Shown here piece after piece: positions 1 through 64,000 of a stretch of DNA of 64,000 nt. Position numbers and translations under genes: made by a program. Where the stretch lies: positions 1 to 64,000 of IMG/VR virus record IMGVR_UViG_3300044556_000025; one strand, 5' to 3'. The notes below the pieces were generated by a model, which saw only the letters and a program-made list of their open reading frames with translations, searched no databases and had not been told where the DNA came from. Numbering within the stretch: position 1 is the first letter of the stretch; every line of letters starts with the position of its first letter. The stretch comes from a virus. Its lineage: Duplodnaviria > Caudoviricetes.

Positions 1-272
1 ATGAGATAGCAGATCAGGTTATCGCCGGGGAGTGGGGCAGCGGAGACGATCGCAAGAGTCGCCTCCAATCGGCAGGCTACGACTATGATGCCATCCAGGC
101 ACTAGTAAATAGCAAGCTAGGCGTGTCGTCGCAGCGCGTTTATTACGTTAAGTCGGGTGACACATTGTCTGAAATTGCAGCTAAATACGGAACTACCGTA
201 AGCTCTATTGCTAGTAAGAATGGCATTTCTAACGTAAACAAAATATATGTGGGGCAGAAGCTAGTAATTTAG
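1..272 (+). CDS. Endolysin C-terminus (CW_7 repeat + LysM), 5'-truncated by the window
   Basis: Frame 3 reads [36 protein letters not shown] (CW_7), then [43 protein letters not shown] (LysM). Confidence 0.9.
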
Positions 273-300
273 TCAGTATTACAAGCGAGTCATGTCTATT

Positions 301-335
301 GTCAGCTAGTCGATTTCGGCTAGCTGATTTTTTTT
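301..335 (+). terminator. Intrinsic terminator
   Basis: TCAGCTAGTCG-ATTT-CGGCTAGCTGA followed by a T-run. Confidence 0.8.
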
Positions 336-396
336 ACTATAAATTCGTTAGAATTTACATAGCAAGCTATCTTCTAATAGAAAGAAGAGACTTATT

Positions 397-1875
397 ATGT
401 CAAAGTTCAACGAAAAGCTTTCTACTTCTGCAAACGCCTCTCATCCATCTTACGAAGGCGGGTCTGTTTTCTACAAGTCTTCGCTAAACGAATGGCTTAA
501 TATACTTTTGTCTTCTAAACTTCAAGACGGATACTACGAAGATGAAGACACTATAGAGGGAAGATTCTTAGATCTTACACGTACAGTTATAGCGATATCT
601 GGTCCAGAGTTTGCTGCAAAGTCGGCAATATTTGCTCGTCGAGAGGTTGGTATGAGGTCGACTTCCGAACTTGTAGCGGCAGTTCTTAACGAATACAAAT
701 TTGAACAGAAACGTTCTTTCTATTCTAAGTTTTTCTATAGGCCTGACGATGTCGCAGAGGTGTTTGCAGCTGTAGATATGTTAGGAGGAAAGAAGTCTCA
801 CGGTCTCCTTAAAGGTGCGTCTAATTATCTCTCTACACTGAACGCATACCAACTAACAAAATACAAGCTCACAAGTCACAAGTATAGTATGTATTCGTTG
901 ATTGACTTGACGCACCCTAAGTCAGTATACATTGACGACTTCTGCAATCATCGTCTCTCTAAGCCCGAAACATGGGAGGTATTAATCTCTTCGTGCAGAG
1001 ACGAAAATGACAAAGCGCTCCGCTGGAAATATCTCGTTGACAACCGAAAGCTGGGCTATCTTGCACTAATTAGGAATTTGAGGAATGTTGTGCGTAGTGT
1101 TTCATCTATAGAGAGTGATTTCTATAGCTGGCTAGAAAGTACGCTCTGCCCTCAAGTAGAAGACAACGAGTCGATTCTAAAATCACTCGTATGGCCGTAT
1201 CAGATTTATACGGCTTATAGGTCGTTTGGCAGTGAAGCTGACATCCCATTCCCGTTGATTAATAGTTTACATAAAGCATTCTACTCTTCGTGCAAGAATT
1301 TGCCGTCGTTGCCGGGAAAGACACTAGCTGTTCTAGACGTTTCAGGATCAATGAATTGCCCATATACCACTACGCTTTCTATTGTCGATACGTGCGCTTC
1401 GTATCTTGCTGGGTTCTTAGCTGCAGACAGCGACCTTGACGTTGTCAAATTCGGAACAAACTGCCGTAAATTTGTCTGCCCCACATACAGAGACTCTAAC
1501 TCTATGGATGTCGTATATAAACTCACAAAGAACGACAACTGTGGGGGTAGCACTAACATAGTTTCGGTATTCGAGTATCTCATAGACAACAAACTTAGTT
1601 ATGACAGCATTTTATTATTCTCTGACATGCAAGTTATGGGAGATTGGTCTTGCGTACGGGGGTTTGGTGCAACTAGATACAATTTTGACGAGTATAAGAA
1701 GACTTGCGGTAAGAGCCATATATACAGCTTTGACCTTGGGAATTATTCCGATCAAATTGTTTCTAAAGATACCGATATCACATATCTAACAGCTATAAAC
1801 CCGTCTGCGTTTAAATTAATTTCTCTAGGAGATTACGAAAACGTCAAGGCTTACGTAGAATCATATAGTCTATAA
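397..1875 (+). CDS. rsr: Ro60/Rsr (TROVE + vWA) RNA-binding protein
   Basis: TROVE motifs ARREVGMRS, RPDD, YQLTKY, LTHPK, ETWE, GYLALIRNLRN; vWA MIDAS DVSGSM, GGSTN, FSDMQ. Confidence 0.92.
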   Translation: MSKFNEKLSTSANASHPSYEGGSVFYKSSLNEWLNILLSSKLQDGYYEDEDTIEGRFLDLTRTVIAISGPEFAAKSAIFARREVGMRSTSELVAAVLNEYKFEQKRSFYSKFFYRPDDVAEVFAAVDMLGGKKSHGLLKGASNYLSTLNAYQLTKYKLTSHKYSMYSLIDLTHPKSVYIDDFCNHRLSKPETWEVLISSCRDENDKALRWKYLVDNRKLGYLALIRNLRNVVRSVSSIESDFYSWLESTLCPQVEDNESILKSLVWPYQIYTAYRSFGSEADIPFPLINSLHKAFYSSCKNLPSLPGKTLAVLDVSGSMNCPYTTTLSIVDTCASYLAGFLAADSDLDVVKFGTNCRKFVCPTYRDSNSMDVVYKLTKNDNCGGSTNIVSVFEYLIDNKLSYDSILLFSDMQVMGDWSCVRGFGATRYNFDEYKKTCGKSHIYSFDLGNYSDQIVSKDTDITYLTAINPSAFKLISLGDYENVKAYVESYSL

Positions 1876-1888
1876 TGTTTAACTACAT

Positions 1889-1963
1889 TCCTCGATAGCG
1901 CAATGGTAGAGCATTCGGCTGTTAACCGAAGTGTTGCAGGTTCGAACCCTGCTCGAGGAGCCA
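1889..1963 (+). tRNA. tRNA-Asn(GTT)
   Basis: Canonical cloverleaf; anticodon arm TTCGG-CTGTTAA-CCGAA; encoded CCA; 13 nt after the Ro60 stop. Confidence 0.95.
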
Positions 1964-1971
1964 TAAACTCT

Positions 1972-1999
1972 AAGCCTAAACCTAAGGTCTAGGCTTTTT
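1972..1999 (+). terminator. Intrinsic terminator
   Basis: AAGCCTA...TAGGCTT followed by TTT. Confidence 0.7.
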
Positions 2000-2018
2000 G
2001 TTTGGCAAACTATTCTAT

Positions 2019-2052
2019 AGGTATTGACTTTTCATCATTCATTCTTTATATT
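2019..2052 (+). promoter_or_regulatory. sigma70-type early promoter (AGGTATTGAC family)
   Basis: TTGACT-17-TATATT; same upstream context at four other sites. Confidence 0.8.
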
Positions 2053-2107
2053 ATTTTCAAGTAGGGAATGCCTACGCTAGTCATCTATCAACAGTTAGGA
2101 GAAACAT

Positions 2108-2377
2108 ATGACTAGTATTACAAAGTCCGACGAGGACATCAAGCGAGAAGCTTACGAGTACATCGATCCGGGTAACATGAATCAGCTTCTCGAGCTCACC
2201 TCTCATAGCGATCTGTTCGACACTGATCTTGTCGGAGAGAACGATGAAGGCGAAGTAGTGCTCACGTCAATCCACGAAGACTATATCCTCATGATTACAT
2301 ATCAGTCTAACAACTGGATCCGCAAGAATTACTATCATATAGACGGAACGTGCGAAGAGCTCTACTCTCACGAGTAA
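2108..2377 (+). CDS. Hypothetical early protein
   Basis: AGGAG RBS, own promoter and terminator, C-ending codon bias. Confidence 0.8.
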   Translation: MTSITKSDEDIKREAYEYIDPGNMNQLLELTSHSDLFDTDLVGENDEGEVVLTSIHEDYILMITYQSNNWIRKNYYHIDGTCEELYSHE

Positions 2378-2383
2378 ACGTAG

Positions 2384-2415
2384 AAGCGCCCAGACAGACT
2401 CTGGGCGCTTTATTT
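2384..2415 (+). terminator. Intrinsic terminator
   Basis: AAGCGCCCAG...CTGGGCGCTT followed by TATTT. Confidence 0.8.
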
Positions 2416-2488
2416 ATGCCGAGTTTCGTTAGTGATAAAAGAAGCAAGCGATGTCAAATATTCAAATATTTTAGCAAATTTCATATTT

Positions 2489-2524
2489 AGGTATTGACAT
2501 TTCGTCGGTTTCGTTTAATATAAT
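2489..2524 (+). promoter_or_regulatory. sigma70-type promoter upstream of the RNA cluster
   Basis: AGGTATTGACA...TAATATAAT; spacer is long (19 nt to TATAAT). Confidence 0.6.
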
Positions 2525-2603
2525 ACACGCAAGTCAAAGAAAGAAGATGTCTTGCAGTATTAGAGTTCAACTTGACAATCGAATAAATTCGTTAATGCTT
2601 ACA

Positions 2604-2842
2604 TAGTCGATTCGCTTGCTTTTGCAAGCTTTCGAAGCGAGGTTCGAACTAACAGAGGAAATTTCAAGCTTTTCTCCTTTCCAAAGGCACTGGACACACA
2701 CTCTGTTAGGGGCTCGGTAAGATTCCGAGGGGGTCGGAGACTCGGCCCTAACGCTTATTTGGCAGTGGAAGCCCCAAACATTGCCCACCGGTAACGTAAA
2801 ACAGAGGGCCCTCGTTGGCGGAGTGGTAAAGCCAACCCGGTG
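2604..2842 (+). ncRNA. Unclassified structured RNA leading the tRNA operon (Y-RNA candidate)
   Basis: Dense helices: TAGTCGA/TCGAACTA, CTAACAGAG/CTCTGTTAG, CTCGG/CCGAG, GGCAGTG/CATTGCC, CACCGG/CCGGTG, GTTGGC/GCCAAC; no credible ORF. Confidence 0.5.
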
Positions 2843-2843
2843 T

Positions 2844-2919
2844 GGGTCCGTAGCTCAGTTGGTAGAGCAGGAGACTTTTAATCTCAAGGTCCGCGGTTCG
2901 AACCCGCGCGGTCCCACCA
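2844..2919 (+). tRNA. tRNA-Lys(TTT)
   Basis: Cloverleaf; GAGA-CTTTTAA-TCTC; encoded CCA; one T-T mismatch in the acceptor stem. Confidence 0.93.
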
Positions 2920-2921
2920 TT

Positions 2922-3015
2922 GGAGAGTTGGCAGAGTCTGGCCGATTGCAGGCGCCTCGAAAGCGTCCGAGCTTAGCAATAAGCTCCGAAGGTTCGAATC
3001 CTTCACTCTCCGCCA
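2922..3015 (+). tRNA. tRNA-Ser(CGA)
   Basis: Long variable arm GAGCTTA-GCAA-TAAGCTC, G73, CCA. Confidence 0.93.
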
Positions 3016-3016
3016 T

Positions 3017-3127
3017 GCGGCAGTAGTTCGTATGGGCCCTTAGCGTGCCTGACGCTAAGATAGTCCGAGGTAGAACGCCTGGTGTCCAATCAGGAACTCT
3101 GGGTTCGAGTCCCAGCTGCCTGCTCCA
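3017..3127 (+). ncRNA. tRNA-Gly(TCC)-derived RNA with a ~33-nt hairpin inserted in the D-loop
   Basis: GCGGCAG acceptor, GTTC/GAAC D-stem, CCTGG-TGTCCAA-TCAGG, CTGGG-TTCGAGT-CCCAG, U73-CCA; insert 3034-3066; G at position 33; bulged T in the acceptor stem. Confidence 0.75.
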
Positions 3128-3147
3128 GCTTTTCGTGACAGCTCAGA

Positions 3148-3221
3148 GGGCCCTTAGCACAGCGGCCTAGTGCATCGAGCTCATAACTCGCGGATCGTCC
3201 GTTCGAATCGGACAGGGCCCA
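3148..3221 (+). tRNA. tRNA-CAT, probably Ile2 (Met not excluded); no encoded CCA
   Basis: GGGCCCT/AGGGCCC acceptor with C4-G69 and C5-G68; CGAG-CTCATAA-CTCG; flanked by a 12-bp inverted repeat. Confidence 0.85.
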
Positions 3222-3257
3222 CTGAGCTGTCACAAGTGATAGAAGAGGCATCAGCAT

Positions 3258-3339
3258 ACCGGGTTGGCGGAATTGGCAGACGCAGGAGACTCAAAATCTC
3301 TCGCCTAATCGCATATGGGTTCGAGTCCCATACCCGGTA
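3258..3339 (+). tRNA. tRNA-Leu(CAA); no encoded CCA
   Basis: ACCGGGT/ACCCGGT; GGAGA-CTCAAAA-TCTCT; variable arm; flanked by an 11-bp inverted repeat. Confidence 0.88.
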
Positions 3340-3375
3340 CGCTGATGCCTCAAATTTTGTATAAGTGGGGGCAAA

Positions 3376-4350
3376 ATGGAAGTAACTTCAAAACACCGAC
3401 AAATCGTATACTTCTATAACAAGATCCTTGGGCTATCGTATAAGTATCTTCATGACAAATATCAACTGTCCGAACGCGCGCTTAGAGATATAGCTGACGG
3501 AAAAGAGTTTCTGTCTTCTAGATATATCAGCACTCTTAAACTGCTTGATATCTTAGGGGTATCGATTCCCGATTTCTTGCCCCCAGAATCTAGAGCTTAT
3601 ATACTGAAGACACAGATTAGACCTAAAGTTAAGCGCTGGCACGAAATCAACAATGTTTCACTGAGGTCTATCTCTCGTATTACTCATGTTAACTTTCAGA
3701 CCATTAGGCATATTTATTACGAAGTGACAGAAAACGTAGAAGTTAAGACTATTCGGTTGATTTTGTTTGCCCCGAAAGATATGTCTGTGGAAAAGTCAAC
3801 GTTAACATATGACGCTTCTCAGTATGTCCAGGATATGGATAGGTGGATCCGCGACGGCATTCCTACAAAGACTATATGTTTCTATTGTGACGGTTTGACT
3901 CCCGCGCTTATAGGAAATCGGCACATGTACAGCCGGGTTTCGTATGATTCGTTTATGAGTTATATGCGAGGAAAAGATGAATTAGATAAACTTGCATACG
4001 CGATAGAGTTTAACACAGATCCGTCTAAGGCTCTAGAAGAAGCCGGAATCGCGAGGAGATATCGAACTTGTCAGGTATGCGGCAAGAAGTTTGTTGACAA
4101 CTCGAAGAGCGATACCAAATACTGCTCTAATAAGTGTTATAAAGAAGCTCAAAAAGCTATCCATCGAGAGTCTAGACGAAAGAAAGCTACTAAGTACGAA
4201 AAAGTTTGCCCAATGTGCGGAACTAAATTCGTTACTACATATGCACATAAAATTTATTGTTCTAAAGAGTGTTCGTCAAAACACAAGAACGAAGTTCGTC
4301 GTATTAAAAACAAACAGAAGCGCGAAGAAGGTGATGTTAGTGGACGTTAG
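3376..4350 (+). CDS. Multi-HTH protein with two C-terminal CxxC..YCS..C zinc fingers
   Basis: XRE-like N-terminal repeats; CQVCGKKF..YCSNKC and CPMCGTKF..YCSKEC. Confidence 0.7.
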   Translation: MEVTSKHRQIVYFYNKILGLSYKYLHDKYQLSERALRDIADGKEFLSSRYISTLKLLDILGVSIPDFLPPESRAYILKTQIRPKVKRWHEINNVSLRSISRITHVNFQTIRHIYYEVTENVEVKTIRLILFAPKDMSVEKSTLTYDASQYVQDMDRWIRDGIPTKTICFYCDGLTPALIGNRHMYSRVSYDSFMSYMRGKDELDKLAYAIEFNTDPSKALEEAGIARRYRTCQVCGKKFVDNSKSDTKYCSNKCYKEAQKAIHRESRRKKATKYEKVCPMCGTKFVTTYAHKIYCSKECSSKHKNEVRRIKNKQKREEGDVSGR

Positions 4351-4507
4351 CGACAAAGTGTTCTTAGCGGGAGTATATATGATGTCCATAATATTCGCGT
4401 TTTCGTTTGGTTTAGTTGTATATTTCTTATTCGGTGAGTTCTATTCAATCGTTTTTGAAGCGATGTTTGTCGGACTTTCTGTTTTAGGAACAGCAATTCT
4501 GTTTTAG
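4340..4507 (+). CDS. Small membrane protein
   Basis: GTG start after a GGTG RBS; two hydrophobic segments. Confidence 0.5.
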   Translation: MDVSDKVFLAGVYMMSIIFAFSFGLVVYFLFGEFYSIVFEAMFVGLSVLGTAILF

Positions 4508-4518
4508 GAACAGCAATT
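4477..4518. repeat. 20-bp tandem duplication
   Basis: TTCTGTTTTAGGAACAGCAA x2. Confidence 0.9.
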
Positions 4519-4532
4519 ATATTCACTATGGG

Positions 4533-5000
4533 GTGATAGATATGAGAGCTCTGAACTTTACCGAAGTTACAAAGCGATTAGAGTTCTCCTGCGCATATAT
4601 CTACAAGAAGGGAAACACTTTCAAGCTAGAAGCGCACAACTATAAACTCGAAGCGACAGTGTCAAAGAGCGATATAAACGACCCAAAGTATATCGAAAGT
4701 CATAAGGTACTTGATTTCGAAGATCTAACAAAAGCTATGAAATATAGTGTACCAGACGCATCATTTGTTTATGAGCTAGATGATCCTCATCAAGTTAGTT
4801 TAGCTAAGAGCTTTGAGAGCGATTTCCTAATCCCTACGTTCGATATGTCTTGCCCAATTAGTGCAGAGTCTTTGCTAAATACGATTTCGTTAATGTTAGA
4901 AGAAGAGCTTAAACAATATCCCGGGGTAGTTCTCGTAGAGACAAAGCTTCGAGAGAACGCGAGCTCTTTTGTCAGTTGGAAGCCTATCAATAAGGAGTAA
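4533..5000 (+). CDS. Divergent QueD/6-PTPS-like (T-fold) protein
   Basis: VTKRLEFSCAY, HNYKLEATV, VLDFEDL, SAESL, LRENASS match the QueD pattern; two Zn-binding His appear substituted. Confidence 0.65.
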   Translation: MIDMRALNFTEVTKRLEFSCAYIYKKGNTFKLEAHNYKLEATVSKSDINDPKYIESHKVLDFEDLTKAMKYSVPDASFVYELDDPHQVSLAKSFESDFLIPTFDMSCPISAESLLNTISLMLEEELKQYPGVVLVETKLRENASSFVSWKPINKE

Positions 5001-5005
5001 ATTCA

Positions 5006-5743
5006 ATGGCCTTCAAGTCAATGGTTGAGTACAACAACGAGCGCTACAGCAACTTCTTCATCCTTCGAAACGACGGGGACTCTGCAGAGGTTATCCCTCT
5101 ATTTCAGAGCAGCAACGACGCAATGACTGTAGCTTGTCACTATATCAAGAGTGACAATTATTCGGGGTACGTTCAGTGCCTTGGACCGCAAACTTGCCCA
5201 GCCTGCAAGCGTAATATTCGAGTTGAGAACAAGTTCTTTATTCCGCTATATGACATCGACTCACAGAAGATTGTATTCTGGGATCGCAGCACTCGTTTCT
5301 TCCAGCAGTTCGACATGGCTGTGTTCTCTAAGGTAGGGAATCCGTCAGAGTTTGTGTTTAGGATTACTCGTCGAGGAGCTGCGGGCGATCGTAATACTCG
5401 TTACGATATTGTTCCTGTATATCGTAACAACTTGATTTCGTACGATGAGATTCTGAAGAAGTTCGACGTATCTTTCCCCGACTATTATAACACCGTTTGC
5501 CCGGAGTGGTCGCTTTCTGAGTTCGATAAAAATCTGTCTCCCGCATCGTCGAACACTAACGTAGATCTCGCTAACATGCCTGAGTATAAGATCTCTCCTC
5601 GAGGCATTATCGGCTCTGACGAATCCTCACAGCCGGACCTTCCCGACTTCACTAGCGAAGAGGCTGAGGATGAGAGCAACGGCAACAGTGATGACGTCGC
5701 AGAGCCTATTTCCGAGGAAGACATTGACAACGTGTCATTCTAA
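5006..5743 (+). CDS. gp32-like ssDNA-binding protein
   Basis: H..C..CPAC Zn site, ITRRG..RNTRY, acidic tail ending in F. Confidence 0.8.
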   Translation: MAFKSMVEYNNERYSNFFILRNDGDSAEVIPLFQSSNDAMTVACHYIKSDNYSGYVQCLGPQTCPACKRNIRVENKFFIPLYDIDSQKIVFWDRSTRFFQQFDMAVFSKVGNPSEFVFRITRRGAAGDRNTRYDIVPVYRNNLISYDEILKKFDVSFPDYYNTVCPEWSLSEFDKNLSPASSNTNVDLANMPEYKISPRGIIGSDESSQPDLPDFTSEEAEDESNGNSDDVAEPISEEDIDNVSF

Positions 5744-5770
5744 TATGAATAGATATATCTAGGAGGAACA

Positions 5771-7828
5771 GTGGGCCTTTTTAGTAATTCTCAAGTAGCT
5801 GCAATAAACGAAGTAGCTAAGAAGAGCAAAGCTATTAAGGCTCCTACAAACACTAGTCGTGTTTCATCTGTAAACGATGAGCTCATTCAGTCTTCTAAGG
5901 CTGTCGAAGAGTACTTCAAGGACAGCAAAGCGATTCTGATTACTACAAAGCCGCAGCTTCACGATTACGTGACTGCGGCTATTTCTGTAGGAATTGTTGG
6001 AATAGATACTGAGACAACGGGCCTCGACCGAAACAACGACTACATTGTAGGAGCTTCTCTTTACTACCCCGGCGGCGTAGAATGCTATATAGCAATGAAA
6101 CATAGAGTGCCCGTATTTGAGACACCATACAACAATCAGCTTTCTTACAAAGACGTAGCAGATGAACTATATCGGTTTGTAGAACACAAAACAAAGCTCG
6201 TATTTGCAAACGCCAACTACGACTTGTATATGATTTGGAAAGATTTACATGTAGATTTAGACTCTTGTTTCTACTACGACGTAATCTTAGCTTGGCGTTG
6301 TATGAAAGAGGACGAGCTACACAACGGTTTGAAGGAACTTTATAACAAGTATGTGCTGAAAGGCAAAGGGGATCCGAAGCGATTCTCTGACTTCTTCTCG
6401 CCTAAACTGTTCCCATACTCAAAGCCAGACGTCGCGAAGCTGTATGCCGCAAACGACGCTAAAATTACGTATGACTTGTACGTATGGCAATATCAATACT
6501 CTAACCCGAAGTCTGAGAAGTGTAAGAAAAATCATCTAGAAAACATTGCTCAGCTTATCTGGAATCTCGAGTTCCCTCTAGTACACGTTTGTCAGACAAT
6601 AGAGCGAACAGGCATGTACATAGATCAAGACATGGGCAAAGTGCTTCATAACAAGTACTCGGCACTCTACGAGCAAGAGTTTAACAAGCTAGGTTCGATG
6701 GTTGACGAAATTATAGAAAATAACCCCCAGCCAATGTCTTCAAAGAAGCCTCCGTTTACGTCTAGCAAAGACTTCAACCCTAAGTCAACGACACACGTTC
6801 AATATCTTCTTTATACGCTATTAGGGATTCCGAAGGTAGAAGGCAAGATGCCTACGGGCAAGGAGTTCTTAGACGAGGTAAATCTTCCTGTGGCGACGCA
6901 AATTGCAAAAGTTCGCAGTCTTGCAACGAACATCAATACGTTCGTTGACAAGTTGCCTGACGGAGTAGCTAAAGACGGCCGGATCCACGCTGACTTCAAG
7001 CAAATTGGCGCAGCGTGCGTCACAGGAGACACTGTAATTTGGACGTATGAAGGTCCAAAACCCATAGAAGACATCTACGAAGAGTCGTTTGGTCGAGAGC
7101 TCGATGAATACACATCGGGCGAATATAAAGACTGTGACGACCTTCAGCTATATAACAAATACGGTGATTTAGAAAAAGTATCAAGTATTGTCGGGTATTA
7201 CAATCAACCCGTAGTGACTGTTCATCTATCTAACGGATCGTCTATTACTGGTACTTATCACCACTTAGTTCTTTGTGTAAAGAGCGAAGACGAAGACATA
7301 TCTCAGTGTCTCGACAATTATACAGAGTTTAGGACGCTGAGTTCTATTAAAAAAGACGATATTATAGTGTGTATGTGTGACGATACAGATTTTTCGTCGG
7401 TAGGATACGAGTATGCATACGTAACTCATATAGACTTTGAAGATAACTCTAACGTATACGATGTCGTAATGCCTCAAACACATTCGTTCGTCGGAAACGG
7501 AATTGTCAATCATAATACTGGCAGGATGAGTTCAGCTGCGCCGAACCTACAGAACATACCTTCGAAACTTAATGATATTCGTCATCTCTTTCGCGGTGAC
7601 CCAAAACGCATCGAGGACGTATCCGGTGAAGTAGACGGCAACGAAGTCACATTCAAACTTCGTAAGTTTTCTAAAGTAGCGACAGGTTCAAACGAGCTTT
7701 CATTTGTAAATGATCTGACTATTGGGAGTTCTGTTATCATTGATAAAGACGGAATGTCTAGTTGTTTAAAAGTATCTGCAATAAAGCCTTGTTACGACCA
7801 AAAGTTTGTATATGTCACCTTAGAGTAA
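5771..7828 (+). CDS. polA: Family A DNA polymerase, N-terminal half (3'-5' exonuclease + thumb), with intein
   Basis: DTETTGL, NANYD, YAANDA, GRIH, TGRMSS..PNLQNIP. Confidence 0.92.
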   Translation: MGLFSNSQVAAINEVAKKSKAIKAPTNTSRVSSVNDELIQSSKAVEEYFKDSKAILITTKPQLHDYVTAAISVGIVGIDTETTGLDRNNDYIVGASLYYPGGVECYIAMKHRVPVFETPYNNQLSYKDVADELYRFVEHKTKLVFANANYDLYMIWKDLHVDLDSCFYYDVILAWRCMKEDELHNGLKELYNKYVLKGKGDPKRFSDFFSPKLFPYSKPDVAKLYAANDAKITYDLYVWQYQYSNPKSEKCKKNHLENIAQLIWNLEFPLVHVCQTIERTGMYIDQDMGKVLHNKYSALYEQEFNKLGSMVDEIIENNPQPMSSKKPPFTSSKDFNPKSTTHVQYLLYTLLGIPKVEGKMPTGKEFLDEVNLPVATQIAKVRSLATNINTFVDKLPDGVAKDGRIHADFKQIGAACVTGDTVIWTYEGPKPIEDIYEESFGRELDEYTSGEYKDCDDLQLYNKYGDLEKVSSIVGYYNQPVVTVHLSNGSSITGTYHHLVLCVKSEDEDISQCLDNYTEFRTLSSIKKDDIIVCMCDDTDFSSVGYEYAYVTHIDFEDNSNVYDVVMPQTHSFVGNGIVNHNTGRMSSAAPNLQNIPSKLNDIRHLFRGDPKRIEDVSGEVDGNEVTFKLRKFSKVATGSNELSFVNDLTIGSSVIIDKDGMSSCLKVSAIKPCYDQKFVYVTLE
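7016..7516 (+). mobile_element. Mini-intein (167 aa) in Pol-N
   Basis: C1 CVTGDT, block B GTYHH, VYD..HSF..NG.VNHN|T. Confidence 0.92.
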
Positions 7829-7994
7829 GGTTTGCATAAAGAGAGAAGACCTTCCAGACGAAACGATACGAAAATAAGAATTAAGTATTGACAATTGACA
7901 GAAAACTTCGTTATACATCGCATAAGCAATGAGTATATAGAAAACCGACGCATAGTCACATCGAAGGGCAGGGATTTAATGATTAGCGTTCTAG

Positions 7995-10040
7995 GTGATG
8001 TACATGTATAAGATACATACAGAGACGCCTGAATATGTCGTAATGTCTTCCGACTTTAGTCAGCAAGAGCCTAGGCTTCTTGCATTCTGCGCTCGAAGCC
8101 AAGAGCTTATTGAAGCCTTTAAACAAGGTAGAGACATTTATTCGACAATTGCGGCTATCGCATATAACATGCCTTACGAAAAATGCCTCGAATTCAACCC
8201 AGACACAGGGGAGTATCAACCAGACGGCAAAGCTCGCAGAAGCGAAGCTAAGACAATTGTACTTGGCATTGCTTACGGTCGTTCTGTCCCGTCAATTGGC
8301 GAGCAGCTTTTTAGTCACAACGATGAAATGTCAGACGAAGACAAAACCAAAGAAGCTCAGCGCATTTACGATTCTGTAATGAAAGCTTTCCCAGAACTCG
8401 AAGCGTTGATGAAGAGCGCTCAGGCATACGCACGCAAGCACGGGTACACAGAGACAATCCTCGGTCGTCGGCGCCATCTCCCAGATATGACGCTCCCTGA
8501 GTTTGAGTTTAAGCCTCTGCCGGGATACGTTAACCCTGACATTGACCCGCTAGATTTGTCAAGTCTTGAAAACGCAGAGACAGGAATCCCTGAGTCTAGA
8601 ATTAAACAGCTAGAGCAAGAGTTTCATAAGTATAAGTATTTCGGTCAGATTGCTAGGCGTACCAAAGAGCTTTACGAGAAAGAACACATTAGAGTTATCA
8701 ACAATAGACCGAAGATAAACGATGCTCGTCGGCAGTGCGTAAACTGCGTAGATGACGAAACAGAGATACTGACATTAAACGGATGGAAGACATTTGACAA
8801 AGTTTCAAAAGGCGACGAAATAATTTCTTACAATTTAGGCAAGAACTGTCTAGAGCGTGACGTTGTGAACGAAGTTATCAGTGAAACCTCTGATGACGGC
8901 TTTGAGTTATATCATATGTACAACAAGAACTTCAATTCTATGTCCACGCTAAACCACCGTTGGGTGACGAGAACTGACGACGTAAACGATAGAAAGTATC
9001 GAATTTACGATACTTCGCATCTTGTGAGCGTAAAGAACCCCCGCTATCAAATTCTTCGAATTGCCGATTATGAATGCGAAGATAATTCACAGTTTTTTGG
9101 GAAAGTTGAATTTGTATGCGAGTCTATTTTCAAAAACAGTATTTCGTATAGAGACATATTGTCTTTGAGTGGCAGCTTTGCCAAAAAGTGCTATAGCTGG
9201 ATTTTCGATAATAAGTCTGCCCGCGGAGCTGTTGTTGTGAAAGACAAAGAGGTAGCAAGCAAGCTACAAACTTTGGGCATTTTAGCAGGAAAAGTTTGCA
9301 ACGTAAACGAAACAGTTTCTGTCGACGGAACTTCTTCTTATAGAGTTTCATGGTCTGAAATTAACAAGCCGTATAACGATGTTGCTAGGATAAAGTCTCT
9401 TAAGAAAGAAAAAGTTTCTAGAAACCACGTATGGTGCGTTTCGACAAACAACGGAACATGGGTTGCTCGTCGTTCGGGGACGTGCTTCATAACTGGAAAC
9501 TCTATTATTCAGGGTTCGGCAGCTGACTTTACTAAAATGGCATTACTAAAGCTCTGTCGAGATCCTAGATGGGAAGCGTGCGGCGGCGAGATATTAACTG
9601 TAGTACACGATGAAATCATTGCTCAAGCCCCTGTCGATTTCGCAGAAGAAGCTGGCAAGGTACTGCAGTCTGACATGGAAGGCGCCGGCTCTTTTCTGCC
9701 GTTCCCGATTAACTGCGATGTTACAACGACATACCGCTGGTACGGTCTAGAAATTCCTTGTAAGTTCGATGTACCTACAGACTTAAGCTTAAACTCTGAA
9801 AACGATCTTTCTTGGGTACAGTGGCATCTAGTCGAGATGGGGTTCGAGCTCCCTAATTTCAAAGACAAAAACGGAAACGACCCTATCGGCGATGCGGCTC
9901 ACGGAGTTTCAGGACAATTGTCAGATGAAATGATTAAAGCTATTGAAACGTACTGCGATCGTTATCATATCAGTAAGGACAGTTTCATAGATGACATTAG
10001 GCAACGTGTTGAAACTGGAATAGTAGAAAGGGCAAGTTAA
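7995..10040 (+). CDS. polA: Family A DNA polymerase, C-terminal half (motifs A/B/C), with intein
   Basis: DFSQQEPR, RSEAKTIVLGIAYG, IQGSAAD, VHDE. Confidence 0.92.
   Translation: MMYMYKIHTETPEYVVMSSDFSQQEPRLLAFCARSQELIEAFKQGRDIYSTIAAIAYNMPYEKCLEFNPDTGEYQPDGKARRSEAKTIVLGIAYGRSVPSIGEQLFSHNDEMSDEDKTKEAQRIYDSVMKAFPELEALMKSAQAYARKHGYTETILGRRRHLPDMTLPEFEFKPLPGYVNPDIDPLDLSSLENAETGIPESRIKQLEQEFHKYKYFGQIARRTKELYEKEHIRVINNRPKINDARRQCVNCVDDETEILTLNGWKTFDKVSKGDEIISYNLGKNCLERDVVNEVISETSDDGFELYHMYNKNFNSMSTLNHRWVTRTDDVNDRKYRIYDTSHLVSVKNPRYQILRIADYECEDNSQFFGKVEFVCESIFKNSISYRDILSLSGSFAKKCYSWIFDNKSARGAVVVKDKEVASKLQTLGILAGKVCNVNETVSVDGTSSYRVSWSEINKPYNDVARIKSLKKEKVSRNHVWCVSTNNGTWVARRSGTCFITGNSIIQGSAADFTKMALLKLCRDPRWEACGGEILTVVHDEIIAQAPVDFAEEAGKVLQSDMEGAGSFLPFPINCDVTTTYRWYGLEIPCKFDVPTDLSLNSENDLSWVQWHLVEMGFELPNFKDKNGNDPIGDAAHGVSGQLSDEMIKAIETYCDRYHISKDSFIDDIRQRVETGIVERAS
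8745..9500 (+). mobile_element. Intein (252 aa) in Pol-C with a degenerate endonuclease remnant
   Basis: CVDDETEILT, TLNHRW, VWCVST..ITGN|S. Confidence 0.9.
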
Positions 10041-11143
10041 TGAAGTTTACGCTAAATACTAAGCCTCTCGTAGCCGGACTAGATCTAGGTATTATCAACT
10101 CTAACATCACTAAGTTTTATCAGAAGAGCTGCATTGTCGAGCTCAACATCGAAGATGGTAACCTTCGAGTAAATACAGAAGTTTCTGCTATCAAGTCCGA
10201 GCTTGTGTTTAAGGGCAGCGTTTCCGGAGAAGATGAATACTCTCACACGTTCGTTGACAGCCTTCTTTTCAAGAATCTGATTAACTCCGTAGACAGTGAC
10301 GTAATTGACATTGAGATTAAAGAGGGCGGACTTACCGTATACTCTGGCAAGTCTAAGTTTAATCTGCCTCAAGTCGTTTCAGAATCTGACATGTCTCTCG
10401 CTCGTCCCGTAGAGTACACAGAAGCTTCTGAAGGGACTATCGAGGTCAATAAGAGCGACTGGAAGTTCGTACAAGACTACCAGATGTACGCAATCGCAAT
10501 GTCATTTATCCATCCCGTATATACTATGGCATGGATGGGCAATAGTGGGGACGTAATTGTCGGCGACTTCGACAATTCTATCTTCACGCATTCTAACAAG
10601 TCGCAGATGCCGTCTACGTGCCTTGTAACAGACACAATTGTCAACCTCCTTAACAACCTGCCCGAAGGATCTAAGCTCGTAAATCTCGGTCGTACTTACG
10701 AGCTCGCAGTAGTCCTCGACCCTTATAGCTATGTATGTGAGTTCTCGCCGAAGTACGAAGAGGACGAAGGCGTAGGTACGTACAACTCTGACATCATTCT
10801 GTCTTTATTTAATCACACAGACAGCGTCGAAGTTAATACCTCAAAGCTGTCTAAGTACCTTGCTCAGGCTGAGCTGTTTACAAAGACGAATGATGATACT
10901 ATTACGCTATCTCTTGACAATAACGTCCTTTCTCTCAAAAACGATAGTGTAAATTGCAACGTTGACGTAACTTCTAGCCTTAGTCCTTTTACGGTAGACT
11001 TCAAGATTCGATTCTTGAAGGACGCTCTCTCGCACCTAGACAGCGAAGATATTCATCTGTGCCCTCTAATTCAGGAAGATCAAGCCACGGGGATAATCCT
11101 CTGGACCGAAAACATGGAAACAGTTCTAGCCGGAATCGAGTAA
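10040..11143 (+). CDS. dnaN: Beta sliding clamp-like protein
   Basis: 367 aa; MKFTLN start; F..RFLKDAL near the C-terminus; located between Pol and DnaX. Confidence 0.75.
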   Translation: MKFTLNTKPLVAGLDLGIINSNITKFYQKSCIVELNIEDGNLRVNTEVSAIKSELVFKGSVSGEDEYSHTFVDSLLFKNLINSVDSDVIDIEIKEGGLTVYSGKSKFNLPQVVSESDMSLARPVEYTEASEGTIEVNKSDWKFVQDYQMYAIAMSFIHPVYTMAWMGNSGDVIVGDFDNSIFTHSNKSQMPSTCLVTDTIVNLLNNLPEGSKLVNLGRTYELAVVLDPYSYVCEFSPKYEEDEGVGTYNSDIILSLFNHTDSVEVNTSKLSKYLAQAELFTKTNDDTITLSLDNNVLSLKNDSVNCNVDVTSSLSPFTVDFKIRFLKDALSHLDSEDIHLCPLIQEDQATGIILWTENMETVLAGIE

Positions 11144-11147
11144 AACA

Positions 11148-11924
11148 GTGGGATTTATACGAATTTCTGACACCGTAAATGGAAAGTCAAGTAATTCGCC
11201 CGTAGCCCAGAACTTCAAGTCTATGTACGACAAGATAGTATTCGACAAGTATCAAAAAGAGGAGCAACACGTTTCTTCAAGGACGTTTGCTCCTTCTTCT
11301 TTTAGGTGCGATCGGCTGTCTTTCTTTAGGCTTAGAGGAGTCCCTGCGGACGAAAACGTAAACGTAGACAGCGTATTAAGCTTCTCTGCAGTTCTCGGGA
11401 CTGCAATGCACCGAGAGATTCAGTCAAATCTGAAGGAAGCTATCGGAGACAATTGGATAAACGTTCCCGATTTTCTAAAAACACATGACGTAGGTCACGA
11501 CTATGAAATTGGGAATAGCTCAGAGTTTGAAACACAGCTTGAATTCAAAAACCCTCCTGTAAGGTTTTCTTGTGACGGTCTTATAAAGATAGGCGAGACT
11601 GTATATCTACTTGAGATAAAGTCGTCTAACCCGCAGCCGTTTTCTTCTTTATACAAGCCTAAGCCAAATCACATAGATCAAGTTAAGTGCTATTGTGCGT
11701 TAATGAACATTGACAGGGCGTTGGTACTTTATCAAGATAGAATGTACGGGCAAACAAAGTGCTTCGAAGTAGACGTTCCAGACAGCGAGAAACAAGCTGT
11801 GTTTGACCGTATGGATAGAGTTATGGACTTCGTTAATAAATGTGTAGCCCCGCCAAGGCTCCCCAAAGGCGACTACTGGTGTACATATTGCAAATACAAG
11901 AAGCGTTGTGATAGCTGGGGTTAA
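11148..11924 (+). CDS. Cas4-like PD-(D/E)XK exonuclease
   Basis: C..R, GTAMH, DG..EIKS, Q..Y, C-terminal CTYCKYKKRC Fe-S ligands. Confidence 0.85.
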   Translation: MGFIRISDTVNGKSSNSPVAQNFKSMYDKIVFDKYQKEEQHVSSRTFAPSSFRCDRLSFFRLRGVPADENVNVDSVLSFSAVLGTAMHREIQSNLKEAIGDNWINVPDFLKTHDVGHDYEIGNSSEFETQLEFKNPPVRFSCDGLIKIGETVYLLEIKSSNPQPFSSLYKPKPNHIDQVKCYCALMNIDRALVLYQDRMYGQTKCFEVDVPDSEKQAVFDRMDRVMDFVNKCVAPPRLPKGDYWCTYCKYKKRCDSWG

Positions 11925-11926
11925 AC

Positions 11927-13831
11927 ATGACTAATCTCGCTCTTAAGTATCGTCCTAAGTCGTTCGAAGACGTAGTAGAACAAAGCGACGTAGTAAAGAT
12001 TCTAGAGTCTATGTGCGAGCAGCCGGAGCTTCACAATCGCAATTTCTTACTTGTCGGACCTCGAGGGTGCGGAAAAGCTAACCCTATGTATACAAATATC
12101 CTTACGCCTAGCGGGTTCAAAAAGATGGGTGATATTGAGATAGGCGATAAGGTATTCACGCATTCAGGAAGAGTAGCTATCGTTTCCGGTGTTTACCCTC
12201 AGGGAGTAAGACCTATATATAGAATCAGCTTAGCTGACAAAACGTATATTGACGTGTCAGATGAACATCTCAATATGATAACTGTATCTGATCGCACGTC
12301 TAGTAAGACTATTTGTGAAGACAAAATTATAAAGACCATTAATCTTTTTGAAGCCTATAAAAATAGTGATGCGTTCAAAGATTTCACGATATGCGTAAAA
12401 ACTCCTAGAGTTGACTTCGACAAATGTGACGTATTGTGTCCCCCGTATACGTTTGGAACGCTTATTAGGAACGGTGGTTTCGACGATACAGGGATACCTG
12501 AAGAGTATCTGTTTAATACGTTCTACTATCGAATCGATCTACTCAAAGCCCTACTGTATACTGACTACGTAGACAACAAGAGCTTAGCTAGTAGCAATAT
12601 TTTGAAAGGCAAAATGACACTGTTTTGCAATGGTGAAGCTTTGTCTTCTAGTATATCTTTTCTTGTTAGATCTTTAGGGATTGTAGACACTGTATATGAC
12701 TATTCACACTACATGAGTAACTTCGATATTGACGCAGACATCATCCGAGGAGGTCAGTTTGAGTTTGCGCATGTTCTTCATATTCCAAAAGATATTGTGA
12801 GCCTCATATTCGAGCCTGACAAAATTCTAGACGAAGACAATTACTCGCTGTTGCGGGAGATAACTTCTGTAGAGTACATCGGTGAAGAAAATTGTCAATG
12901 TATTATGGTTGACGATCCAGATCATTCATACATTTGTGATGAAGGGTTCATACCTACTCATAACACAACACTCGGTCGAATCATGGCCAACAAGCTGAAT
13001 AGCGGCTTAGGGTCCCCTATAGAGCTCGATGCTGCATCCAATAGCGGTGTTGATACTGTTCGTAATATAATATCTCAGGCTCGAGAGTACCCTATTGGGA
13101 CGAAGTACAAAGTTTTTATTTGTGACGAATGTCACGCATTTAGTCAAGCCGCCTGGTCCTCTTTGCTAAAGACTTTGGAAGAACAGCCAGCACGTAGCGT
13201 ATTTATCCTTCTAACAACTAACCCTGAGAAGATACCGCAAACTATACTCTCTCGAGTTCAAAAGTTTCGTCTGTCGACTATCAGCTTAGACGGAATTGTG
13301 AGCAGACTTAAGTATGTTATAGAGCAAGAAAACAAAGAAGGTCGCAACATAACATACGAAGACGAAGCGCTTACATATATTGCAAAGTTGGCTAAAGGAG
13401 GTATGCGTGATAGCTTAACGCTTCTGGACAAAGCTCTTGTGTATAGCAACGACATTACGTCTTCTAACATCAAAGTGTCTTTAGGAATACCTGATTATCA
13501 AGACTACTTCGACCTTCTAAACGCATATGCCAAGAAAGACAATTTGAAGACAATCGAAGTAGTTCAGAAGGTTTATAACTCTGGAACAAACTTCGTAAAA
13601 TGGTTCGAAGAGTTCCAGTCGTTTGTGATAAACATCGTTAAGTACGTTTATCTACAAGACATTAGTGAAACTATGATTCCGCCATATTACAAAGACAAGA
13701 TTTCTCATTATGGACCGAAACACGTTCAACTTTGTCTTCATCTTTCGCAAGTTCTAGTCGAGTTGATATCTAAAATTTCTAGGACAGAGTACATGGAAGA
13801 AGTAGCTATCTCGTACCTTATGAGGAAGTAA
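11927..13831 (+). CDS. dnaX: Clamp loader gamma/tau subunit with intein
   Basis: LALKYRPKSFEDVV, GPRGCGK|TT, ELDAAS, DECH, LLKTLEE, TILSR, GGMRD. Confidence 0.93.
   Translation: MTNLALKYRPKSFEDVVEQSDVVKILESMCEQPELHNRNFLLVGPRGCGKANPMYTNILTPSGFKKMGDIEIGDKVFTHSGRVAIVSGVYPQGVRPIYRISLADKTYIDVSDEHLNMITVSDRTSSKTICEDKIIKTINLFEAYKNSDAFKDFTICVKTPRVDFDKCDVLCPPYTFGTLIRNGGFDDTGIPEEYLFNTFYYRIDLLKALLYTDYVDNKSLASSNILKGKMTLFCNGEALSSSISFLVRSLGIVDTVYDYSHYMSNFDIDADIIRGGQFEFAHVLHIPKDIVSLIFEPDKILDEDNYSLLREITSVEYIGEENCQCIMVDDPDHSYICDEGFIPTHNTTLGRIMANKLNSGLGSPIELDAASNSGVDTVRNIISQAREYPIGTKYKVFICDECHAFSQAAWSSLLKTLEEQPARSVFILLTTNPEKIPQTILSRVQKFRLSTISLDGIVSRLKYVIEQENKEGRNITYEDEALTYIAKLAKGGMRDSLTLLDKALVYSNDITSSNIKVSLGIPDYQDYFDLLNAYAKKDNLKTIEVVQKVYNSGTNFVKWFEEFQSFVINIVKYVYLQDISETMIPPYYKDKISHYGPKHVQLCLHLSQVLVELISKISRTEYMEEVAISYLMRK
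12077..12964 (+). mobile_element. Ala1 (class 3-like) intein, 296 aa, in the Walker A motif
   Basis: K|ANPMYTNILTPSG, DEHLN, CQCIMVD, PTHN|T. Confidence 0.88.
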
Positions 13832-13832
13832 T

Positions 13833-14381
13833 ATGAAAATTTCTGACATTGAAGAATCTTTCAAACAAGACTTCGAAGATCTTGACGGGTGGGTAGATGA
13901 TAAATACCGGTCAGACTTCGGTACATATTTTACAAACATTCGAAATCTTTATGATCGTATGCAAGACGAGACTCGTCCTATCACTGACAAAGAGCTCGAA
14001 GAAATCTTAACAAACGTCCCTCTACAGATGTTCGCAGTGTCTGAGAAGCTTAATCAACTAAAGTCTAAAATTGAAGTTATCAAATTGCGTGTGAAAGAAA
14101 AGCGCCGTCAAGCTTATCTAGACAGCGAAGAAGTTACTGTCTCTAAGAAGACGAGCGAAGCAAACTTTGCGGTAGCAAACGACGAATTACTTATTCGTCT
14201 CTACTCTGACTTAGCAGACCGAGTTACATCTGAGATTTCATCGTCTAAAGAGCTTATTATGAGCGCAAAGAAGATATGGACGTCTAGACGAGAGGCTGAA
14301 AACGTTGCAAACGCTGCTCAAAACGTCGAACTTCCAGACTACGTAAACAACGACTATCAAGATAAAACATATATCAAGTAA
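13833..14381 (+). CDS. Helical protein, possibly a UvsY-like recombination mediator
   Basis: Coiled-coil character; directly upstream of RecA. Confidence 0.45.
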   Translation: MKISDIEESFKQDFEDLDGWVDDKYRSDFGTYFTNIRNLYDRMQDETRPITDKELEEILTNVPLQMFAVSEKLNQLKSKIEVIKLRVKEKRRQAYLDSEEVTVSKKTSEANFAVANDELLIRLYSDLADRVTSEISSSKELIMSAKKIWTSRREAENVANAAQNVELPDYVNNDYQDKTYIK

Positions 14382-14400
14382 TCAAGAGATTGGAATTAAC

Positions 14401-15534
14401 TTGAGCGCATTCGACGACATCATTAAACAGAAAGAGCGTGACTGGAAAGCTCCAGATATGATGGACCCTTCAAGCCGAGGCGAAAAGATACCGTTTAGCT
14501 CGCCACTAGTTAATTGGGCAACATATGGTGGCATCCCTCGTAATAAGATTACTGAGTTCTTCGGGCAGCCCTCCGGGGGCAAGAGCACTACGTCCATTGA
14601 CATTTGTAAGAACGCCGAAATAATGTTTCAGAAGGAATGGGAAGAAGAGTGCATTCGTCTTCGAGAGTCTGACAAGAAAGAAGACAAGTATAAGCTTGCA
14701 GATCTCGAGGATTCTGGGCCTCGCAGAATTCTATATCTAGACCTAGAACATTCGTTCGACACCGAATGGGCAAAGACACTGGGCGTAGACAAGACGAAGA
14801 TCTCTATTATGCAGCCGCCTGACGTCCCTGCAGAAGAAATCCTTCAGATGGTACAAGAGATGATTGAGTCCAACGAGGTAGGTCTTATTGTTCTAGACTC
14901 TATTCCTTCTCTAGTTCCAAGGTCTGTTCTCGAGAAGAAGATTGGCGAGCGAACTGTCGCAAGCTTAGCTGGAATCATGGACGTATTCATGAAGAAAACA
15001 ACACAGCTGCTTATGCGATACAGCACTACGTTACTCATGATTAATCAGATTCGCGACAATATGGATAACCCATATGTTGTAAACACTCCCGGCGGTCAGG
15101 CTGTCAAGTTCTTCTGTAGCCTTCGAATGCAGTTTACGCTTGGCAATCCTATTGACTTTGTAGGAAACGAACTCCCTGTGAAGACAGAAGATCCTGCGGG
15201 TTACGTCATTAAGGTTCGAATTGCAAAACAGAAGTCTGCCCCTAATGACAGACGCAACGCTTCGTACTTCTTACTTAATCAGTCAGGAATTAAGCCAGAA
15301 ATGGATTATGCACAGCTAGCTATTAAGAAGTACGGAATCATCAAGAAAACTGGTGCCTGGTTCACTATCTGCAACCCCGAAACCGGTGAAATTCTAGAGG
15401 AAGAAGAGACTGGTAAGCCCGTAAAGCTTCAGGGGCTTCCTCGCGTATACGATTATATAGAGACGCATAAGTCATATTTCGATGCACTTAAAGAATACAT
15501 AGAAAACGACATAAATAATAAGAACGAAGTATAA
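14401..15534 (+). CDS. recA: RecA/UvsX recombinase
   Basis: GGIPRNKITEFFGQPSGGKST, DLEH, VLDSI, INQIR, TPGG, GAWF. Confidence 0.95.
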   Translation: MSAFDDIIKQKERDWKAPDMMDPSSRGEKIPFSSPLVNWATYGGIPRNKITEFFGQPSGGKSTTSIDICKNAEIMFQKEWEEECIRLRESDKKEDKYKLADLEDSGPRRILYLDLEHSFDTEWAKTLGVDKTKISIMQPPDVPAEEILQMVQEMIESNEVGLIVLDSIPSLVPRSVLEKKIGERTVASLAGIMDVFMKKTTQLLMRYSTTLLMINQIRDNMDNPYVVNTPGGQAVKFFCSLRMQFTLGNPIDFVGNELPVKTEDPAGYVIKVRIAKQKSAPNDRRNASYFLLNQSGIKPEMDYAQLAIKKYGIIKKTGAWFTICNPETGEILEEEETGKPVKLQGLPRVYDYIETHKSYFDALKEYIENDINNKNEV

Positions 15535-16016
15535 TGTCAGCACATGGTACAAAATACTATTCAGATCGTCAAGAAAAGATGGTTGCTTCGTACCTTACGT
15601 CTGAATTCTTGCCTTGGCATCAGGTAACTGGTAGCGGCTCTCGTCCGAATTTGCTAGGTGATGTTGTATGTGAGTCGTGGCTCGGGGAGTGCAAGACACA
15701 CGAAAGGCGAACAGACAAAGTAACGTTCGTTTTTTCTGTCGTAAACAAAATAGATGTAGAAGCTATATCGAGCTTTAAGAAGTTTGCTCTGTTTGTAGAT
15801 GACGGGTCACAATTATCTCAGAACACGGCAGTTTTGTTCAAATCTGAAATAAATAAAGACACAAACACTATTGATGTTAACGACAAGTCGTCTATAAGGC
15901 TTTCTATCAAGGAGATAAAAGAAAACGAGCCGATATATCTACTCAGGGGCAATTCGTTATACGAAGTAGTAACACTTTCTACGTTTAAATATTTACTAGA
16001 CGGGCAAGAAATCTAA
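15534..16016 (+). CDS. Holliday junction resolvase-like PD-(D/E)XK nuclease
   Basis: QE..VA, GSG, GDV, ECKT. Confidence 0.75.
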   Translation: MSAHGTKYYSDRQEKMVASYLTSEFLPWHQVTGSGSRPNLLGDVVCESWLGECKTHERRTDKVTFVFSVVNKIDVEAISSFKKFALFVDDGSQLSQNTAVLFKSEINKDTNTIDVNDKSSIRLSIKEIKENEPIYLLRGNSLYEVVTLSTFKYLLDGQEI

Positions 16017-16901
16017 ATGTTGTCTATCTTAGACATAGCAAAAGACATACAATCCGGGTCGCTAAGGAAATGTTACTTCTTTACCGGCCCGGATTATGGT
16101 GTTAAGCTTCAATATCTTAATACGTTTGCTACTATGTGTGACAATAACGTCCAAGAGCTAGACTCATTCGAGTCTGCGCAGAATTTGTTGTCTAGGCGAA
16201 CGCTTATACCTAGACCAAAAACTGAATACATTATCAGATATAGTCAATTTTCTGACATCAAAGGCTGCAATCTGTCTAGTTTGAAATTCTTTGGGACTAT
16301 TGTATGTATAGAAGACAGCGATGACCTAGAGAGCAAAATTAGTAAATTGTATCCGAAAAACACTGTCAGATTCAATCATTTGACTCCTACAACGTGCTTC
16401 AAACATCTATCTTCTAACTACTCTAAACTTCCGACAAGGCTTTTAGAGTGTATTTCTAGGTGGGACGTAGACTATTTAGACGCTTGCAATATGTGCGAAG
16501 CTCTCTCTGCGTTAGACACAAATATGCTGTCAACAATGAATGAGCTGGACATAAAGAAGTTGTTCGACTACAATAACTCGTACGCGTCTCAACGACTTAA
16601 GTCTGCCGTATTAGCTCGAGACTTTAGATACGCAATTAGACAAGTGGACTTATTCGATGAAGATGTCTCGTTCTTGTTTTATGACATATTGTCTTCGTAT
16701 CTAGATATAATTAAAGTTTTAGAGAAACCTTCGTATTCTTCTTACGCAAAACAGTATTCTAATAGGTGGACACTTTCTTCTGCAAAATATATGTACAGAA
16801 TAACGTTCGACCAGTTAAACAAAATAAGGATGTATCCTAATTACGATCCAAAAGACGCACTGATTTACGTATTAGCTTTACTTCAATTTAGGGTAGGCTA
16901 A
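16017..16901 (+). CDS. Clamp loader delta-like subunit
   Basis: DIQSGSLRKCYFFTGPD resembles the HolA N-terminus; context. Confidence 0.65.
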   Translation: MLSILDIAKDIQSGSLRKCYFFTGPDYGVKLQYLNTFATMCDNNVQELDSFESAQNLLSRRTLIPRPKTEYIIRYSQFSDIKGCNLSSLKFFGTIVCIEDSDDLESKISKLYPKNTVRFNHLTPTTCFKHLSSNYSKLPTRLLECISRWDVDYLDACNMCEALSALDTNMLSTMNELDIKKLFDYNNSYASQRLKSAVLARDFRYAIRQVDLFDEDVSFLFYDILSSYLDIIKVLEKPSYSSYAKQYSNRWTLSSAKYMYRITFDQLNKIRMYPNYDPKDALIYVLALLQFRVG

Positions 16902-16902
16902 C

Positions 16903-17673
16903 ATGGATTTAGGGTTTCAAGAATTTGCGTTAGAAAGACTTAGATACATAGCTAAGAACGATAATCATAGTGTTCTTATATCTGGCATTCGAGGCTGCGG
17001 GAAGACATATCTTGCAAGCTGTTTTGCAAAGATGAAAAATATAGATACGTTTCACTCTGTTCAGCCAAAAATTTCAGAGATACGAAACGCGCTAGATGAC
17101 AGCTATAGTCTAGATGACAATCAAGTTATCTGTATAGAGAATCTAGATGATGGTGTAGTAGCAGCTTCGCAAGCGTTATTAAAGTATCTAGAAGAGCCAC
17201 GTAAAAATACCTATGTTATAATAACGTGTGTAAACGAAGCTAGTTTAACAAACACAATACCTAGTCGGTCAATTTCTGTTCACGTCAACCCTCCGTCTAA
17301 TAAAGACTTGTCTGCTTATCTCAATAGGGTGTGCCCAGACCCTAAGAGAGTAGAAGGCAGTGTCGCATTCGAAAGCTGCAAGTCAATATCTGATGTCAAG
17401 TATTTGTCTACGTTAGACTATACAAAAGTTAGATATTACGACAAGTTTGCGACAAACGCTTTCTTTAAAAAATCGACAGATTCTGTTTTATGGGAGTTGA
17501 CGCACTACGAAGATAACTCTAAGTGCGATCCGGTATTAGCTCTAAGGTGCGTTCTAGCTGGTGAATGTGATTACAATCTAAAGCTCAATGCTTTAGATTC
17601 GTTAATCGTATTAGAGTCTAAAAGATGCTCGGAGTATTCTGTACTTGGAAACTTTGTTACATCAATAAGGTAA
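16903..17673 (+). CDS. Clamp loader delta'-like subunit
   Basis: HSVLISGIRGCGKT, ALLKYLEEP, TIPSR. Confidence 0.8.
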   Translation: MDLGFQEFALERLRYIAKNDNHSVLISGIRGCGKTYLASCFAKMKNIDTFHSVQPKISEIRNALDDSYSLDDNQVICIENLDDGVVAASQALLKYLEEPRKNTYVIITCVNEASLTNTIPSRSISVHVNPPSNKDLSAYLNRVCPDPKRVEGSVAFESCKSISDVKYLSTLDYTKVRYYDKFATNAFFKKSTDSVLWELTHYEDNSKCDPVLALRCVLAGECDYNLKLNALDSLIVLESKRCSEYSVLGNFVTSIR

Positions 17674-17718
17674 GAAAGATCTTACATTTACATTCGTTAT
17701 TGTCGTTCTAAAGAAGGG

Positions 17719-18741
17719 TTGTTGATGAAACAGGGCTGGGACGTTCCATTTAGATACGTATTTTCTGGCAGTCTAACAAACAAAATGCACGATATGTTGT
17801 TAGACACTAAAGACTTCGAGCCTATCGACATGCTCGTGGCCTGTCACGAGACCTCCGCTATTAAGCAAGTAACTCAGTGGCGCAAAGAAGGCTTCTGCCG
17901 CTGGCTATTCTGCGATTCTGGGGCGTTCAGTGTTCATACAGGCAAGAAAAACATCTCTCAAGAGGATTACATACAATTTATCAACGAGAATAACGACAAC
18001 TTCGATATTTTCGCTCAGTTGGATACAATCCCTGGAAAATACAAACAACCGAAGAACCCCGAAGACTATGTAGAGTCTGCAGATAAGTCTTGGGAAAACT
18101 TCTTGTATATGCGAGAGCACGTCAAAGACAAGAAAAAGATAATGCCCGTATATCACTTCGGCGAAGATACAAAGTATTTAGAGAGGATGCTCGAATACGT
18201 AGACGCTGACGGAGATCATCTAGACTATATCGGACTTTCTCCTGCTAACGACGCATCCGTAGACGCTCGTATGAATTATCTTGACGACATGTATAAAATA
18301 ATTGCAAAGTCGTCAAACCCAAACGTAAAGACGCACGTATACGGTTTCACTAGTCTTACTGCTATGTCAAAGTTCCCATGTTATAGCGCAGACTCTATTT
18401 CACATAGGCTAGTGTCTGGGTACAACAAGATCTATACCGAAAACTTTGGAATCATTTCTCTTTCTAAGCTCCCTAGGTCTTCTAAGACGAAGTCTAACCT
18501 GAGCTTCTTGGAGTCCGCAGACGAATATAATCTTTCAATCCTTCGATCTGAGATCGAGGGTTATGGAATGAATGTAGACTTTGCAAAGAAATATGGGTTT
18601 GAAGGATACGACATTCTAGATTATTTGTCAGAGTGCAACGACGCACGTGTTACGTTTAACGTTCGATCTATACAGCACCTTGCGTACACGAAATATCAGT
18701 ATTACGAAAACAATATTGTCCGCAACAGAAAGCTATTCTAG
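17719..18741 (+). CDS. TGT-fold base-exchange enzyme (DpdA-like)
   Basis: DSGAFS, QLDTIP, PVYH, YIGL, HVYG, YSADS. Confidence 0.78.
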   Translation: MLMKQGWDVPFRYVFSGSLTNKMHDMLLDTKDFEPIDMLVACHETSAIKQVTQWRKEGFCRWLFCDSGAFSVHTGKKNISQEDYIQFINENNDNFDIFAQLDTIPGKYKQPKNPEDYVESADKSWENFLYMREHVKDKKKIMPVYHFGEDTKYLERMLEYVDADGDHLDYIGLSPANDASVDARMNYLDDMYKIIAKSSNPNVKTHVYGFTSLTAMSKFPCYSADSISHRLVSGYNKIYTENFGIISLSKLPRSSKTKSNLSFLESADEYNLSILRSEIEGYGMNVDFAKKYGFEGYDILDYLSECNDARVTFNVRSIQHLAYTKYQYYENNIVRNRKLF

Positions 18742-18742
18742 T

Positions 18743-18997
18743 ATGGATGCTAATATGGATGACGTAACGTGGGTCCCGGTTAAGGGATACGAAGGGCTTT
18801 ACGAAGTTTCGAGTGACAGACAAGTTCGACTTGTTCCTCGAGATGTACTAGACAGCAATGGCAACGCACTTTATCATATACCTGAAAAAGACATACCCGT
18901 TAGGTGCCATACGTCTTCTAACCCATACGTAGTTCTTTACAAAGACGGGAAATCCGAAGTTAAATATATTTCTGAAATTCAAAAAGAGTCTTTCTAG
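18743..18997 (+). CDS. NUMOD4-only protein (no HNH)
   Basis: WVPVKGYEGLYEVSS..VR. Confidence 0.75.
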   Translation: MDANMDDVTWVPVKGYEGLYEVSSDRQVRLVPRDVLDSNGNALYHIPEKDIPVRCHTSSNPYVVLYKDGKSEVKYISEIQKESF

Positions 18998-19081
18998 AAA
19001 CGCGCTAAAATCAAGGTACTGGACTACCACCAGTACCTTGTATTTTTGGTGAAGACAAATCTCTAATGCGAGGTATATAAT

Positions 19082-19804
19082 ATGGCTGATGAAATGTCTA
19101 CAACAGACGCGCTTCTTACTACAATATCTAGTGACGTGAAGACTGCTATTACAGATATAAATAGCAACGGCACTAAGATAGACGAATTAAAGACTAGTGC
19201 AGACACAAGTTTATCAAATATATTAACGCAAGAACAAGGAATACGTTCAACGCTAGATAATAAAGATAGCGGTCTTGCTCAAGTGTACTTGAACACAAAA
19301 GATATGCGATCAACTCTGCTCGAGCTAGACACTAAGACAGTTTCTGAAGACAAGTTTGATAGTCAATTAGCTCAAGTTATTAGCGGTATACAAACCTTGA
19401 CGAATGTAGTTAATTCTAACTTTGATACGTCTAATAAAAAATTAGACATCTTAGAAGCTAGCTTGACTTCTACTAACCAGAAGGTAGATTCTCTAAAATC
19501 TTCTGTAGATGAGTCTAACGTCCAACTTTCTAATCTAAACACTACACTTTCTAAAGTTCTAGTTGAAGTGGCCAAGCTCTTAGGCGATGACGAAACTATT
19601 TCTGACACTTCTACAAAAACTGAAGACCAGATAAGTAAAGCTCAAGCAGAATACTCAATAAATCAAGCTAAAGCTTCTAGCTCGAAGTCATTCTATTGGA
19701 ATCACAAAATGACAGAATCTGCTAAAGCGACGTTCGATTCGGCAGGCTGCACAATAACTCAGCCCGATAGCCTTGGCGGTCAGTATCTGATTACTATGAA
19801 ATAG
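19082..19804 (+). CDS. Coiled-coil hypothetical protein
   Basis: GAGG RBS; heptad-rich. Confidence 0.75.
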   Translation: MADEMSTTDALLTTISSDVKTAITDINSNGTKIDELKTSADTSLSNILTQEQGIRSTLDNKDSGLAQVYLNTKDMRSTLLELDTKTVSEDKFDSQLAQVISGIQTLTNVVNSNFDTSNKKLDILEASLTSTNQKVDSLKSSVDESNVQLSNLNTTLSKVLVEVAKLLGDDETISDTSTKTEDQISKAQAEYSINQAKASSSKSFYWNHKMTESAKATFDSAGCTITQPDSLGGQYLITMK

Positions 19805-19813
19805 GCAAATGAT

Positions 19814-20290
19814 ATGAATGAAAATGTTATCATAGACAGTTCGTTCGATTCTCGGGTATGGTCGCCTAAGCTTATAAGCTTAGATTACAATCAGAATAAA
19901 ACTATTCATATACGGCTATGGTCAGACGAAGATATCAACGACATAGACGTAACTCAATTCCGCTTGTTCAAAATAACAAACGTCTTGAGTAACGAGATAG
20001 TATCTCGATTCGACTACAACGATGACAGACCTCTTTGGGTAGACATACCTATGTGCGAACTCGATACAGCTATCGGACTCCACGAGTACTCAATCGAGCT
20101 TATTAATAATATAACCGGTGACAGTATATATCGTTACTTCAGTTATACTATTCAACGAGTAAACCCTAAGCCGTCTTACATATACGTCGATAAGACGGGT
20201 AGAGAAGACAAAACGATCAGCGAAGCTGATTCTAACTACGAAGGTCAAGCTATTTCGAACGAAACAATTGACATTATAATGGGCGGGTAG
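19814..20290 (+). CDS. Hypothetical protein
   Basis: ORF within an operon. Confidence 0.7.
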   Translation: MNENVIIDSSFDSRVWSPKLISLDYNQNKTIHIRLWSDEDINDIDVTQFRLFKITNVLSNEIVSRFDYNDDRPLWVDIPMCELDTAIGLHEYSIELINNITGDSIYRYFSYTIQRVNPKPSYIYVDKTGREDKTISEADSNYEGQAISNETIDIIMGG

Positions 20291-20294
20291 TGAT

Positions 20295-21071
20295 ATGATG
20301 AATCCTATATTGACGTCAAAGATGTTTTTAGGCAGCTCTCACAAAGACAAAATTTTGTCAGCGTTAGCTGACCCTATAAATAAGCCTTTAGTAGAACAGC
20401 TAAAGTCTTACGCTGTTATAGATCCTGATAATGTAGTAAGAAAAGATTCCGACACTTCAAAACACGAAGATTCGTCATTGTCTAGCAAATCATCGGACAA
20501 TAACAATTCTAGAAATTCGTCTCACAGTGAACAAGAATCTGACAATTCAGCTAATTCAATTTCTAGAGAAGAACACTCTCGTAATTCGTTTAAACACACG
20601 CCTCAAGATGCTCCCGAACCTCTTAAAGACGATAAGCTTAAGGAAGATCGTCCCGATGAAGACAATATAGGTGAATCTGAGCATGAAGCCGGTGATTCAA
20701 ATACCTCGTCTGGGGAAAGCGAAGACGTTGACAACAAAAATTCGAATACCTCTGACAATAACAAAGTAGAATCGTCTGTCAACGTATCAAGTTCAATAAC
20801 AATCGAACAAGCTATGCGTGATGCGACAAAAATAATGTCTGCTTTAAATCTGGATGAAGAAACAAAAGGCGTAGATCATTTCGAACACGTATATACTCCG
20901 AGTGGCAGTGAAATATGGATATACTACGATAAGAAAGTAGATATTTCTCCTGTACTCGACAAAATCGTTAACTATCTACAATCGGCTGGCTACTATTATC
21001 TCGAGTTTGTTCGAATAGACAGAGACAAGAACGCAGTCGTATTTAAAATTAATTGGTCTTCTATTCGATAG
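20295..21071 (+). CDS. Hypothetical protein with an acidic/Ser-Asn disordered linker
   Basis: ORF within an operon. Confidence 0.7.
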   Translation: MMNPILTSKMFLGSSHKDKILSALADPINKPLVEQLKSYAVIDPDNVVRKDSDTSKHEDSSLSSKSSDNNNSRNSSHSEQESDNSANSISREEHSRNSFKHTPQDAPEPLKDDKLKEDRPDEDNIGESEHEAGDSNTSSGESEDVDNKNSNTSDNNKVESSVNVSSSITIEQAMRDATKIMSALNLDEETKGVDHFEHVYTPSGSEIWIYYDKKVDISPVLDKIVNYLQSAGYYYLEFVRIDRDKNAVVFKINWSSIR

Positions 21072-21421
21072 TAGAAAGAAAAGTATTGGCAAAGCCTAAC
21101 TCTAAGCTTCCGCTTACAGAAGAAATAAACTTTCAATATGTACTGAGCCTTATGCGACCTCTACACGACGTAGACGAATTCGCTTGGCTTCCAGAGCTTT
21201 TCGTACTTATCGGACACGAAAAGCTCATTGACTTGTGTAGATATTGTGGCGGGGAGACGTTAGCTATTCCTACGTTAGATCAATTGTCTGACAGCATAGA
21301 CGTACTAGAGTGGTACTATAAGATAAATATGAGTCATACCGCTAATGTCGAAGATATACCTGAAAACTTAATGCCTTTATACGAAAAGATATGCGACGTA
21401 TACGAAGAGCTTGATGACTAA
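21053..21421 (+). CDS. Mor-like hypothetical protein
   Basis: LIGHEKLIDLCRYCGGETLAIP resembles the Mor/Mu-C motif. Confidence 0.5.
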   Translation: MVFYSIVERKVLAKPNSKLPLTEEINFQYVLSLMRPLHDVDEFAWLPELFVLIGHEKLIDLCRYCGGETLAIPTLDQLSDSIDVLEWYYKINMSHTANVEDIPENLMPLYEKICDVYEELDD

Positions 21422-21626
21422 GATGTTCGAAACCATACGTTCGTATATAGACAAAACAAACGGTAGGACCTTCAATTCTTTGTACATTGACTATCTAGCC
21501 GAAGTCGAGAGTAGGAGTGTTCTTCTCGAGATGAAGTATCTCCGAACGCACAATCGGCTAGACGTATTAAAGCTTGATTCGCTCATAGAGAAAGACTTCG
21601 ACAGGATATTAGATGATTACGTCTAA
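21411..21626 (+). CDS. Hypothetical protein
   Basis: Translationally coupled ORF. Confidence 0.6.
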   Translation: MMTKMFETIRSYIDKTNGRTFNSLYIDYLAEVESRSVLLEMKYLRTHNRLDVLKLDSLIEKDFDRILDDYV

Positions 21627-21909
21627 ACAGATACAGAACTCTTATAACGATCTGTACGAGTGCATACACGAGTATATATGGCCGTTTGAGTTTGTTAACG
21701 ACTTAGCAAATTTAGAAGTTTCTGTTTATAATACGTTCCCTAACGTTAAAGAAGTTCGAGGCAACTTCGACAAAGTAGCTTCTAGCTGCCAAAAATATCA
21801 GAAGGTCAAAGATGACAAAGATCTCAATAAAAGCCTTTCATCTATGAAGGATCTGATATACTCTGATGACACAATCTATGCTAAGCTTAATAACCGAATT
21901 TCTGAATAG
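21613..21909 (+). CDS. Hypothetical protein
   Basis: Translationally coupled ORF. Confidence 0.6.
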   Translation: MITSKQIQNSYNDLYECIHEYIWPFEFVNDLANLEVSVYNTFPNVKEVRGNFDKVASSCQKYQKVKDDKDLNKSLSSMKDLIYSDDTIYAKLNNRISE

Positions 21910-21921
21910 GCGGATTAACTG

Positions 21922-22188
21922 ATGAAAGTATCTAAACATCTTGTTCGAAACCAAAAGTGCCAAAAAGACGTAGAAGAAAACGTAGACGGTTGCAACGTTT
22001 CTTCGTGCGACGACGTTATGTTCGATGATATGTCGTTCGAAGGTACGCAGTGTCAAGACGACTCTAAACAATGTGCGTGTGCTTTAATTCTCGAAGCTAT
22101 TAAGAAGCTGTCAGAGTGCGCCGAGAGTGACGATCAATGCCGCCAGTCAATCGCAGACCTTTCGGTGGTACTATTAGATCTTAAATAG
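21922..22188 (+). CDS. Cys-rich hypothetical protein
   Basis: ORF within an operon. Confidence 0.6.
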   Translation: MKVSKHLVRNQKCQKDVEENVDGCNVSSCDDVMFDDMSFEGTQCQDDSKQCACALILEAIKKLSECAESDDQCRQSIADLSVVLLDLK

Positions 22189-22215
22189 AATTATTTTCTT
22201 AAAAGGATTTAACAT

Positions 22216-22743
22216 ATGACTTATTCCAAAACTGTTGGTTCGAGTCAATCAAGCTCAGACTTAGATTCGTTACGTCATGAATCTATAGAGAGAATGAAAC
22301 TTGCTTTATTGTCAGCTAGCTTGGACAACCCGACGTCTGCGGCTTCTGCAATAAGGCAAGTTACTATTATGCGTGTATATCATCAAGTAACACGTATAGT
22401 CGAATATCTAGACTTGATGGATACCTTAGAGACTAATCTATATAGGTCTATCAGACTTGAAATGGATGATATTGGATCTGACGAGTCTAATTTAAAAACA
22501 ATAACAAAGCTTCTTACAATACAAGAGAAGCTACAAAAGTCGATTATCGAATCGAACAAACTACTTCAGCCGTTTGTCGAGTCAGACAATATGCCAATGT
22601 TCAACGAAATAGAAGCAAACGCAGAAGTATTAAGCGATGACGAAAAACTACTACCTTCAGAAGATCGATCAAAGCTTAGAGAGAACGCAAACGAAATCCT
22701 CAAAGAGCTCAAAGCTATCGACAACGAGTCTTCCAAGGGGTAG
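22216..22743 (+). CDS. Helical protein, possible terminase small subunit
   Basis: Position immediately before TerL; size. Confidence 0.4.
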   Translation: MTYSKTVGSSQSSSDLDSLRHESIERMKLALLSASLDNPTSAASAIRQVTIMRVYHQVTRIVEYLDLMDTLETNLYRSIRLEMDDIGSDESNLKTITKLLTIQEKLQKSIIESNKLLQPFVESDNMPMFNEIEANAEVLSDDEKLLPSEDRSKLRENANEILKELKAIDNESSKG

Positions 22744-22748
22744 AATAT

Positions 22749-23678
22749 ATGAGCGACAACGAAGAAAATATCGATTACAACGACGTCATAAATCGCATAA
22801 AGAAGATATACGCAGAGTGCCAGCCTTCTGATAAAGTAATACTCAAAAAGATACTTCAAGAAATATCTGATACTGGGTACTCTGACACGTACAAAAATCT
22901 TTGGCTTGCAGATTATAAGGAGATTCCCGTTGACAAATATACGTTCTTGACTGACCCGTACTACCTCGGCGGTACAAACAACAACGGAAAATCCATCTAC
23001 CCCGCATGGATGAATACAATGTTGGAACTCGAGCGAACCGGCAACAAGTACTACGAAATAGTGTTTACTGGTGCAACTCGTACAGGTAAAACGTCAACGG
23101 CTGTATCTGACTGTGCATACAACCTATATAAGCTTATGTGTCTAAAAGACCCACAGAAGTACTTCGGTCTGAAGTCTGTAACAACAATATCTATATTTTT
23201 CTTCAACTTGACGGAAGCTTTAGCTAAAGGCGTAGCTTATAGGGAGTTTAATTCTACGCTGTCTTTGAGCCCTTGGTTCATGGATCACGGTAAAATGTCT
23301 AATAGCACAGTAGTCCCTACATATCTCCCAGATAACAATTTAATAAGGATAGAATTTGGATCTGGCGCAAGTCAGGCGTTAGGAAAAGCCACGTACTGCA
23401 TTGTAGGGTCCACAGAAATTCTAACAGATACAGGATATAAACAAATTAAAGATCTAGTGGGCAAAGACATTAAAGTTGGACAGTATACTCCTGATGGCGA
23501 ATTAATATTTGTACCTGCTTGCGCAATATTTACTAAATATGCAGTGGATACGATTCAAGTGGAATTAGAAGACGGAACAATTATTGAAGGAACACCAGAT
23601 CATAAAGTTCTTCTAACTACAGGTAACTACAAAGCGCTTCAAGATTTAGATATTGATGATGAAATTCAAACTACTTAA
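22749..23678 (+). CDS. terL: Terminase large subunit N-part + split intein N (IntN 23397-23675, 93 aa)
   Basis: FLTDPYYLG, Walker A GATRTGKT, then CIVGSTEILTDTG..EGTPDHKV..*. Confidence 0.9.
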   Translation: MSDNEENIDYNDVINRIKKIYAECQPSDKVILKKILQEISDTGYSDTYKNLWLADYKEIPVDKYTFLTDPYYLGGTNNNGKSIYPAWMNTMLELERTGNKYYEIVFTGATRTGKTSTAVSDCAYNLYKLMCLKDPQKYFGLKSVTTISIFFFNLTEALAKGVAYREFNSTLSLSPWFMDHGKMSNSTVVPTYLPDNNLIRIEFGSGASQALGKATYCIVGSTEILTDTGYKQIKDLVGKDIKVGQYTPDGELIFVPACAIFTKYAVDTIQVELEDGTIIEGTPDHKVLLTTGNYKALQDLDIDDEIQTT

Positions 23679-23808
23679 ATTTACACGGATATCCAAAAAT
23701 TGTAGCCTCTATAATAACATGTTTATATATATAAAGGGATTCAGAAATTCAAAACAGTATGCGTCATTAGATAGAAAAATAATTAGAAAAGATATTGATG
23801 AAAATTAA
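23656..23808 (+). CDS. 50-aa basic ORF bridging the split-intein halves (possible endonuclease remnant)
   Basis: MMKFKLLKF...RKDIDEN* is open and overlaps both the IntN stop and the IntC start. Confidence 0.45.
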   Translation: MMKFKLLKFTRISKNCSLYNNMFIYIKGFRNSKQYASLDRKIIRKDIDEN

Positions 23809-25219
23809 ATCAATTAAACATATAAAACATTCTGAAAGTGTCCCTGTATACGACATTATAAATGCTGATCCATACAATAATTTTGTAGTTAAAGGGCAAA
23901 GTAGCGATGTAGTGCTTCACAACTGCGTTGTGTTCGACGAAGTAAACTTTTCGCAAACAGGCATACGAGACATTAACAAGTCAAAAGCTCGAATGAAAGA
24001 GAAGTACGATACTTTAGTTGCTCGTGTTACTGGCACGTTTGTTAGAAACGGAGAAGTGTTCGGCAAAATATACGTAATTTCTTCTAAGAACTCAGACTCT
24101 GACTTCATGGAAGAGTACGTTCAGAAACAGAAGCGTGCACATAACGAGCATATGTATATATTCGACAAGCCACAATGGGAAGTGTGGCCAAAGTCTAAAT
24201 ATTCGTCTGACAAGATGTTTTACATTGCTTTGGGCGGTAAGAAGTTGAAGAGTTTTGTAGTACCTGACAGTGAGACAGACGAAGGGTTAGAAGAGCTGAA
24301 GTCTCAAGGTTACAAGCTTCTCAAAGTACCCGAGGACAACAAAACTCGATTCTTGACAGACTTTGACATAGCTCTTCGCGACATTGCAGGGATTTCTGTA
24401 CCAGGAACACTTTCGTTCTTTACGCTAGACACAATAAGGCAGTGTACTGGAAGCCGTCAAAACCCGTTCTACAACGATATTCTTCAGATAGGTGTAAACG
24501 ACAACGAGTCAATAGAAGAGTTCTTTCATATAAACGAAGTTAGCAAAGAAGCTAAGAGAAACCCGTCTTTCATACATCTCGACTTGTCGCTAAACACAGA
24601 CAAAACGGGCATCTCAATGGTTTCAATAACTGGGCGGACAGACGTTAAGTCTGGAGATTCAACAATATCTGTTCCTACGTTCGAACACGTATTTTCGGTA
24701 TCACTAGAAGCCCCTCGAGGAGACAAGATACCATATGACAAGATATTAGCTTTCATATGTTGGCTTAGAGCGCAACACTTTAACATCGCTAAAGTAACTC
24801 GAGATCAATTTCAGTCAGAGTATATGGGTCAGCTACTCGAAGCTAGAGGGTTCGATTCGCCTAAAATCTCGCTAGATAGAACTCCCGACGGGTACATGTC
24901 TTTACGTCAAGTTATGCTGGAGCATCGCATAGACATGCTACACGATCAATTACTAGAAGACGAGTTAATCCAGCTACAACGAGACACGGTATCTGGTAAG
25001 CTAGATCACCCTGTGGGCGGATCTAAGGATACGGCAGATTCGTTTGCCGGAGCAGTTTGGGACGCAATTTTATATGACCCAGGAATTAAACTCGATACAA
25101 ACACTACAATTAAAGCTATGAAGTCTGTAAACTCTGTTAATAGGGGGATAGGAGGGAGGAACGTAAACAGCGTAAATAATTTGTTCTTCGGTAACCAATT
25201 TAGAAATTTTGGAAAGTAG
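23795..25219 (+). CDS. terL: Split intein C (23798-23923, 42 aa) + terminase large subunit C-part
   Basis: MKIKSIKH..VYDI..VLHN|CVVFDE (Walker B); nuclease motifs HLDLS, DQFQS, DHP..SKDTAD. Confidence 0.9.
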   Translation: MMKIKSIKHIKHSESVPVYDIINADPYNNFVVKGQSSDVVLHNCVVFDEVNFSQTGIRDINKSKARMKEKYDTLVARVTGTFVRNGEVFGKIYVISSKNSDSDFMEEYVQKQKRAHNEHMYIFDKPQWEVWPKSKYSSDKMFYIALGGKKLKSFVVPDSETDEGLEELKSQGYKLLKVPEDNKTRFLTDFDIALRDIAGISVPGTLSFFTLDTIRQCTGSRQNPFYNDILQIGVNDNESIEEFFHINEVSKEAKRNPSFIHLDLSLNTDKTGISMVSITGRTDVKSGDSTISVPTFEHVFSVSLEAPRGDKIPYDKILAFICWLRAQHFNIAKVTRDQFQSEYMGQLLEARGFDSPKISLDRTPDGYMSLRQVMLEHRIDMLHDQLLEDELIQLQRDTVSGKLDHPVGGSKDTADSFAGAVWDAILYDPGIKLDTNTTIKAMKSVNSVNRGIGGRNVNSVNNLFFGNQFRNFGK

Positions 25220-25226
25220 GAGAGAC

Positions 25227-26840
25227 ATGAGTAATTTAAGAAACTTTCTTAAAGCTGGATCGTTTGTAGAAGTAGTACCTATTGGGGTTCCGCTAGTTGC
25301 AAAGTATCGACCCGAAGGATCTTTTCAGTCTGTTTACTGCCCAGGCCCAGGTCAAACTTACGTAAAAGACTTAGCTGAGATTGTTACATACGATGCAAGC
25401 GTCAATACGGTTTTTGATTCTAGTAAATTTGTTTCAATACTTACGTCAAAGCACCTTATTCCTTCACACGTTAACACTCAAGGCGGAAGCTTAAGCGTTT
25501 TAGGTATGCTCGTTACGTCCTCTATTTATCCTGAGGACGGAGAGATTCCGAAATCGCTTATTGAACAATCTTACAAGCTTTCGTCAACTAAGGCTGATTT
25601 CAAGTTTTTAGCTATAGACGCTTCGTCTAATAACGTTACGTTCGGTAGCGGGATATATGTAAAGAACTGGCTCAAGCTACAATCGTTCGAAACATGCCCT
25701 TCACACATAGTCCCTATCTCTAGCCAATCTTCTATCATTAGTCAATTCTACAGCACTACGGAATATGCAAGTATTCCAATTTACGGATATTATCAAATTG
25801 ACGGGAATATGAATCGATCTTGGTTCGGGAATATGTATCATATCGATACCATCACCGACATGGAGTCTAATTTAGACGCATCTGGTTATCTGCACGAAAC
25901 AATAACTACTCGAAATCACGCGTTGACTGACAGTTATTATCGCTCACACGTAGTATTGAATCTTCACAAGAAAGATAGAGTTATAATAGATGAGTCCAAT
26001 AATAATATAGTGTCTAAATACTATTCTTCTTCAAAATTGATAAACTCTAGTAAGTTTACTTGCAATTGGTGCGGCAAAGAATACGAGATCACAGATGACT
26101 TCACAGTTTGCACTAACCCAAATTGTATGTCTCATAAGTATCCAGATATTGAATATTTCTTGAATCGTATCGGTCTAGAAGATCTTCCTTACGAAAGCTA
26201 CAAAGAGCTCGTAATTTCGAACAAGCTCAAGAAAGTTTCAGATATTGTTAGTTTGTACCCATATTGTGATGAAAAAGTAATGACAACTATTTACGGGTTA
26301 GTCGATGCACTTATTCCAATTTCTGAAGTACGTGGGAATAACAGATCTTCGTTGTCATCCCTTTGCAACGCATGTAACAATAATCCGAAGTCAGTAATTT
26401 ACTATCTTAGTAACACAGACGAAGCTATCAAAGACTTAGGGATAGATCTTTCACCATTTAAACGCTGGCTGTCAAACTCTGTAAATCTTAAAGAGCTTAA
26501 AGAACTATGTGAAGCCGATAACGTAACGCTTCAAGAGTTTGAAACTGATAGAAACTTGGCCCCGATTTTTAGAGGCAAGAAAATTTATATAACTGGCCAA
26601 TTCTCTCATGGTTCTGAATCTCAAATTAAGTCCATACTTAATAGCTACAGTGCAGAAGTTATAGACGTATTTGACAATAGCTGCGACTTAGTTCTAGTAG
26701 GCGACATCAAAGACAGCATTGACGGCAGGTCTATACTTTCCGCTAAAGGGCTAGGTATTCCTGTAGAGGAAGAGTCATATTTCTTTTCCTTATATCAGAT
26801 AGATGATGATCTAAATTCAATGCCTGGTAAGGTGGGTTAA
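25227..26840 (+). CDS. Inactive NAD-ligase (LigA)-like protein with Zn finger and BRCT
   Basis: CNWCG..CTNPNC; BRCT FRGKKIYITG..DLVLVG; KxDG replaced by VPIG. Confidence 0.7.
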   Translation: MSNLRNFLKAGSFVEVVPIGVPLVAKYRPEGSFQSVYCPGPGQTYVKDLAEIVTYDASVNTVFDSSKFVSILTSKHLIPSHVNTQGGSLSVLGMLVTSSIYPEDGEIPKSLIEQSYKLSSTKADFKFLAIDASSNNVTFGSGIYVKNWLKLQSFETCPSHIVPISSQSSIISQFYSTTEYASIPIYGYYQIDGNMNRSWFGNMYHIDTITDMESNLDASGYLHETITTRNHALTDSYYRSHVVLNLHKKDRVIIDESNNNIVSKYYSSSKLINSSKFTCNWCGKEYEITDDFTVCTNPNCMSHKYPDIEYFLNRIGLEDLPYESYKELVISNKLKKVSDIVSLYPYCDEKVMTTIYGLVDALIPISEVRGNNRSSLSSLCNACNNNPKSVIYYLSNTDEAIKDLGIDLSPFKRWLSNSVNLKELKELCEADNVTLQEFETDRNLAPIFRGKKIYITGQFSHGSESQIKSILNSYSAEVIDVFDNSCDLVLVGDIKDSIDGRSILSAKGLGIPVEEESYFFSLYQIDDDLNSMPGKVG

Positions 26841-26842
26841 TA

Positions 26843-28357
26843 ATGCCTCGACGCAGACTATTTGACATAATTTTCCCTAAACGCTCTCAACGAAAGTCAT
26901 ATATTCGAGATCTTGTTACGGGATCTTTTTATCGTACAACAAGTATTAAGTCAAACACAGACTACGAAACGATAAAACAGGAAATCGATACAATGCGGGC
27001 TCTTGCTCGTGATTCCCAGATTTCGACGGCACTGTCATATTATGCTACAGACGCAACCATTCCGAACTCGGACGGAAACATAATATGGGCAACTCCGATA
27101 GACGAAAAGTCTACAAGTGTCGCAGACATTGTAAACGAGCTTTTCAAGCGTTGGAACGTAAATCAGTATGCACGAGATCATATTCTTGAGCTTGCTACCA
27201 TTGGCAATTTGTACATACCTACAACTGACGTTTATAAAGACTTTGCGTCAGGGTATGGCAGTAGAATAAACGTAGCTCTAGACAATAACACATTGCCTGA
27301 CTCTAAATATGACATAGTACCTTCGTACAAGCTTCCGCCAGAATCTATTGTTCATTTATATCATGACGGCATGCCTTATGGGTATGTTATGGACCCGAGT
27401 CAAGACACTGATAGTATTACGTCGTCTCGAACTAGTCAGCCAGTTATATTTCCGGAAGCTTCTATCATACACTTTTCACTCGGTGGTCTTCTAGGCGACT
27501 ATACATATTCGATAGGTAACTCTGACGGGTCATCTGACATATATGACATCAAGTTCGCACAGCCATTGATGGATAAAGCTGCTCAGCCGACGCAGACTCT
27601 TAGCCTTCTCGAAGACGCTATGTTGTTAGCTTCTCTCACAAAAGTAGTACGATTCGTTTCTGTGGACTGCGGTAATACAGAAAACGAAGACGAAATTCGC
27701 CAAACGCTTCAAGAGATGAAGGACACTATCGAGCAACAGTTCTCGATAAACACTTCTAGTGGTGACGCCCAAAGTTATCTTAACCCACAGAGTCCTAACA
27801 ACTTAATTTATATTCCGATGATTAACGGTCAAACGCCTATTTCGATTACAGATTTGAATCTTGCAGACGTTTCAGACTCTGAGAATGAGCTTCTCAATTA
27901 TTATCAAGACAAGAAGCTGTCAGTTCTCGGCGTTCCCAAAGAGGCTATGAACTTTTCGTCTAACGAAGGCTTAGGCGGGGCAGGTTCCGTACTATCACAA
28001 CGATCTGCTCTTTATGCGAATGCTCTTCAGCGCCTTGAGACAGCTTACATGGAGGGCTGGCGAGACGCAATCAACAAGTACTTTATTAATCGCAACCTTT
28101 CGGGATACGCCGATCAGTATAAGCTTCATATGCAGCCTATTGTCACACCTCTGTCTACGGTAATATCTGACAAGCGAGATTCGGCTATCGGACAAGCCTC
28201 TCAAGTAATAGATTTACTGAAATCTGTCGGAGTTAAAGACGTAGATCGGTACATAAAGGCTCTGTCAGAGGTATTAGGTGAAGAGTTCCCTGTAATGTCT
28301 TCTGATACTGCTAACTGGGATATAAACGTAGGGGAGGATGACAATGGGTCCTTCTAG
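26843..28357 (+). CDS. Portal protein (T4 gp20-like)
   Basis: D.QISTAL..YA.DAT, IIHF, LEDAML..R..VDCG, Y.QDK..LGVPK. Confidence 0.85.
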   Translation: MPRRRLFDIIFPKRSQRKSYIRDLVTGSFYRTTSIKSNTDYETIKQEIDTMRALARDSQISTALSYYATDATIPNSDGNIIWATPIDEKSTSVADIVNELFKRWNVNQYARDHILELATIGNLYIPTTDVYKDFASGYGSRINVALDNNTLPDSKYDIVPSYKLPPESIVHLYHDGMPYGYVMDPSQDTDSITSSRTSQPVIFPEASIIHFSLGGLLGDYTYSIGNSDGSSDIYDIKFAQPLMDKAAQPTQTLSLLEDAMLLASLTKVVRFVSVDCGNTENEDEIRQTLQEMKDTIEQQFSINTSSGDAQSYLNPQSPNNLIYIPMINGQTPISITDLNLADVSDSENELLNYYQDKKLSVLGVPKEAMNFSSNEGLGGAGSVLSQRSALYANALQRLETAYMEGWRDAINKYFINRNLSGYADQYKLHMQPIVTPLSTVISDKRDSAIGQASQVIDLLKSVGVKDVDRYIKALSEVLGEEFPVMSSDTANWDINVGEDDNGSF

Positions 28358-28694
28358 CGATACGCTAGACTTATTCTTTCATGATCTAAAGAAATATAAC
28401 TCTACAAATTACCGGCATATATGCGAGTGCGATCTTTCTAATATTGATTCGACGGCTTTCAAAGCTTTCAGTTCTGTGGTAACTCGATATTTCATATTCG
28501 TAGAGAAACACCCAGAGTTGTCTGACATTGATGCCAAGATGTTGTACTTCCAAGCTAAGATAGACTTAGTAGCTAAGTACTTTTCAGAATACCCGATGTC
28601 AGACCCAAGTAAATTGAAGCCGTTTAAAGACATATTCGATAAATATATAGACATACACGAGGACGATAGCTATGAGCAACTTGCTTCAGTATAA
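28338..28694 (+). CDS. Hypothetical protein
   Basis: Coupled ORF. Confidence 0.65.
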   Translation: MTMGPSSDTLDLFFHDLKKYNSTNYRHICECDLSNIDSTAFKAFSSVVTRYFIFVEKHPELSDIDAKMLYFQAKIDLVAKYFSEYPMSDPSKLKPFKDIFDKYIDIHEDDSYEQLASV

Positions 28695-29292
28695 AATATC
28701 TTCGTGGGACCAGTTGTCTAAGTGTCAGTCAAATAACTCTGTGGACTTGAGTATTAAAGTTCGTCATTTTGTCAATAATACAGAGTTAAACGGAACAAAC
28801 GTTTCTGTCGTACATAAAGACTATGGGACGCTTCTTTCGTACACTATCTTCCCTCAAGGCGAGATGATAACTGACATAACTAAAGACGACATACCTAAGA
28901 TGACGTCTGAAATACTGTTAGACGAACTAAAGCGTTATGGGTTCTACGTTGTATACGAAGAAGAATCACATCTTCCGTTAGGACAAGTCGATCTTCTCAA
29001 GACGCTTGCTGGCCTTAAGTTCGACAAGATTCGAATTCTGTCAATTCACGATATTTCAGACGTGTGGGAAGACACGATACGAGTAACAGCATTCTCTATA
29101 GAGCGGAAGCCGAACTGGCTTAATTCGGGGTATTCTCCTTCTGTTAAGGAATGGAGAGAAGCAATTTTAGACGGATCGGCGTTTAACGTGTCAGGTCTGC
29201 CGGAGGCAAAGAAATATGACTGGTCGTTCTTATATAATTCTATACAAGACATACATACGTTGATAGACGAGAACGATGGTAGATATGCCTAA
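28672..29292 (+). CDS. Hypothetical protein
   Basis: Coupled ORF. Confidence 0.7.
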   Translation: MSNLLQYKISSWDQLSKCQSNNSVDLSIKVRHFVNNTELNGTNVSVVHKDYGTLLSYTIFPQGEMITDITKDDIPKMTSEILLDELKRYGFYVVYEEESHLPLGQVDLLKTLAGLKFDKIRILSIHDISDVWEDTIRVTAFSIERKPNWLNSGYSPSVKEWREAILDGSAFNVSGLPEAKKYDWSFLYNSIQDIHTLIDENDGRYA

Positions 29293-30208
29293 TCTAATTG
29301 GCAAAGATATAAAGCTAATGCGTGCAAGATATAACGAGGCGCTCCGATTGCAGGGGGTGCCTTGTTCTTATATGTACCCGACGCTAGCTACTACAAGCAA
29401 CCTCGGGGAATCTGTAGATGACATGTACTCTCTGCCTATAGAGACGAACATATTCTTCGAAGGCTCCCCTAAGATAAAAACGTTTAAGCGGTTCGGGTGG
29501 GTTGTCGAAAACGACAAAGACTTGCCTTTCTTGATACATTGTAGCTTCGATTTGCCGCAAGTACAACGTGACTCTGTTTTTAAGATAGCCGGTCAGTATA
29601 CGGAACTCCCTGACAGAACGTTCAAAGTTACTGAGATTTCATATGACATTCAAGCTCCCGACCACATTGTTTGCCAAGTAGTGCCAGTATATGACAAACA
29701 AATTTCAGGTAGGACTAAACAAGAAGTCTCTTCTACGTTCAATACCTCACACCACTTCTTGAAAGCTAACACAGACTATAGAGGACATTCGGTGTCACAA
29801 TCTGACAGATATCGTCGGAGCGGCAAGGTAATAACAAAGGAAAAGTACGATAGCTTTGTAGGCGTAATTTCTGGAGACAATATGTTAAGTGTTAGAAATT
29901 CAGACATACAACTTACCCGAGGTGACTCGGCAAGCTTCAATCTAGTTATAACAAAGTCAGACGGCAGCTTATATACTCGAAAGGACGGGGACAAGCTAAT
30001 ATTCACGCTGAAGAAAACGTACAACTCGGCAGAGGCTTTATTATCTAAAGAAATTTCTGATTTTAATCTAGTATTGAACCCCGAAGACACGTCTAAACTT
30101 TCGTACGGTGAGTATTGGTACGACGTTCAACTAACAACTAAAGACAACAAAGTGTATACCGTAATCGGCCCCGCACGATTTGTTCTTCGCGAAGAAGTAA
30201 CGTTTTAG
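29276..30208 (+). CDS. Neck/head-closure-like protein with a C-terminal BppU-like Ig domain
   Basis: LTRGDS..L.PEDT..YGEYWYDVQL motif; structural context. Confidence 0.55.
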   Translation: MVDMPNLIGKDIKLMRARYNEALRLQGVPCSYMYPTLATTSNLGESVDDMYSLPIETNIFFEGSPKIKTFKRFGWVVENDKDLPFLIHCSFDLPQVQRDSVFKIAGQYTELPDRTFKVTEISYDIQAPDHIVCQVVPVYDKQISGRTKQEVSSTFNTSHHFLKANTDYRGHSVSQSDRYRRSGKVITKEKYDSFVGVISGDNMLSVRNSDIQLTRGDSASFNLVITKSDGSLYTRKDGDKLIFTLKKTYNSAEALLSKEISDFNLVLNPEDTSKLSYGEYWYDVQLTTKDNKVYTVIGPARFVLREEVTF

Positions 30209-30216
30209 GAGTAACA

Positions 30217-30336
30217 ATGTCTGACAAAGAAATTTCTGGTATAATAGAAAATCAAGCTACGCTCAAAGGGAAGATATACGAGGGGCAGTATGAACTCAAA
30301 GGGAAGATATACGAGGGCAGTCTGAATACGAAATAG
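30217..30336 (+). CDS. Small ORF with an internal ~33-bp duplication
   Basis: AGGAG RBS; LKGKIYEG x2. Confidence 0.45.
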   Translation: MSDKEISGIIENQATLKGKIYEGQYELKGKIYEGSLNTK

Positions 30337-30480
30337 CTTGCTCTCACGGTTTCGCAGGAATAGAAGAAGACAAGCTGTTAAAGAAGTAACTGATGTATTT
30401 GATCGGTAACATCAATTTCACCTAAAATTAAATGCGTAATAATTAGACGTTGCGCAGTAAACTTGCTCCCATAAGTTTGG

Positions 30481-31086
30481 TTGGTATCATTGATTTACTT
30501 ATACGACAACGCGATTGTCGACGACCTTTCGTCGTCGTTTAACGAAGACATATCTAACCCAGTTGTTAGAGTAGTGTCTCCAGAGTCTTCTATTGGAATT
30601 GTAGCTCAGATACAAGAAGACGACATATCCTTCCCTATTGTCGTATTAGAGAGGCAAGATCCCATATCGCTTGACTCGCGTCGTTACAACTTTGTAAATT
30701 CGAAGCGAGGAGTTGACGCTGTTTTTGAAAAAGAAGAAAACAACTATTACAAAGAGCAGTCAATTCCAATAGACTTGTCATATAAGCTTACAGTTCTAAC
30801 TTCGTCACAAGAAGACTTAGACGAAATAATACGAGAAATAATGTTCAAGTACACGTCAATGTACTTTATGGATATACGCATACCTTATGAGAGCAATCGT
30901 GATATTTCGTTCGGTGTTATAATTGACAGCCAATCAGGTATACAACAAGAGTCGGGAATCTCGCAGTACACACAGTCCGGTCAACTCTTTCAGGCATCTA
31001 TTATACTTAAGTGCGAAGGGTGCGTCTTAATAAACTACGTTCCCGTACATATTAAGAGAACTGTATATGACATAGAAGCAAAGTAA
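30481..31086 (+). CDS. Tail completion/sheath stabiliser-like protein
   Basis: FPIV, IPIDLSYKL..DLDEIIREI pattern; upstream of the sheath gene. Confidence 0.6.
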   Translation: MVSLIYLYDNAIVDDLSSSFNEDISNPVVRVVSPESSIGIVAQIQEDDISFPIVVLERQDPISLDSRRYNFVNSKRGVDAVFEKEENNYYKEQSIPIDLSYKLTVLTSSQEDLDEIIREIMFKYTSMYFMDIRIPYESNRDISFGVIIDSQSGIQQESGISQYTQSGQLFQASIILKCEGCVLINYVPVHIKRTVYDIEAK

Positions 31087-31097
31087 GGAGTTGACAT

Positions 31098-31376
31098 ATG
31101 GGTTTCTATAAAAACGTTGGAAATTATCCAAAGACATTCTATGGAATTACCATCGAACCTGGAGAGACAAAGGAGCTTCCAGGGTACCCGTTTGGTAATA
31201 ACATAATAGAAGTAGATGAGGTGGAACTTCCAAAGAAGCGTCGGGGTCGCAAGCCAGCGTCGGCTACCTCTACCACCACGTCACCTTTAATCAATGACGA
31301 AAAAGCTTCGGATGATAAAGACTCTTCAGAATCTGAAGCTGTAGAAGACAAAGATTCGAAAGAGAAGGTTAGCTAA
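31098..31376 (+). CDS. Small protein preceding the sheath gene
   Basis: AGGAG RBS; coupled to the sheath gene. Confidence 0.7.
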   Translation: MGFYKNVGNYPKTFYGITIEPGETKELPGYPFGNNIIEVDEVELPKKRRGRKPASATSTTTSPLINDEKASDDKDSSESEAVEDKDSKEKVS

Positions 31377-33337
31377 TGGCCAATATTGTCATTAACGAAG
31401 TATCAGCTAACTATAATTTCAATGTAGCTAGCTCTTCGTACTGCACGGTAGCACTGCCAATTACCGCTTCTTGGGGCCCGGGCTTTTCAGACTCGCAAAC
31501 CACTGGTTTCAAAGATGATAACTCGAGCCAAGAAGACGATCCTCTAGAAGGTGTCGTTTGGTCTAAATTCCCGTCAACACAGTCAGGCCTAGAGTCGTTT
31601 GTGTCTACGTTCCGAGGACCCACCGAACAATACATTAAACATCAAGACTATTCGTATCAGCAAGCGATGTCACTAATTGCCAACGGATACGACGTACTTG
31701 TATGTCGCGTCGCAACGGGCGCAGCTGCTTCTTGTAAGATTCCGTTTAAGACTGCAGAGGGTGACTCGGGTACCGCTAAGCCTCTTACCATAAAAGCTAA
31801 ATATTTAGGCAGCTTCGGCAACAACTTGCAGCTAGACGTCCGGAAGCTAACTTCTCGCACTTCTTCTAACGAAGAGTTCGGGTATTGGAACGTTATCGTT
31901 TACATTGTCTCTTCTAACTATTCGAAGACGGCAGTCGAGAACTTGAAGTTTGTGTTTAACGCAGACAACGCAACGTCTGATATCGTACACGTTTCAGAAA
32001 TCGATTCTAACTTCGTTACTTTCGAGACAAACACTGCCCCCGACGTCGATACCGTAATTATTGAAAAGAAGAGCGATGACGCAAATCACGTAACCTACGA
32101 TCCGTCATCTGATTCTATTCTTGTTAATATGACAGGCGGCACAGATCTACCTACTAAGGGTGATATAAAGTCTGCTCAAGATCTTGCAAAAGCTCGTTAC
32201 AACTTAACTGGTCGCGATGAGTTCACTGCACCCTTCAACTCTGCTCAAGATCAAGAAGCTGGCGTATATCTAACTAAGCTCAACGCGCTTACAGACGTCC
32301 CAGATCAGAAAGCTAAGTCAATTCTCTTCCGCGAGTGGATGTTTAACGCAGCATATACCGTTCTTGGAATGCTATCAGATCGTCTTACTTATAACCCACA
32401 ACGAGTTATCGTCCCTGGCTGGGATGACGCAGACGTTCGTTATTTAGACGATGATGACCCGACAGCTTACGTAAAGAGCCTAGAGCCTGCACCGCTTCAT
32501 CTTCGTCTAATGTATATCGCATATGTCGCACGCTGCACCACAGCATACCTTGACATCCCACGTTCTCTAGCTCGCGTAGGAGTTTGGAACTCTTCTACTG
32601 ATGAGAAACAAACAGGCTACGCACAGAAGCTCTCTCGCAACTTCGAGACGTATTACGGCAGTCAGTTCTCGTCTCATTCGGCAATCTTCGCACCCTGGGG
32701 CAAGTTCCGTTATACCGGCACCACAAAGCAATCAATTGCGTCCCCGTCTTTCTTAGCTCTACTTATCGATCATGCAATGATTTCAAATCAGACTAGCCAA
32801 TACGAGTGGGAGCTTCCTACCTCACGTAAACACAATCTCGCCATCGGTAAGCTCGACTACTCAATCTCTAAGAAGTACTTAGATCTCTGGCAGAGCACAA
32901 CGGGCGGAGGCGTAGGTGTCAACTGCATTTCGAATATTCCTGACCTAGGTACTACCCTCTGGGGCAACTCTACATTATTCGAAGTTCCTCCTGCAACTTA
33001 CCAAGCTCTTAGCAACCTGAGCACTCGAAAGCTTGTTAACGCTGTCAAAGATCTAGCTTTCAAGTGCGGAATAGGCATTACGTTCAATTACAACAACGAC
33101 GAAGCTTATCAGTCATTCTATGCAGGCATGACACCGCTTCTCGATACAATGCGCAACGTTGGTGCAATCAACGATTACAAAGTAACAATGGCGGCAGATA
33201 TCAACGGTCTTGACAACGTTAACGCAAACTCTGTTATTGGTACTATCTACTTAATTGTCCCCGGTGTTATCAACACGATTAGCATCGACCTCGTTGCTCT
33301 GCCGCCTTCGGTCTCTATCGCAAGCGTAACGGCATAA
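31376..33337 (+). CDS. Contractile tail sheath protein
   Basis: IVINEVS, AKYLGSFGNNL, GGTD, GVNCI, LWGNSTL, RKL. Confidence 0.92.
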   Translation: MANIVINEVSANYNFNVASSSYCTVALPITASWGPGFSDSQTTGFKDDNSSQEDDPLEGVVWSKFPSTQSGLESFVSTFRGPTEQYIKHQDYSYQQAMSLIANGYDVLVCRVATGAAASCKIPFKTAEGDSGTAKPLTIKAKYLGSFGNNLQLDVRKLTSRTSSNEEFGYWNVIVYIVSSNYSKTAVENLKFVFNADNATSDIVHVSEIDSNFVTFETNTAPDVDTVIIEKKSDDANHVTYDPSSDSILVNMTGGTDLPTKGDIKSAQDLAKARYNLTGRDEFTAPFNSAQDQEAGVYLTKLNALTDVPDQKAKSILFREWMFNAAYTVLGMLSDRLTYNPQRVIVPGWDDADVRYLDDDDPTAYVKSLEPAPLHLRLMYIAYVARCTTAYLDIPRSLARVGVWNSSTDEKQTGYAQKLSRNFETYYGSQFSSHSAIFAPWGKFRYTGTTKQSIASPSFLALLIDHAMISNQTSQYEWELPTSRKHNLAIGKLDYSISKKYLDLWQSTTGGGVGVNCISNIPDLGTTLWGNSTLFEVPPATYQALSNLSTRKLVNAVKDLAFKCGIGITFNYNNDEAYQSFYAGMTPLLDTMRNVGAINDYKVTMAADINGLDNVNANSVIGTIYLIVPGVINTISIDLVALPPSVSIASVTA

Positions 33338-33360
33338 TCAAAACACACAAGCTTTATACT

Positions 33361-33395
33361 AAGGATCGTTATACACAAAGTATAGCGATCCTTTT
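33361..33395 (+). terminator. Intrinsic terminator after the sheath gene
   Basis: AGGATCGTTATAC-ACAAA-GTATAGCGATCCT followed by TTT. Confidence 0.7.
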
Positions 33396-33398
33396 ACT

Positions 33399-35126
33399 AT
33401 GATTCGAGAATATATGAAAGAGCGCAAGTGCGTCATTTGCGGTAAAGCGTTTGTTCCTAAGAATCCGAAACAAAAGATGTGCGGCGACGCACATTATCAT
33501 CCATGCCCTGTGTGCGGAAAGCCCGTATTGACAAAGGTGCCTAGCGACATTAATAAGTGTTGTTCTAAGAAGTGCGGGCAAGTTCTTGCTCAAAAGAACA
33601 GAGAAAAAACATACAAGTCTAAGTATGATTCGGATTCTCTTAGTGAAATACAGTCGTCTAAAGTTTACATGAAAACGTGTAAGTGGTGTGGAAAGAAGTT
33701 TAAAACGTCGCATCCTCGCCAAGATTATTGTGGTAACGATTATTACAAATGTCCAGTCTGCGGTAAGTTGACAAAAATAAATGAAGATAGGTCTAATATT
33801 GGAAAAGCGTGCTCGAAAGAATGCAAGCGGAAATTAACTCAAGCTACAAACGAGTCTAAATACGGTAGTAAAGAGATATTCGAATCTAATTATTTTAAAG
33901 AGAAACGCGCTTCTACGTCTATTAAGAAATACGGAGTGGACATACCCTCTAAAAGTGACAACGTTAAGTCGAAGTACAAAGAGACAATGAACTCTATATA
34001 TGGTGTCACGTACCCTTTACAAAACAAAGATATCAAGAAGAAAGTAGAAGAAACAAACAGAGATAAATACGGTTCTGCGTGGCCTATGTCTAACGACGAC
34101 GTAAAAGCAAAAGCTAAGAGTACGTTTGACGAGAAGTACGACGGCATAGGGTTTGGGTCTCGAGCTATCAGAAAAAAGATAAAGTCTTCTCTAATAGAAG
34201 AATATGGTGTTGACAGCCCTATGAAGTCTGATGAGATTAAAGAAAAAGTTATCAAAACTAACTTACAGCGCTATAACTCACAATACTACAATAGTTCAGA
34301 TTATAGATATATGAACTTAGGTATGACGGACAGTCAGATAGGGCTATGGAAATCTTTTAAAGAAGATCCATATCGCTTCATACTTTCATTGCCCGAAGTA
34401 GACAGGCACGTATATAAGCTGTCGCAGATATTTGGAATTTCAGAAACTCCAATACAATGTATTCTTCACGAAAATAACTTATACGAATATATGAACAAGT
34501 CACATTCGTATATAGAAGACGAAGTTTATGATTTTGTAAGGTCGGCTTTGCCACAAAATGTGAAAATAGTTAGAAACGATAGAACTGCTATTAGTCCGCA
34601 CGAACTAGACATATACGTACCAGATTTTAAATTTGCAATTGAAGTTGACCCTACAGCTACACATAACTCTTCGATAAATATATTCGACAAAGAGATAATG
34701 TCACCTTCATATCACAAAAACAAGTCTTTAGCTTGCAAAGACGCTGGAATATCCTTGTTTCATTTGTTCGACTACAACTGGGAAAATAAACGAAGTATCA
34801 TAGAATCAATGATACAGAATCGTCTAGGTGTAAACAATACGAAGTTGTATGCTCGAAATTTGCGAGTTGCGGGGGTTTCGTACAAAGAAAGCTCTAAGTT
34901 CCTACGTGAAAATCATCTTTTGGGCGATTCACAGTCTAGAATTCGTTTAGGTCTATATAATGGAGCAGAACTTGTATCGCTGATGACGTTTGGTATGATA
35001 CGTCCCTCACAAGGACGTCAATCTGACGAAGCAATCGAGCTTCGAAGATTTTGTAGTAAACTTGGGTGTGTGATAGACGGCGGAGCGTCTAAGCTTTTTA
35101 AACACGCTTTATATTTCGAGCCGTAA
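33399..35126 (+). CDS. Hef-like homing endonuclease (Zn ribbons + KYG repeats + PD-(D/E)XK), C-terminally truncated at an IS
   Basis: ELDIY..AIEVD..TH, YAR..FLRENHL.G, ELRRFCS..GGASKLFK. Confidence 0.8.
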   Translation: MIREYMKERKCVICGKAFVPKNPKQKMCGDAHYHPCPVCGKPVLTKVPSDINKCCSKKCGQVLAQKNREKTYKSKYDSDSLSEIQSSKVYMKTCKWCGKKFKTSHPRQDYCGNDYYKCPVCGKLTKINEDRSNIGKACSKECKRKLTQATNESKYGSKEIFESNYFKEKRASTSIKKYGVDIPSKSDNVKSKYKETMNSIYGVTYPLQNKDIKKKVEETNRDKYGSAWPMSNDDVKAKAKSTFDEKYDGIGFGSRAIRKKIKSSLIEEYGVDSPMKSDEIKEKVIKTNLQRYNSQYYNSSDYRYMNLGMTDSQIGLWKSFKEDPYRFILSLPEVDRHVYKLSQIFGISETPIQCILHENNLYEYMNKSHSYIEDEVYDFVRSALPQNVKIVRNDRTAISPHELDIYVPDFKFAIEVDPTATHNSSINIFDKEIMSPSYHKNKSLACKDAGISLFHLFDYNWENKRSIIESMIQNRLGVNNTKLYARNLRVAGVSYKESSKFLRENHLLGDSQSRIRLGLYNGAELVSLMTFGMIRPSQGRQSDEAIELRRFCSKLGCVIDGGASKLFKHALYFEP

Positions 35127-35171
35127 AACCGCGAAGCTTTAGCTTCGTGGATGTAAGACTCCAAACTAAGC

Positions 35172-35267
35172 CCGCTTTGGTCTGATGGATATTTCATCGC
35201 CTCTATCGGCGAGGTCAGCGCGGCTACGCTCAAAGAATATATCGAGAATCAAGGAAAGTCTGGTTGA
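35172..35267 (+). pseudogene. tnpA: tnpA (Y1) C-terminal remnant
   Basis: PLWSDGYFIASIGEVSAATLKEYIENQGKSG*. Confidence 0.85.
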
Positions 35268-35324
35268 CTTCTTGAAACATTTAATATATAATATCAATAT
35301 ATTAAATAGGAAGGAGGTGAAACC

Positions 35325-36578
35325 GTGTATCTGACGCAAACAAATGTGATAAGAAACCTTAGCAAAGAACAGTTTCAAGCACTTAGGGATATGTGCCGCT
35401 ATTCAAACAATCTTTACAATTACGGATTGTATTGCATACGGCAGCATTATTTTGATACAAAACAGTTCTTGCCCTATGAAAGTAACTATCATGTCTGTAA
35501 AGAAAATGAGAACTATGCTCTTTTGCAAGCAGGAGTATCGCAACAAATACTTCGGGTTGTAGACCGTAACTTCAAGTCTTTCTTTAATCTTATCAAAAAG
35601 GCCAAAGGCGGGGATTATCGCTTTCAAGATATCAACATTCCACATTACCGCAAAAAGGGTGGGCTGTTTCTGCTTGTGTTACAGAAGAACTCTATTTCTA
35701 TCAAAAATGGGTTCTTTAAGGTGCCTATGAGCCGTGAATTTAGGAAACTGCATGATGTTGAAATTACAATACCATATCCTAAAAGACTTGCTGACAAAGA
35801 ACTCAAAGAAGTCCGCATACTGCCATGCTCAGGTGGAAGGTTCTTCAAGATACAGTATGTGTATGAAGAACCAGAGACTAATCTTCACCTAAACAGCGAA
35901 AATTTTCTTGCTATCGACCTTGGTGTAGACAATCTTGCCACTTGCGTTTCAAATGTCAGGACTCCGTTCATCATAGACGGACGTAATCTAAAATCCATCA
36001 ATTGGCATTGGAACAAAGAAAAAGCAAGACTTCAATCTGTTTTGGATAAGCAAGGTGTTAAAGGCGGCAAGAGCAATAAGGTGTATGCCATCACAGAAAA
36101 GCGCAATCGTCGTATCAATGACGGTATCAAGAAAGCTGCAAGATATGTCGTCAATAACTGTATTGCTCACGACATAGGCACTCTGATAGTTGGTTACAAC
36201 AAAGACTTCAAGAGGGGCATCAACATCGGCAAAAGGAACAACCAGTCTTTTGTTCAGATACCGTTAGGCGACCTTCGTTTACAGCTCAGAAACCTTTGCG
36301 AACGCTATGGCATAAACTACATTGAACAAGAAGAAAGCTATACATCAAAGTCGAGCTACCTCGACAGCGATATTCTTCCTGAATACAAAGCTGAGCATCC
36401 TTACACAGGGACATTCAGTGGCAAACGCATCCATCGAGGCATTTACAAAGCAAAAGACGGCACGCTCATCAATGCTGATGTAAACGGTGCCGCCAATATC
36501 TCAAGAAAAGTAAGCGGAAGCATCATGCAACCGTGTATCGGGCTTTTGGCAAGCCCTCAAAGAATAAGGCTCACCTAA
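35325..36578 (+). CDS. tnpB: TnpB RNA-guided nuclease (rearranged RuvC-II type, no Zn finger)
   Basis: IDLG, QEESYTSK, NADVNGA. Confidence 0.92.
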   Translation: MYLTQTNVIRNLSKEQFQALRDMCRYSNNLYNYGLYCIRQHYFDTKQFLPYESNYHVCKENENYALLQAGVSQQILRVVDRNFKSFFNLIKKAKGGDYRFQDINIPHYRKKGGLFLLVLQKNSISIKNGFFKVPMSREFRKLHDVEITIPYPKRLADKELKEVRILPCSGGRFFKIQYVYEEPETNLHLNSENFLAIDLGVDNLATCVSNVRTPFIIDGRNLKSINWHWNKEKARLQSVLDKQGVKGGKSNKVYAITEKRNRRINDGIKKAARYVVNNCIAHDIGTLIVGYNKDFKRGINIGKRNNQSFVQIPLGDLRLQLRNLCERYGINYIEQEESYTSKSSYLDSDILPEYKAEHPYTGTFSGKRIHRGIYKAKDGTLINADVNGAANISRKVSGSIMQPCIGLLASPQRIRLT

Positions 36579-36685
36579 GCAAACTTCTTTGGAATCCCCG
36601 ATGCTTTAGCATCGTGGGAGTGTCAAAAGTTACATAGATAAATTCTTATATACGTATTGTAGTACCCACGCAACTTGGAGAGGCT

Positions 36686-37744
36686 ATGAGCTATCCCACA
36701 GACAAAGAGCTAGAGGGGAAATATTTAGACGAATCCTCTCTTACAACAATAAAACACCTTGCCATACCTACGACTACAGAAGAAAAGAATAAATGTTATC
36801 AAGACTTTGACATAACGTGGCTATATCAAAGTGAGATGTTTTACGATAACATAGCAAATGGTAGTTTTACAGGAATTTATCCGGGATGCAGTTTTACGGC
36901 TAAAGACGCAGATGGGACATTATATAGGATACGTATACTTGAATTAGATAGATATTATTATGGCTGCAGTGAAAACCTTAATAGGCCCGCCGAATTGTCG
37001 AATGATAAAACTATGTTAACTAGTTCTGCGTACATAAATCACCATATTGTGTGTACGTTAGATAGCAGTGCGGCTTGGTCATCTATGATTGGATTTTATA
37101 CACACGATTTTAGCGGAACCACGTTTAATAGTACAAACAGTGTGTCTACAGGATATTACGGTTCCGGTCTTCGAAGTTGGATAAACAATACGCTGCTAAC
37201 AAAGATCACAGAAATGTTCCAAACACATCTATTGACTGTATTGATTCGTTGTTCGACTAGCGCGCCAGCTTCAGGGTCTCAAAACCCTGCAAGCTACATT
37301 TGGTCTCCAGAAAAAGTATTTGTACCTTGCATTGAAGACTTCGTTTATCAATATCCAATACTCGCTACGCAAAGCGGAATGGTTGAGCCCAGCATACAGG
37401 GTGTAAGCGACGAAAGAATAAACGAATCAGCGTCTTACGAACCGTTTGCGGCAGTTAAGTATAATTCGTTTTTGACACAACAAGCAACTTTTGGTTTGAA
37501 CGGGTCTACAGTATATTCAGCTACTCAAGAATACTGGGTCAGGAATTTAGCTAGTAACAAGATTGCCGATAACTCTGCTACGCCCGCTGTTACGTACGGT
37601 GGCGGAAGCTTAGAGATGTACGAATCTCGAGACAACGATAAATTTAACATTCGATCTAAAAATTTAGTAGCTGCAAACACGCGCGCTGGGGTATATCCAA
37701 TATTTGTTCTAGGGACGGAAAACAAAACATATGATAGGGCGTAA
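36686..37744 (+). CDS. Putative receptor-binding protein (DUF6273/C-type-lectin-like C-terminus)
   Basis: GYYGSGLRSWIN, YWVRN, GVYPIFVL. Confidence 0.6.
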   Translation: MSYPTDKELEGKYLDESSLTTIKHLAIPTTTEEKNKCYQDFDITWLYQSEMFYDNIANGSFTGIYPGCSFTAKDADGTLYRIRILELDRYYYGCSENLNRPAELSNDKTMLTSSAYINHHIVCTLDSSAAWSSMIGFYTHDFSGTTFNSTNSVSTGYYGSGLRSWINNTLLTKITEMFQTHLLTVLIRCSTSAPASGSQNPASYIWSPEKVFVPCIEDFVYQYPILATQSGMVEPSIQGVSDERINESASYEPFAAVKYNSFLTQQATFGLNGSTVYSATQEYWVRNLASNKIADNSATPAVTYGGGSLEMYESRDNDKFNIRSKNLVAANTRAGVYPIFVLGTENKTYDRA

Positions 37745-37959
37745 AATGATCTAGTGTCGGAAAACTAAGACAACATCTAACGTTATATAATTTTAATTAC
37801 AATAAATAAACATAGATACGTAACAGCTTTTACAGATGACGAAAATATTTGGGATAAATATCACGAAGATATAGATTTTGATCCTGCTCGGAGTAGTTCA
37901 CATCCTATTTCAAGTCGCTGATAGAGAATGTAATTAAGAAGTAACTTAGATATACAGAT

Positions 37960-39699
37960 TTATCTTCGATATTCGAAAACTTTCTGGCCACAGTCATATA
38001 CAGGAAGCCAGCCGTTTTCTACCATAAGTAGCTCGTTAGACGCGCTTTTACCATAATTCGTATTAAATAGCTGATCATAACCTCTAGCCCTAAGAAGGTT
38101 AGAGGTTATTTTTTGTGAACCTTTAGACCATATCTCCTGGGGCAGCGTATCTTTTAGCTGCGTCATACCTATTTCTGTATATACACTGCCTCTAAACTTC
38201 GATCTATCGCAATAAGAAATAACATTGTTAAACTCGAAGTAATTTGTAACCCATTTGAAGAGCTTAGATGCCCCACCTACAACTTCTATTCTTGACTTAG
38301 CACAAAATCGCAGGAGCTCTAAATCGTAATTTTTGTTATAGCGAGGCTTTCCGAATGTCATAACTTCTACGAGCTCCCCTTCGTGAACTAAACCGACACA
38401 AAACACTTGACCGCGGCACGATCCCTGAAGGTGGTTGTCATTCATAAATTTTCGAGCAACTTCGGGCTTGATTATGTATTTGTCACAATTCCTTGCATAA
38501 ATTACTTTCTTTTTAGCGAGCATACTTACGATTTTGTCTACGTTGTCCCAGTCAAATATATGAATGCACCTAAATCCATTGTCTTCGGCTAGTTTAGTCT
38601 TCTCGAGATGATAATTTTTGTCCAGACCGCTAGGGTTCCAGTGATTACCGATAGTATTATGCGTATATGTCGGGTCAACTTCGATAAGGGTGTTAGAATT
38701 AACTATTTTAATGTCATATTGTTTCGTGCCTATTGCATATTCAAATTCAGTATGAATTCCACTCGATTCAAGTTTGTCAGATACTTTCTTTTTGATAGCA
38801 GATATCCGAAAATGTGACCCATTTAAATACTCTTTTGATTCGACGTAATATGGGGCACCATATCTTTCAGTCATAGTAGCCTCAAGCTTTTTTCTAAACT
38901 CGGGGACATTCATAGCCCTCTTTACGCCGTATCTCCTCACAAACGTATGAGTTATTTTGTCAATAAATTCGCTAGACTTTGAAGTGTTGTCAACGCCATA
39001 GTTGCGAATTAGAGTATTTTTGGCCTTTTCGAACGAGTCTTTGTATGCCGTTACCCTATTTTGTTTAGATCTTTCAGTTATTTCGGGAACTTTCATCGGG
39101 TTAGGCACGCCATATTTCTTAATGTTAGTTTCTTCAGTTTTATGCTTTACAATTGGAGATTGTGTAGCATACGGGACGCCAAATTTGTTCATATTTGTTT
39201 TACGCTTCTTGTTAATAGACGCTTTTGCGGCACAGCTTCTAGAACATCCATACGAAGGAGAAGTACTATTATGAACATATTTCTTACCACATATGGGGCA
39301 TACTAAGTAATGATCCTCGTTGCATATTGTTTGGTTCGCATGTGTAGGCGTAAACAATTTATGGCATATGATGCACTCTTTTTGAGGCAAAGCTATTTTT
39401 TGCTTCTTAGTTCTACAGTTGTCACAAATCTTCTGAGATCCAGACTTTGGCAAGAACTTGTGTCCGCACACTTCGCAAACTCTAGGCTTAAACCTCGACT
39501 GACGAAGTTTCTTCGAACACTCTTTAGAACAACATTTCGGAGGTCTCGTAAAGTCTCGGTCTGTCTTCTTAACAAGTTTCCCACAGACAGGGCAAGGCAA
39601 ATAGTGATCTCTGTCACAATATTCTTTCTGCGGTGAGTTTGTATCGAACGGCTTTCCGCAGCACTTGCAAATTTTGTGATACTTGAATGTCTTGCCCAT
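37960..39699 (-). CDS. Hef-like homing endonuclease (Zn ribbons + KYG repeats + PD-(D/E)XK), full length
   Basis: YDI..LIEVD..TH, NHLQG, GGASKLF, ISYCD, YDCG. Confidence 0.82.
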   Translation of the reverse strand: MGKTFKYHKICKCCGKPFDTNSPQKEYCDRDHYLPCPVCGKLVKKTDRDFTRPPKCCSKECSKKLRQSRFKPRVCEVCGHKFLPKSGSQKICDNCRTKKQKIALPQKECIICHKLFTPTHANQTICNEDHYLVCPICGKKYVHNSTSPSYGCSRSCAAKASINKKRKTNMNKFGVPYATQSPIVKHKTEETNIKKYGVPNPMKVPEITERSKQNRVTAYKDSFEKAKNTLIRNYGVDNTSKSSEFIDKITHTFVRRYGVKRAMNVPEFRKKLEATMTERYGAPYYVESKEYLNGSHFRISAIKKKVSDKLESSGIHTEFEYAIGTKQYDIKIVNSNTLIEVDPTYTHNTIGNHWNPSGLDKNYHLEKTKLAEDNGFRCIHIFDWDNVDKIVSMLAKKKVIYARNCDKYIIKPEVARKFMNDNHLQGSCRGQVFCVGLVHEGELVEVMTFGKPRYNKNYDLELLRFCAKSRIEVVGGASKLFKWVTNYFEFNNVISYCDRSKFRGSVYTEIGMTQLKDTLPQEIWSKGSQKITSNLLRARGYDQLFNTNYGKSASNELLMVENGWLPVYDCGQKVFEYRR

Positions 39700-39859
39700 A
39701 CTATGTCACCGCTTTTAAAACTATGTATATTGTGAAAAGGAAATATTATGTATTACTAGTTAATATTATAAAAATTACACAGCTGACCAATAATACTCAC
39801 ATATCCTTCAATTATGGGTAGAAATTAAAGTTTTCTGGCAATTCTAGGAGCTGAACAAT

Positions 39860-40408
39860 ATGGCATTTTCACCTCTAGCAATGGGCACCAATCACATGCT
39901 CGGAGTTGACAATTATGTACCCATTACAACGAACAACTTCGAAATTCGCATATACAACATGGACGGTACCTCGCCTACCGAAAGCTCAGACCTATTGACT
40001 CTCTCAACGTCTGAAATCGGCGACATCTCAGAATCACAAGACGCAATCGTCGTACACTATGGAAACGGGCTTATCAAGTTCCCCTCTAAAGTAACATACG
40101 GAGACGTCTCTTGGACTCTCAATTGCTATTGTGACCCCGACGTTGCTTCGGCTCTTAAAGAGTGGAGGAATCAGATTTACAACCCTGTAACGGAGAAAAT
40201 GGGCCTCCCGTCTCAGTACCTACGTCAGGTTTATTTTATTCGATACGACGGAGCCGGAAACGCGCGCTCTGCCCTAAGGTGCCCGGGCACTTGGATCTCA
40301 GGTCTCGACTTCGGTCAGTACAATCAAGAAGGCGGATCGGTCGTTCAGTTACAAACTACGTTCCAAATTTCTAAAGTCATTTATATGGGGCCCGACGAAC
40401 TGAGCTAG
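39860..40408 (+). CDS. Tail tube protein (T4 gp19-like)
   Basis: NNFE, VHYGN..KF, W..YNP.T..MG..Y. Confidence 0.85.
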   Translation: MAFSPLAMGTNHMLGVDNYVPITTNNFEIRIYNMDGTSPTESSDLLTLSTSEIGDISESQDAIVVHYGNGLIKFPSKVTYGDVSWTLNCYCDPDVASALKEWRNQIYNPVTEKMGLPSQYLRQVYFIRYDGAGNARSALRCPGTWISGLDFGQYNQEGGSVVQLQTTFQISKVIYMGPDELS

Positions 40409-40423
40409 TAGCTTCAATTAAAT

Positions 40424-40465
40424 AAGCCTTCTGGCGTATATATTTCGTCAGAAGGTTTGTTTTTT
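40424..40465 (+). terminator. Intrinsic terminator
   Basis: AAGCCTTCTGGCG...CGTCAGAAGGTTT followed by a T-run. Confidence 0.75.
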
Positions 40466-40683
40466 CATTTACACAGTCAGATATTTGTATTGTATGACGA
40501 ACTTACATTCTAAGCGGTCTATACTCCTCGTACAGCGGTTATAATTGGCTATATGGGATCTTCTATAATATATCGGCAAAATGACACAATAGAGCGGGAT
40601 TCGAAGACAAGTCTTATTTAGATATAGACGTTGTTAGAGACGTAGACAAATTGAAGGACGTATTAGAGTAAAGAGGCAAACTC

Positions 40684-41208
40684 ATGAAGATTTTATACAC
40701 AAAGAAAAACGTTTCATCGGCAACACACGAATCTGAATATGACGGAACACGTTCTCTCGGTAAGTGGAAGCTAAGCACAGTCCCCCATCTGTATATGACT
40801 AAATTCTATTTATACGAGCCTGTTAAAGACGAGTACAAAGCCGGTAAGTTTCTAGACGATCCCGAGCTTACTGACATCTTGAAAGACGACATCGATTCGG
40901 GCTTGGTCAAAACAGATTGTCCTAGCGATTCTATTGCCTTCGTGTTCTTCCAGCTAACGGACCCTGACGGTGGCCTTATTTACCTGGGCACTACAGAAGC
41001 GCTTGACAAGGAGTCACTCGACGCAATTTCTGACTGGGTACGAGGTCAAGCTAGCGACGGAATCGGCGAGAGCTTCGAGCAACAAGACTTTGCAGAGCAC
41101 ATCGATTACTCGATGGAAGACGAATGGGGAGACATACCCGACGAAGCTTACTCGATGGCATCGTTCGATTGGGACAAGAATCATTATATTTTCGAGAAGA
41201 TTCGATAG
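40684..41208 (+). CDS. Hypothetical acidic protein
   Basis: GAGG RBS; W..GQ.SDG.GE motif. Confidence 0.75.
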   Translation: MKILYTKKNVSSATHESEYDGTRSLGKWKLSTVPHLYMTKFYLYEPVKDEYKAGKFLDDPELTDILKDDIDSGLVKTDCPSDSIAFVFFQLTDPDGGLIYLGTTEALDKESLDAISDWVRGQASDGIGESFEQQDFAEHIDYSMEDEWGDIPDEAYSMASFDWDKNHYIFEKIR

Positions 41209-41227
41209 ACTCGGGAATTACAAAACG

Positions 41228-41255
41228 ATAGCCCAGACAGCCGCCTGGGCTATTT
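41228..41255. terminator. Hairpin terminator between convergent genes
   Basis: ATAGCCCAG...CTGGGCTAT. Confidence 0.65.
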
Positions 41256-41261
41256 CTATGT

Positions 41262-41552
41262 TTATATCGTCTTTCGATCTGTCTCTCGATATTTAATAAC
41301 GTAATGTTGATTCTTGTCTGCGTTATAAACTACCTCTACGTATTGGCCCTTGTCTTCGTGTACTTGAGACGAAGAACAAAACGCTTTGTAGCTGCCTAGC
41401 GTGAACGCAAACATGACGACATACGTCGATTCGAACGAAACTCCGAACTCGTAAGCTGCAAGCTGACGGCATACGTCAATTGGCGACTTGTCTTGGTATC
41501 TCTCTTCCATAGCTTTATCCCACTCCATGGCTTCTTGTGTAACGTCTTGCAT
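41262..41552 (-). CDS. DUF6275-like phage protein
   Basis: AAGGAG RBS; VV..L..KA..YVEVVYNADK..Y. Confidence 0.65.
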   Translation of the reverse strand: MQDVTQEAMEWDKAMEERYQDKSPIDVCRQLAAYEFGVSFESTYVVMFAFTLGSYKAFCSSSQVHEDKGQYVEVVYNADKNQHYVIKYRETDRKTI

Positions 41553-41971
41553 TGCAAACTCCTTCTTATCTCAGTCGATACTTGTTTGCAATAACGATTT
41601 GTGTAGTTTCATGCATAGTGAAAACACAAGTTTGTGCGGTTTTGACCCTCTCTCGACACTTGTTGAAAATTCGCGACCAGGCATTTTGCGAACTCGTATG
41701 CGAATTTTACAATGCGAATGACATAAGGCTCTCAAGATTTGCCTCATTTTTGATTACGTTAATTGTCTTTCCTGGGGTTCTTCAATGGGTTTAAAATTTC
41801 GAAATTTTTTAAACAACCCAGATACCTGGAGTAAGTCTGGTTTTATCCTCCCGCAGATACAAACATACATTTCATCGATTTAAAAATATCGAACAGCGAA
41901 GCAATAACGTGTTTGTACTCCGAAAGTTCGTTAATTCTTGTATCCTATTTGTCTAGTAGAGAGGACATCAA

Positions 41972-42346
41972 ATGGAGTCTGGGTACGAAGACGAGGTACA
42001 AGGAATTTGTGCATATCAGGACTTCGATGACTTTGACGGGATTTTGGCAACGGAAGACGATGACCCCGACGGAGATCTCGATGTTCGTCGTCTCATTAAC
42101 AACCCTACAAAAGAGTTTTTGACTGAACAGATATTGATGATTCGAGATGACTTGAAGTGGGTCCAAGACTACGTCATTTTTGCTCGTCAAAACTTCGATT
42201 ATTACGTTGAGAATATGACTGATGACGATCCAATTTCGAAAGCCGGTCTGAGGAACATATCGAAAGAGTTTGATAATTCCTACAACGCACTTAAGAAGCT
42301 ATACGACGTAACACTTCACGCAAAGATGGAAGAGACAGATGAGTGA
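41972..42346 (+). CDS. Hypothetical acidic protein
   Basis: GAGG RBS. Confidence 0.7.
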   Translation: MESGYEDEVQGICAYQDFDDFDGILATEDDDPDGDLDVRRLINNPTKEFLTEQILMIRDDLKWVQDYVIFARQNFDYYVENMTDDDPISKAGLRNISKEFDNSYNALKKLYDVTLHAKMEETDE

Positions 42347-42980
42347 CTTACAGAAGTCTGCTTTTGTCTCAGATCTTCATTTCGGTGATAAGCGAGTATT
42401 GAAGTTTGAGAGACATCAATTCGGATCCATAGAAGAACATGATAAATTTATATATGACACACTAGTATCTTGGTCTCTAAAACACAAAGGGTGGACACTT
42501 TATATACTTGGCGACTTCGGATATGTAGACAAAACGTGTGATCTTATAACAGAAATAAGAGAGAATTACGTCAACGTAATAGGTGTTAAAGGCAATCATG
42601 ACAAAAGTAAAGATTGCCGAGAAATCATGTTTTGCTGCGACGACTTCTATTATCACCCAACGTATATATCTAAGCGAGTTATGATTTGCCACGAGCCTAA
42701 GTACCCATGCCCCAAAGGTGATATTATAATTCACGGGCATCTTCATGGAATGAAGATAGCCGAACCAAATTATGTGAATACATCTATAAATGTCATAAAG
42801 TACAAGCCCGTCACGTTTAAACATGTTGCTAAGCGTTTGGGAAATTTGGATAAGCCCAAGTCTAAGTTTTTGTATGAGCCGTATGCAGATTCCTTATATT
42901 TAACACAGAAGAACCCAGACGCTGTCACAATACTTAGAAAAGACACTGGGTTAGTTGACGTTAAACGATCTAGGGGATAA
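42339..42980 (+). CDS. Calcineurin-like metallophosphoesterase
   Basis: SDLHFG, LGD, GNHD, HGHLH. Confidence 0.9.
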   Translation: MSDLQKSAFVSDLHFGDKRVLKFERHQFGSIEEHDKFIYDTLVSWSLKHKGWTLYILGDFGYVDKTCDLITEIRENYVNVIGVKGNHDKSKDCREIMFCCDDFYYHPTYISKRVMICHEPKYPCPKGDIIIHGHLHGMKIAEPNYVNTSINVIKYKPVTFKHVAKRLGNLDKPKSKFLYEPYADSLYLTQKNPDAVTILRKDTGLVDVKRSRG

Positions 42981-45528
42981 CGTGGCTTACGATCCAAGGT
43001 ATAACGTGACTTATTCGTATGAACCCGAAAATATGTTAACAGGTACGGTAGACGGTACTGGGTGGGTAGTGACAAACGGGACTACACAGACATCAGATGA
43101 CGGAAGCCCCGCCACGTTTCATTTAACAAATAGTACATCTAACGAAGATTATATTTATTCTCCCCCATTTACGCTCAAACACAATACAAGCTATTGTCTT
43201 ACGTTCAACGCGATTAGAAGCACTACCAAAACTACAGTTGACGTCTTTGTATTGGCTTGCGGAGACACTAAAACCGCTAACGACAAAGTTAACTCAAGCG
43301 CATGGATAGCTTTTCAATATATAAATGTTGACGTGAAAGAAATAGGTATTGCGGATACGTCGATTGAACTAATGTTTAACTTGCCAGAAAATAGCGTAGA
43401 GGGACAATATCAACTACGTTTCGATAACAACGGAGCAGCTGACAGTACTCTTACATATGTAGATGTAGATTCGCCTATGCTCTGTGAGGAAGAATATGCT
43501 GCGTGGGCACCTGCAAGCGGAGAGCCTCATATAGGCTCGGGAATAATGAAGCCGCTGCGTCGTAACTTGACAAACGAGCTTAAAAATAGCCGAATTCCTT
43601 CTTCTATCGAAGAGGATAGTAGCCACCCTGACGGCATTGAGTATCAGGATGTTGATACGAATCTTAACCATTGGGTCGGAAGTTATACAGAATATTTACC
43701 TTTACAGTCAGACATATCTGGGTTTTCTGACAGTACAAAGTCCTATTATTTGCATACAAACGTATGCAGATACTCTAATAGCTCTGAGCATTTAGGAATA
43801 ATTTCCGATTCTATACGGCTATATGCAAAGTATGTATCTCGCGGAGGGTTTGCTAACGAAATACGGGTAAACGACAAACACGATACTTACATATTTAATC
43901 GCGATTGGGTAAGCCTTGGCGGATCGATATCTATACCGCGCGGGTGTAAAATTGCAGAACTTGGGCTTCTTATGAACGGGGCTATTAGTGGAGGCACATT
44001 TGGACAAGACGCTAATAGCGGTAGTTCACTTTATCATACTAACATAGAGTTGTTAGATTATAGCGACGCTTCTGACGTATCATACGTCAAACTTAATAAC
44101 GTGCTCGCTCAGAACTCTCCAAAGTCGGATTCGTATTCTAGGATTGTTGAAAACAAGTTTTATGTAATACCTGCAACAAATAGCGGAACTAAGAAGACAG
44201 TATTAAATTTTGATTCTATTCTTAACACTATAACGTCTTCCGGATACACGATATACGAGCTTGACGCTAACTTTGCAAGTACAAGTACAATCGTTTCTGA
44301 CCCTAACACGGTAAACACAGCGCATATTACGTTCTTAGCAACATTTGTAAACAATAAGTTGAATAACACCTATATTGCGTGCGGAATCGCCAACAGGACT
44401 CGAGGGTCTATAACAACGTTTCGTTTTGAGCAAGTAGACCCAGATTCGACTCTTATGTCTTTGTATATGTCAGTTGCTGGTCCGCAGCCAGAGTTCTTAG
44501 TTTCTCTAAAGCCCGACACAGACCTTGTAGACAACAAGTTTTTGTCACGCGCTTGGTCTCACCTTAGGCCTAGGTCTGATATAGCAAGAAAAAGAACTAT
44601 TCGTCATTTCGACATTACAAACGAAATAGCAGACGGGTCTATATTCGCTAGGATGGACGAAGGCAATTTTGACGGGGTATATCTAGGAGACACGTTTAAG
44701 CTCCCGTTTTATCATACTACATCCGGCGGTGTTCAGTCTACTGATTACTTGAATTTCGAAGTAGTAGACATTGACAAGTATTACGGAGTAGAGTCAAATA
44801 CTGGTACGTCTAAGACGAAACATCACATTGTTTGTTTACAAACTGACCCAATTCCTTCGACTTGGTTTTCGAGCGCCGGGGTTTCACCTAGTCTATATAC
44901 GTCAACGTATCCGTCTACCGGTGGGTATGCGAACAGTAACTACGTAAACAAAATTTCTACGTTGTATTACAGTTGGCTCACCACTATGTTTACGTCTCAC
45001 AAACAATATAATATTCAAACTAATAAGCTCGAAGACAGCTACGATTCGTACGTTACGCCCTATATATTAACTACGACAATAAACGTGAGCAATTCGGTTA
45101 GTGTAACAACTTACACAACGGGGTCTACGACATCATATAAGCTAGGGCAAATTGGAAGAACGACTATAACAACAAATTCCTTCTTGCCGTCTTTCGAAGA
45201 GCTAGATCACCCTGCATATCCAAAAGAAGATGGATCTTCTGCGTTTTCGATTACTACTATAAATAATAATGTTTATCAGCTTAATGATACTATACATTAC
45301 CAAGGCTTAGATCATATTGCAAACCGGGCCTGGGTTACAAATGGAATATCAGATAACAAAAATTTGTATGTCAGGAATATGCAAAACAATGTCGGATCAA
45401 CAGATCACCTTCCAATGCCTGCAGCGTATTCTGTTGATTTCGGAGATATTTCAGACCTGGGAGGAATCGATTTTAAGTCCTCTACAGAAGTTTGCGGAAT
45501 ATGCCCAGTAATTGTTCTAGGGTATTAA
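42955..45528 (+). CDS. Tail fibre/receptor-binding protein (CBM-like domains + DUF6273-like C-terminus); start uncertain
   Basis: ENML..W, LRFDNNG, WAPA; C-terminal YVRN..GICPVIVLG; paralogous to 36686. Confidence 0.65.
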   Translation: MTLNDLGDNVAYDPRYNVTYSYEPENMLTGTVDGTGWVVTNGTTQTSDDGSPATFHLTNSTSNEDYIYSPPFTLKHNTSYCLTFNAIRSTTKTTVDVFVLACGDTKTANDKVNSSAWIAFQYINVDVKEIGIADTSIELMFNLPENSVEGQYQLRFDNNGAADSTLTYVDVDSPMLCEEEYAAWAPASGEPHIGSGIMKPLRRNLTNELKNSRIPSSIEEDSSHPDGIEYQDVDTNLNHWVGSYTEYLPLQSDISGFSDSTKSYYLHTNVCRYSNSSEHLGIISDSIRLYAKYVSRGGFANEIRVNDKHDTYIFNRDWVSLGGSISIPRGCKIAELGLLMNGAISGGTFGQDANSGSSLYHTNIELLDYSDASDVSYVKLNNVLAQNSPKSDSYSRIVENKFYVIPATNSGTKKTVLNFDSILNTITSSGYTIYELDANFASTSTIVSDPNTVNTAHITFLATFVNNKLNNTYIACGIANRTRGSITTFRFEQVDPDSTLMSLYMSVAGPQPEFLVSLKPDTDLVDNKFLSRAWSHLRPRSDIARKRTIRHFDITNEIADGSIFARMDEGNFDGVYLGDTFKLPFYHTTSGGVQSTDYLNFEVVDIDKYYGVESNTGTSKTKHHIVCLQTDPIPSTWFSSAGVSPSLYTSTYPSTGGYANSNYVNKISTLYYSWLTTMFTSHKQYNIQTNKLEDSYDSYVTPYILTTTINVSNSVSVTTYTTGSTTSYKLGQIGRTTITTNSFLPSFEELDHPAYPKEDGSSAFSITTINNNVYQLNDTIHYQGLDHIANRAWVTNGISDNKNLYVRNMQNNVGSTDHLPMPAAYSVDFGDISDLGGIDFKSSTEVCGICPVIVLGY

Positions 45529-45609
45529 TATTAAAATGCGATTGAAGCTTGTAACTTATATAAATCGGGTGTTTCTACAAATAAGATTCGTTCTTAGGCA
45601 GTATAAATT

Positions 45610-46701
45610 ATGGCTGACATACAGATAGATGAGAATACTCGTCTCGCATTTCAACAATTGCTAAAAGAAGCTATGACTGACGGCACTATTGTCGGAAACT
45701 TCATACAGTCTATGTTCTCGTATGATACAACGTCTTTGGGTGGGAATAACAATAACAAGCTCGAAGAGTCTGAAATTGAGACGTTCTTCGAGAAAATGAT
45801 ATCGGCAGCTATAGACAAGTATTACAAAGACAACGTAGCTAGCAAAGATACAGAGTCAGCCACTAAGGGCGCTAAGCTTACGGGCATATCTTCGGGTTCG
45901 CAGTTTTTGTCGACGTATCATCATCACAAGCCTAGTGAAATTGACCCCGTATATACTACAGACAAAGACGGCAAGAAGACTGTTAGCGAGACACTAAACG
46001 TTGACGTGCTACCGCAAATTCCAGGTTCTAAGGTAACTGACTTAGACAACTCTTTGTATAAGTCAGACAAAAACACAGATAGCCCGTCAGACATATCCGC
46101 AGGGCACACACTCGTAAACGAGACTACGAATTACTGGAATAACGTGCCCGAAGGATCTCGAGAGATAAGTTTCTGTAACTACGATGGCAAAGGCCACGTT
46201 GTCGGTAAGTTTGTTTCTTACGTAAACTCAGATGGTTCCGTCCAGACAGGGATTGAAGCTTTCAATCAGGTTGGCAACGGAACGTCTATGTCAAACGGGT
46301 TATATACTATAGTTAAAAAGACCGACTCTGACACCTCTAGAGCTTTCGGTGCATCTGACGTAAACGCGTTCTATCGAGGGATAAAGCCGCTACCGTCGCA
46401 TATGGGTATATTGTACGGCAGCAATACAAACGTTTCTGCCCCTGGGAAAGGCGCAACCAACACCCACACAGTAACGTTCGACCCGTCGTCTTCGAGTAAC
46501 AACAACGTTTCAACTTTCAAATTTACAGAAGCTCCAATTGTTATAGTGTGCGTCAACGCGAACAACGATTCGGGGTCTCACGTAACAGCCAGCGTGAAGT
46601 CTTCGTCTCAAACTGACTTCACGTACATGCTATACTGTGACGCTGACGGCAGCCCGCAAGTTAACGTAAACTGGATAGCTATCGGTAACTGCTCATTCTA
46701 G
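45610..46701 (+). CDS. Tail fibre-like protein with an H-type-lectin/gp53-like C-terminus
   Basis: VTF..FTEAPIV..VNWIAIG. Confidence 0.65.
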   Translation: MADIQIDENTRLAFQQLLKEAMTDGTIVGNFIQSMFSYDTTSLGGNNNNKLEESEIETFFEKMISAAIDKYYKDNVASKDTESATKGAKLTGISSGSQFLSTYHHHKPSEIDPVYTTDKDGKKTVSETLNVDVLPQIPGSKVTDLDNSLYKSDKNTDSPSDISAGHTLVNETTNYWNNVPEGSREISFCNYDGKGHVVGKFVSYVNSDGSVQTGIEAFNQVGNGTSMSNGLYTIVKKTDSDTSRAFGASDVNAFYRGIKPLPSHMGILYGSNTNVSAPGKGATNTHTVTFDPSSSSNNNVSTFKFTEAPIVIVCVNANNDSGSHVTASVKSSSQTDFTYMLYCDADGSPQVNVNWIAIGNCSF

Positions 46702-46931
46702 CACTTCTTGCCGACGGAAAAGTCTTGAATCTCAGACTTCTTTACTTTAATTATCGGAACGTTCAGATTGTTAGGCTCTTTCGGTATAAGCCAATACGAA
46801 TCGCCTTCAGATGACGAAACTTTAAATCGAGACCCACTTTTAACATGTACGGGTCCTGACTCCGTATTAAAATAACAACCGATAGAGTTGCACCTAACAA
46901 TGTGACCAATCACGTAGTCTTCTTCACACAT
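46698..46931 (-). CDS. Hypothetical protein
   Basis: GAGG RBS on the minus strand. Confidence 0.5.
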   Translation of the reverse strand: MCEEDYVIGHIVRCNSIGCYFNTESGPVHVKSGSRFKVSSSEGDSYWLIPKEPNNLNVPIIKVKKSEIQDFSVGKKC

Positions 46932-47005
46932 ATTATGTCCACATCCTCGTTATTATTAATACATATTGTAACGATCATTGTATGACATTTGAGAAGGGAA
47001 GAGTT

Positions 47006-47611
47006 ATGAACGTAGAAGTTATTTCTGCAACTTCTAAGCCAATTCATCTTTTGTCGTTTGCCGCTGGAATCTGCTACGGTAAAGCAGATCAATTTTCAGA
47101 GAAGCGTGTTAGGAACTGTATTAAGATGGGGCATACCTCTATTGTCGAACACGCTGTAGTTTCGTATCACATCGACGGAATTTCAAGATCCTGCCTCGCA
47201 CAGCTATGTCGTCATCGTCACATTTCGCTGTCAGTTCAAAGCCAGAGGTATTGTAAGTTCGACGAAAAGACATTGAAAGACGGAAACTGGTATGTCACAC
47301 CGCCTTCGGTTAAAGTGGATTCAAAAACTCTCGAAGAGTATTGCGATGACATGGATTGCCAGCTGAAAAAGTATATCAATCTTACAAAAATAGGTGTTAA
47401 ATCAGAAGACGCTAGATTCCTACTCCCCGAATCTACAAAGACTCGTCTTGTTATGTCTACAAACGCTCGAGAGCTCCAGTCTATCTTGAAGCTTCGTCTT
47501 GACAGTCACGCACAATGGGAGATCCGAGAGCTTGCTCAAAATATGTATGATCGAGCCCATGACATAGATGATGAGTGGGCGACTCTTGTCGAATGGCTTC
47601 TAGAGTTCTAA
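47006..47611 (+). CDS. thyX: Flavin-dependent thymidylate synthase
   Basis: GHTSIVEH, RHRHISLSVQSQRY, EDARFLLP, HAQWEIR. Confidence 0.95.
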   Translation: MNVEVISATSKPIHLLSFAAGICYGKADQFSEKRVRNCIKMGHTSIVEHAVVSYHIDGISRSCLAQLCRHRHISLSVQSQRYCKFDEKTLKDGNWYVTPPSVKVDSKTLEEYCDDMDCQLKKYINLTKIGVKSEDARFLLPESTKTRLVMSTNARELQSILKLRLDSHAQWEIRELAQNMYDRAHDIDDEWATLVEWLLEF

Positions 47612-47691
47612 TTTTACTATTGGCATTTTATAGGAATTGGCATACAATTAATTAAAAGTTGATTGTATGCCAATCTTTTTAGTGAGGCTTC

Positions 47692-48387
47692 ATGGATGAT
47701 CATAAAAGAAGTTACAGTATTATCACTAACTTCGGATGTGACAGGAATTGCCCGTATTGTATTTCAAAGCTTGGAGGGCACGGAATTCCGCATACAAGCT
47801 TAAGTGAAACTATTGCTTCGTTTATATCAATAGCTAAAACTGCTGAAATTACATCACTGTCTGTCTCTGGCGGCGGAGATCCTCTTTTTGAAATAACTAA
47901 CGAAGACGCTAAGGTAGACTGGTATTCAACCATAACTTCGTTTTGTGCGTTTAATAACATTAAATCAAAGATTCATACTTCGTATTTCAAAGATATTAGT
48001 CAAACTCAGAAAGATATAATTTCTAAATTTGATCTTGTTTCGTATCATTTATTCGATGTTAAAGACATCCAATGCGTTGAGAGGATAAAGCAAGAGTGCG
48101 TTCGAGTAGTTTTTGTAGTATCCCCAGATTTCACCACACAAAAGATAGACAAAATTAAACAAGAAGTTTCTGAGAATGACAATATAAATCAGCTTACGTT
48201 TCGTCAGTACGTTTCAAACGACTATATGCCCGTCCGAGTATGCGAAGACTACTTAGTACAAGGAGAGCATCAAAGCTACTGGAAATACGTTAGGCAAGGT
48301 GATTACAACAACTATATTGTCAACAACAAGCTGTATTTTAGATTTAAAGACATATTGATAGATGAGAATTTCCAGAAGATCGTTTAA
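47692..48387 (+). CDS. Radical SAM protein
   Basis: CDRNCPYC, SGGGDPL. Confidence 0.85.
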   Translation: MDDHKRSYSIITNFGCDRNCPYCISKLGGHGIPHTSLSETIASFISIAKTAEITSLSVSGGGDPLFEITNEDAKVDWYSTITSFCAFNNIKSKIHTSYFKDISQTQKDIISKFDLVSYHLFDVKDIQCVERIKQECVRVVFVVSPDFTTQKIDKIKQEVSENDNINQLTFRQYVSNDYMPVRVCEDYLVQGEHQSYWKYVRQGDYNNYIVNNKLYFRFKDILIDENFQKIV

Positions 48388-48547
48388 CTAATTAAACAGC
48401 GGAAGCAATACGTTGAAAGCACTATACGCTGGCAATGACATGAAAATCGGAAATCTCAATTTAACAATTAGCTTTGACACCACACCACCAAAACGATTAT
48501 AATCATAACCAGAAACAAACAACGACGAAACAACGGAATTACAGATA

Positions 48548-48694
48548 ATGAAAACAGAACTCAACAAAGGACAACACTCAGTATACCTACTAACATACCA
48601 CCCCGTACTCGTCGTCAAATACCGCCACAAAGCAATAACCGAACAAATCGCCATCATCAAACAATACATCGCAAGCAGCCAACAAGGCAAGTGA
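48548..48694 (+). pseudogene. tnpA: Internally deleted tnpA (Y1)
   Basis: N-terminal HSVYLLTYH.V.VVKYR fused directly to C-terminal IIKQYI..QQG; HUH motif missing. Confidence 0.85.
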
Positions 48695-48700
48695 CAGACG

Positions 48701-50248
48701 ATGACAACGCACGCCTTCAAGACACAACACGGAGAGGAATACCGCATATACCCGAACACCGAAGCACAGCACTACTTCCACTGCAACTTCGGCTGCACCC
48801 GCAAGATGTACAACCTCCGCGTAGCCCAAATCACCGACGAGCAAACCGCCTACTTTGCCTATAAAGACGAGCACGACGGCTCACCAATCGGCTTCAACTA
48901 CCACTGGATCACCGAAAAAGAAGCCAAACAAGAATACGAATACATGCGAGACGTCGATAGCCTCGCGCTCATGAATGCCCGCAAGAACTTCGACAAAGCA
49001 TTCAAAGGCTACACCAAAGGCAAAAACGGCAAACCAAAATTCAAAAGCAAGAACCACTACCCAAGAACATTCAAAACAAACAACCTGACAACGCCGAGCG
49101 GTGACACAATCAGCATCTACCAATCGAGGGACAGCAAAACAAGCTACTTCCTGCACTTGCCAAAACTTGGCAAGCACGGCGGTGACGTGCCAATCGTCAT
49201 AAATAGACATATCAACGGGCGAATTCTCAACGTCACCATCAAGTACACCGCATCAGGCAAATGGTTCGCATCAATCTGCTACGAAGAAATCATCACCGTA
49301 GAAGATGACGCCGATGAACTTGTTGCACAGTTGCTTACTATGACCGATGACGAGCTCGTGATGGCACTCTTCGCCGGTGACCTGGGACTGAAGACGTTCC
49401 TGACAAGCAATGATGGAACGTTCTTCGACGATCCCTGCCTTGATGACTACAAGAAGCTTCAAAAGAAGCTGCATAAAGCGCAGCGCAAGCTCGGCAAGAA
49501 ATGTGCACGTTTGAAGAAGGAGAACAAAGCATTATGTGACGCTAAAAACTACCAGAAACAGCGGCAGAAGGTCGCACGTATTCAGGAGAAAATCAGGAAC
49601 AAGCGGCATGATTTCCTGCATAAGCTCTCGCGTGAGCTCGTCAATAACCACGATGTGCTCATATTCGAGGATTTGTGTGTAAGGGGCATGCTGAAGAATC
49701 ATTTCCTGGCGCGTGGTATTTCTGATGCTGGTTGGGGCGCTTTTCTAACGTACTGCCAGTACAAGTGTGAATGGGCTGGTAAGAAATTTGTCAAGATTGA
49801 TCGTTTCTTTCCGTCTACGCAGTTGTGCTCGGTATGTTTTGAGAAGGTTGGTCCCAAGGGGCTCAGTGGGTTGGGTGTTCGTTCTTGGGTTTGTCCTGAG
49901 TGTGGTGTTGAGTTCGATCGTGATTTGAATGCGGCGTGGAACATCTTGTTTGAGGGTTTGCGTGTGTTGGGTGGGTCTGATGCGCGTTGGCTTGTGGTGT
50001 TGTCGCGTGTGCGTTCGTGGTATGTTGCATCCGTGATGGGGTGCTGCGCCGATGGGACGTCGGTTAAGAGCTTGGGTGTGTCTGCGAACGGCGTGGGGTC
50101 CGCTGTGGACACGAAAGCTGGCATGTACACTGTAAAGCAGCCCAGTGTTTCAAGCGGCAGTAATGTCGTTGCTGGGTGTGGTCTAGGCGAGCCGGTTGTT
50201 TCCAAGAAGAAGGATTGCATGATTTCTTACGCTTCAGTCGGGGCGTAG
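48701..50248 (+). CDS. tnpB: TnpB RNA-guided nuclease with an extended C-terminus
   Basis: RIYP..FGC.R..YN, GDLG, FEDL, CSVC/CPECG, DRDLNAA. Confidence 0.92.
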   Translation: MTTHAFKTQHGEEYRIYPNTEAQHYFHCNFGCTRKMYNLRVAQITDEQTAYFAYKDEHDGSPIGFNYHWITEKEAKQEYEYMRDVDSLALMNARKNFDKAFKGYTKGKNGKPKFKSKNHYPRTFKTNNLTTPSGDTISIYQSRDSKTSYFLHLPKLGKHGGDVPIVINRHINGRILNVTIKYTASGKWFASICYEEIITVEDDADELVAQLLTMTDDELVMALFAGDLGLKTFLTSNDGTFFDDPCLDDYKKLQKKLHKAQRKLGKKCARLKKENKALCDAKNYQKQRQKVARIQEKIRNKRHDFLHKLSRELVNNHDVLIFEDLCVRGMLKNHFLARGISDAGWGAFLTYCQYKCEWAGKKFVKIDRFFPSTQLCSVCFEKVGPKGLSGLGVRSWVCPECGVEFDRDLNAAWNILFEGLRVLGGSDARWLVVLSRVRSWYVASVMGCCADGTSVKSLGVSANGVGSAVDTKAGMYTVKQPSVSSGSNVVAGCGLGEPVVSKKKDCMISYASVGA

Positions 50249-50546
50249 CAGTTCAGAAGCCCCTCCTGAACCACGGCTCAGGAGGGGAGGTTCATACCAT
50301 TCAATTTGACGGATGTCATCATAATAGCCCAAGCGCTATTTGGGTTAGGGTGTTTTACGATAGATCTCATAGATACGAAGTCTTTCTGTACTCTAGTCTA
50401 GACAGCCTTTTCAGTAACTGGGCAAAAGATAATCATTCGCCATTCTTGAACCGAATTTTGTGTGTATAACGTAAAATCATATACATATATATAATACATT
50501 GTATGATAAAAAATTGTTAAACAATGTATTATGAAGGATGATTTAA

Positions 50547-50744
50547 ATGGGTCAAGACTACACGTTTGTGCAGGTAGTAATATGCGATAACTGTCAATTC
50601 TGCACAGACAAAGAGCTGATGAACGGTCATCGTCGTCGCGGGTTCTGCAGAAAGGGGCACAGCTGGGTTCCGCTAGGAAGAGAAAAGCAGTGCATGTATC
50701 ATCAAACTAAAGGAGACAGACATGCTAAAACTTGGCGAAGGTAA
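50547..50744 (+). CDS. Small Cys-rich protein
   Basis: CDNCQFC motif; RBS. Confidence 0.55.
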   Translation: MGQDYTFVQVVICDNCQFCTDKELMNGHRRRGFCRKGHSWVPLGREKQCMYHQTKGDRHAKTWRR

Positions 50745-51144
50745 TCGAGAAGTTTCAAAGCTTGAGTTTCCGAAGGATCATAACGGTCACACTATCAGGT
50801 TTGGAACGTTTGTATGCCCGGAAGGTCAGTCTTTTGTTGACAACGTAAACCTTGCCGAACCCGTTAAAGAAATCCGTTTTTATAAGAACGGCAACGGCAG
50901 AATTTCTGCCGGTAAAAATAACCGCTCGCAGTACGTCTTCCGTGACGGGGTAGTAAACGACGCTTTTGTACTTACGTTCGAGTACATGATGGATTGGCTT
51001 AAGAAGTGCTCAAATCGCGAGGAAGAGATTTCTGCTAAGGGTAAGGAAATGACTGAAAAAGACTTTGCAGAGCTCGAAATTCTTACAATTAGTATTCGAA
51101 AGGCAAGCACTATCATTTCTAGCATTGCTCTGTTTGGAGAATAG
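50722..51144 (+). CDS. Hypothetical protein
   Basis: AAGGAG RBS. Confidence 0.7.
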   Translation: MLKLGEGNREVSKLEFPKDHNGHTIRFGTFVCPEGQSFVDNVNLAEPVKEIRFYKNGNGRISAGKNNRSQYVFRDGVVNDAFVLTFEYMMDWLKKCSNREEEISAKGKEMTEKDFAELEILTISIRKASTIISSIALFGE

Positions 51145-51145
51145 C

Positions 51146-51424
51146 ATGGCAAAGTACATGAAAAAGCCCGTAGTAATCGAAGCTTTTAAGTCCGGAATCG
51201 ACAAATGGCCCGACTGGTTTTCTAAAGCTATCGAAGACGGAACGGTAAAGTTTCCGGACGACAAAGGATTTAAGACAAACGTATATTGCACTATCGAAAC
51301 GTTAGAAGGAACTCACATCGCCTCTATCGGAGACTATATCGTTCGAGGGGTAGAGGGCGAGCTTTACCCTTGCAAGTACGAAATTTTTGAAATGACATAT
51401 GACAAGGTACCTGAAGACAAGTGA
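51146..51424 (+). CDS. Conserved phage protein (KKPVVIEA/TLEG/GDYI family)
   Basis: Motifs; paralogue at 62610. Confidence 0.8.
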   Translation: MAKYMKKPVVIEAFKSGIDKWPDWFSKAIEDGTVKFPDDKGFKTNVYCTIETLEGTHIASIGDYIVRGVEGELYPCKYEIFEMTYDKVPEDK

Positions 51425-51547
51425 GTTTAGATACTCCAAGTTTGCAAGTATATCGGAATATACTTTAAAGATCGTCTATACATTGTAAACGATTCTTCTC
51501 TTCAGTATTAAAAATATCAAGTCATCCGGCTGTAAAACTTGTATTAT

Positions 51548-51581
51548 AGGTATTGACTTTTCATAAGTCGGTACTTATAAT
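51548..51581 (+). promoter_or_regulatory. Early promoter
   Basis: AGGTA-TTGACT-17-TATAAT. Confidence 0.85.
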
Positions 51582-51620
51582 ATTGTTGTAGGAAGGGAAG
51601 AGTCGTCAGAAGGAGATATC

Positions 51621-52076
51621 ATGTCGTCTCTCAATCGCGTCAACAATCTCAATCTCAGAACCATCAGCGAAGACGATCTTTACGATAACTACCCCAATTT
51701 TCTCATCACTGCCGATAAGATCGACATGCACGTCAATCGCAACGGAGAGATTTCGAAGCGATTTATTCGCAAAGAACATATCGAGAAGTTTGCATACACT
51801 GAGAACGAAGCATTCAACATCGGTTATGACATCGTATATAATCTCTCTAAGAATAACCGCCTGGTAGAATTTGTCAAAGACGAAAACGGCAATCTCATTC
51901 ACGTCGTATATTGGGTTATCTCAAAGTCCATTATCAACGGAGTAGACGAAGGTCATCAGTACCCTGACATTGAGACCCTCGATAGCGTCAACGATAAGTA
52001 CGATGACTCAAACGTTTGCTACCTTTACAACGCTCTGAAAGACGGATACAAGGCAACTCACCTAGACGTAGCATAG
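51621..52076 (+). CDS. Hypothetical early protein
   Basis: AAGGAG RBS; C-ending codons. Confidence 0.8.
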   Translation: MSSLNRVNNLNLRTISEDDLYDNYPNFLITADKIDMHVNRNGEISKRFIRKEHIEKFAYTENEAFNIGYDIVYNLSKNNRLVEFVKDENGNLIHVVYWVISKSIINGVDEGHQYPDIETLDSVNDKYDDSNVCYLYNALKDGYKATHLDVA

Positions 52077-52144
52077 CATCATCGTTAGCTAAGCCCGAGG
52101 GCCGTAAGGTTCGCGGGCACCTAGTTTAACCGGGGGTTAATATC

Positions 52145-52402
52145 TTGAGTAACAAAACTCAGGTACTAGAATTCAACGATCATGCTTATAGCAGTGTGTA
52201 TTCTGCATATAGTATATTGAAGAATCTCTCTGATCCGGCACGCGAAGTTAGAGACAAACTAAATGACCCTGAGCATACTGGCATATCTAAGGGTGACTAT
52301 CGTCGATTCTGTCAGCAACTTGACAGATGCAACGAAGATCTCAGTAAGCTGTGTGCAATGATAGACGCAATTATCGACGATTCGGTGCTGAGCAATGATT
52401 GA
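52145..52402 (+). CDS. Hypothetical protein
   Basis: TTG start with a GGGGG RBS. Confidence 0.6.
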   Translation: MSNKTQVLEFNDHAYSSVYSAYSILKNLSDPAREVRDKLNDPEHTGISKGDYRRFCQQLDRCNEDLSKLCAMIDAIIDDSVLSND

Positions 52403-52994
52403 GAAGTATTCGTTCGGGCAAGACGTCCCTCCCAGCATCCACAACAACGTTATTGACTTGTATAAGTCGTGGGAAGCAGACGAAATACGAGCCGATCTTC
52501 AGCCTCGTAGAAACGACATGATAAGCGTTTGCCAGAATCTTTCCCACGACTTTAACAAAGCCGTAGTTGTTCGATCTAATAACGCATTTCTCGGCAAGGC
52601 TGTTTACATTGTTGGACGACGTCGATACGATAGGCGAGGAACTGTCGGAACATATCACTACGAAAACGTTTATCACGCTGACTCTATGAGAGAAGTAATC
52701 GATTTACTTCATTCTAACAATTACACGGTTTTTGGGATAGATAATAACGTCACTACCAATAAGATACCAAAGCAGCTAGGAACGTTTGAGATACCGCGGC
52801 TCTCAGCCTTTGTATACGGTGAAGAAACGACTGGACTATCTGATGACACTATAAATCTATGCGATGATCTCGTTTATATACGTCAGCAAGGGAGCGTTCG
52901 TAGCTTAAACGTATCATGTGCAGCAACGTGTTGTATGTACGAATACACACGTCAATGGGCGTCTAACACTGTCCCTAACAAGTTCGTGAGGTGA
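52395..52994 (+). CDS. SpoU/TrmH-family RNA 2'-O-methyltransferase
   Basis: N..VVRS..AF, YGEETTGL, GSVRSLNVS.A. Confidence 0.9.
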   Translation: MIEKYSFGQDVPPSIHNNVIDLYKSWEADEIRADLQPRRNDMISVCQNLSHDFNKAVVVRSNNAFLGKAVYIVGRRRYDRRGTVGTYHYENVYHADSMREVIDLLHSNNYTVFGIDNNVTTNKIPKQLGTFEIPRLSAFVYGEETTGLSDDTINLCDDLVYIRQQGSVRSLNVSCAATCCMYEYTRQWASNTVPNKFVR

Positions 52995-52998
52995 TATT

Positions 52999-53430
52999 TT
53001 GTCTGCCAAAGTTTTGTCTCGACATATGACCGAAATTAACAAAGACAACTGGCCTATAATGTTGTGTGCCGAAGTAATTCCTCTTAAAGTGTTCGAGTCT
53101 ACAAAGTTTCTGGCCATTCTTTATAAACAGCGAGCTAACGATCTAGTTCGTCTTACTGTACGAAAGAAGTCAAAGAAGCGAGACGGCAATTGGGAAGACG
53201 GAATTACTTGGGACGAGCTTCAGACCATAAAGAACGAGTGTTTAGGAGAAGACGTAGAGTGTATAGAAGTTTACCCAAAACAGAGTGACGTTATAAACGT
53301 GTCTAATATGCGTCACCTTTGGGTACTAGACGAACCTTGTAAGTATCGTTTTCCAAAAGAGAAATCGATGTCTGACAGCGAAGCTGCAATGTTAGCTATT
53401 ACACAACTTCTAACATCTTATAAAGGGTAA
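52999..53430 (+). CDS. Conserved phage protein
   Basis: ITWDELQTIK..EVYP..NMRHLW motif. Confidence 0.7.
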   Translation: MSAKVLSRHMTEINKDNWPIMLCAEVIPLKVFESTKFLAILYKQRANDLVRLTVRKKSKKRDGNWEDGITWDELQTIKNECLGEDVECIEVYPKQSDVINVSNMRHLWVLDEPCKYRFPKEKSMSDSEAAMLAITQLLTSYKG

Positions 53431-53432
53431 AC

Positions 53433-53906
53433 ATGTACAACGACAGATTTATGGCAGAGGCAATTATAGAAGCTAATCTTGGTGTAATTAGGAGAGACGG
53501 AGGACCGTTTGGTTCTGTAGTTGTAAAAGACGGTAAAGTTATCGGTCGAGGGCATAACGAGGTTCTCAAAAACGAAGACCCTACGTGTCACGGAGAAATC
53601 CAAGCTATTAGAGACGCTTGTAATAAATTAGACACATTCGACTTGTCAGGGTGCGAGTTATACACGACGTCTGAGCCTTGTGGTATGTGCCTATACGCAT
53701 GTATGTGGGCACGAATCGACAAAGTGTATTATGGGTGTACGGTAGAAGACGCAGCGTCAATCGGTTTCGATGATCGTCAATTCGACAAAATTACTGGTCT
53801 TAACAGGGATAATGTTAAATCGTTTATTATTGAAACCAACGAAGGGCGTGATAATTGTGTCAAGCTATTCGAACGCTACGTCAAAACAAATCCGCAAACT
53901 TACTGA
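53433..53906 (+). CDS. Guanine/nucleoside deaminase (CDA fold)
   Basis: GGPFG, DPTCHGE, EPCGMC. Confidence 0.9.
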   Translation: MYNDRFMAEAIIEANLGVIRRDGGPFGSVVVKDGKVIGRGHNEVLKNEDPTCHGEIQAIRDACNKLDTFDLSGCELYTTSEPCGMCLYACMWARIDKVYYGCTVEDAASIGFDDRQFDKITGLNRDNVKSFIIETNEGRDNCVKLFERYVKTNPQTY

Positions 53907-54315
53907 TCCAATTAGAGATAACCCCGGAGAGGGAAAACTCTACGTTCATGATTTCGACAAATTGAGGCGCCCATCGTATCTACTAGTGAACGCTATGATA
54001 AATCGTCGTCATCTAACTGACTATTTAAGTCACACAGATAAGTTCTATCACATGTTATTTGACTTCGAAACGATATATGCCGTCACGTCGGTGGCATTCA
54101 TTTATGGAATTCAAAACGGCAATTGGGCATGTTTGCCTTCGGAGATAATAGTAGCTACCGGTTTACTTTACGCAATTTGTTCTATTCTTACGTATGTTCG
54201 TTATAGGGTTGTAAAGAGCGAGATAGCTCGACAGTTACAAGATATAAGTGACTTTGTGTCTTTCTTGCAAGGTGTACTTTACAATGATTTCGAATATTAC
54301 TCAAAGGCAGAGTAA
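53770..54315 (+). CDS. Membrane protein (true start probably downstream)
   Basis: Two hydrophobic segments. Confidence 0.5.
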   Translation: MIVNSTKLLVLTGIMLNRLLLKPTKGVIIVSSYSNATSKQIRKLTDPIRDNPGEGKLYVHDFDKLRRPSYLLVNAMINRRHLTDYLSHTDKFYHMLFDFETIYAVTSVAFIYGIQNGNWACLPSEIIVATGLLYAICSILTYVRYRVVKSEIARQLQDISDFVSFLQGVLYNDFEYYSKAE

Positions 54316-54318
54316 AGT

Positions 54319-56343
54319 ATGAATTTAATACAACGTGCTTCCGAGTCTAAAATGCGAGAACTTATAAATAAATTGAACCAGGCTGCAAACGCATACTACA
54401 ACGGTAAAGAGCTTATTACAAATTTCGAATACGACAGTATGCTAGACGAGCTAACAAAGCTTGAAAAGTCTTGTAATTTAGTACTCCCAGATAGTCCGAA
54501 TGCTAACGTAGGGTACGAAACATGTTCTTCGGACAAAGTATTGCACGAGTTTCCAGCAAAGTCTCTCGACAAGACAAAAGACGTGTCTAAGTTTAGAGAA
54601 AACTTTGTTCGGCGCGGTGGCAACTTAGACAAAGTCGCTCTAATGTGGAAAATGGACGGTTGTACGCTTCAGCTTACATATGACGACGGCAAACTAGTAT
54701 GCGCAGCTACCAGAGGAGACGGCTACCAAGGTCAGAACGTAACAAATAACGCTAAATATATTGACGGAATACCACAAACGGTTCATGACAAGTCTAAATT
54801 TACGGTGCGCGGGGAAGCTGTTATTTCTTACAAAGACTTCGAATTTATCAATTCTACGTTAGACGATTCTGAAAAATTCAAGAACCCTCGCAACTTGGCA
54901 TCAGCGTCTGTCACACTAAAAGACGAAGACGAAGTTAAGAATCGTCATATTAAGTTCTTCATGTTCGAACTTGTAGATCACGAAAAGAAGCGTAGCTGGG
55001 ACTTCTATGATCGAGTAGTAACGTTTTCAGAGAAAAACGGTATCAATCACGTATTCTTGAAGATTGTAGATGTAAACAAAGACACGGATAACTCGCCGTA
55101 CATAGAAGACGTAATTAGCAGCAATGATTTCGACCCTAAACTCTATCCTTATCCCGTTGACGGTCTAGTCGGTGCATATCTCAACACAGAAATTACGGAT
55201 AGCCTCGAGGGTACGGCACACCACCCCAACACACTTTACAGCTATGCGCTTAAGTGGGAAGACAAGCCAGAGCAAACGACAATTCGTGACATTGTCTGGC
55301 AGCCGTCTAGAACAGGTCTACTTAACCCGGTAGCTATTTTCGACCCAGTTGAAATTGATGGTACTACTGTTACAAAGGCTTCTCTACATAACGTGTCAAT
55401 AATGAAAAAGCTTCACATTCACGTAGGTGACAAAGTTTCAGTCATAAAAGCTAATATGATAATACCACAGATTGTAGAAAATCTTTCTGACTGCCAAGAT
55501 AGGGACGAAAATTACGAATACAATCTTAGAGTAATATGCCCCGAGTGTGGAGAGCACGGATATCTAATACATTCTAAAAATGGCATACTTAATATGTATT
55601 GCCTCAACCCGAAGTGCTCGGCAATACTAATAGATGACATAACACACTACTGTTCTCGAGAGTGTATGGATATACAGGGTCTTTCGTACAAGACAATAGA
55701 GAGGTTTGTACATAAAGGCATTATTTCTTGTATAGCTGACATCTACAAGCTAGATGATCATAAAGATGAAATACTTTCAATGACTGGTTTCGACAAAATC
55801 TCCTACAACAACATAATTTCTTCTATAGAACATTCGTCTAAACATTGCACATTTACAAAGTTTGTTTCCGGCCTAGGAATAGCTCACATTGGCAGGTCTC
55901 AAGCTCAGAAGCTTTCTAACTTCTTTAAGGGCGATATTGGTAATTTCTTAGACTTCGAAGCTGACAAATTTGTTTCAATGTCTATACCGGGGTTTGGATC
56001 GCAAATATTAGCTTCCTTAGCTACGTGGGCTGTCAGCGACCGTCATAAAGAAGCCGATGACATCTATTCGTGCCTTATTCCATATATTAATACAGAAACT
56101 TCCAAAGGAAATATACTGAACGGACTTACGTTTGTCATAACCGGTAGTCTTAATCGCTTCAAGAATAGGAAAGAGCTCGAAGACAATATTGTTTCGAACG
56201 GAGGATCTGTTAGCTCGTCTGTCTCTAAGAACACATGTTATCTTATTTGTAATAAGCCGTCTACGTCGTCTAAATACAAGAAAGCCGAAAGCTTGGAAAT
56301 TCCGATAATCGACGAAGACAAATATATGGAAATGCTGGTATAG
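54319..56343 (+). CDS. ligA: NAD-dependent DNA ligase
   Basis: KMDG, TRGDG, RGE, NPRN, RTG, SLHN, Zn finger, BRCT. Confidence 0.96.
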   Translation: MNLIQRASESKMRELINKLNQAANAYYNGKELITNFEYDSMLDELTKLEKSCNLVLPDSPNANVGYETCSSDKVLHEFPAKSLDKTKDVSKFRENFVRRGGNLDKVALMWKMDGCTLQLTYDDGKLVCAATRGDGYQGQNVTNNAKYIDGIPQTVHDKSKFTVRGEAVISYKDFEFINSTLDDSEKFKNPRNLASASVTLKDEDEVKNRHIKFFMFELVDHEKKRSWDFYDRVVTFSEKNGINHVFLKIVDVNKDTDNSPYIEDVISSNDFDPKLYPYPVDGLVGAYLNTEITDSLEGTAHHPNTLYSYALKWEDKPEQTTIRDIVWQPSRTGLLNPVAIFDPVEIDGTTVTKASLHNVSIMKKLHIHVGDKVSVIKANMIIPQIVENLSDCQDRDENYEYNLRVICPECGEHGYLIHSKNGILNMYCLNPKCSAILIDDITHYCSRECMDIQGLSYKTIERFVHKGIISCIADIYKLDDHKDEILSMTGFDKISYNNIISSIEHSSKHCTFTKFVSGLGIAHIGRSQAQKLSNFFKGDIGNFLDFEADKFVSMSIPGFGSQILASLATWAVSDRHKEADDIYSCLIPYINTETSKGNILNGLTFVITGSLNRFKNRKELEDNIVSNGGSVSSSVSKNTCYLICNKPSTSSKYKKAESLEIPIIDEDKYMEMLV

Positions 56344-56514
56344 ATGTTAAATTACGGACTAATAAACGCAGCAGTCGTCCTAGCTATCGTATGCATGTTG
56401 CCTCTAGCTATTACGGCAATTTACTCTGTAGCAGAGTTCATTGTGGTAGTTATGGAAGTAATAGTTGACATGGTGTGTGACATATTTCACATTAATTCCG
56501 ACAAAGACGACTAA
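56344..56514 (+). CDS. Small membrane protein
   Basis: MLNYGLINAAVVLAIVC... open 56-aa hydrophobic ORF abutting ligA. Confidence 0.5.
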   Translation: MLNYGLINAAVVLAIVCMLPLAITAIYSVAEFIVVVMEVIVDMVCDIFHINSDKDD

Positions 56515-56515
56515 T

Positions 56516-56550
56516 AGGTATTGACATTTACCTCTGATTCGCTATATAAT
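56516..56550 (+). promoter_or_regulatory. Early promoter
   Basis: AGGTA-TTGACA-18-TATAAT. Confidence 0.8.
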
Positions 56551-56588
56551 ATTTGTTACAGAACAAAGTCAGGCGAACGGAGAGCATT

Positions 56589-56843
56589 ATGTTCTGGATC
56601 TTCCTTATTATCGTTGCCGGTGCGGTAGGAATTTATCTCATCTCTTGGATCGCATTGCTGTTCATTTTCTGCGTACTCGTGTCGTTCCTTGCGACGGGTG
56701 ACGTTGCAGGCGCAGTTGCGTGCATCGTCGGTCTCGCTTTCATATTCTTGATTGAGAAGACGAGACTCAGTAACACTGGCAGTTCTAGTAGCAATAACAC
56801 TTCATCTTCTGAAAATTCTAATAGCAATCAAGAAAATTCTTAA
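56589..56843 (+). CDS. Early membrane protein
   Basis: GGAG RBS; hydrophobic with an S/N tail. Confidence 0.7.
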   Translation: MFWIFLIIVAGAVGIYLISWIALLFIFCVLVSFLATGDVAGAVACIVGLAFIFLIEKTRLSNTGSSSSNNTSSSENSNSNQENS

Positions 56844-56844
56844 T

Positions 56845-56877
56845 AGGTATTGACATTCTCTGTCGAGTATCTATAAT
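56845..56877 (+). promoter_or_regulatory. Early promoter
   Basis: AGGTA-TTGACA-16-TATAAT. Confidence 0.8.
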
Positions 56878-56923
56878 ATAGTCAACGGCCAAGATATCAA
56901 TCAACGTCCAGAAGGAGTATATC

Positions 56924-57223
56924 ATGTGCCACAACAAGAACGAGCTCAGGTCTGCAGTTGCTAAGTATCGTCGTCTCCGCGCTCAGAAGGACGATATCGA
57001 TCGTCAGCTCAAGGATGCTCAGCAAGACATCTTCGACTATTTCGAGTACAACGGAATCTCAGCCGGTCAGAAGATCCAGGGACAGAACTACATCGTGTCC
57101 TACTCGAACGTCATCTCGAATCGCTGGGATAGCAAGCTCCTCGACTCGTTCCTCGCGTCTGAGGGCAGGAGTGCAAGCGAATTCAAGACTTCGTCTTCCT
57201 ATCGTCGCCTCAATGTAAAGTAG
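56924..57223 (+). CDS. Hypothetical early protein
   Basis: AAGGAG RBS; strongly C/G-ending codons. Confidence 0.8.
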   Translation: MCHNKNELRSAVAKYRRLRAQKDDIDRQLKDAQQDIFDYFEYNGISAGQKIQGQNYIVSYSNVISNRWDSKLLDSFLASEGRSASEFKTSSSYRRLNVK

Positions 57224-57235
57224 CTTAGATCCTTC

Positions 57236-57279
57236 GAGCGTAGCAGAAGTAAATAAAATCTGCTACGCTCGTTATTTTT
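57236..57279 (+). terminator. Intrinsic terminator
   Basis: GAGCGTAGCAGA...TCTGCTACGCTC followed by a T-run. Confidence 0.7.
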
Positions 57280-57290
57280 AGTTCAAGGCG

Positions 57291-57842
57291 GTGATATTGT
57301 TGTTCCAAACTAAGACGTTGTCAGACTATCAAATATACGAAATTTCGTCGTATACAGACGACAAGATTTTCGACTGGGCAGAAGTTTGTGGGATGGGTAA
57401 AGGTGATGCACGATGGTTTGCGCAAGCCAGAAACGAAGCTTTCAAAAGTGACTTCCATACCGCAAAGCTTGGATGCGTCTTAGTTTACAAAAATCACATA
57501 CTGTCTGTAGGACACAATAAGTCTAAGACAGACCCGGTCCAGCGCCGCTATAACACAAAGTATCGAGCTTTCACACGCACCGGAGCGTTCATACAGAATT
57601 GCGGTCATACAATACACGCAGAGATGGATGCTTTAAAGACAGTTCCTTACCCAATAGCGCAGCAAGTAGAATGGAAAAACGTAAACGTATACGTATATCG
57701 CGTGGGCTGGGGGCTTGACGACTATACGGGTCTCGCTCTGCCTTGCCCGGCGTGCGCTCACGCATTGTCGGACATTGGAATTCGTCACGTATACTATACG
57801 ACGGGTCACGATGACATGCAGTTCGGTCATTGTGACATCTGA
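57291..57842 (+). CDS. dCMP/cytidine deaminase-like protein
   Basis: IHAEMDAL, PCPAC, GIRHVYYT. Confidence 0.85.
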   Translation: MILLFQTKTLSDYQIYEISSYTDDKIFDWAEVCGMGKGDARWFAQARNEAFKSDFHTAKLGCVLVYKNHILSVGHNKSKTDPVQRRYNTKYRAFTRTGAFIQNCGHTIHAEMDALKTVPYPIAQQVEWKNVNVYVYRVGWGLDDYTGLALPCPACAHALSDIGIRHVYYTTGHDDMQFGHCDI

Positions 57843-57970
57843 GCAATCGTTAATTTCATAAAGTGCCTAGAAGAAGAGGTAGTTAATGGAACACATTATC
57901 AACGTAGCTTTCGACGCGGGATGTAAAAAGACGCATAAAGACGCTATAAACGAAGCGGTTAACGAGCTTA

Positions 57971-58168
57971 ATGCAGGAAACGATGAACAAACAACAACGC
58001 CGAGCTCTGAAATTAACTAATAACATAATGTCTAATTGCGGTATATCATGTAGTTCATGTTCATATTACAGACGTATTTTTGTAAGTGCGCACGGTACGT
58101 GCAAAGGTAGCAGAGTTGTTAAAGATTCTGGCTGGTGTTACGAATGGTCACCGAAGAACGAGAAATAA
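57971..58168 (+). CDS. Small Cys-rich protein
   Basis: CSSCSYY..C..WC. Confidence 0.5.
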   Translation: MQETMNKQQRRALKLTNNIMSNCGISCSSCSYYRRIFVSAHGTCKGSRVVKDSGWCYEWSPKNEK

Positions 58169-58692
58169 CTAAGGAAGCCCCTTCGGGAGCTATTGTTTAC
58201 AATCATAAACAGATGTACTCTGTTTTCCGTAACGGTATGAACGTGTCTAGTCGATCTAATTGTCATCTATTCAATGATGACGAAATTAAACATTATTTTT
58301 CGTTATTCAAAAACACGATGCACCCAGATAAAGAGGTTTCATGTGTTTGCGATGATCTTGGATTCACGTTTGATTCAGTTTTAGGAGCGGGTCGAGTTCG
58401 CTTAGCCGTATACGGAACTGACAGAAAGACAATATATGTGTGGCACGAAGTTCTTCCCTATCCGACAGCTTACGATGTAGATGACCTTATTACCTCTTTA
58501 CGTGACAACACACACAATAAGAATCGAAAAGTAAACGTAATGACAACGCCTTATTCGAAGAGAACATCATTTGAGCTATTCGGATATGTTTTTACGTTTT
58601 ACAAAAATATGGATACGAATCCGATATATATGGAATCAATGAGAGATACGAGAACCGGAGACACTTGGACAGTTGCTCATTACTTACATTAG
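58135..58692 (+). CDS. Hypothetical protein
   Basis: Coupled ORF. Confidence 0.6.
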   Translation: MLRMVTEEREITKEAPSGAIVYNHKQMYSVFRNGMNVSSRSNCHLFNDDEIKHYFSLFKNTMHPDKEVSCVCDDLGFTFDSVLGAGRVRLAVYGTDRKTIYVWHEVLPYPTAYDVDDLITSLRDNTHNKNRKVNVMTTPYSKRTSFELFGYVFTFYKNMDTNPIYMESMRDTRTGDTWTVAHYLH

Positions 58693-58712
58693 GCTGAAAG
58701 GAATACGAAGTA

Positions 58713-59345
58713 ATGAATGACGAATCTAATGAACGTGCAAGCTCAGAAGACTGCAAGAAGTATGCCCCAGCTGACATACCCGCAAATAATATGCCCGACG
58801 TAATAGACGACGAGGTGTGGTCTGAGATACCGGGCTTCTCTCGCTATCAGGCGTCTAATTACGGACGAGTCAGGTCTAAAGACGTAACTAAGAGGACAGT
58901 AGACAGATACGGGCATAAGATCGAATATATCGTCAAAGGCAAGATGTTACATCAATATCTTAACATGGTAGGGTATCCAACTATTAATATACAGGATGAC
59001 AATGGCAAATATCACGTTCCGTCTACTCACTCAGTCATAATGCTAGCGTTTACGGGCATACCTGCCAAAGTCGGCGTCAGGTGTGTCGATCATAAAGACT
59101 GCAACAAATTGAACAACAAGCTCGAAAATCTAGAATATGTCTCATATAAAGAGAACACCCACAGGGCAAAGAGCAACGGGCTGTTACACGGGAAGCGTAA
59201 GGTGTTGTGCGTTGACGACAACAAAGAGTTTGACTCTGTATCTAGCTGTACTACATATTATAGCTTCTACCAATCGTCACTTAAAACGTTGTTCGAGCGC
59301 AATGACGTCATACAATATTCGGGAAAGACATTTAAGCTAATATAA
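58713..59345 (+). CDS. NUMOD4-HNH homing endonuclease
   Basis: WSEIPGF.RYQASNYGRVRS; VDHKDCNKLNN..NLE..EN..A. Confidence 0.88.
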   Translation: MNDESNERASSEDCKKYAPADIPANNMPDVIDDEVWSEIPGFSRYQASNYGRVRSKDVTKRTVDRYGHKIEYIVKGKMLHQYLNMVGYPTINIQDDNGKYHVPSTHSVIMLAFTGIPAKVGVRCVDHKDCNKLNNKLENLEYVSYKENTHRAKSNGLLHGKRKVLCVDDNKEFDSVSSCTTYYSFYQSSLKTLFERNDVIQYSGKTFKLI

Positions 59346-59394
59346 TTATAAAGTCTTGTATATCTAACACTGGCAAATCGTCGAAGGGAACATA

Positions 59395-60216
59395 ATGGCA
59401 CTAAGCGAAAAAGTAGATCTTCTAGGCAAAGGCTTGTACAACGGAAAGATTCCAGACACTATTACTATCAAGTCCATTCCGACCGCCTCAGAACTAGATT
59501 ATGTAGGGGCGGAAGACTTTGATAACGTGATGCTGGACAAGATCTTGCCGCAGTGTATAGAAGAGAAGTTTAACACTCGCCTTCTTCTAGAAATCGACTA
59601 TTATTGGGTACTTCGTTGCCTCAGGCTACTGAATTACGGTCCATACGTAAACACCGGTGCCGTTTTCTGTGACAAGTGCAATCAAGTGTCTTATGGGGAT
59701 TACATAGGAAATTTGAGTACCGTCGATTGTATCCCACTGCCCGATGGGTTCGTCAACTCTATTAAGATCTCTCGAGACGAATTTATTTCGTTCAACAAAG
59801 ACGTTACTTTTAAGCTTCCGACAATCCAAGACATTCTTAACTCGCGCAAAGACAAATCGTTCCAGGGTTCTGACGGCAAGACAAACACAATGTTTGCGCG
59901 CATTTGTTATATGATTACCTCTATCGGAAACGAGCCAATGGACCCGATTATGGTTCGCTCTACTCTACAGAAGAATATGGAATCAGCTGACTTCATCCTT
60001 CTCGAAGACAAAATTCACGAACTCGAGAATTACGGTCTTCGCTCTTCAGGTAAGATTACATGCCCTAAGTGTGGAAACGAAGACGCACGATTCTTAGCGT
60101 TTGTAGACGAGAAATTGTTTCGTCCAACCGTGGCTGAACTACGGAAATGGCGAGACGATCGTCGTGCAAGGGAAAACAAAAACGTATCTCGAAATGAGAA
60201 ACGAAGCGTGCGATAA
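59395..60216 (+). CDS. T4 gp26-like baseplate hub/tail assembly chaperone
   Basis: D..L..LR..YG, CxxC twice, C-terminal FRP. Confidence 0.7.
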   Translation: MALSEKVDLLGKGLYNGKIPDTITIKSIPTASELDYVGAEDFDNVMLDKILPQCIEEKFNTRLLLEIDYYWVLRCLRLLNYGPYVNTGAVFCDKCNQVSYGDYIGNLSTVDCIPLPDGFVNSIKISRDEFISFNKDVTFKLPTIQDILNSRKDKSFQGSDGKTNTMFARICYMITSIGNEPMDPIMVRSTLQKNMESADFILLEDKIHELENYGLRSSGKITCPKCGNEDARFLAFVDEKLFRPTVAELRKWRDDRRARENKNVSRNEKRSVR

Positions 60217-60382
60217 CATACTAGACGAGGCAATGTTCATATCTCGCGCTTCCGAAGGTGCAGTTTCGATAGATTGGGTAATGAACCAGCCTATATCTGT
60301 TAGAAAGAAATATGTACGTCAATTCGAAGAAGAGTTGAAAAAGCGTCAAGCTGAACTTAACAGCTTGAGCAAAAATAAATAG
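60164..60382 (+). CDS. Overlapping partner ORF (gp51-like, or a frameshift extension of the chaperone)
   Basis: +1 frame; S.DWVMNQP..R..Y motif; weak start. Confidence 0.6.
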   Translation: MQGKTKTYLEMRNEACDNILDEAMFISRASEGAVSIDWVMNQPISVRKKYVRQFEEELKKRQAELNSLSKNK

Positions 60383-60393
60383 GAGGATCAGCG

Positions 60394-60822
60394 ATGTGCG
60401 AGATTAGCGACAAAATCCGCAAATGGTGCGGCACTTGCCGTGACAGCTGCATCGACGAAGACGATTGCGACGGGCTTCGAGACCTTGCCGACCGCGTGGA
60501 CGCGGAGACAGTGGAGCTGCCGAAATCTGCGGATGGAAAAATCTGGACCGGCAGAGAGGTGTGCTTCTGGACCGGCGCGACGGAAGGAGACTGGCACGAT
60601 TTTAATAGTCTCGTCTACATCAACGGCAAGTGGTGCGTAGAGGACAAACACTGGCAAAGGTACCCGGCGGCATCTGCCTGGTACGAGCGCCCCGACAGCT
60701 TGGAGCGCATAGCCGACGAGCTGGACGAGATGGTGGATGCGGCAGACTCCGCCGACGATAGATGCGAGAAGCTCGCCGACCTCGCGGAAAGAATCCGCAG
60801 GCTGGCAGCGAAGGAGGGCTAG
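60394..60822 (+). CDS. Hypothetical protein
   Basis: AGGAGG RBS; ELPKSADG and PDSLERIADEL motifs. Confidence 0.75.
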   Translation: MCEISDKIRKWCGTCRDSCIDEDDCDGLRDLADRVDAETVELPKSADGKIWTGREVCFWTGATEGDWHDFNSLVYINGKWCVEDKHWQRYPAASAWYERPDSLERIADELDEMVDAADSADDRCEKLADLAERIRRLAAKEG

Positions 60823-60824
60823 CG

Positions 60825-61127
60825 ATGAGCAAGATGTACACATTCATGTATGAGCCGATGACCCGCCAAAACGAGTACATCGTAAACGGCGGGATAATTC
60901 ACGCGGTAAACACCAGCCGCATCGAAGACGTTCAATTTTGGGGAGACATGGCGCGCGTTTGCCTTGTTTCGGGTGCGAAGTTCAACGTAACGAGAGACGA
61001 AGCGATTCTCCTTTTGGATTCGCTCGACAGATGGCACGAAGGAGCTTCGAAGGAACTTGCCTACATGGAGGATGCGGTCATGAAATACGAGAGCGCAAAG
61101 AGAGACGAAAAGGGTGACCAGCGATGA
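60825..61127 (+). CDS. Hypothetical protein
   Basis: GGAGG RBS. Confidence 0.65.
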   Translation: MSKMYTFMYEPMTRQNEYIVNGGIIHAVNTSRIEDVQFWGDMARVCLVSGAKFNVTRDEAILLLDSLDRWHEGASKELAYMEDAVMKYESAKRDEKGDQR

Positions 61128-61360
61128 ACGGTTCCGAACACGTGCATGAGTGCGTAGGCTCCTGGACTGACGATGGCGAATGGCAAGTCTCGCCTGGTGA
61201 GCCAATCGTCCGCTGCAAGGACTGCAAGCATGTGTACGAGCACCATGACGCTCGTGGTCGCTGGCTCCTGTGCGGCTTGCAACTTTACGATGAAGTAAAG
61301 CCAGAAGACTTCTGCTCGCGTGGCGAGACGGAGGAGGATTACAGCGATGGCACCGACTAG
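61124..61360 (+). CDS. VRCKDC-family small protein
   Basis: IVRCKDC..FCS.GE. Confidence 0.7.
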   Translation: MNGSEHVHECVGSWTDDGEWQVSPGEPIVRCKDCKHVYEHHDARGRWLLCGLQLYDEVKPEDFCSRGETEEDYSDGTD

Positions 61361-61697
61361 CGACGAGCGCCGCGAGGTAGCGGCAAGGCTACGTGAGGAC
61401 GCGAGCTGTAGCGAGAGGTCCACGCGCTTTGTCGTTGAGTCGTACCTTGGCATTGAGTACGACGGCACCGATATGCTTGAGGAGTCTTACAAGAGCGAAA
61501 GTCTCTTGCACCTCGCCGACCTCATCGACCCTACGTGTACCGTCGAATCCGTGCGTATTCACACGGGAAGTTTTGGATGTGAGGAAGCCGGCTATGAGTA
61601 TACGCTGTCATGTGGTCACACAGTGATTGTCGATGGAGATTTCCCGCCCTCATACTGTGACGAATGCGGCGCGAGGGTGGTGGGCGACGATGATTAG
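61347..61697 (+). CDS. ERREVAARLR/LADLIDP Zn-ribbon family protein
   Basis: Motifs; YCDECGARVV. Confidence 0.75.
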   Translation: MAPTSDERREVAARLREDASCSERSTRFVVESYLGIEYDGTDMLEESYKSESLLHLADLIDPTCTVESVRIHTGSFGCEEAGYEYTLSCGHTVIVDGDFPPSYCDECGARVVGDDD

Positions 61698-62037
61698 CGA
61701 CGAGCGCCGCGAGGTGGCGGCAAGGCTGAGGGCAGAGGTCAGCGAGGGCGAGTGCATCGACTACGCGGTCTTCCGCATCATCAACGACGTGCTCGGGGTC
61801 AATGACGCATGGGGTGCCAAGGCCGCGCGAATCCTCGCCGACCTCATCGACCCTACGTGTCACATCGTCTGTGTCGATGACACATACAACACGCCAGAGA
61901 CAGGCCGTGTTGACGAGTGGCATTACGAGTGCAGCAAGTGTGGCATCGAGCTTGACGATAACGATACGGATGTCATGGATAGTGGAGCAAAGCCGTTTGA
62001 TTACTGCCCGAACTGCGGCGCGAGGGTGGTGCACTAA
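61690..62037 (+). CDS. ERREVAARLR/LADLIDP Zn-ribbon family protein
   Basis: Motifs; YCPNCGARVV. Confidence 0.75.
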   Translation: MISDERREVAARLRAEVSEGECIDYAVFRIINDVLGVNDAWGAKAARILADLIDPTCHIVCVDDTYNTPETGRVDEWHYECSKCGIELDDNDTDVMDSGAKPFDYCPNCGARVVH

Positions 62038-62246
62038 TGGCCGAGTACATCGTTGACACGACAGACGGCATCCTGCACGCCCGCACGACCGGCGAGCTGG
62101 TGAGGTGCAGGGACTGCGAGCACTACAGGCGCGGGCGCTGCGAGTGGCTGGCGCTCGACACCGGGGGCCGCATCGCCAAGCCGGTGCCGTTCAAGCCTGC
62201 GTCTGACGGCTTCTGCGCATGGGGAGAGAAGAGGGAGGGCGATTGA
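62037..62246 (+). CDS. VRCRDC-family small protein
   Basis: LVRCRDC..DGFCAWGE. Confidence 0.7.
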   Translation: MAEYIVDTTDGILHARTTGELVRCRDCEHYRRGRCEWLALDTGGRIAKPVPFKPASDGFCAWGEKREGD

Positions 62247-62391
62247 TGAACGAGAAGAAGCAGGCGCGTCTCGTGGAGCGTGGTCGCAACGAGCTGAACG
62301 GCGGAACATACGAGACGCGGGACATGGGCAACGGTCACGGCTTTTATGCGGACTTATACTTTGCATGGGGAAAGACGAAGGATTACAAGCG

Positions 62392-62607
62392 GTGAACGGA
62401 TTCGAGCATATCCATGAATGCATCGGTTCCTGGACTGACGATGGCGTATGGCAGGTCTCGCCTGACGATCCAATCGTCCGCTGCAAGGACTGCGCGCTGT
62501 ACGACCGAGAGGACGGGCTATGCTACCGCAGCCCGAACAGATGCGGGAGCTACCGACCAGCACACGACGACGGTTTCTGTGAGTGGGCAAAGAAGCTAGA
62601 GGACTAG
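62392..62607 (+). CDS. VRCKDC-family small protein
   Basis: Near-duplicate of the 61124 N-terminus. Confidence 0.65.
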   Translation: MNGFEHIHECIGSWTDDGVWQVSPDDPIVRCKDCALYDREDGLCYRSPNRCGSYRPAHDDGFCEWAKKLED

Positions 62608-62609
62608 CG

Positions 62610-62888
62610 ATAGCTAAGTTTCGCAAGAATCCGGTAGAGGTCGAAGCCTTTCAGATCTCGATGGACACTATGTGCAAACGCGAGTACCCCCAGTGGTTTT
62701 CCAAATCAGCAGCACAAGGTATCGTTAATATATCTGAGAACCCGAGCTACCCGGTTGCGTGCACCATCAAGACGCTTGAAGGCGATATGAATGCATACAT
62801 CGGCGATTACATCATCAAAGGCGTCAATGGCGAGCTCTACCCATGCAAGCCGGACATTTTCGAGAGAGGTTCCAGTGATGAACAATGA
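62610..62888 (+). CDS. KNPVEVEA/TLEG/GDYI family protein (ATA at the expected start)
   Basis: Paralogue of 51146; start codon possibly mutated. Confidence 0.6.
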   Translation: MAKFRKNPVEVEAFQISMDTMCKREYPQWFSKSAAQGIVNISENPSYPVACTIKTLEGDMNAYIGDYIIKGVNGELYPCKPDIFERGSSDEQ

Positions 62889-63324
62889 TCTTGAGGACAT
62901 CGCCAATCGAGTCATACGCGGCGATTTCGGCAATGGTGAGGACCGTGTGAAGGCTCTCCGTGAAGCTGGATATTGCTACGAAGAGGTCCAGAACAGGGTC
63001 AATGAGCTTCTCGGCGCGTTGGTGCCGGTACGCATTCCCAAAACGATCGGCACAAGCACACCCGGGTGCTGGATTGTATATTCTGACCAGCCCTGTAGCT
63101 GCGTCTGCATGGGCGACATGGTCGATGTCTATCACGATGCAGGCTGCAAAGAAAGCGGGCTCCTCACCGATGTCCAGTATGATCGCTTCGGCAAGCTGTC
63201 CATGGTATGCCTCAAGAAAGAGATAACAGGACCTGGATGGACCAAGTTCTGGCTTGGCGGTTCGGTGAAGGTCCAGTGGGTCCGCCATCCGACCGCCGTC
63301 TGCCATCACAGGGAGGGCAAATGA
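62878..63324 (+). CDS. CW_7-repeat protein fused to an unknown domain
   Basis: LEDIANRVIRGDFGNGEDRVKALREAGY.YEEVQNRVN. Confidence 0.75.
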   Translation: MNNDLEDIANRVIRGDFGNGEDRVKALREAGYCYEEVQNRVNELLGALVPVRIPKTIGTSTPGCWIVYSDQPCSCVCMGDMVDVYHDAGCKESGLLTDVQYDRFGKLSMVCLKKEITGPGWTKFWLGGSVKVQWVRHPTAVCHHREGK

Positions 63325-63581
63325 AGGCATATCTGATGAACCATGACGTGAACCTGGGCTACGGCGTAACCGAGTGGTGGAAGACCGAGGAAGAGGAAAT
63401 CCTCTGCGTGCAATTCTACTCCGAAATAGGCGCGACTATGGTCTTCCCGTATGACATGGAGAAGGACCGTGTTCAGCACTGGAATCCTCTCTTGATGGGG
63501 CACAAGGACATGACCGGTGGCAGGGCCATGCAGGAGCTTGGCTATGAGCCGGTGGAAGGGGACGAAGATGGCACCGACTAG
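63321..63581 (+). CDS. Hypothetical protein
   Basis: GGAGG RBS. Confidence 0.6.
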   Translation: MKAYLMNHDVNLGYGVTEWWKTEEEEILCVQFYSEIGATMVFPYDMEKDRVQHWNPLLMGHKDMTGGRAMQELGYEPVEGDEDGTD

Positions 63582-63882
63582 CAACGAGCGCCGCGAGGTG
63601 GCGGCAAGGCTGAGGACTGAAGTCGGAGAGGATGAGTGTATCGACTATGCCGTGTTCCGAATCATCAACGAGGCTCTTCTAATTAACGGCGCGTGGGGAG
63701 CGAAGGCAGCACGCATCCTTGCCGACCTCATAGACCCGACGTGCAAGGTAAGCTCCGTGGAGACCTACGATGACGAGCTTGGCCAGCTTGAGGGCTGGGA
63801 GTTCCACCTGACATGTGGCCATAGCTTCCAGCGGCCATGGAACGAACCACAAGCATACTGTCCAGAATGCGGCGAAAGGTGA
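63568..63882 (+). CDS. ERREVAARLR/LADLIDP Zn-ribbon family protein
   Basis: Motifs; YCPECG. Confidence 0.75.
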   Translation: MAPTSNERREVAARLRTEVGEDECIDYAVFRIINEALLINGAWGAKAARILADLIDPTCKVSSVETYDDELGQLEGWEFHLTCGHSFQRPWNEPQAYCPECGER

Positions 63883-63888
63883 TGGACG

Positions 63889-64000
63889 ATGACTAGTATC
63901 GAAGAACGACGCGAGGTAGCGGCTAAACTAAGAAAGTACATTCCCTATGCAGAAATGCATGACAAGCAAGGCGATTACGTCATGGAAAGCGACAAATGCG
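63889..64000 (+). CDS. ERREVAAKLR family protein, runs off the window
   Basis: MTSIEERREVAAKLR. Confidence 0.65.
   Translation, partial: MTSIEERREVAAKLRKYIPYAEMHDKQGDYVMESDKC

What the first reader, a model, noticed from the sequence alone, without database searches (positions are those of the whole stretch)
3017..3127. tRNA-Gly body with a 33-nt hairpin in the D-loop, G33 and an acceptor-stem bulge
Seen: all four arms and U73-CCA are retained, but GGGC-C-CTTAGCGT-GCCTG-ACGCTAAG-ATA-GTCC sits between the D-stem strands. The invariant U33 is G, and the acceptor 3' strand has an extra T. The perfect 8-bp insert stem argues against simple decay. The 3' side reads GTCCGAGGTAG, close to the Ro60-binding strand of human Y1 RNA (GUCCGAAGGUAG, recalled from memory). 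The first 11 nt of the insert (GGGCCCTTAGC, 3034) are identical to the 5' end of the next tRNA (3148), suggesting local duplication as its origin. Inference: a non-translating tRNA mimic.
Basis: partly seen in the sequence, partly recalled or inferred. Interest (0 to 1): 0.8.

Follow-up and report, generated by a model that had tools for sequence, protein, structure and literature searches.

The report
Disabled glycine tRNA beside phage Ro60
In an uncultured phage's tRNA operon, a glycine tRNA gene carries an inserted hairpin and two other lesions, so it almost certainly cannot decode; it lies next to the phage's Ro60 gene but shows none of the marks of a Ro60 partner RNA, so it is most likely a recently disabled tRNA.

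Summary
The element is a tRNA-Gly(UCC) body with:
- a 33-nt bulged hairpin in the D-loop, part of a 37-nt insert flanked by 7-nt direct repeats;
- G at position 33;
- an extra U in the acceptor 3' strand;
- U73-CCA.

ARAGORN and Rfam do not call it. ARAGORN calls tRNA-Gly(tcc) once 37 nt are deleted in silico. The nearest comparable phage has an ordinary tRNA-Gly(UCC) beside the same Met(cat) and Leu(caa) genes.

An intact Ro60/Rsr (TROVE) gene lies 1.1 kb upstream on the same strand. However, the element matches neither Rfam YrlA nor Y_RNA. It also lacks the handle (UGAUGR...UUACUUC...UUUC) shared by Y RNAs next to Rsr in most of the 77 related phage loci. The "GUCCGAGGUAG" string is the duplicated D-arm.

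No orthologue or close relative of this phage was found, so conservation could not be tested.

Best reading (about 0.5): a translation-dead tRNA derivative made by a local duplicative or fold-back insertion, still co-transcribed and probably still processed. A Y-RNA-like partner of Rsr remains possible (about 0.2).

The parts
3017..3127 (+). Whole element: a 111-nt tRNA-Gly(UCC)-derived gene with U73 and an encoded CCA. It starts 1 nt after tRNA-Ser and ends 7 nt before the clamp helix of tRNA-Met.
3031..3067 (+). 37-nt insert, in one of several equivalent registers. Removing it restores a 74-nt tRNA-Gly(tcc).
   Evidence: ARAGORN on in-silico deletions
3024..3030 (+). Direct repeat copy 1, TAGTTCG: U8, A9, the D-stem 5' strand and G14.
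   Evidence: read directly
3061..3067 (+). Direct repeat copy 2, TAGTCCG. Its GUCC(G) forms the outer stem of the hairpin with (U)GGGC at 3033-3037. It can alternatively act as a D-stem 5' strand with one C-A mismatch.
3034..3066 (+). 33-nt bulged hairpin: outer stem GGGC/GUCC, a C bulge and an AUA bulge, a perfect 8-bp stem CUUAGCGU/ACGCUAAG (3039-3046 with 3052-3059), and loop GCCUG.
3034..3044 (+). 11 nt (GGGCCCTTAGC) identical to the 5' end of tRNA-Met at 3148-3158.
   Evidence: (D6)
3083..3089 (+). Anticodon loop UGUCCAA: U32, G33 (3084), anticodon UCC (3085-3087), A37, A38.
3099..3115 (+). Canonical T arm, CUGGG-UUCGAGU-CCCAG.
3116..3127 (+). Acceptor 3' strand CUGCC-U-GC with the extra U at 3121, discriminator U at 3124 and CCA at 3125-3127.
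2494..2521 (+). Sigma-70-like promoter (TTGACA-16-TAATAT) heading the RNA operon: leader, Lys, Ser, the element, Met, Leu.
397..1875 (+). Context: the phage Ro60/Rsr gene (492 aa, TROVE domain plus vWA DxSxS motif), same strand, ending 1.1 kb upstream of the element.

Best explanation
The element descends from the phage cluster's own tRNA-Gly(UCC) gene and can no longer decode.

Shown:
- A 37-nt insertion flanked by 7-nt direct repeats puts a 13-bp bulged hairpin into the D-loop.
- The insert begins with an 11-nt copy of the 5' end of the neighbouring tRNA-Met, followed by a fold-back.
- G33, together with U32 and A38, lets the anticodon loop close.
- An extra U bulges the acceptor stem between two Gly identity pairs.

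Inferred:
- The gene sits inside a promoter-driven polycistronic tRNA operon, 1 nt after tRNA-Ser and 7 nt before the tRNA-Met helix, so it is transcribed with its neighbours.
- Its acceptor stem is fully paired apart from the one bulged U, and its T arm is intact. RNase P and 3' trimming should therefore still release it as a roughly 111-nt RNA ending in CCA.
- That processing would also give tRNA-Ser its 3' end.
- Most likely it is a fairly young pseudo-tRNA tolerated as a processable spacer. It is not a demonstrated Ro60 partner.
For: - Anatomy and fold.
- Rejected by ARAGORN and by Rfam at gathering; only a partial tRNA hit.
- tRNA-Gly(tcc) is restored by deleting 37 nt.
- L004, the fetched phage with the most similar Rsr, carries an ordinary tRNA-Gly(tcc) next to Met(cat) and Leu(caa), with Lys(ttt) and Ser nearby. 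This is the same tRNA set as here, so the ancestor gene was a normal tRNA.
- The body minus the insert is 62% identical to the L004 Gly gene, within the range of the other pairs (59-80%).
- The hairpin and the 11-mer are non-random and local, which fits a single duplication or fold-back event.
- The promoter is at 2494-2521 and there is no room for another before tRNA-Met.
- No YrlA or Y_RNA match and no Rsr handle.
- The insert is not a repeat family anywhere.
Against: - All four stems are still fully paired, and the T-loop, G18 G19, U73-CCA and the Gly identity bases are all kept. That is more order than random decay predicts, although only three or four lesions have accrued.
- The one difference between the direct repeats (T to C at 3065) turns a G-U pair into G-C in the hairpin's outer stem. 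This could hint at selection for the hairpin.
- The phage keeps an intact Rsr gene but has no recognisable Y RNA in 92.5 kb. Some odd RNA near rsr may therefore be its partner.
- Phage genomes carry few dead genes.
- No homologues exist to show either neutrality or constraint.
Confidence: 0.5

Rival explanations
1. The element is an exapted, non-permuted, tRNA-shaped partner RNA of the phage Ro60/Rsr, a Y-RNA analogue. The D-loop hairpin or the bulged acceptor helix would be the docking site, and the tRNA body would recruit a tRNA-binding effector.
For: - An intact rsr gene lies 1.1 kb upstream on the same strand, within the 4-kb same-strand rule of Chen et al. 2014 (PMC4201824).
- The contig has no YrlA and no canonical handle, so Rsr lacks a visible partner.
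- Y RNAs of related phages are tRNA-like. Non-permuted acceptor/T-arm RNAs that carry the handle exist at L069:129-260 and L077:4280-4416.
- The helices are fully kept.
Against: - No RF02553 or RF00019 match at E <= 10, while the positive control L057 scores 39 bits.
- The UGAUGR / UUACUUC / UUUC handle, shared across Rsr proteins 26-48% identical to this one, is absent.
- About 25 related loci (the L005-L025 group) also lack an adjacent Y RNA, so absence is not special.
- 39% of the genome is missing.
- GUCCGAGGUAG is explained by the duplicated D-arm.
Confidence: 0.2
2. The element is a tRNA-shaped decoy or sponge with another target. It might soak up a host tRNA-cleaving defence nuclease or a tRNA-binding enzyme, or act in cis on processing of the neighbouring tRNA-Met, whose first 11 nt it copies.
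For: - The acceptor/T-arm, elbow nucleotides and Gly identity bases are retained while the decoding loop is altered.
- The copy of the tRNA-Met 5' end could pair with the tRNA-Met 3' acceptor strand (I12, D6).
- Non-decoding tRNA-like RNAs are known in phage tRNA regions. RNA species I and II of T-even phages are mentioned in PMC2330249.
Against: - No homologue, no partner gene and no conserved motif were found.
- No RNA repair or nuclease genes lie near it.
- The idea is purely inferential.
Confidence: 0.12
3. The element is still a working tRNA-Gly. Either the hairpin projects harmlessly from the variable pocket of the D-loop, or it is removed at the RNA level like an intron.
For: - GGA plus GGG make up 46% of Gly codons, and the contig has no other tRNA-Gly.
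- The hairpin base resembles a bulge-helix-bulge: GUA, then GGGC:GUCC, then AUA.
Against: - G33 replaces the near-universal U33, and the acceptor stem is bulged.
- Cutting at the bulges would leave a 13-nt D-loop, not a normal tRNA. Only an exact 37-nt removal restores the standard form.
- The contig has no splicing endonuclease, RtcB or RNA ligase. The one ligase hit is NAD-dependent DNA ligase.
- The promoters and replisome are bacterial in type, and bacteria lack this kind of splicing.
Confidence: 0.05
4. The insert is an assembly or amplification artefact in a single metagenomic contig, and the real gene is an ordinary tRNA-Gly.
For: - There is only one contig and no second copy anywhere.
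- Fold-back chimeras are a known artefact type (general knowledge).
Against: G33 and the extra U are independent lesions in the same gene. That fits a truly degenerate gene better than one artefact. No reads were available to check.
Confidence: 0.05

Closest known systems
Pseudo-tRNAs and disrupted tRNA genes in phage tRNA clusters
   Same: Recognisable isoacceptor body, lesions at positions essential for decoding, rejected by tRNA detectors, embedded among working tRNA genes.
   Different: All stems are still fully paired. The lesion is a structured 37-nt insert with direct repeats, not scattered substitutions.
YrlA-type Y RNAs bound by Ro60/Rsr (Rfam RF02553; Chen et al. 2014, PMC4201824; Wang et al. 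2018, bioRxiv 10.1101/312249)
   Same: tRNA-like RNA encoded within 4 kb of rsr on the same strand. T arm and D arm are of tRNA type.
   Different: - YrlA is circularly permuted, has a closed acceptor stem-loop and no free CCA, and carries the Rsr-binding handle at its paired ends.
- This element has normal tRNA order, free ends with CCA, an anticodon arm, no handle and no match to the covariance model.
RNA species I and II of T-even phage tRNA regions (mentioned in PMC2330249; details from memory)
   Same: Small non-decoding RNAs encoded inside a phage tRNA operon and presumably released by the tRNA processing enzymes.
   Different: Those RNAs are conserved among T-even phages. This element has no known homologue and is plainly a tRNA-Gly with an insert.
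Archaeal non-canonical tRNA introns (bulge-helix-bulge) at D-loop positions (from general knowledge)
   Same: A short insert in the D-arm region. Two 3-nt bulges lie on opposite strands, separated by 4 bp at the base of the insert.
   Different: The phage is of bacterial type. It has no splicing endonuclease or RNA ligase, and the predicted cuts would not restore a normal D-loop.

Membership tests
Canonical elongator tRNA (Rfam RF00005 / ARAGORN) | Detected as a full-length tRNA by the covariance model or by ARAGORN | tested here: not met
   Not called. Only model positions 8-63 match, at 22.5 bits against a gathering score of 29.
Canonical elongator tRNA (Rfam RF00005 / ARAGORN) | Four-arm cloverleaf with a canonical T-loop and G18 G19 | tested here: met
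   The MFE and centroid fold is a cloverleaf plus hairpin. The T-loop is UUCGAGU and the D-loop keeps GG.
Canonical elongator tRNA (Rfam RF00005 / ARAGORN) | U33, a 7-nt open anticodon loop, an uninterrupted 7-bp acceptor stem and a D-loop of about 7-11 nt | tested here: not met
   G33 at 3084. U32-A38 can pair, leaving a 5-nt loop. There is an extra U at 3121 and 43 nt between the D-stem strands.
Canonical elongator tRNA (Rfam RF00005 / ARAGORN) | Bacterial Gly identity set: U73, G1-C72, C2-G71, G3-C70, C35, C36 (from general knowledge) | tested here: inconclusive
   All the bases are present, but the extra U lies between pairs 2-71 and 3-70. Charging was not testable.
YrlA Y RNA (RF02553) | Match to the YrlA covariance model | tested here: not met
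   No hit at E <= 10 in 2980-3160 or in 1-3400. None at E <= 0.05 in the whole 92.5-kb contig. The positive control L057:5843-5959 scores 39 bits, E = 1.6e-7.
YrlA Y RNA (RF02553) | Rsr-binding handle at the paired 5' and 3' ends. In this Rsr clade: stem A, UGAUGR, stem B, UUACUUC ... stem B', NNNNUUUC, stem A' | tested here: not met
   The handle was derived from 77 loci. It is absent from the element. In the contig it occurs only twice, both inside ORFs and at the background rate.
YrlA Y RNA (RF02553) | Permuted tRNA-like domain (T arm, closed acceptor stem-loop, D arm) with no free CCA | tested here: not met
   The element has normal tRNA order with free ends and an encoded CCA.
YrlA Y RNA (RF02553) | Encoded within about 4 kb of the Ro60 gene on the same strand (PMC4201824) | tested here: met
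   rsr is at 397-1875 (+) and the element at 3017-3127 (+).
YrlA Y RNA (RF02553) | Bound by Rsr | not testable with these tools
   Needs a pull-down or gel shift.
Metazoan-type Y RNA (RF00019) | Model match, and a conserved helix with GGUCCGA on the 5' strand and a bulged C | tested here: not met
   No hit at E <= 10. GUCCG is on the 3' strand of the hairpin base and both C's are paired.
Bulge-helix-bulge tRNA intron | 3-nt bulge, 4-bp helix, 3-nt bulge; excision restores a mature tRNA; a splicing endonuclease and ligase are available | tested here: not met
   The core geometry is approximated. Only an exact 37-nt removal restores the tRNA. No PF01974 or PF01139 hit was found, and the ligase hit is LigA.
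Small repeated palindromic element (REP or MITE-like) | Many copies in the phage or in some host genome | tested here: not met
   The insert is single-copy in the contig. The stem pattern is found 4 times in 596 Gb of genomes, in unrelated taxa, and 0 times in IMG/VR.

The most novel reading that the evidence does not exclude
In a phage that has Ro60/Rsr but no YrlA, this ordinary-order tRNA-Gly body with a D-loop hairpin, possibly together with the neighbouring odd RNAs, is the Rsr partner and uses a docking site unlike any described Y RNA handle.
Probability: 0.15. Interest if true: 0.7.

Novelty: new member of a known kind. Interest (0 to 1): 0.33.

Why it matters
If it is only a disabled tRNA, it is a tidy example of how phage tRNA clusters lose genes. 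A single local duplication or fold-back event hits the D-loop, while the acceptor/T-arm half stays intact, perhaps because neighbouring tRNAs need it for processing.

If instead it binds the adjacent Ro60, it would show that a Ro60 partner RNA can arise in one step from a working tRNA. That bears on the proposed tRNA origin of Y RNAs (Chen et al. 2014). It would also give a minimal, testable RNA for asking what the tRNA-like part of Y RNAs is for.

Tried and rejected
1. Searches for orthologues. All of the following found nothing:
- exact-pattern scans of IMG/VR for the D-arm/anticodon junction and for the T-arm/acceptor;
- an exact-pattern scan of JGI metagenomes for the anticodon arm;
- close-relative scans with Rsr, the downstream ORF and PolA;
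- blastn against GenBank phages, which hit only ordinary tRNAs;
- tblastn with Rsr, where the best cultured phage is below 30% identical.

2. Known Y RNA. Rejected by the Rfam scans and the handle motif. A loose two-stem descriptor scan was too unspecific to use. MAFFT could not align the 3' half of the handle well enough to build a covariance model.

3. Intron. Rejected.

4. REP-like mobile hairpin. Rejected.

5. Homing-endonuclease scar.
- The downstream ORF (3376-4350) matches a PHROG labelled HNH endonuclease, but only over two zinc ribbons.
- Pfam finds no nuclease domain in that ORF.
- The contig has no GIY-YIG domain.
- This idea is left as unsupported.

6. The UGAUAG box at 3237-3242 as a handle for tRNA-Leu. 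It is not conserved in L004 and has no UUACUUC or UUUC partner.

Full report
**Setting**

The window is the first 64 kb of a 92.6-kb IMG/VR phage contig, estimated about 61% complete, with 42% G+C.

ARAGORN and Rfam find five tRNAs:
- Asn, 1889-1963
- Lys(ttt), 2844-2919
- Ser(cga), 2922-3015
- Met(cat), 3148-3222
- Leu(caa), 3258-3340

The finding fills the gap between Ser and Met. A sigma-70-like promoter at 2494-2521 precedes a 316-nt structured leader and this tRNA row. The gap after Ser is 1 nt. The gap before the helix that encloses tRNA-Met is 7 nt. The element must therefore be transcribed with its neighbours; this is an inference.

**Observation**

RNAfold returns the cloverleaf with a D-loop hairpin as both MFE and centroid: -44.2 kcal/mol, z = -2.37.

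The body is tRNA-Gly(UCC):
- It aligns with the ordinary tRNA-Gly(tcc) of locus L004, including U73-CCA and the loop UCCAA. It has U32 G33 where L004 has C32 U33.
- ARAGORN calls tRNA-Gly(tcc) as soon as 37 nt are deleted, in any register from 3024 to 3032.
- That register freedom comes from 7-nt direct repeats, TAGTTCG (3024-3030) and TAGTCCG (3061-3067), which flank a 30-nt payload.

The payload starts, after TAT, with GGGCCCTTAGC. These are the first 11 nt of tRNA-Met. It then folds back on itself to make the 8-bp stem.

Both features are non-random:
- A perfect hairpin of 8 bp or more occurs in 329 of 200,000 shuffles of the insert.
- An 11-mer shared with the neighbourhood occurs in 87 of 20,000 shuffles.

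**Ancestry**

L004 is the phage locus with the most similar Rsr among those fetched. Around its rsr gene it has Lys(ttt), Ser, Met(cat), Gly(tcc) and Leu(caa). The element therefore descends from a normal tRNA-Gly(UCC).

Without the insert, the element is 62% identical to the L004 Gly gene. The other pairs are Met 59%, Ser 70%, Leu 73% and Lys 80%.

**Can it decode?**

Very unlikely, for these reasons:
- G33 replaces the near-universal U33.
- U32 and A38 can pair, which leaves a 5-nt loop.
- The extra U at 3121 lies between identity pairs 2-71 and 3-70.
- The D-loop is interrupted.
- The Rfam tRNA model covers only positions 8-63, at 22.5 bits.

**Ro60 context**

ORF 397-1875 is a full-length Ro60/Rsr:
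- It carries a TROVE domain.
- It matches PHROG 850, annotated 'RNA-binding protein'.
- 1,490 homologues were found, and it aligns over 93-100% of its length with the 120 listed.
- The vWA DxSxS motif is invariant in the alignment.

I fetched 77 phage loci with Rsr relatives. Most carry one to five small RNAs directly upstream of rsr with a shared handle: stem A, UGAUGR, stem B, UUACUUC ... stem B', NNNNUUUC, stem A'. Many also have a permuted tRNA-like core.

Rfam YrlA hits one of these RNAs full-length at 39 bits, E = 1.6e-7, below its gathering score of 69. These RNAs are therefore divergent YrlA members, and the model works as a positive control.

In this phage:
- There is no YrlA hit at E <= 10 around the element or in 1-3400.
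- There is none at E <= 0.05 in the whole contig.
- The handle motif occurs only twice, both times inside ORFs and at the background rate.
- The element's insert has none of the handle boxes.
- Its 'GUCCGAGGUAG' is the second copy of the D-arm 5' half joined to the original GGUAG of the D-loop.
- In the predicted fold both C's are paired, unlike the bulged-C helix of Y RNAs.

The Ro60 gene is thus a real and suggestive neighbour, but no defining feature of a Y RNA is met except position. A subgroup of about 25 related loci also lacks adjacent Y RNAs, and 39% of this genome is unassembled.

**Other readings tested**
- Intron: the hairpin base approximates a bulge-helix-bulge. However, cuts there would leave a 13-nt D-loop. 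The contig has no splicing endonuclease or RtcB, and its only ligase is NAD-dependent DNA ligase.
- Mobile palindromic element: the insert is single-copy here and essentially absent from 596 Gb of genomes and from IMG/VR.
- Homing-endonuclease scar, with SegB in the T4 tRNA cluster (PMC2330249) as precedent: the downstream ORF matches an 'HNH' PHROG only over zinc ribbons, Pfam finds no nuclease domain in it, and there is no GIY-YIG domain in the contig.

**Conservation**

None could be assessed. No orthologue and no close relative of this phage turned up in IMG/VR, JGI metagenomes or GenBank phages.

**Verdict**

The most economical explanation is a tRNA-Gly(UCC) gene disabled by a single local duplicative or fold-back insertion plus two small lesions. 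It is still co-transcribed and probably still processed, because its acceptor stem (fully paired apart from the one bulged U) and T arm are kept. I put this at about 0.5.

Three points keep functional readings alive: all helices remain fully paired, one base change strengthens the hairpin's outer stem, and Rsr has no visible partner RNA. I put an Rsr partner at about 0.2 and another decoy or processing role at about 0.12.

Earlier scan notes report handle-bearing tRNA-shaped Y RNAs beside phage Ro60 genes on other DNA. Here the handle test is negative.

Noticed in passing
window 397-1875, and the whole contig (L085, L086): The phage has an intact Ro60/Rsr gene but no YrlA (Rfam, E <= 0.05) and no handle motif anywhere in the 92.5-kb contig. 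Most related phages carry one to five handle-bearing Y RNAs right upstream of rsr.
   Followed up: yes
L004-L080, about 50-700 nt upstream of rsr (e.g. L057:5830-5971, L004:5829-5908): Phage Y RNAs share a handle: stem A, UGAUGR, stem B, UUACUUC ... stem B', NNNNUUUC, stem A'. The Rfam YrlA gathering score (69 bits) misses them. L057 scores 39 bits, so default annotation overlooks this large group.
   Followed up: partly
window 3135-3233 and 3245-3351; L004:8080-8195: tRNA-Met and tRNA-Leu lack an encoded CCA, and 13 extra base pairs extend their acceptor stems. The Leu(caa) clamp recurs in L004 with a different sequence (GATGCTAGA / TCTAGCATC) followed by a U-run. The helix is therefore conserved by compensation and may act as a terminator or processing helix.
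   Followed up: partly
window 2802-2843: A chimera of tRNA 5' fragments sits just before tRNA-Lys. CAGAGGGCCCT copies the leader and 5' end of tRNA-Met. GTTGGCGGA copies part of the tRNA-Leu 5' region. GCCAACCCGGTGTG is complementary to the tRNA-Leu 5' end. Four of the six GGGCCC sites in the contig lie within 2806-3215.
   Followed up: partly
window 2528-2843: A 316-nt structured non-coding leader lies between the promoter and tRNA-Lys. Its only Rfam hint is a weak partial RAGATH-36 match at 2710-2771 (30 bits against a gathering score of 70).
   Followed up: no
L069:129-260; L077:4280-4416: These are RNAs in ordinary (non-permuted) order. A 7-bp acceptor stem and a T arm enclose the GUUACUUC / GUUACAUC handle, and the RNAs end in ACC / ACA. 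This is a second layout of Rsr-associated tRNA-like RNAs.
   Followed up: partly
L041:4478-4567; L034:12492-12582; L077:2224-2315, 9821-9907, 10949-11034, 11216-11303: tRNAs for class I amino acids (Ile-UAU, Met, Gln, Asn) of 86-92 nt carry long extra arms in the variable region, in Rsr-encoding phages.
   Followed up: no
window 3376-4350: This 324-aa ORF lies right after the tRNA operon. It has two CxxCG..F..YCSxxC zinc ribbons. Its PHROG label 'HNH endonuclease' rests on the ribbons only, and Pfam finds no nuclease domain.
   Followed up: partly
window 5771-7828 and 7995-10040: Family A DNA polymerase is split into two ORFs. The first carries a weak intein-splicing-domain match at its end.
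   Followed up: no

Follow-up and report, generated by a model that had tools for sequence, protein, structure and literature searches.

Leader–trailer helices around CCA-less tRNA genes of a tailed phage: a rare, recurrent design with a possible role in precursor processing

The window analyzed here is a stretch of 64,000 nucleotides that forms part of an IMG/VR phage record (IMGVR_UViG_3300044556_000025) of 92.5 kb, estimated to be 61% complete. A Ro60/TROVE gene is followed on the same strand by a cluster of tRNA genes, two of which, a tRNA with the anticodon CAU and a tRNA-Leu(CAA), encode no CCA and are each enclosed by an inverted repeat (Table 1). The repeat places leader and trailer in one helix, which we call a clamp.

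Table 1. Positions of the two clamped tRNA genes and of upstream features in the window.
Feature	Position	Strand	Remarks
Ro60/TROVE gene	397..1875	+	PF05731, E = 2e-16; context only
Promoter-like site upstream of the RNA cluster	2494..2521	+	10/12 consensus matches, 16-nt spacer; consensus match only
Clamp 1, 5' arm (leader -13 to -2 of tRNA-CAU)	3135..3146	+	perfect complement of 3222-3233
Leader position -1 (A)	3147	+	mismatch opposite discriminator A3221; 1x1 internal loop between clamp and acceptor stem
tRNA, anticodon CAU, without encoded CCA	3148..3221	+	RF00005, 59 bits, full model
Clamp 1, 3' arm (trailer positions 74-85)	3222..3233	+	
A-rich spacer, 11 nt	3234..3244	+	single-stranded; separates the two clamped units
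Clamp 2, 5' arm (leader -13 to -3 of tRNA-Leu)	3245..3255	+	perfect complement of 3341-3351
Clamp 2 junction	3256..3257	+	A3256 (-2) mismatched with C3340; T(-1) pairs with discriminator A3339
tRNA-Leu(CAA), without encoded CCA	3258..3339	+	RF00005, 53.3 bits
C74 (mismatched), then clamp 2, 3' arm (3341-3351)	3340..3351	+	

Both the sequence and a repeat finder give 12 Watson–Crick pairs out of 12 for clamp 1 and 11 out of 11 for clamp 2. Each flank helix prolongs the acceptor stem across one mismatch, and clamp and acceptor stem together make up, at each tRNA, a 20-nt inverted repeat that is 95% complementary. The two clamps have no common sequence, and neither arm is found elsewhere in the window. 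Both genes are called by ARAGORN and by Rfam (RF00005; cut-off 29 bits, model positions 1–71), and both tRNA bodies are canonical, with intact 7-nt anticodon loops that carry U33 and all conserved tRNA positions in place. Folding of each precursor yields the cloverleaf together with the clamp (z = -6.0 and -5.8); none of 200 shuffles folded as well. CCA is encoded by tRNA-Asn, tRNA-Lys, tRNA-Ser, and an uncalled tRNA-Gly-like gene, and the record's remaining 28.5 kb beyond the window contain no further tRNA. The initial annotation had described two tRNAs, the only ones lacking CCA, inside perfect 11–12 bp repeats that are unrelated to each other and leave a single mismatch at each junction; every element of that description proved exact, including the positions.

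The promoter-like site is the only one ahead of the RNA cluster, which argues for a single precursor covering 2530–3360. The structured stretch that begins there, tRNA-Lys, tRNA-Ser, the Gly-like gene, and both clamped tRNAs are probably joined in one transcript. The stretch itself (2530–2800) follows the promoter-like site and precedes the first tRNA; its roughly 270 nt are non-coding and rich in helices, and its sole Rfam match is a weak one to RAGATH-36 (30 bits, cut-off 70).

Several pieces of this array resemble parts of its tRNAs. The tRNA-Gly(UCC)-like gene (3017–3126) is called by neither ARAGORN nor Rfam (22.5 bits, partial match) and encodes CCA. It carries a G at position 33, a bulged T in the acceptor stem's 3' strand, and a 43-nt D-loop insert. 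The insert opens with 11 nt that exactly repeat the 5' end of tRNA-CAU (3034–3044), and an inverted copy of part of this comes next. A 15-mer of its T arm (3100–3114) is identical to one in tRNA-Leu (3316–3330). Just 5' of tRNA-Lys, positions 2802–2812 are an exact 11-nt copy of tRNA-CAU leader and acceptor strand; nearby, a direct copy of tRNA-Leu nucleotides 6–14 (2814–2822) and an inverted copy of its nucleotides 1–11 (2831–2841) form a small hairpin. Judged by sequence, the pieces at 2802–2844 look like fold-back or recombination scars among tRNA genes.

The window has 42% G+C, AUA accounts for 38% of its isoleucine codons, and UUG is well used. Given this share of AUA, a lysidine-type phage tRNA-CAU would be useful, and the candidates for the identity of the tRNA are Met and lysidine-type Ile. 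A BLAST search with tRNA-CAU did not separate Met from Ile2; its acceptor stem presumably resembles that of E. coli ileX. Neither this record nor the complete genome of the related phage described below was found to encode a CCA-adding enzyme, RNase III, or RtcB, so host enzymes would have to act. One solitary type I-E CRISPR-like repeat lies beyond the window (G000:C1:64244-64271, or L390:244-271), and a degenerate pattern of type I-E-like repeat matched arrays almost only in Actinomycetota genomes; a host in Actinomycetota is, on this basis, only a lead. The tRNAs of an Arthrobacter phage are mostly CCA-less, in contrast to those of this phage. Within the window, a family A DNA polymerase is encoded as two ORFs (5771–10040), the first of which has an intein-splicing-domain match.

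We compared the locus with the one relative that keeps the orthologous tRNA-Leu, a distantly related, complete 163-kb phage (L001) whose Ro60 is 44% identical to that of the window. In both genomes, Ro60 is followed by a tRNA array whose last member is tRNA-Leu(CAA), then by a PTPS-like gene (36% identical) and a further gene (57% identical), and because this order is kept, the two tRNA-Leu genes can be regarded as positional orthologues. The L001 junction is that of the window, with a T(-1):A73 pair and an A.C mismatch. In the alignment, all 19 pairs of clamp and acceptor stem are formed in both sequences. Ten of the 19 are changed on both sides, including six of the 11 clamp pairs; one clamp pair is G-C in one phage and G.U in the other, and none is broken. 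Slid-alignment controls gave pairing of only 28–42%. The closest homologues of the window's Ro60 are 97% and 48% identical to it. Viral-contig scans with the window's Ro60 and DNA polymerase returned no close relative, and the scan with the L001 Ro60 returned one, at 51% identity.

A further locus, L388, offers a comparison among paralogues. It contains three tRNA-CAU genes with identical anticodon and T arms. Two of them differ only at pair 1:72, lack CCA, and are enclosed by mutually unrelated clamps of 13 and 16 bp; the third, which encodes CCA, is unclamped. From a perfect consensus promoter, transcription is predicted to begin at or close to the first base of one 5' arm, and the helix would therefore join the very ends of the predicted primary transcript. 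The genes belong to a duplicated module (L388:770-2066, minus strand) of tRNA-Leu, clamped tRNA-CAU, and CCA-type tRNA-CAU, with consensus promoters ahead of each unit; in one copy, the CCA-type gene has decayed.

Leader–trailer complementarity was then surveyed across phage tRNAs with a script that finds, for each tRNA called by ARAGORN, the acceptor stem and the longest leader/trailer helix starting no more than 3–4 nt from it. Loci were fetched by Ro60, by a tRNA-CAU pattern, by tRNA-Leu patterns, and as whole tRNA regions of large phages. In the pooled sample of 939 non-redundant phage tRNAs, a clamp was defined by at least 9 Watson–Crick flank pairs. Flank helices had at most 7 such pairs throughout, save for nine outliers with 9–15, among them the window's two. 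All nine belong to the 348 CCA-less tRNAs, and none to the 591 that encode CCA (p = 1.2e-4). They comprise tRNA-CAU and tRNA-Leu(CAA) of the window, tRNA-Leu(CAA) of L001, tRNA-Gln and tRNA-Thr of G003, tRNA-Pro of the jumbo phage G004, two tRNA-CAU of L388, and tRNA-Pro of the complete phage G050, which amounts to five identities, with a CAU anticodon in three cases. Most come from phages whose other tRNAs encode CCA: 7/60 CCA-less genes are clamped in CCA-rich phages versus 2/248 elsewhere (p = 2e-4; p = 0.003 with the window left out). Unclamped CCA-less tRNAs are numerous, with 53 in CCA-rich phages and 246 elsewhere.

All nine clamped genes fold as a cloverleaf plus helix (z between -3.9 and -9), and no two of the nine clamps have the same sequence. 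From position -1 outward, the extensions span 13, 13, 16, 15, 13, 13, 13, 16, and 11 layers, exactly 13 in five of the nine, a geometry whose statistics are thin at n = 9. C74 and U(-1) were considered as clamp-specific features and rejected, the background being equal (77% C74, 59–75% U(-1)). The tRNA-CAU pattern retrieved 13 tRNAs, 12 ending in CCA and one CCA-less (L082), all unclamped. A metagenome scan, in which bacterial tRNA-Leu genes predominated, gave a sample of 149 mostly bacterial tRNAs, and none of these had a strong clamp. Neither the clamped locus of L388 nor that of G003 has a counterpart in any cultured phage searched. A weaker case is a tRNA-Ile(UAU) without CCA (L036:2478-2567), which has an unusual variable arm of about 22 nt and an 8-bp AT-rich flank helix, with a T:A73 pair and an A.C mismatch as in the tRNA-Leu junction. 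The clamped "tRNA-Thr(CGU)" of G003 (L264:12128-12210) is 83 nt long, its interior is a poor cloverleaf (z = -3.9), and it may be a non-standard tRNA.

The flank clamp is a rare, recurrent design of CCA-less phage tRNA genes. The compensatory changes in L001 and the L388 paralogues with unrelated clamps indicate that the helix is maintained. Among interior pairs of the nine helices, read in the tRNA sense and flanked by further pairs, six exceptions to Watson–Crick pairing are G.U and none is A.C; this argues, within a small sample, for selection at the RNA rather than the DNA level. By these sequence comparisons, pairing is most likely maintained at the RNA level. The initial annotation had held that the structure appears selected, had suggested a survey of phage tRNA flanks, and had regarded a lack of conserved pairing in relatives as evidence to the contrary. 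Selection, as opposed to accident, is borne out by the compensated L001 orthologue, which keeps all clamp pairs, and by the recurrence of clamps in unrelated phages, on CCA-less tRNAs only.

What the helix does is a matter of interpretation. Free leaders and trailers are generally regarded as necessary for tRNA maturation in bacteria, and 3' exonucleases and RNase Z need single-stranded flanks. In the reading that we favor, both genes would specify ordinary tRNAs used in decoding. Pairing of 13 leader nucleotides with the trailer would lengthen the acceptor stem of each precursor by about one helical turn and bury both precursor ends. Until it is cut or opened, the helix would keep out RNase P, which has to bind the leader, as well as RNase Z and the 3' exonucleases, because pairing of the leader is inhibitory to bacterial RNase P and neither exonucleases nor RNase Z can take in a paired trailer. 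That RNase P prefers unpaired leaders, which the initial annotation had taken as known, is documented for the bacterial enzyme, for which leader pairing is an anti-determinant (PMC9433436).

The most likely opener would be the host double-strand endonuclease RNase III. The clamp alone measures 11–16 bp; about two turns of helix, or some 25 layers, result only if it stacks on the acceptor and T stems (12 bp), and the mature ends would then lie at the center of about 25 bp, which is why RNase III is favored. By itself, 12 bp is short for this enzyme, which leaves 2-nt 3' overhangs. A staggered cut would produce a tRNA end at 73 or 74, to be completed by the host CCA-adding enzyme, and since such a cut would remove an encoded CCA, this would account for the exclusion of CCA from clamped genes. 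The purpose would be a nuclease-protected, stable precursor and a maturation route separate from that of the CCA-encoding neighbors. We give roughly even chances to a processing or stability stem on decoding tRNAs, probably opened by RNase III before CCA addition, where both the nuclease and the purpose are what we infer. Some points weigh against it: the RNase III argument needs coaxial stacking across a mismatch, the helices are almost wobble-free near the tRNA, which also fits a recent DNA-level origin, and the 53 and 246 unclamped CCA-less phage tRNAs do without a clamp.

More tentatively, the clamp may define a route that bypasses or gates RNase P and RNase Z or exonucleases, in which one double-strand cut in the middle of the ~25-bp helix would generate the 5' end and a 3' end at 73/74 in a single step, perhaps replaced in Ro60 phages by Ro60-assisted trimming, and which would supply a separately controlled pool of decoders. 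RNase P may also be enough on its own, acting directly on clamped precursors: at mascRNA, the eukaryotic enzyme benefits from a lengthened acceptor stem that leaves a single base unpaired 5' of the cut (PMC8457004).

The main rival explanation, which we consider unlikely, operates at the DNA level. A nascent strand would fold back on the acceptor-stem repeat and copy the leader over CCA and trailer (quasipalindrome template switching), leaving the clamp as a tolerated scar without RNA function. This scenario accounts at once for the perfect arms and for the constant absence of CCA, and it agrees with the uniqueness of the arm sequences. It is also a credible origin because the array holds other fold-back pieces derived from the 5' ends of these same two tRNAs (3034–3059, 2802–2812, and 2814–2841). 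A scar would not, however, be expected to persist without a broken pair in orthologues whose neighboring proteins are only 36–57% identical, nor to occur on both L388 paralogues despite their unrelated flanks. The reciprocal product, with the leader overwritten and CCA kept in the helix, is absent from the 591 CCA-encoding genes, the interior mismatches are all G.U, and the lengths cluster at 13. We consider an origin by fold-back, followed by retention for an RNA function, the most coherent history.

Proximity to Ro60 suggests another partner, though we think a Ro60-linked function improbable. Here the 5'/3' helix would enable Ro60 to bind or act on the precursor, whether as a Y-RNA-like partner or in Ro60-assisted trimming of the paired trailer. 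With the Ro60 gene 1.3 kb upstream and in the same orientation, the clamped tRNAs fall within 4 kb of it, as looked for in Y RNA genes, and L001 and the jumbo phage G004 encode Ro60 too. Clamped tRNAs share with the Y RNAs Yrn1 and YrlA (RF02553; PMC4201824) a tRNA-shaped module, a helix of the 5' and 3' ends, and a place beside Ro60, and in Deinococcus radiodurans Yrn1 the Ro60-binding stem is on the acceptor side of the tRNA-like domain (PMC4201824). Unlike Y RNAs, they are complete tRNAs with anticodon loops and without the Ro60 motif, and clamps also occur without Ro60: the complete phage G050 has no TROVE gene, yet its tRNA-Pro is clamped. A search of 1800–3500 with RF02553 gave no match at E up to 10, and the order of arms is that of a normal tRNA; the GNCGAA(N)G-type Ro60 motif has no match between 2380 and 3400, and hence none in the arms. 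The clamp sequence, moreover, is different in every case, and L001 has a separate YrlA-like RNA.

Nor are clamps enriched near Ro60. They occur on 1/135 tRNAs in Ro60-selected viral loci outside the window and on 0/37 in four cultured Ro60 phages, and Ro60 is common in tRNA-rich phages anyway (4/16 near-complete tRNA-bearing records). With G050 clamped and Ro60 this frequent, we rejected an association of clamps with Ro60 as unproven. The gating by Ro60 that the initial annotation had raised is correspondingly weakened as a general mechanism. The YrlA-like RNA of L001 is a weak full-length match directly after Ro60 (L001:5505-5617; RF02553, 28.9 bits, E = 5e-4), and a second stretch at about 5700–5800 of that locus begins with a similar 10-mer. 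Since the window has no YrlA match, the structured stretch at 2530–2800 may be the partner RNA of this phage's Ro60.

The remaining alternatives fare worse. Stable, non-chargeable decoys, a second suggestion of the initial annotation and here taken to absorb a host tRNA-targeting defense, are very unlikely. Blocking of both ends would indeed make a precursor stable and not chargeable, and CAU is the anticodon in three of the nine clamped genes, but these are canonical tRNAs with intact anticodon loops and conserved positions, their anticodons match codons heavily used by the phage, and clamped tRNAs have five different identities. We see a very slim chance that the repeats are the termini of a tiny mobile cassette carrying a tRNA gene. 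They do bracket the whole gene, orphan tRNA-CAU 11-mers lie 100 and 340 nt upstream, and a decayed tRNA-CAU sits beside L388 copy 1; against this, each clamp has its own sequence and no arm is repeated in the window, the flanks are not halves of a split tRNA, no target duplication is seen, the orphan fragments do not flank clamped genes, and the L001 orthologue holds position and geometry with changed sequence. A MITE-like or mobile hairpin cassette was accordingly rejected for want of repeated termini, target duplication, or a flanking split gene. Transcription terminator or insulator hairpins are hardly credible: although the array ends with the tRNA-Leu clamp, whose L001 counterpart runs into a T run, no terminator-like site was found, the loop would be 75–85 nt, and clamp 1 and the clamps of G003, G004, and L388 have no T run. 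An intrinsic terminator was rejected because there is no short-loop, GC-rich hairpin with a U tract, and an archaeal bulge-helix-bulge because the junction has only a 1x1 mismatch rather than two 3-nt bulges around a 4-bp helix.

The processing stem that we favor has relatives elsewhere. Processing stems of leader and trailer have precedents in rRNA, scRNA, and eukaryotic pre-tRNA-like substrates. The precursors of bacterial 16S and 23S rRNA and of B. subtilis scRNA are described as having leader–trailer stems cut by RNase III (PMC10250234, PMC1935012). Clamps resemble such stems in that the flanks of a stable RNA pair around the mature molecule, with the pairing kept and the sequence free; they differ in that the cargo is a single tRNA, the helix of 11–16 bp abuts the acceptor stem, and cutting by RNase III would be our proposal. 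The folds, the L001 comparison, and the nine helices together show what is expected of a processing stem, namely a flank helix with conserved pairing and free sequence. T7-type RNase III signals consist of an upper stem, an internal loop that holds the cut site, and a lower stem. Like these, a clamped precursor has two stems of about 12 bp with a small internal loop at the expected cut; unlike these, its upper stem would be supplied by a folded tRNA, through the acceptor and T arm. The tRNA-CAU junction also recalls MALAT1-mascRNA, where an extended acceptor stem leaves one base unpaired immediately 5' of the site of RNase P cleavage, but there the enzyme is nuclear RNase P and the extension comprises a few pairs instead of a full turn (PMC8457004).

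Our literature search found no description of flank clamps as a class of phage tRNA genes tied to the loss of CCA. Because unrelated phages have it too, in each case on CCA-less tRNAs, the clamp looks like an undescribed way of handling tRNA precursors. For tRNA gene finders and phage annotators, it is a feature to flag, and the nine natural examples, with their compensatory variants, could serve as substrates in assays of RNase III, RNase P, RNase Z, and Ro60. Phage tRNAs with paired ends and no CCA, as a conserved class, would imply either an alternative processing route or a device that delays or stabilizes the phage's own decoders.

Follow-up and report, generated by a model that had tools for sequence, protein, structure and literature searches.

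Several phages are known in which an enzyme of replication is encoded in pieces. In Aeromonas phage Aeh1, mobE, a free-standing endonuclease gene, divides NrdA into NrdA-a and NrdA-b (Crona et al. 2011, PMC3045599); the extra C- and N-terminal tails of these proteins are absent from unsplit homologues and needed for function, there is no RNA or protein splicing, and the authors, speculating, took the tails as possible leftovers of a degenerate intein (PMC3045599). The "fractured genes", found mainly in phages and exemplified by gp41-1, NrdJ-1 and IMPDH-1, have a split intein whose halves flank a free-standing homing endonuclease gene, and later loss of the endonuclease has been predicted for them (Dassa et al. 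2009, PMC2677866). Split gp43 family B polymerases are mentioned for T4-like phages (Petrov et al. 2006, as cited in PMC2677866), and split polymerase genes have been noted in OM43 phages (PMC10580990) and in phage MIJ3, where a canonical split intein has been reported (PMC6892783).

The DNA analysed here (the window) is a stretch of 64,000 nucleotides, positions 1-64,000 of the Caudoviricetes virus record IMGVR_UViG_3300044556_000025, in which a family A DNA polymerase is encoded as two chains. The first gene, Pol-N (5771-7828, + strand; 685 aa in the ORF list), comprises the 3'-5' exonuclease, the N-terminal part of the polymerase, intein 1, the palm strand IRHLFRGDP and a tail; it matches DNA_pol_A_exo1, DNA_pol_A and Intein_splicing in Pfam, and is 60% identical to its relative P0002, which ends alike. 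The second, Pol-C (7995-10040, + strand; Pfam DNA_pol_A, E = 3.6e-39), contains a leader, motif A, the fingers with motif B, intein 2 and motif C. Every exonuclease and polymerase motif is kept in the two halves (GIDTETTG, DFSQQE, RRSEAKT and VHDE were located), and the exonuclease together with motif A (D.SQ.E), motif B (R..K....YG) and motif C (HDE) places the pair in family A. The last conserved extein stretch of Pol-N, IRHLFRGDP (7577-7603, + strand), is strand 1 of the palm hairpin and precedes motif A; IRHLFR itself is residues 603-608 (nt 7577-7594), and 77 residues (GDP and 74 more) follow it before the TAA at 7826-7828. The tail (7604-7828, + strand; 74 aa and the stop codon) is all beta. 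The Pol-C ORF opens at GTG 7995 and reads (M)MYMYKIHTE-TPEYVVMSSDFSQQE, a 9-aa leader and then motif A, whose strand EYVVMSSDFSQQE (8031-8069, + strand; Pfam DNA_pol_A) is strand 2 of the palm hairpin, bears the catalytic Asp and is kept in all relatives compared. The original prediction, made from the letters of the window, had described a polymerase split into two genes, with about 75 aa past IRHLFR, a 166-nt gap and a short leader; the ORF layout bears out the split, and the three lengths are 77 aa, 166 nt and 9 aa. The split gene sits in an intact replication operon and adjoins a clamp-like gene, and the estimated completeness of the phage record is just 61%.

In a comparison with about 100 related phage loci, three states of the site, which lies after the final Pro of IRHLFRGDP, were found. 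At 38 loci the sequence is uninterrupted (FRATP/GYVML, as in DIRHMFRATP/GYVML, the slash marking the site); in 15 loci, 80-97 aa are inserted in frame at exactly the position of the split in the window; and 48 of 104 related loci are split there and have a homologous tail, for example P0002, P0015, L001, L011, L013 and L022. The search for fused homologues proposed with the original prediction thus yielded both loci with the domain in frame and uninterrupted loci without it. Counted as distinct sequences, the homologous tail occurs in 39 split forms and the same segment, in frame, in 14 fused forms. Because an identical Pol-N protein is present on 6 contigs and the split site is shared by so many of the 104 loci, the split in the window is neither chance nor an assembly error, the latter being a possibility that the original prediction had allowed for. 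The domain is carried by a clade of family A polymerases from gut and rumen phages, in which it caps the palm beta-hairpin immediately ahead of motif A (FRATP, domain, (G/A)YVMLSSD(F/Y)S). Since many relatives have no such domain, polymerase activity as such does not depend on it. In the tree, the split L013 has as its sister (support 100/100) the fused L010, which has no insert, and the split state requires at least two changes.

In the alignment, the split tails stop just past the strand equivalent to LITFKIV of L071, one of the fused forms, which run on through a linker of about 8 aa into SYQIKHETP/AYV; the window counterpart is MYKIHTETP/EYV, and its leader YKIHTETP aligns with YQIKHETP, which closes the in-frame domain of L071. 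By this alignment, tail and leader are two pieces of one continuous insertion domain that is unsplit in 15 relatives: the tail makes up its N-terminal 85% or so (about 75 aa), and the leader MYKIHTETP (8004-8030, + strand) is its last beta strand, now on the second gene.

That the tail is a real, folded beta domain under selection is upheld by modelling and by substitution rates. The AF2 model of the tail alone has a pLDDT of 88.7 and that of the whole L071 domain 86.5 (about 87-89 for the domain models), and the last strand of L071 is modelled as E93-98, with a pLDDT of 93 for the block. The first tail segment is modelled as coil (pLDDT 67) without its partner strand and as a strand (pLDDT 93) with it. 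Only from the fused homologues and these pLDDT values do we infer that tail and leader make contact, the C-fragment on the leader side being 8-12 aa long across the split forms. The topology that the originally proposed strand complementation requires is present: tail and leader form one uninterrupted in-frame domain in the 15 fused relatives, and the leader corresponds to its last strand, which is modelled with confidence. The dN/dS of the non-overlapping tail is 0.05-0.29, and the tail is under purifying selection, as is the flanking polymerase sequence. It is very improbable that the split polymerase is a decaying pseudogene and that replication is carried out by another polymerase. The gene is heavily invaded by mobile elements, and another polymerase could lie outside a record of this completeness; however, no exonuclease or polymerase motif is damaged in either half, 39 distinct split sequences exist with selection on tail and flanks, the translation signals of Pol-C recur across lineages, and the operon with its adjoining clamp-like gene is intact.

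A single homing-endonuclease family fills the gap in five lineages (L011/55, L022/25/44/66, L033, L060 and L084), with genes of 518-664 aa that are 40-52% identical between lineages; the ORF of L011 matches PHROG 3339 (2e-104), and the family has the Pfam domain DUF7487 and a Mom-like domain. At split loci outside these five lineages the gap is short or the ORFs overlap. In a tblastn search of the relatives' endonucleases against the gaps, no endonuclease remnant was found in that of the window, and three endonuclease paralogues lie elsewhere in the same genome. With adjacent, co-oriented ORFs that have their own starts, an endonuclease at the break in some genomes and unsplit homologues, the locus fits the genes-in-pieces of the Aeh1 nrdA type, caused by a free-standing homing endonuclease. 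As in Aeh1, a replication-related enzyme occupies two adjacent genes at an endonuclease insertion, each half with its own start. This situation differs from that of Aeh1, however, in that tail and leader are demonstrably one folded domain, unsplit in relatives and with a measurable though weak Hint similarity, and in that the endonuclease is not mobE but of the PHROG 3339 family and already gone from the gap in the window. The layout is likewise that of the fractured genes, namely an N-half with the N-part of a Hint domain, an endonuclease gene, and a Hint C-part with the C-half, adjacent and on one strand. The inteins of fractured genes, however, trans-splice and keep Cys/Ser1, block B, a terminal Asn and a +1 nucleophile, whereas the present module is without these, is much smaller (about 85 aa in total) and cannot splice because it is cut just 8-12 aa from its end. 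With the split polymerases of T4-like phages, OM43 phages and MIJ3, the locus shares a phage replicative polymerase in two adjacent genes, sometimes with an endonuclease gene between them; those belong to another polymerase family (B for gp43) and are broken at another point, and in the accounts cited no conserved folded docking domain across the break is described for those cases.

The intergenic gap (7829-8003) has stops in all three frames and measures 166 nt (7829-7994) up to GTG 7995. ATG 8004, which lies 6 nt past an AGGTG core and downstream of the Shine-Dalgarno-like TAGGTGAT (7992-7999, + strand; read from the sequence), is likelier than GTG 7995 to be the start of Pol-C. A Shine-Dalgarno-like purine run followed by ATG, TTG or GTG is position-matched in nearly all of the 37 distinct Pol-C start regions, most clearly in the class with overlapping ORFs. 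The signals that the original prediction had assigned to Pol-C, TTGACA (at 7888 and 7895) and TCGTTA (at 7908), are present in the gap, and a pattern match gives a putative promoter-like site, TTGACA-N18-TATACA (7888-7917, + strand); TTGACA-N16-19-TAYAMW is matched five times in the window, always on the + strand, versus 0.4 matches expected by chance. A general, stricter sigma-70 scan, however, called no + strand promoter at the gap.

These features also bear on whether the two ORFs are joined covalently, by a self-splicing intron at about 7604-8030, by programmed frameshifting or ribosomal bypass, or by non-canonical protein trans-splicing, all of which together we consider very improbable. 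The polymerase genes of relatives do have clear intron-like interruptions elsewhere, bearing HNH and GIY-YIG genes, the ORFs overlap in many relatives so that a +1 shift is possible, and a Thr follows the domain in most members. However, the tail is folded, under purifying selection and an in-frame part of the polymerase in 15 relatives, and such coding constraint and in-frame fused forms count strongly against an intron; the gap of the window is closed by stops in every frame; and nearly every distinct split form has a Shine-Dalgarno-like run and a start codon in front of the leader. As for a group I intron, a comparison with Rfam gave no match, which is weak evidence because Rfam misses intron-like interruptions in the polymerase genes of relatives (those evident in L001, for example); the RNA fold of the gap has a z-score of -1.0, so that its stability is not unusual; and the boundaries in L013 depart from the U/G rule, since with an intron ending in G the last base of the 5' exon would be A instead of U. 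Against trans-splicing stand the lack of a conserved nucleophile at the Cys1 position and of an Asn before T-P, and a leader of merely 8-12 aa.

Genuine inteins are present in both halves. Intein 1 (7016-7516, + strand) is a mini-intein of 167 aa, CVTGD...VNHN/T, directly before TGRMSS; its Pfam Intein_splicing match (E = 1.5e-8, 35.0 bits) falls just under the gathering cut-off of 35.8 bits, and it is missing from L002, L011 and L013, which read GA(D/N)TGR uninterrupted. Intein 2 (8745-9500, + strand; 252 aa, CVDDETE...ITGN/S) precedes IIQGSAAD, with homologues at the same site in L001, L009, L011 and L021 and none in L002.

The insertion domain itself was compared with proteins of the Hint fold, namely MchDnaB-1, gp41-1, Prp8, PI-SceI domain I, BIL2 and the Hedgehog autoprocessing domain. 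It shares with Hint domains the N-terminal motif pattern, which the original prediction had quoted from the tail, and a His two residues before the Thr at the C-terminal junction, and Hint-fold proteins are among its best structural matches, from the first to the last Hint residue. Among 52 members, Pfam recognized Hint_2 in 13 (best E = 0.0016, the best match to the Hint clan), Hint in five and Vint in two, all below gathering scores, and each non-Hint family in at most three. A profile of the tail, searched against 1.84 billion proteins, matched the Hint proteins P0006, P0012, P0014 and P0017 (E = 3e-8 to 5e-4), which are four of the nine matches outside the family; in P0014 and P0017 the match is to the N-terminal part of the Hint module. 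In the PDB profile search, the best natural protein was the gp41-1 intein (E = 0.048). VIA-align gave end-to-end alignments with 11-12 Hint entries at Z of 5.0-7.2 (MchDnaB-1 7.2, PI-SceI domain I 6.9, Prp8 6.7, gp41-1 6.6), a Z of 7 being in the range that the tool labels "common arrangement"; model residues 26-28 fall on intein residue 1, and the C-terminus of the intein is matched by residues 97-99. The Foldseek comparison with Hint domains that had been proposed did place the BIL2 Hint domain first among matches to the tail, but at E = 0.05 (range 0.05-0.2), and hhalign against this gene's own inteins gave probabilities of 2-12%. In short, Hint similarity recurs weakly across methods, and with none of them does it pass a curated or conventional threshold, so that the "intein relic" of the original prediction finds weak support.

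With some likelihood, though we think it unlikely on balance, the same two-subunit, non-covalent enzyme contains an ordinary small beta-barrel without intein or Hint ancestry, the likeness arising from a common pattern (V.L.DG...V.DL.VGD.V) and a common strand arrangement. In VIA-align, the membrane-fusion-protein barrels BesA (Z = 7.3, 73 residues) and Spr0693 (Z = 7.2, 75 residues) tie with the inteins over longer alignments; phage tail-tip proteins tie in the structural search with the tail alone; the profile search also matched beta repeats outside the Hint fold (SpaA, DUF5666 and a galactose-binding-like domain); in the PDB profile search, inteins rank below two designed proteins, an OB fold and a propeller; and the low hhalign probabilities agree with this. 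However, Hint-clan families recur by far the most in Pfam and supply four of the nine non-family profile matches, the intein alignments run from residue 1 to the C-terminus at a lower rmsd (2.1-2.6 A) than those of the barrels, the domain ends in a block-G-like form, and the host gene has several real inteins and a homing endonuclease gene at the cut.

Features needed for splicing are missing from the domain. A complete Hint splicing domain has at least about 125 aa; the present one has 80-97 aa versus 127-143 residues for the mini-inteins aligned by VIA-align, and includes an N-terminal extension of about 20 aa without intein counterpart. By structural alignment, intein position 1 falls near K20 of the 76-aa tail model (numbered from D1 = nt 7598), at the K of TFKL, no more than one or two residues away from the place that the original prediction had given to the missing Cys; L071 has T or L where the window has this K, and no nucleophile is conserved there among the members examined. 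A Cys about 7 aa after TP, in 26 of the 52 members (Ser in the window), lies about 10 residues upstream of this position. At the C-terminal end, the fused forms have His in 9 of 14 and then Thr in 11 of 13, so that the end phi-x-H-x/T-P of relatives (KIHTE/TP in the window) is a block-G-like trace with a +1 Thr; directly before T-P stands I, R, E, K, M or Q, and between the His and Thr of the fused forms I, R, E, T, F, S, Y or Q, but in the sequences examined never Asn. As had been predicted, then, the tail has no conserved nucleophile and Pol-C no Asn junction; that prediction had missed this block-G-like trace, the unsplit domain in relatives and the endonuclease family in the gap. We could not see a TxxH block in the insertion domain, nor recognize block B or block F. 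As a canonical (class 1) intein, the domain fails in its first residue (Cys/Ser/Thr next to the N-extein), its C-terminal residue (Asn, rarely Gln or Asp, with His before it and Cys/Ser/Thr after it), size, blocks (A, B, F and G) and Pfam thresholds alike. A naturally split intein would agree with the gene layout but not with a module that has neither nucleophiles nor Asn and a C-fragment of 8-12 aa. Because it has no Cys1 equivalent and no terminal Asn and is shorter than the aligned mini-inteins, the insertion domain cannot splice; unlike mini-inteins, it has no conserved catalytic residues and stays in the mature protein. It looks like a stripped-down, catalytically dead module of the intein-type Hint fold, from which it may descend.

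The best explanation, in which we place moderate confidence, is a two-chain polymerase broken inside a dead intein-like insertion domain and reassembled non-covalently. In the lineage of the window, the gene was cut in the linker between the penultimate and last strands of the domain, the likeliest cause being a free-standing homing endonuclease gene from the family that relatives still have at the site. Later loss of that gene would have left 166 nt that carry a promoter-like site as well as a start codon and its ribosome-binding site, so that Pol-N ends in its 74-aa tail and Pol-C opens with the strand YKIHTE, TP and motif A. The halves share a large native palm interface, which might suffice to hold them together. 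Because the domain that is cut here is in one piece in relatives, the halves probably rejoin non-covalently. Both genuine inteins would splice out before assembly; the leader strand would then add back to the sheet of the tail, which the original prediction had seen as a domesticated docking module, and this non-covalent docking may zip the two palm strands together and so position the motif A aspartate.

The window belongs to a 92.6-kb phage record and carries a family A DNA polymerase in two adjacent genes, Pol-N and Pol-C. Pol-N (5771–7828, + strand) encodes 685 aa with a 3'–5' exonuclease, the first part of the polymerase domain and a mini-intein, and continues for 77 residues (the tail) beyond the conserved NLQNIPSKLNDIRHLFR before stopping at 7826–7828. 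The 166-nt gap that follows is closed by stops in every frame of the window translation. The Pol-C ORF (7995–10040, + strand) contains the remaining polymerase, namely motif A (DFSQQE), motif B, a second intein and motif C (VHDE). Its likely start is the ATG at 8004, located 6 nt past an AGGTG core, which gives a leader, MYKIHTETP, ahead of EYVVMSSDFSQQE. The split layout of the original prediction, with a tail and stop, a closed gap and a separate Pol-C ORF with a leader, was thus confirmed, and the TTGACA and TCGTTA words assigned there to Pol-C were both found in the window sequence. No promoter was called at the gap by a strict sigma-70 scan. Pattern matching recognized a promoter-like site, TTGACA-N18-TATACA, at 7888–7917 (+), and a scan of the window for TTGACA-N16-19-TAYAMW gave five + strand matches (2494–2524, 7888–7917, 48474–48503, 56521–56550 and 56850–56877) against 0.4 expected; these five sites are probably host-type promoters of the phage. 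Both inteins, intein 1 in Pol-N (7016–7516, +; a 167-aa mini-intein before TGRMSS) and intein 2 in Pol-C (8745–9500, +; 252 aa, before IIQGSAAD), are canonical, with C...HN/T and C...GN/S junctions, and should be spliced out normally. Their counterparts in relatives are either bigger and endonuclease-bearing (for example, 402 aa in the related protein P0002 and 331–341 aa in the related phage loci L009 and L021) or missing.

In the phage collection, no close relatives were found by megablast with the whole gene or by tblastn with the tail, and the relatives given by a search with Pol-C were at most 41% identical, each of them annotated as a single polymerase gene. The identical Pol-N protein is present on six contigs, and P0002, a 60% identical relative, has a homologous tail at its end. 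In the viral contigs L001, L011, L013 and L022 the break lies after FR(A)TP as in the window, with tails of 68–79 aa. Loci L002, L005, L008, L010, L012, L015 and others have an uninterrupted DIRHMFRATPGYVMLSSDFSQQEPKL, which places the insertion site at the tip of the beta-hairpin preceding motif A. With 80 loci added by a single scan of metagenome contigs, 104 loci with the DIRHxFR motif were compared: the insertion is absent from 38, 15 carry it in frame (80–97 aa, exactly at the site of the window), 48 are split at this site, and three end at a contig edge. Fused homologues, proposed earlier as a check on the split, exist both without and with the insertion. On a tree built from the N-terminal 412 aa of the polymerase, the split state requires at least two changes, and L010 (fused, no insert) is sister to L013 (split) with a support of 100/100 and branch lengths of 0.04–0.05. 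The DNA alignment of these two loci shows a clean 208-nt indel that comprises the whole cassette (L013 10333–10540 versus L010 6461), with ACTCC on both flanks; this direct repeat encodes the "TP" that borders the insertion on either side in nearly every member. Together, the tree and the indel point to repeated gain or loss of the cassette, as would fit a homing-associated element.

An alignment of 52 distinct sequences clarified the relationship between the tail and the leader. All of the split tails stop just past the strand matching LITFKIV of the fused locus L071, and the fused forms extend past it through a linker of roughly 8 aa to their last strand (SYQIKHETP), which is followed by AYVLMSSDYS. 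The window leader (MYKIHTETP/EYV) is identical to the fused last strand at five of eight positions. Based on these tail ends and the leader match, the sequences establish that the tail and the leader, encoded in two ORFs with a start each, are two pieces of one domain, cut in its last linker. AlphaFold2 predicted a confident all-beta fold for the window tail alone (pLDDT 88.7, pTM 0.76). The natural fused L071 domain, modelled with its hairpin flanks as a stand-in for the two-chain complex of tail and leader, is also predicted to be all-beta (pLDDT 86.5; 93 in the block of the last strand, E93–98, and 79 in the linker). In the model without the last strand, the first segment of the tail (KRIEDV of the window) is a coil with a pLDDT of 67, and its counterpart in the L071 model, which has that strand, is a strand with a pLDDT of 93; this fits pairing between the first tail segment and the last strand but is no more than suggestive, as the two models use different sequences.

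When 37 distinct split start regions were lined up, nearly all had a Shine-Dalgarno-like purine run (AGGAGG, GGAGGT, AAGGAG or AGGTG) within a few bases upstream of an ATG, TTG or GTG, and these starts open leaders of about 8–12 aa that fit x-phi-x-phi-x-(T/S/H)-P. Where the ORFs overlap, as they do in many loci, the ribosome-binding site is embedded in the EDGKEV codons of the tail, and the last residues of the tail (...LCHVVF) are motif A DNA read in another frame. In L013 (10538–10575), for example, about 10 final tail residues (...SRLCHVVFGL) come from the DNA of motif A (TPAYVMLSSDY) in the other frame. The same dual coding is recognized in L026–L029, L035, L039, L042, L045–47, L061–62, L069, L073, L075–76 and L090, and in dual-coding forms the Pol-C ribosome-binding site, GAAAGGAGG, also encodes the EDGKEV turn. 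Outside the overlap, the tail had a Nei-Gojobori dN/dS of 0.05–0.29 (five pairs with unsaturated dS), which shows that it is a protein under purifying selection; the adjacent polymerase sequence gave 0.07–0.08 in comparable pairs, so that selection on the tail is more relaxed than on the enzyme core.

Two other ways of obtaining a continuous polymerase were considered. Rfam found no RNA family in 7400–8200 at the gathering threshold or at E ≤ 10 and none in L001 or L013, and the RNA folding of 7800–8030 was no better than that of shuffles (z = -1.0). Because Rfam also misses the obvious interruptions in L001, a group I intron at the split was rejected on the coding evidence, namely the in-frame fused forms and the dN/dS values. 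Fusion by frameshift or bypass was rejected for the window, where all frames are closed, and is needless in the relatives given the recurrent Shine-Dalgarno-like run and start codon.

The original prediction regarded the tail as a dead intein relic with a Hint (intein-type) fold. A profile of four tail sequences, searched against 1.84 billion proteins, had 15 matches at E ≤ 1e-3: six were family members, and four of the other nine were Hint-domain proteins. Scanned one by one against Pfam, the 52 members gave below-threshold matches to Hint_2 (13), Hint (5) and Vint (2), and every other family was matched by at most three. The gp41-1 intein was the best natural protein in a PDB sequence search (E = 0.048). 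Foldseek, which had been suggested as a check, placed the BIL2 Hint domain at the top for the tail, but at an E of only 0.05, and neither the tail model nor the L071 domain model had a PDB match at E ≤ 0.001. VIA-align superposed the whole domain on the MchDnaB-1 intein (Z 7.2), PI-SceI domain I (6.9), the Prp8 intein (6.7) and gp41-1 (6.6), with an rmsd of 2.1–2.6 A over 60–64 residues. However, a Z of 7 sits in the "common arrangement" range of the tool, and non-Hint barrels tie with or slightly exceed the inteins (BesA, Z 7.3; Spr0693, Z 7.2); for the tail alone, phage tail-tip proteins tie with or slightly exceed the inteins. By hhalign, the tails matched the N-parts of inteins from these same genes with only 2–12% probability, and the aligned mini-inteins are longer than the domain by about 40 aa, whereas the domain has an N-terminal extension of about 20 aa without an intein counterpart. 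In short, the likeness to Hint recurs across methods but is weak and below threshold in each, and we consider Hint ancestry of the domain somewhat favored.

In the VIA-align alignments, model residues 26–28 lie on intein residue 1 and residues 97–99 on the last intein residues; the tail-alone model behaved alike. Accordingly aligned, phi-x-H-x/T-P at the domain end may be the counterpart of block G (H-N/+1), and in the window the Cys1 equivalent would be the K of TFKL, at most one or two residues from the place where the missing Cys had been predicted. No conserved nucleophile occurs at the Cys1-equivalent position in any case. A Cys about 7 aa past TP is found in only 26 of the 52 members (Ser in the window) and is off the structural Cys1 position. 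T-P is preceded by I, R, E, K, M or Q, never by Asn, and the C-piece of the domain is only 8–12 aa. Judging from these features, the domain cannot splice, so it must stay in the mature enzyme wherever it is in frame, and the split polymerases must work as two chains.

In L011/L055, L022/L025/L044/L066, L033, L060 and L084, the gap is filled by an ORF of 518–664 aa, 40–52% identical between lineages; that of L011 hits PHROG 3339 ("homing endonuclease", 2e-104) as well as Pfam DUF7487 and a Mom-like domain. Gaps are shorter in L034 (579 nt), L041 (907 nt) and L056 (248 nt), the ORFs of many other loci overlap, and in the window 205 nt separate the stop codon from motif A. A weak endonuclease remnant was found in the L034 gap (tblastn, E 0.007–0.4); tblastn found no similarity to the endonuclease in the window's own gap. 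The PHROG 3339 family (DUF7487 plus a Mom-like domain) is abundant in the window's phage and absent from its polymerase gap: three full-length paralogues with open frames of 540–587 aa exist elsewhere (window 33399–35126, +, and 37960–39699, -; own genome C1:80715–82292), and a short zinc-finger-like match is located at 4057–4284. In the L022, L025, L044 and L066 lineage, a 93-aa Cys-rich ORF (L022 11554–11835) with no match in Pfam or PHROG precedes the gap endonuclease gene.

The polymerase genes of relatives have at least four more interruption sites: after TGRMSSxxP, inside DFS/QQEP, after ..LLG and after NS.IQG (L001 1690–2588, 2930–4057 and 5790–6110; L006/L020 ~10365–10750; L007/L018 ~10570–11700; L003/L004 ~11055–12138). 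Some contain HNH or GIY-YIG endonuclease genes, and they look like group I introns; Rfam detected no intron in the L001 interruptions even at E ≤ 1. The GIY-YIG gene of L001 is not in the gap between tail and Pol-C but belongs to a separate interruption 12 codons downstream (DYS/QQEPRL); this locus has no such gap, since the stop of its tail and the start of its Pol-C share the sequence TAATG.

From anatomy and conservation, we infer the following function and origin. After translation, the leader strand would join the sheet of the tail beside its first segment, and this docking would extend and close the palm hairpin (IRHLFRG versus EYVVMSS), placing the motif A aspartate; binding may be helped by the native palm interface of the two halves. 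The split would have arisen by insertion of a PHROG 3339-type endonuclease gene into the last linker of the domain, with later loss of this gene in the window's lineage. The nearest functional precedent is NrdA-a/NrdA-b of Aeh1, whose activity requires the tails that arose through mobE insertion; the authors considered whether these tails were degenerate intein remnants (PMC3045599). In architecture, the nearest precedent is the "fractured gene" (PMC2677866), where a free-standing endonuclease accompanies a split intein; the Pol-N/Pol-C module differs in lacking the catalytic features of such split inteins. Split polymerase genes are also recorded in T4-like (PMC2677866), OM43 (PMC10580990) and jumbo phages (MIJ3, PMC6892783). 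A literature search did not turn up any account of docking modules derived from degenerate or non-splicing intein relics.

It is possible, and we suggest it tentatively, that a dead mini-Hint family of 80–97 aa serves as a natural non-splicing complementation module, whose last linker is targeted by a dedicated endonuclease, and that the series of fission states has been preserved. If so, a mobile element breaks an essential polymerase gene where the pieces already hold their own "repair kit". The module of about 85 aa, split 75 + 10 and predicted to bind without splicing, could become an orthogonal protein-complementation tag. Family A polymerase genes of gut and rumen phages that are annotated as "truncated" or "partial" are better read as two-subunit enzymes than as pseudogenes, and the suggestion of Crona et al. 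that assembly "tails" may be degenerate inteins (PMC3045599) gains comparative support. It has been asked explicitly, for split DnaE as well as for "fractured genes" (PMC2677866), by what route an essential gene may be divided with no nonfunctional intermediate on the way. Here, one polymerase clade displays all of the stages of fission (no insert, in-frame insert, split with or without endonuclease, and overlapping ORFs), and the cut falls inside a self-contained folded insertion whose pieces could plausibly re-associate.

Follow-up and report, generated by a model that had tools for sequence, protein, structure and literature searches.

A phage large terminase encoded in two genes and interrupted at Walker B by a predicted canonically split intein

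Introduction

How does a virus of the Caudoviricetes obtain a complete large terminase (TerL) when the Walker A and Walker B motifs of its ATPase lie in two separate genes? This question is raised by positions 22749 to 25219 of the window, i.e. the whole stretch of 64,000 nucleotides analyzed here (positions 1 to 64,000 of the IMG/VR virus record IMGVR_UViG_3300044556_000025). A first-pass annotation, made from the letters alone, had proposed that a naturally split intein fractures the terminase and that trans-splicing would restore Walker B. Naturally split inteins are the preferred starting point for protein ligation, labelling and split-protein circuits. We describe here the anatomy of the locus, its relatives and the readings that may account for it.

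Results

Two adjacent genes encode parts of a large terminase

The two genes, the parts described within them and the features of their spacer are on the + strand. Gene 1 (22749-23678) encodes 309 aa and ends with a TAA stop at 23676-23678; gene 2 (23798-25219) encodes 473 aa. The two genes are in different frames (start positions 0 and 2 modulo 3, respectively). The TerL N-extein occupies the first 216 codons of gene 1 (22749-23396) and its last residues are LGKATY. The C-extein (23924-25219; 431 aa and the stop) carries the rest of the ATPase and a predicted nuclease domain. PHROGs families of the terminase large subunit match both genes (E 2e-8 for the N-extein and 7e-5 for the C-half). In a protein search the C-half is 36-39% identical to the annotated TerL of Listeria phage LIS04 and of Bacillus phages SP-15 and HSE3. 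At the nucleotide level the locus had no blastn match among 50,697 phage records; relatives came up only in the protein search.

Walker A (GATRTGKT, 23070-23093) corresponds to residues 108-115 of gene 1 and is invariant in the alignment of relatives. Walker B (CVVFDE, 23924-23941) is on gene 2. A complete ATPase site is thus present on neither product alone. The terminase C-half occurs once in the 92,563-base (92.6-kb) IMG/VR record; as this record is estimated to be 61% complete, the missing part may hold a second, intact terminase gene. A portal gene (26843-28357, E 1e-11) lies two genes downstream of the terminase, beyond a ligase-like ORF. By homology the two genes are the halves of one phage large terminase.

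The inserted segments match the two halves of one class 1 intein

After the N-extein, gene 1 continues into a 93-aa segment, IntN (23397-23678 with the TAA, coding to 23675), which matches the Ssp DnaE intein (E 4.5e-5). It starts with Cys1 (Cys217 of gene 1, 23397-23399) and contains the block B motif TPDH (23592-23603; T282 and H285 in the same numbering). Gene 2 opens with the 42-aa IntC (23798-23923), MKIKSIKH...VYDI...VLHN, which has a basic N-terminus (MKIKSIKHIKH), block F VYDI at 23846-23857 and a terminal His-Asn at 23918-23923. The next residue is Cys+1 (23924-23926), followed by VVFDE, so that Walker B opens at Cys+1. Both segments are therefore present where the first-pass annotation had placed them, IntN at the end of gene 1 and IntC, in the other frame, at the head of gene 2. 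The set of class 1 intein residues is complete in the window sequence (Cys1, TPDH, VYDI, HN and Cys+1).

In Pfam, Intein_splicing matched gene 1 with an E of 3e-4, under the gathering score, and gene 2 had no Pfam match of any kind; IntC alone gave chance-level matches only against the PDB. Joined together, IntN and IntC can be aligned over their full length with contiguous mini-inteins of 138-151 aa, located at the same site inside full-length TerL homologues of 772-799 aa. With one of these inteins (P0024) 84 of 135 residues are identical. The contiguous forms differ only by a linker of 3-17 aa, placed exactly at the break of the window. This end-to-end alignment bears out the proposal that the terminase is fractured by a naturally split intein.

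A profile of 13 contiguous inteins matched the Npu DnaE intein (E 7.7e-10), covering both halves through block F. In this profile alignment the start of IntC lies about two residues or less from the natural break of Npu DnaE. The contiguous intein of relative L020, which has the same extein junction, was modelled as a HINT domain with a mean pLDDT of 93.3. The model is of L020 as one chain, not of the two pieces of the window, to whose IntN and IntC it has 57 identical residues. It resembles the Npu DnaE intein (TM 0.78-0.83, E 8.5e-9) and superposes on the Npu DnaE, Ssp DnaB, gp41-1 and NrdJ-1 inteins with TM values of 0.7-0.84. Relatives hold HNH or GIY-YIG endonucleases at exactly the break point of the window. 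On these alignments the window is broken at the canonical endonuclease insertion point, in the loop that precedes the long hairpin and separates motif N4 from C2/F, and the inserted segments are read as the two halves of one canonically split class 1 intein.

The net charge of IntN is -10, and that of IntC is +1 overall, with +4 within its first 12 residues. An acidic IntN and a basic IntC start had been reported by the first-pass annotation, correctly, and taken as a mark of fast split inteins. This second part is weak. DnaE, NrdJ-1 and IMPDH-1 do combine a negative N-half with a positive C-half, but the very fast gp41-1 is polarized the other way (PMC2677866); polarity therefore does not predict speed.

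An intein-less allele matches the predicted spliced product

Splicing would join the 216-aa N-extein to the 431-aa C-extein in a chain of 647 aa, with the junction LGKATY-CVVFDE. The 90% identity cluster of the C-half contains three members of precisely 647 aa. Intein-less alleles are P0261, P0270 and P0271. P0261 aligns with the predicted product without gaps and differs from it at three positions (Y216F, E411K and I625L; 99.5% identity). Its junction reads LGKATF-CVVFDE, i.e. Tyr is replaced by Phe at position -1. It was found on four contigs, the longest of 81 kb. Thus of these near-identical phages some have the split intein and others an empty site. Contigs that break off at the Cys+1 codon suggest that intein-free variants coexist with the split form. 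The length and junction predicted for a restored Walker B are, apart from this one residue, those of a natural protein, and trans-splicing would yield the protein that the empty site encodes.

The split form recurs, and its splicing residues are conserved

The 309-aa and 473-aa forms have 18 and 21 member sequences respectively. They lie on more than 25 contigs, drawn from JGI, Logan and ENA assemblies, of which the longest measures 156 kb. A total of 676 homologues of the C-half were found. The best 120 clusters of these comprise 55 that are intein-less (about 640 aa), 29 with a contiguous intein and 32 headed by an IntC. Natural split inteins had been called uncommon, which is untrue within this TerL family, about a quarter of these 120 clusters being split. 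On the N-half side, 100 of 120 clusters consist of the N-extein and an IntN that ends just past block N4, and a further nine run on into an endonuclease. The same split proteins on more than 25 separately assembled contigs, together with about 100 related clusters, indicate that the two-gene form is no artefact.

All 28 split relatives that were aligned (44-69% identity) keep C217, T282 and H285. The 32 split C-halves have the start and the motifs of the window's IntC; the penultimate His is present in 29 of them, and Asn followed by Cys+1 in all 32. About 30 independent IntC genes start with Met-Lys-Ile-Lys. The mean identity to the window is 46% for IntN and 57% for the extein; IntN is thus only moderately less conserved. 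Three neighbouring insertion points are in use: the intein precedes C-h-h-h-D-E in 22 clusters and C-D-E in nine, and in one cluster it stands between D-E and C-N-F. The two-gene split layout is real, and most likely functional.

The spacer is a relic of a homing endonuclease gene

The IntN stop and the IntC ATG are separated by 119 nt (23679-23797), with stop codons in each of the three frames. The endonuclease of relative L030, compared with the whole 64-kb window by tblastn, gave two linked matches (23666-23728 and 23719-23796, E 3e-7), and the tail of the L042 endonuclease also matches the spacer (E 2e-6). The first match is in frame 2 (23666-23728). The second is in frame 1, which extends over 23719-23805 to a stop at 23806-23808. 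The spacer translations in these two frames, ..YLNLHGYPKIVASIITCLYI and ..KGFRNSKQYASLDRKIIRKDIDEN-stop, can be compared with the C-terminus of the L030 endonuclease, LRLHGYPKIVGSTILTLYKKGFKTSKQYCSLEDKIQRVDV-stop. The endonuclease genes of relatives are typed as GIY-YIG homing endonucleases (phrog_314, E 1e-32, and phrog_5123). The spacer is therefore what remains of a deleted endonuclease gene, i.e. its last ~43 codons with one frameshift (23666-23808). This relic overlaps the last codons of IntN and the start of IntC, and its old stop overlaps the beginning of IntC as in relatives. The decayed GIY-YIG tail as spacer is new here.

A 12-bp direct repeat, AGATATTGATGA, is present in the 3' end of IntN (23648-23659) and across the IntC ATG (23790-23801). 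It flanks the relic. We considered it as a footprint of the deletion and set it aside: repeats of equal length and spacing turn up in 6 of the 318 window tiles (~2%), which makes its meaning uncertain, and the two copies are in different reading phases.

A scan of the spacer for terminators and strong promoters found none, and the region has fewer sites than its shuffles. Co-transcription of the two genes is thus likely. The IntC ATG is preceded by a purine-rich but weak Shine-Dalgarno sequence (AGAAAAG), a weakness shared by several other genes of the phage. A frame of 51 codons (23653-23808) runs across both the IntN stop and the IntC start and might couple their translation.

Relatives display endonuclease genes at several stages

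In relative L024 a free-standing gene for a 361-aa GIY-YIG homing endonuclease lies between the halves, and in L012 a GIY-YIG endonuclease gene lies directly upstream of IntC. In three others (L027, L030 and L042) the GIY-YIG endonuclease is fused in frame to IntN and its stop overlaps the IntC start. An HNH endonuclease is fused to IntN in P0224 and P0232.

The DNA of L033 and L034 is almost identical to that of the contiguous L036 on either side of a 62-nt insert. The ATG of this insert overlaps the IntN stop, and the insert encodes the first 19 residues of an endonuclease. Ten of these 19 residues are identical to the L030 endonuclease; the match is weak (E 0.04) and its position is right. 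L033 and L034 thus appear, from their sequences, to represent a second and independent loss of the endonuclease.

Discussion

The reading that we favor, with a probability of about 85%, is that two co-oriented TerL genes, each with one half of a canonically broken class 1 intein, are trans-spliced to a terminase of 647 aa. Both halves would be expressed from the co-oriented and probably co-transcribed genes. The acidic IntN and the basic-headed IntC would then associate and fold into a single HINT domain. Trans-splicing would proceed through Cys1 and Cys+1 with cyclisation of the terminal Asn, and the intein halves would be released. The resulting terminase would read LGKATY-CVVFDE at the junction and unite Walker A and Walker B in one chain.

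A covalent bond is not the only way to bring two halves together. The intein halves could serve as a docking module, or the terminase halves could associate unaided. Phage genes split by an endonuclease can indeed act as non-covalent complexes, a passage of PMC2677866 citing Aeh1 NrdA as an example, and the PolA gene of the very phage studied here is split at a point where the catalytic intein residues are absent. In the terminase, however, the window and about 100 of its diverged split relatives retain every splicing residue. These would not be kept in a module that served for docking only, and we consider assembly of this kind unlikely.

It is very improbable that the split is an error of assembly or sequencing, or that it marks a dead gene of a defective phage. 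Such doubts arise naturally with a metagenome-derived virus record that is 61% complete. But a spacer of 119 nt with stops in all frames rules out a single-base error, the same split proteins recur on more than 25 contigs that were assembled independently, and the layout is kept both in relatives of 44-69% identity and in two cultured phages, SP-15 and LIS04. Moreover both ORFs are intact and conserved. Least probable of all, in our opinion, is a repair at the level of RNA or translation, by which the spacer would be an intron, or would be bypassed by ribosomes, to give a contiguous cis-splicing intein. Introns and endonuclease genes do occur in the terminase genes of related phages, and in LIS04 an endonuclease gene interrupts the IntN coding region. 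Nevertheless the spacer of the window is only 119 nt long and can be recognised as the end of a gene that encoded an endonuclease protein. Positions 23200-24200 had no match in Rfam, the group I and II intron families included, so that an intron is unsupported; besides, gene 2 opens with the conserved Met-Lys-Ile-Lys and the two halves are in different frames.

Together with trans-splicing, a history of the locus can be proposed. A GIY-YIG homing endonuclease gene would have invaded a contiguous intein at the Walker-B hot spot and so split it. The endonuclease gene would later have been deleted, and about 130 nt of its 3' end would have been left as the spacer of today. In the model of gene breaking put forward by Dassa et al., the window represents step III. 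One hot spot displays an empty site, a contiguous mini-intein, endonuclease-fused and endonuclease free-standing forms and a split with a remnant only; these five states represent every stage of the proposed route from contiguous to split. The near-identical intein-free allele provides a built-in control, and the relic documents a split state that outlives the element that caused the split.

A broader proposal is tentative, and we would lean against it if pressed. The Walker-B site of this TerL family may hold a large undescribed natural reservoir (about 100 clusters at 90% identity) of canonical split inteins of the Cys1/Cys+1 type, in which the split state would have repeatedly arisen and become fixed through invasion by GIY-YIG or HNH endonuclease genes and their subsequent loss. 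Two independent losses would have spared opposite ends of the endonuclease gene, one in the window and the other in L033, and gain or loss of the split intein would be ongoing among phages whose terminases are 99.5% identical. If this is true, and if members of the family splice fast and without cross-reaction to the DnaE or gp41-1 inteins, the family would offer a natural gene-breaking series and new tools for ligation. The finding gains some interest from three points: the family is large, a near-identical allele has an empty site, and a relic of the endonuclease is preserved. New pairs are useful when they do not cross-react with existing ones, and the family gives many diverged natural variants with ordinary junction chemistry. 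The suggestion of the first-pass annotation that the halves form a new orthogonal pair is plausible given the identity of only ~24% between the family and Npu DnaE.

The terminase genes of this group are also easily mislabelled. The split-intein proteins of SP-15, the N-half included, are annotated as hypothetical proteins and those of LIS04 as partial Hint. In full-text searches of the literature we found no account of a canonical split intein at the Walker B of a terminase, and no paper on the split terminase intein of SP-15 or LIS04.

Among the closest known systems are the naturally split Npu and Ssp DnaE inteins of the cyanobacterial DNA polymerase III alpha. They are also class 1 inteins with Cys1 and Cys+1, a canonical break, an acidic IntN and a basic IntC, and the lengths are similar (IntN ~100 aa and IntC ~36-42 aa). 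They are the best PDB matches of the intein family, by sequence and by fold. The two differ nevertheless in sequence, the identity to Npu DnaE being only the ~24% given above, and in host protein, which is here a phage terminase instead of DnaE. The DnaE halves are encoded at distant loci, whereas the genes of the window are adjacent with a homing endonuclease relic between them.

A study of 2009 (PMC2677866) described natural split inteins as well as fractured phage genes whose halves flank an endonuclease gene, among them gp41-1, gp41-8, NrdJ-1, IMPDH-1 and NrdA-2. As in the window, a split intein interrupts a phage gene in place, at the point where the endonuclease inserts. A GIY-YIG endonuclease gene in this position is present in relatives L024 and L012, while the window keeps ~43 decayed codons of such a gene. 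TerL Walker B with a canonical break is not among the host proteins and sites described in that study. Its terminase example, later GOS-TerL, was the sole exception, with an unusual break point (PMC2677866). Split terminase inteins are thus already known. GOS-TerL, AceL-TerL and the consensus Cat-TerL are metagenomic and, like the intein of the window, naturally split in phage large terminase genes. They are atypically split, near the N-terminus, with an IntN of 25-37 aa and an IntC of 104-122 aa. The intein of the window (93 and 42 aa) has the canonical break and is not a member of this group; it belongs to a canonical Walker-B family.

Cultured counterparts are Bacillus phage SP-15 (KT624200) and Listeria phage LIS04 (OQ999172), of the genus Thornevirus, whose terminases are of the same family as that of the window. 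They share its insertion point (GLGRDIF followed by C...) and its IntN and IntC motifs, and they differ from it by other genes between the halves and by further insertions at the loci.

Split and contiguous forms of the terminase intein

Two relatives, one carrying a split intein (L033) and the other a contiguous one (L036), were compared at the DNA level. L033:5419-5492 and L036:5392-5500 are nearly identical, apart from a 62-nt insert in split L033. The stop codon of IntN in L033 lies within this insert and, right after the insert, a single A-to-G change converts GGAAG into GGAGG, a Shine-Dalgarno-like sequence placed upstream of the IntC ATG.

Some split C-halves contain a second, contiguous intein. 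This is the case of the C-half homologues P0055, P0011, P0044, P0048, P0116 and P0119 (602-637 aa). In P0055 one Cys appears to serve both as Cys+1 of the split intein and as Cys1 of the next one (..VVSHN/CVTGDTEILT..), and the two inteins would therefore adjoin back to back.

Two mutually independent IMG/VR contigs, L005 (3300011977_000117) and L006 (3300021400_001368), stop exactly at the C-extein Cys+1 or +2 codon (position 2 of L005 and position 3 of L006); one of the pair is 99% identical to the window. The position of the break, at the intein-extein junction, suggests that the samples behind these contigs contain variants with the intein alongside variants without it.

Other inteins and selfish elements in the window

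The phage of the window bears a heavy load of selfish elements. Two large homing endonuclease genes, at 33399-35126 (+) and 37960-39699 (-), have HNH-type regions; their matches to phrog_3339 have E-values of 3e-82 and 2e-73. At 48701-50248 (+) lies a transposase-like gene that matches phrog_506 (E 2e-93).

The family A DNA polymerase is also encoded by two genes, each with an intein inside: a contiguous mini-intein in the first (5771-7828; C...VNHN/T) and a larger one in the second (7995-10040; C VDDETEIL ... ITGN/S). The motif DFSQQEPR directly follows the break between these genes, and no catalytic intein residues are found at this break.

In the clamp-loader ATPase (11927-13831) the P-loop is interrupted by an intein, GPRGCGK/ANPMY...IPTHN/TT, whose first residue is Ala, neither Cys nor Ser. 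For several PHROG "terminase" matches in this region, what matches is in fact intein sequence.

The 543-aa protein encoded between the terminase and portal genes (25209-26840) is similar to NAD-dependent DNA ligase over the C-terminal two thirds of that enzyme, and a BRCT domain is part of the similarity (phrog_3869, E 2e-10). The window also encodes a complete LigA, at 54319-56343 (E 2e-153).

Terminase loci of cultured phages

Bacillus phage SP-15 (KT624200, 12315-17869; L100 and L002) seems to encode its terminase in three or more pieces. SP15_022 encodes the N-terminal part, ends at FFNITLD and, at Walker A, contains a contiguous intein of the HNH type. It is followed by a nuclease gene (SP15_023), then by SP15_024, where the extein continues and which carries IntN at its end; SP15_025, without known family, precedes SP15_026, which starts with IntC. 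In Listeria phage LIS04 (L001) an endonuclease gene sits inside the IntN coding region.
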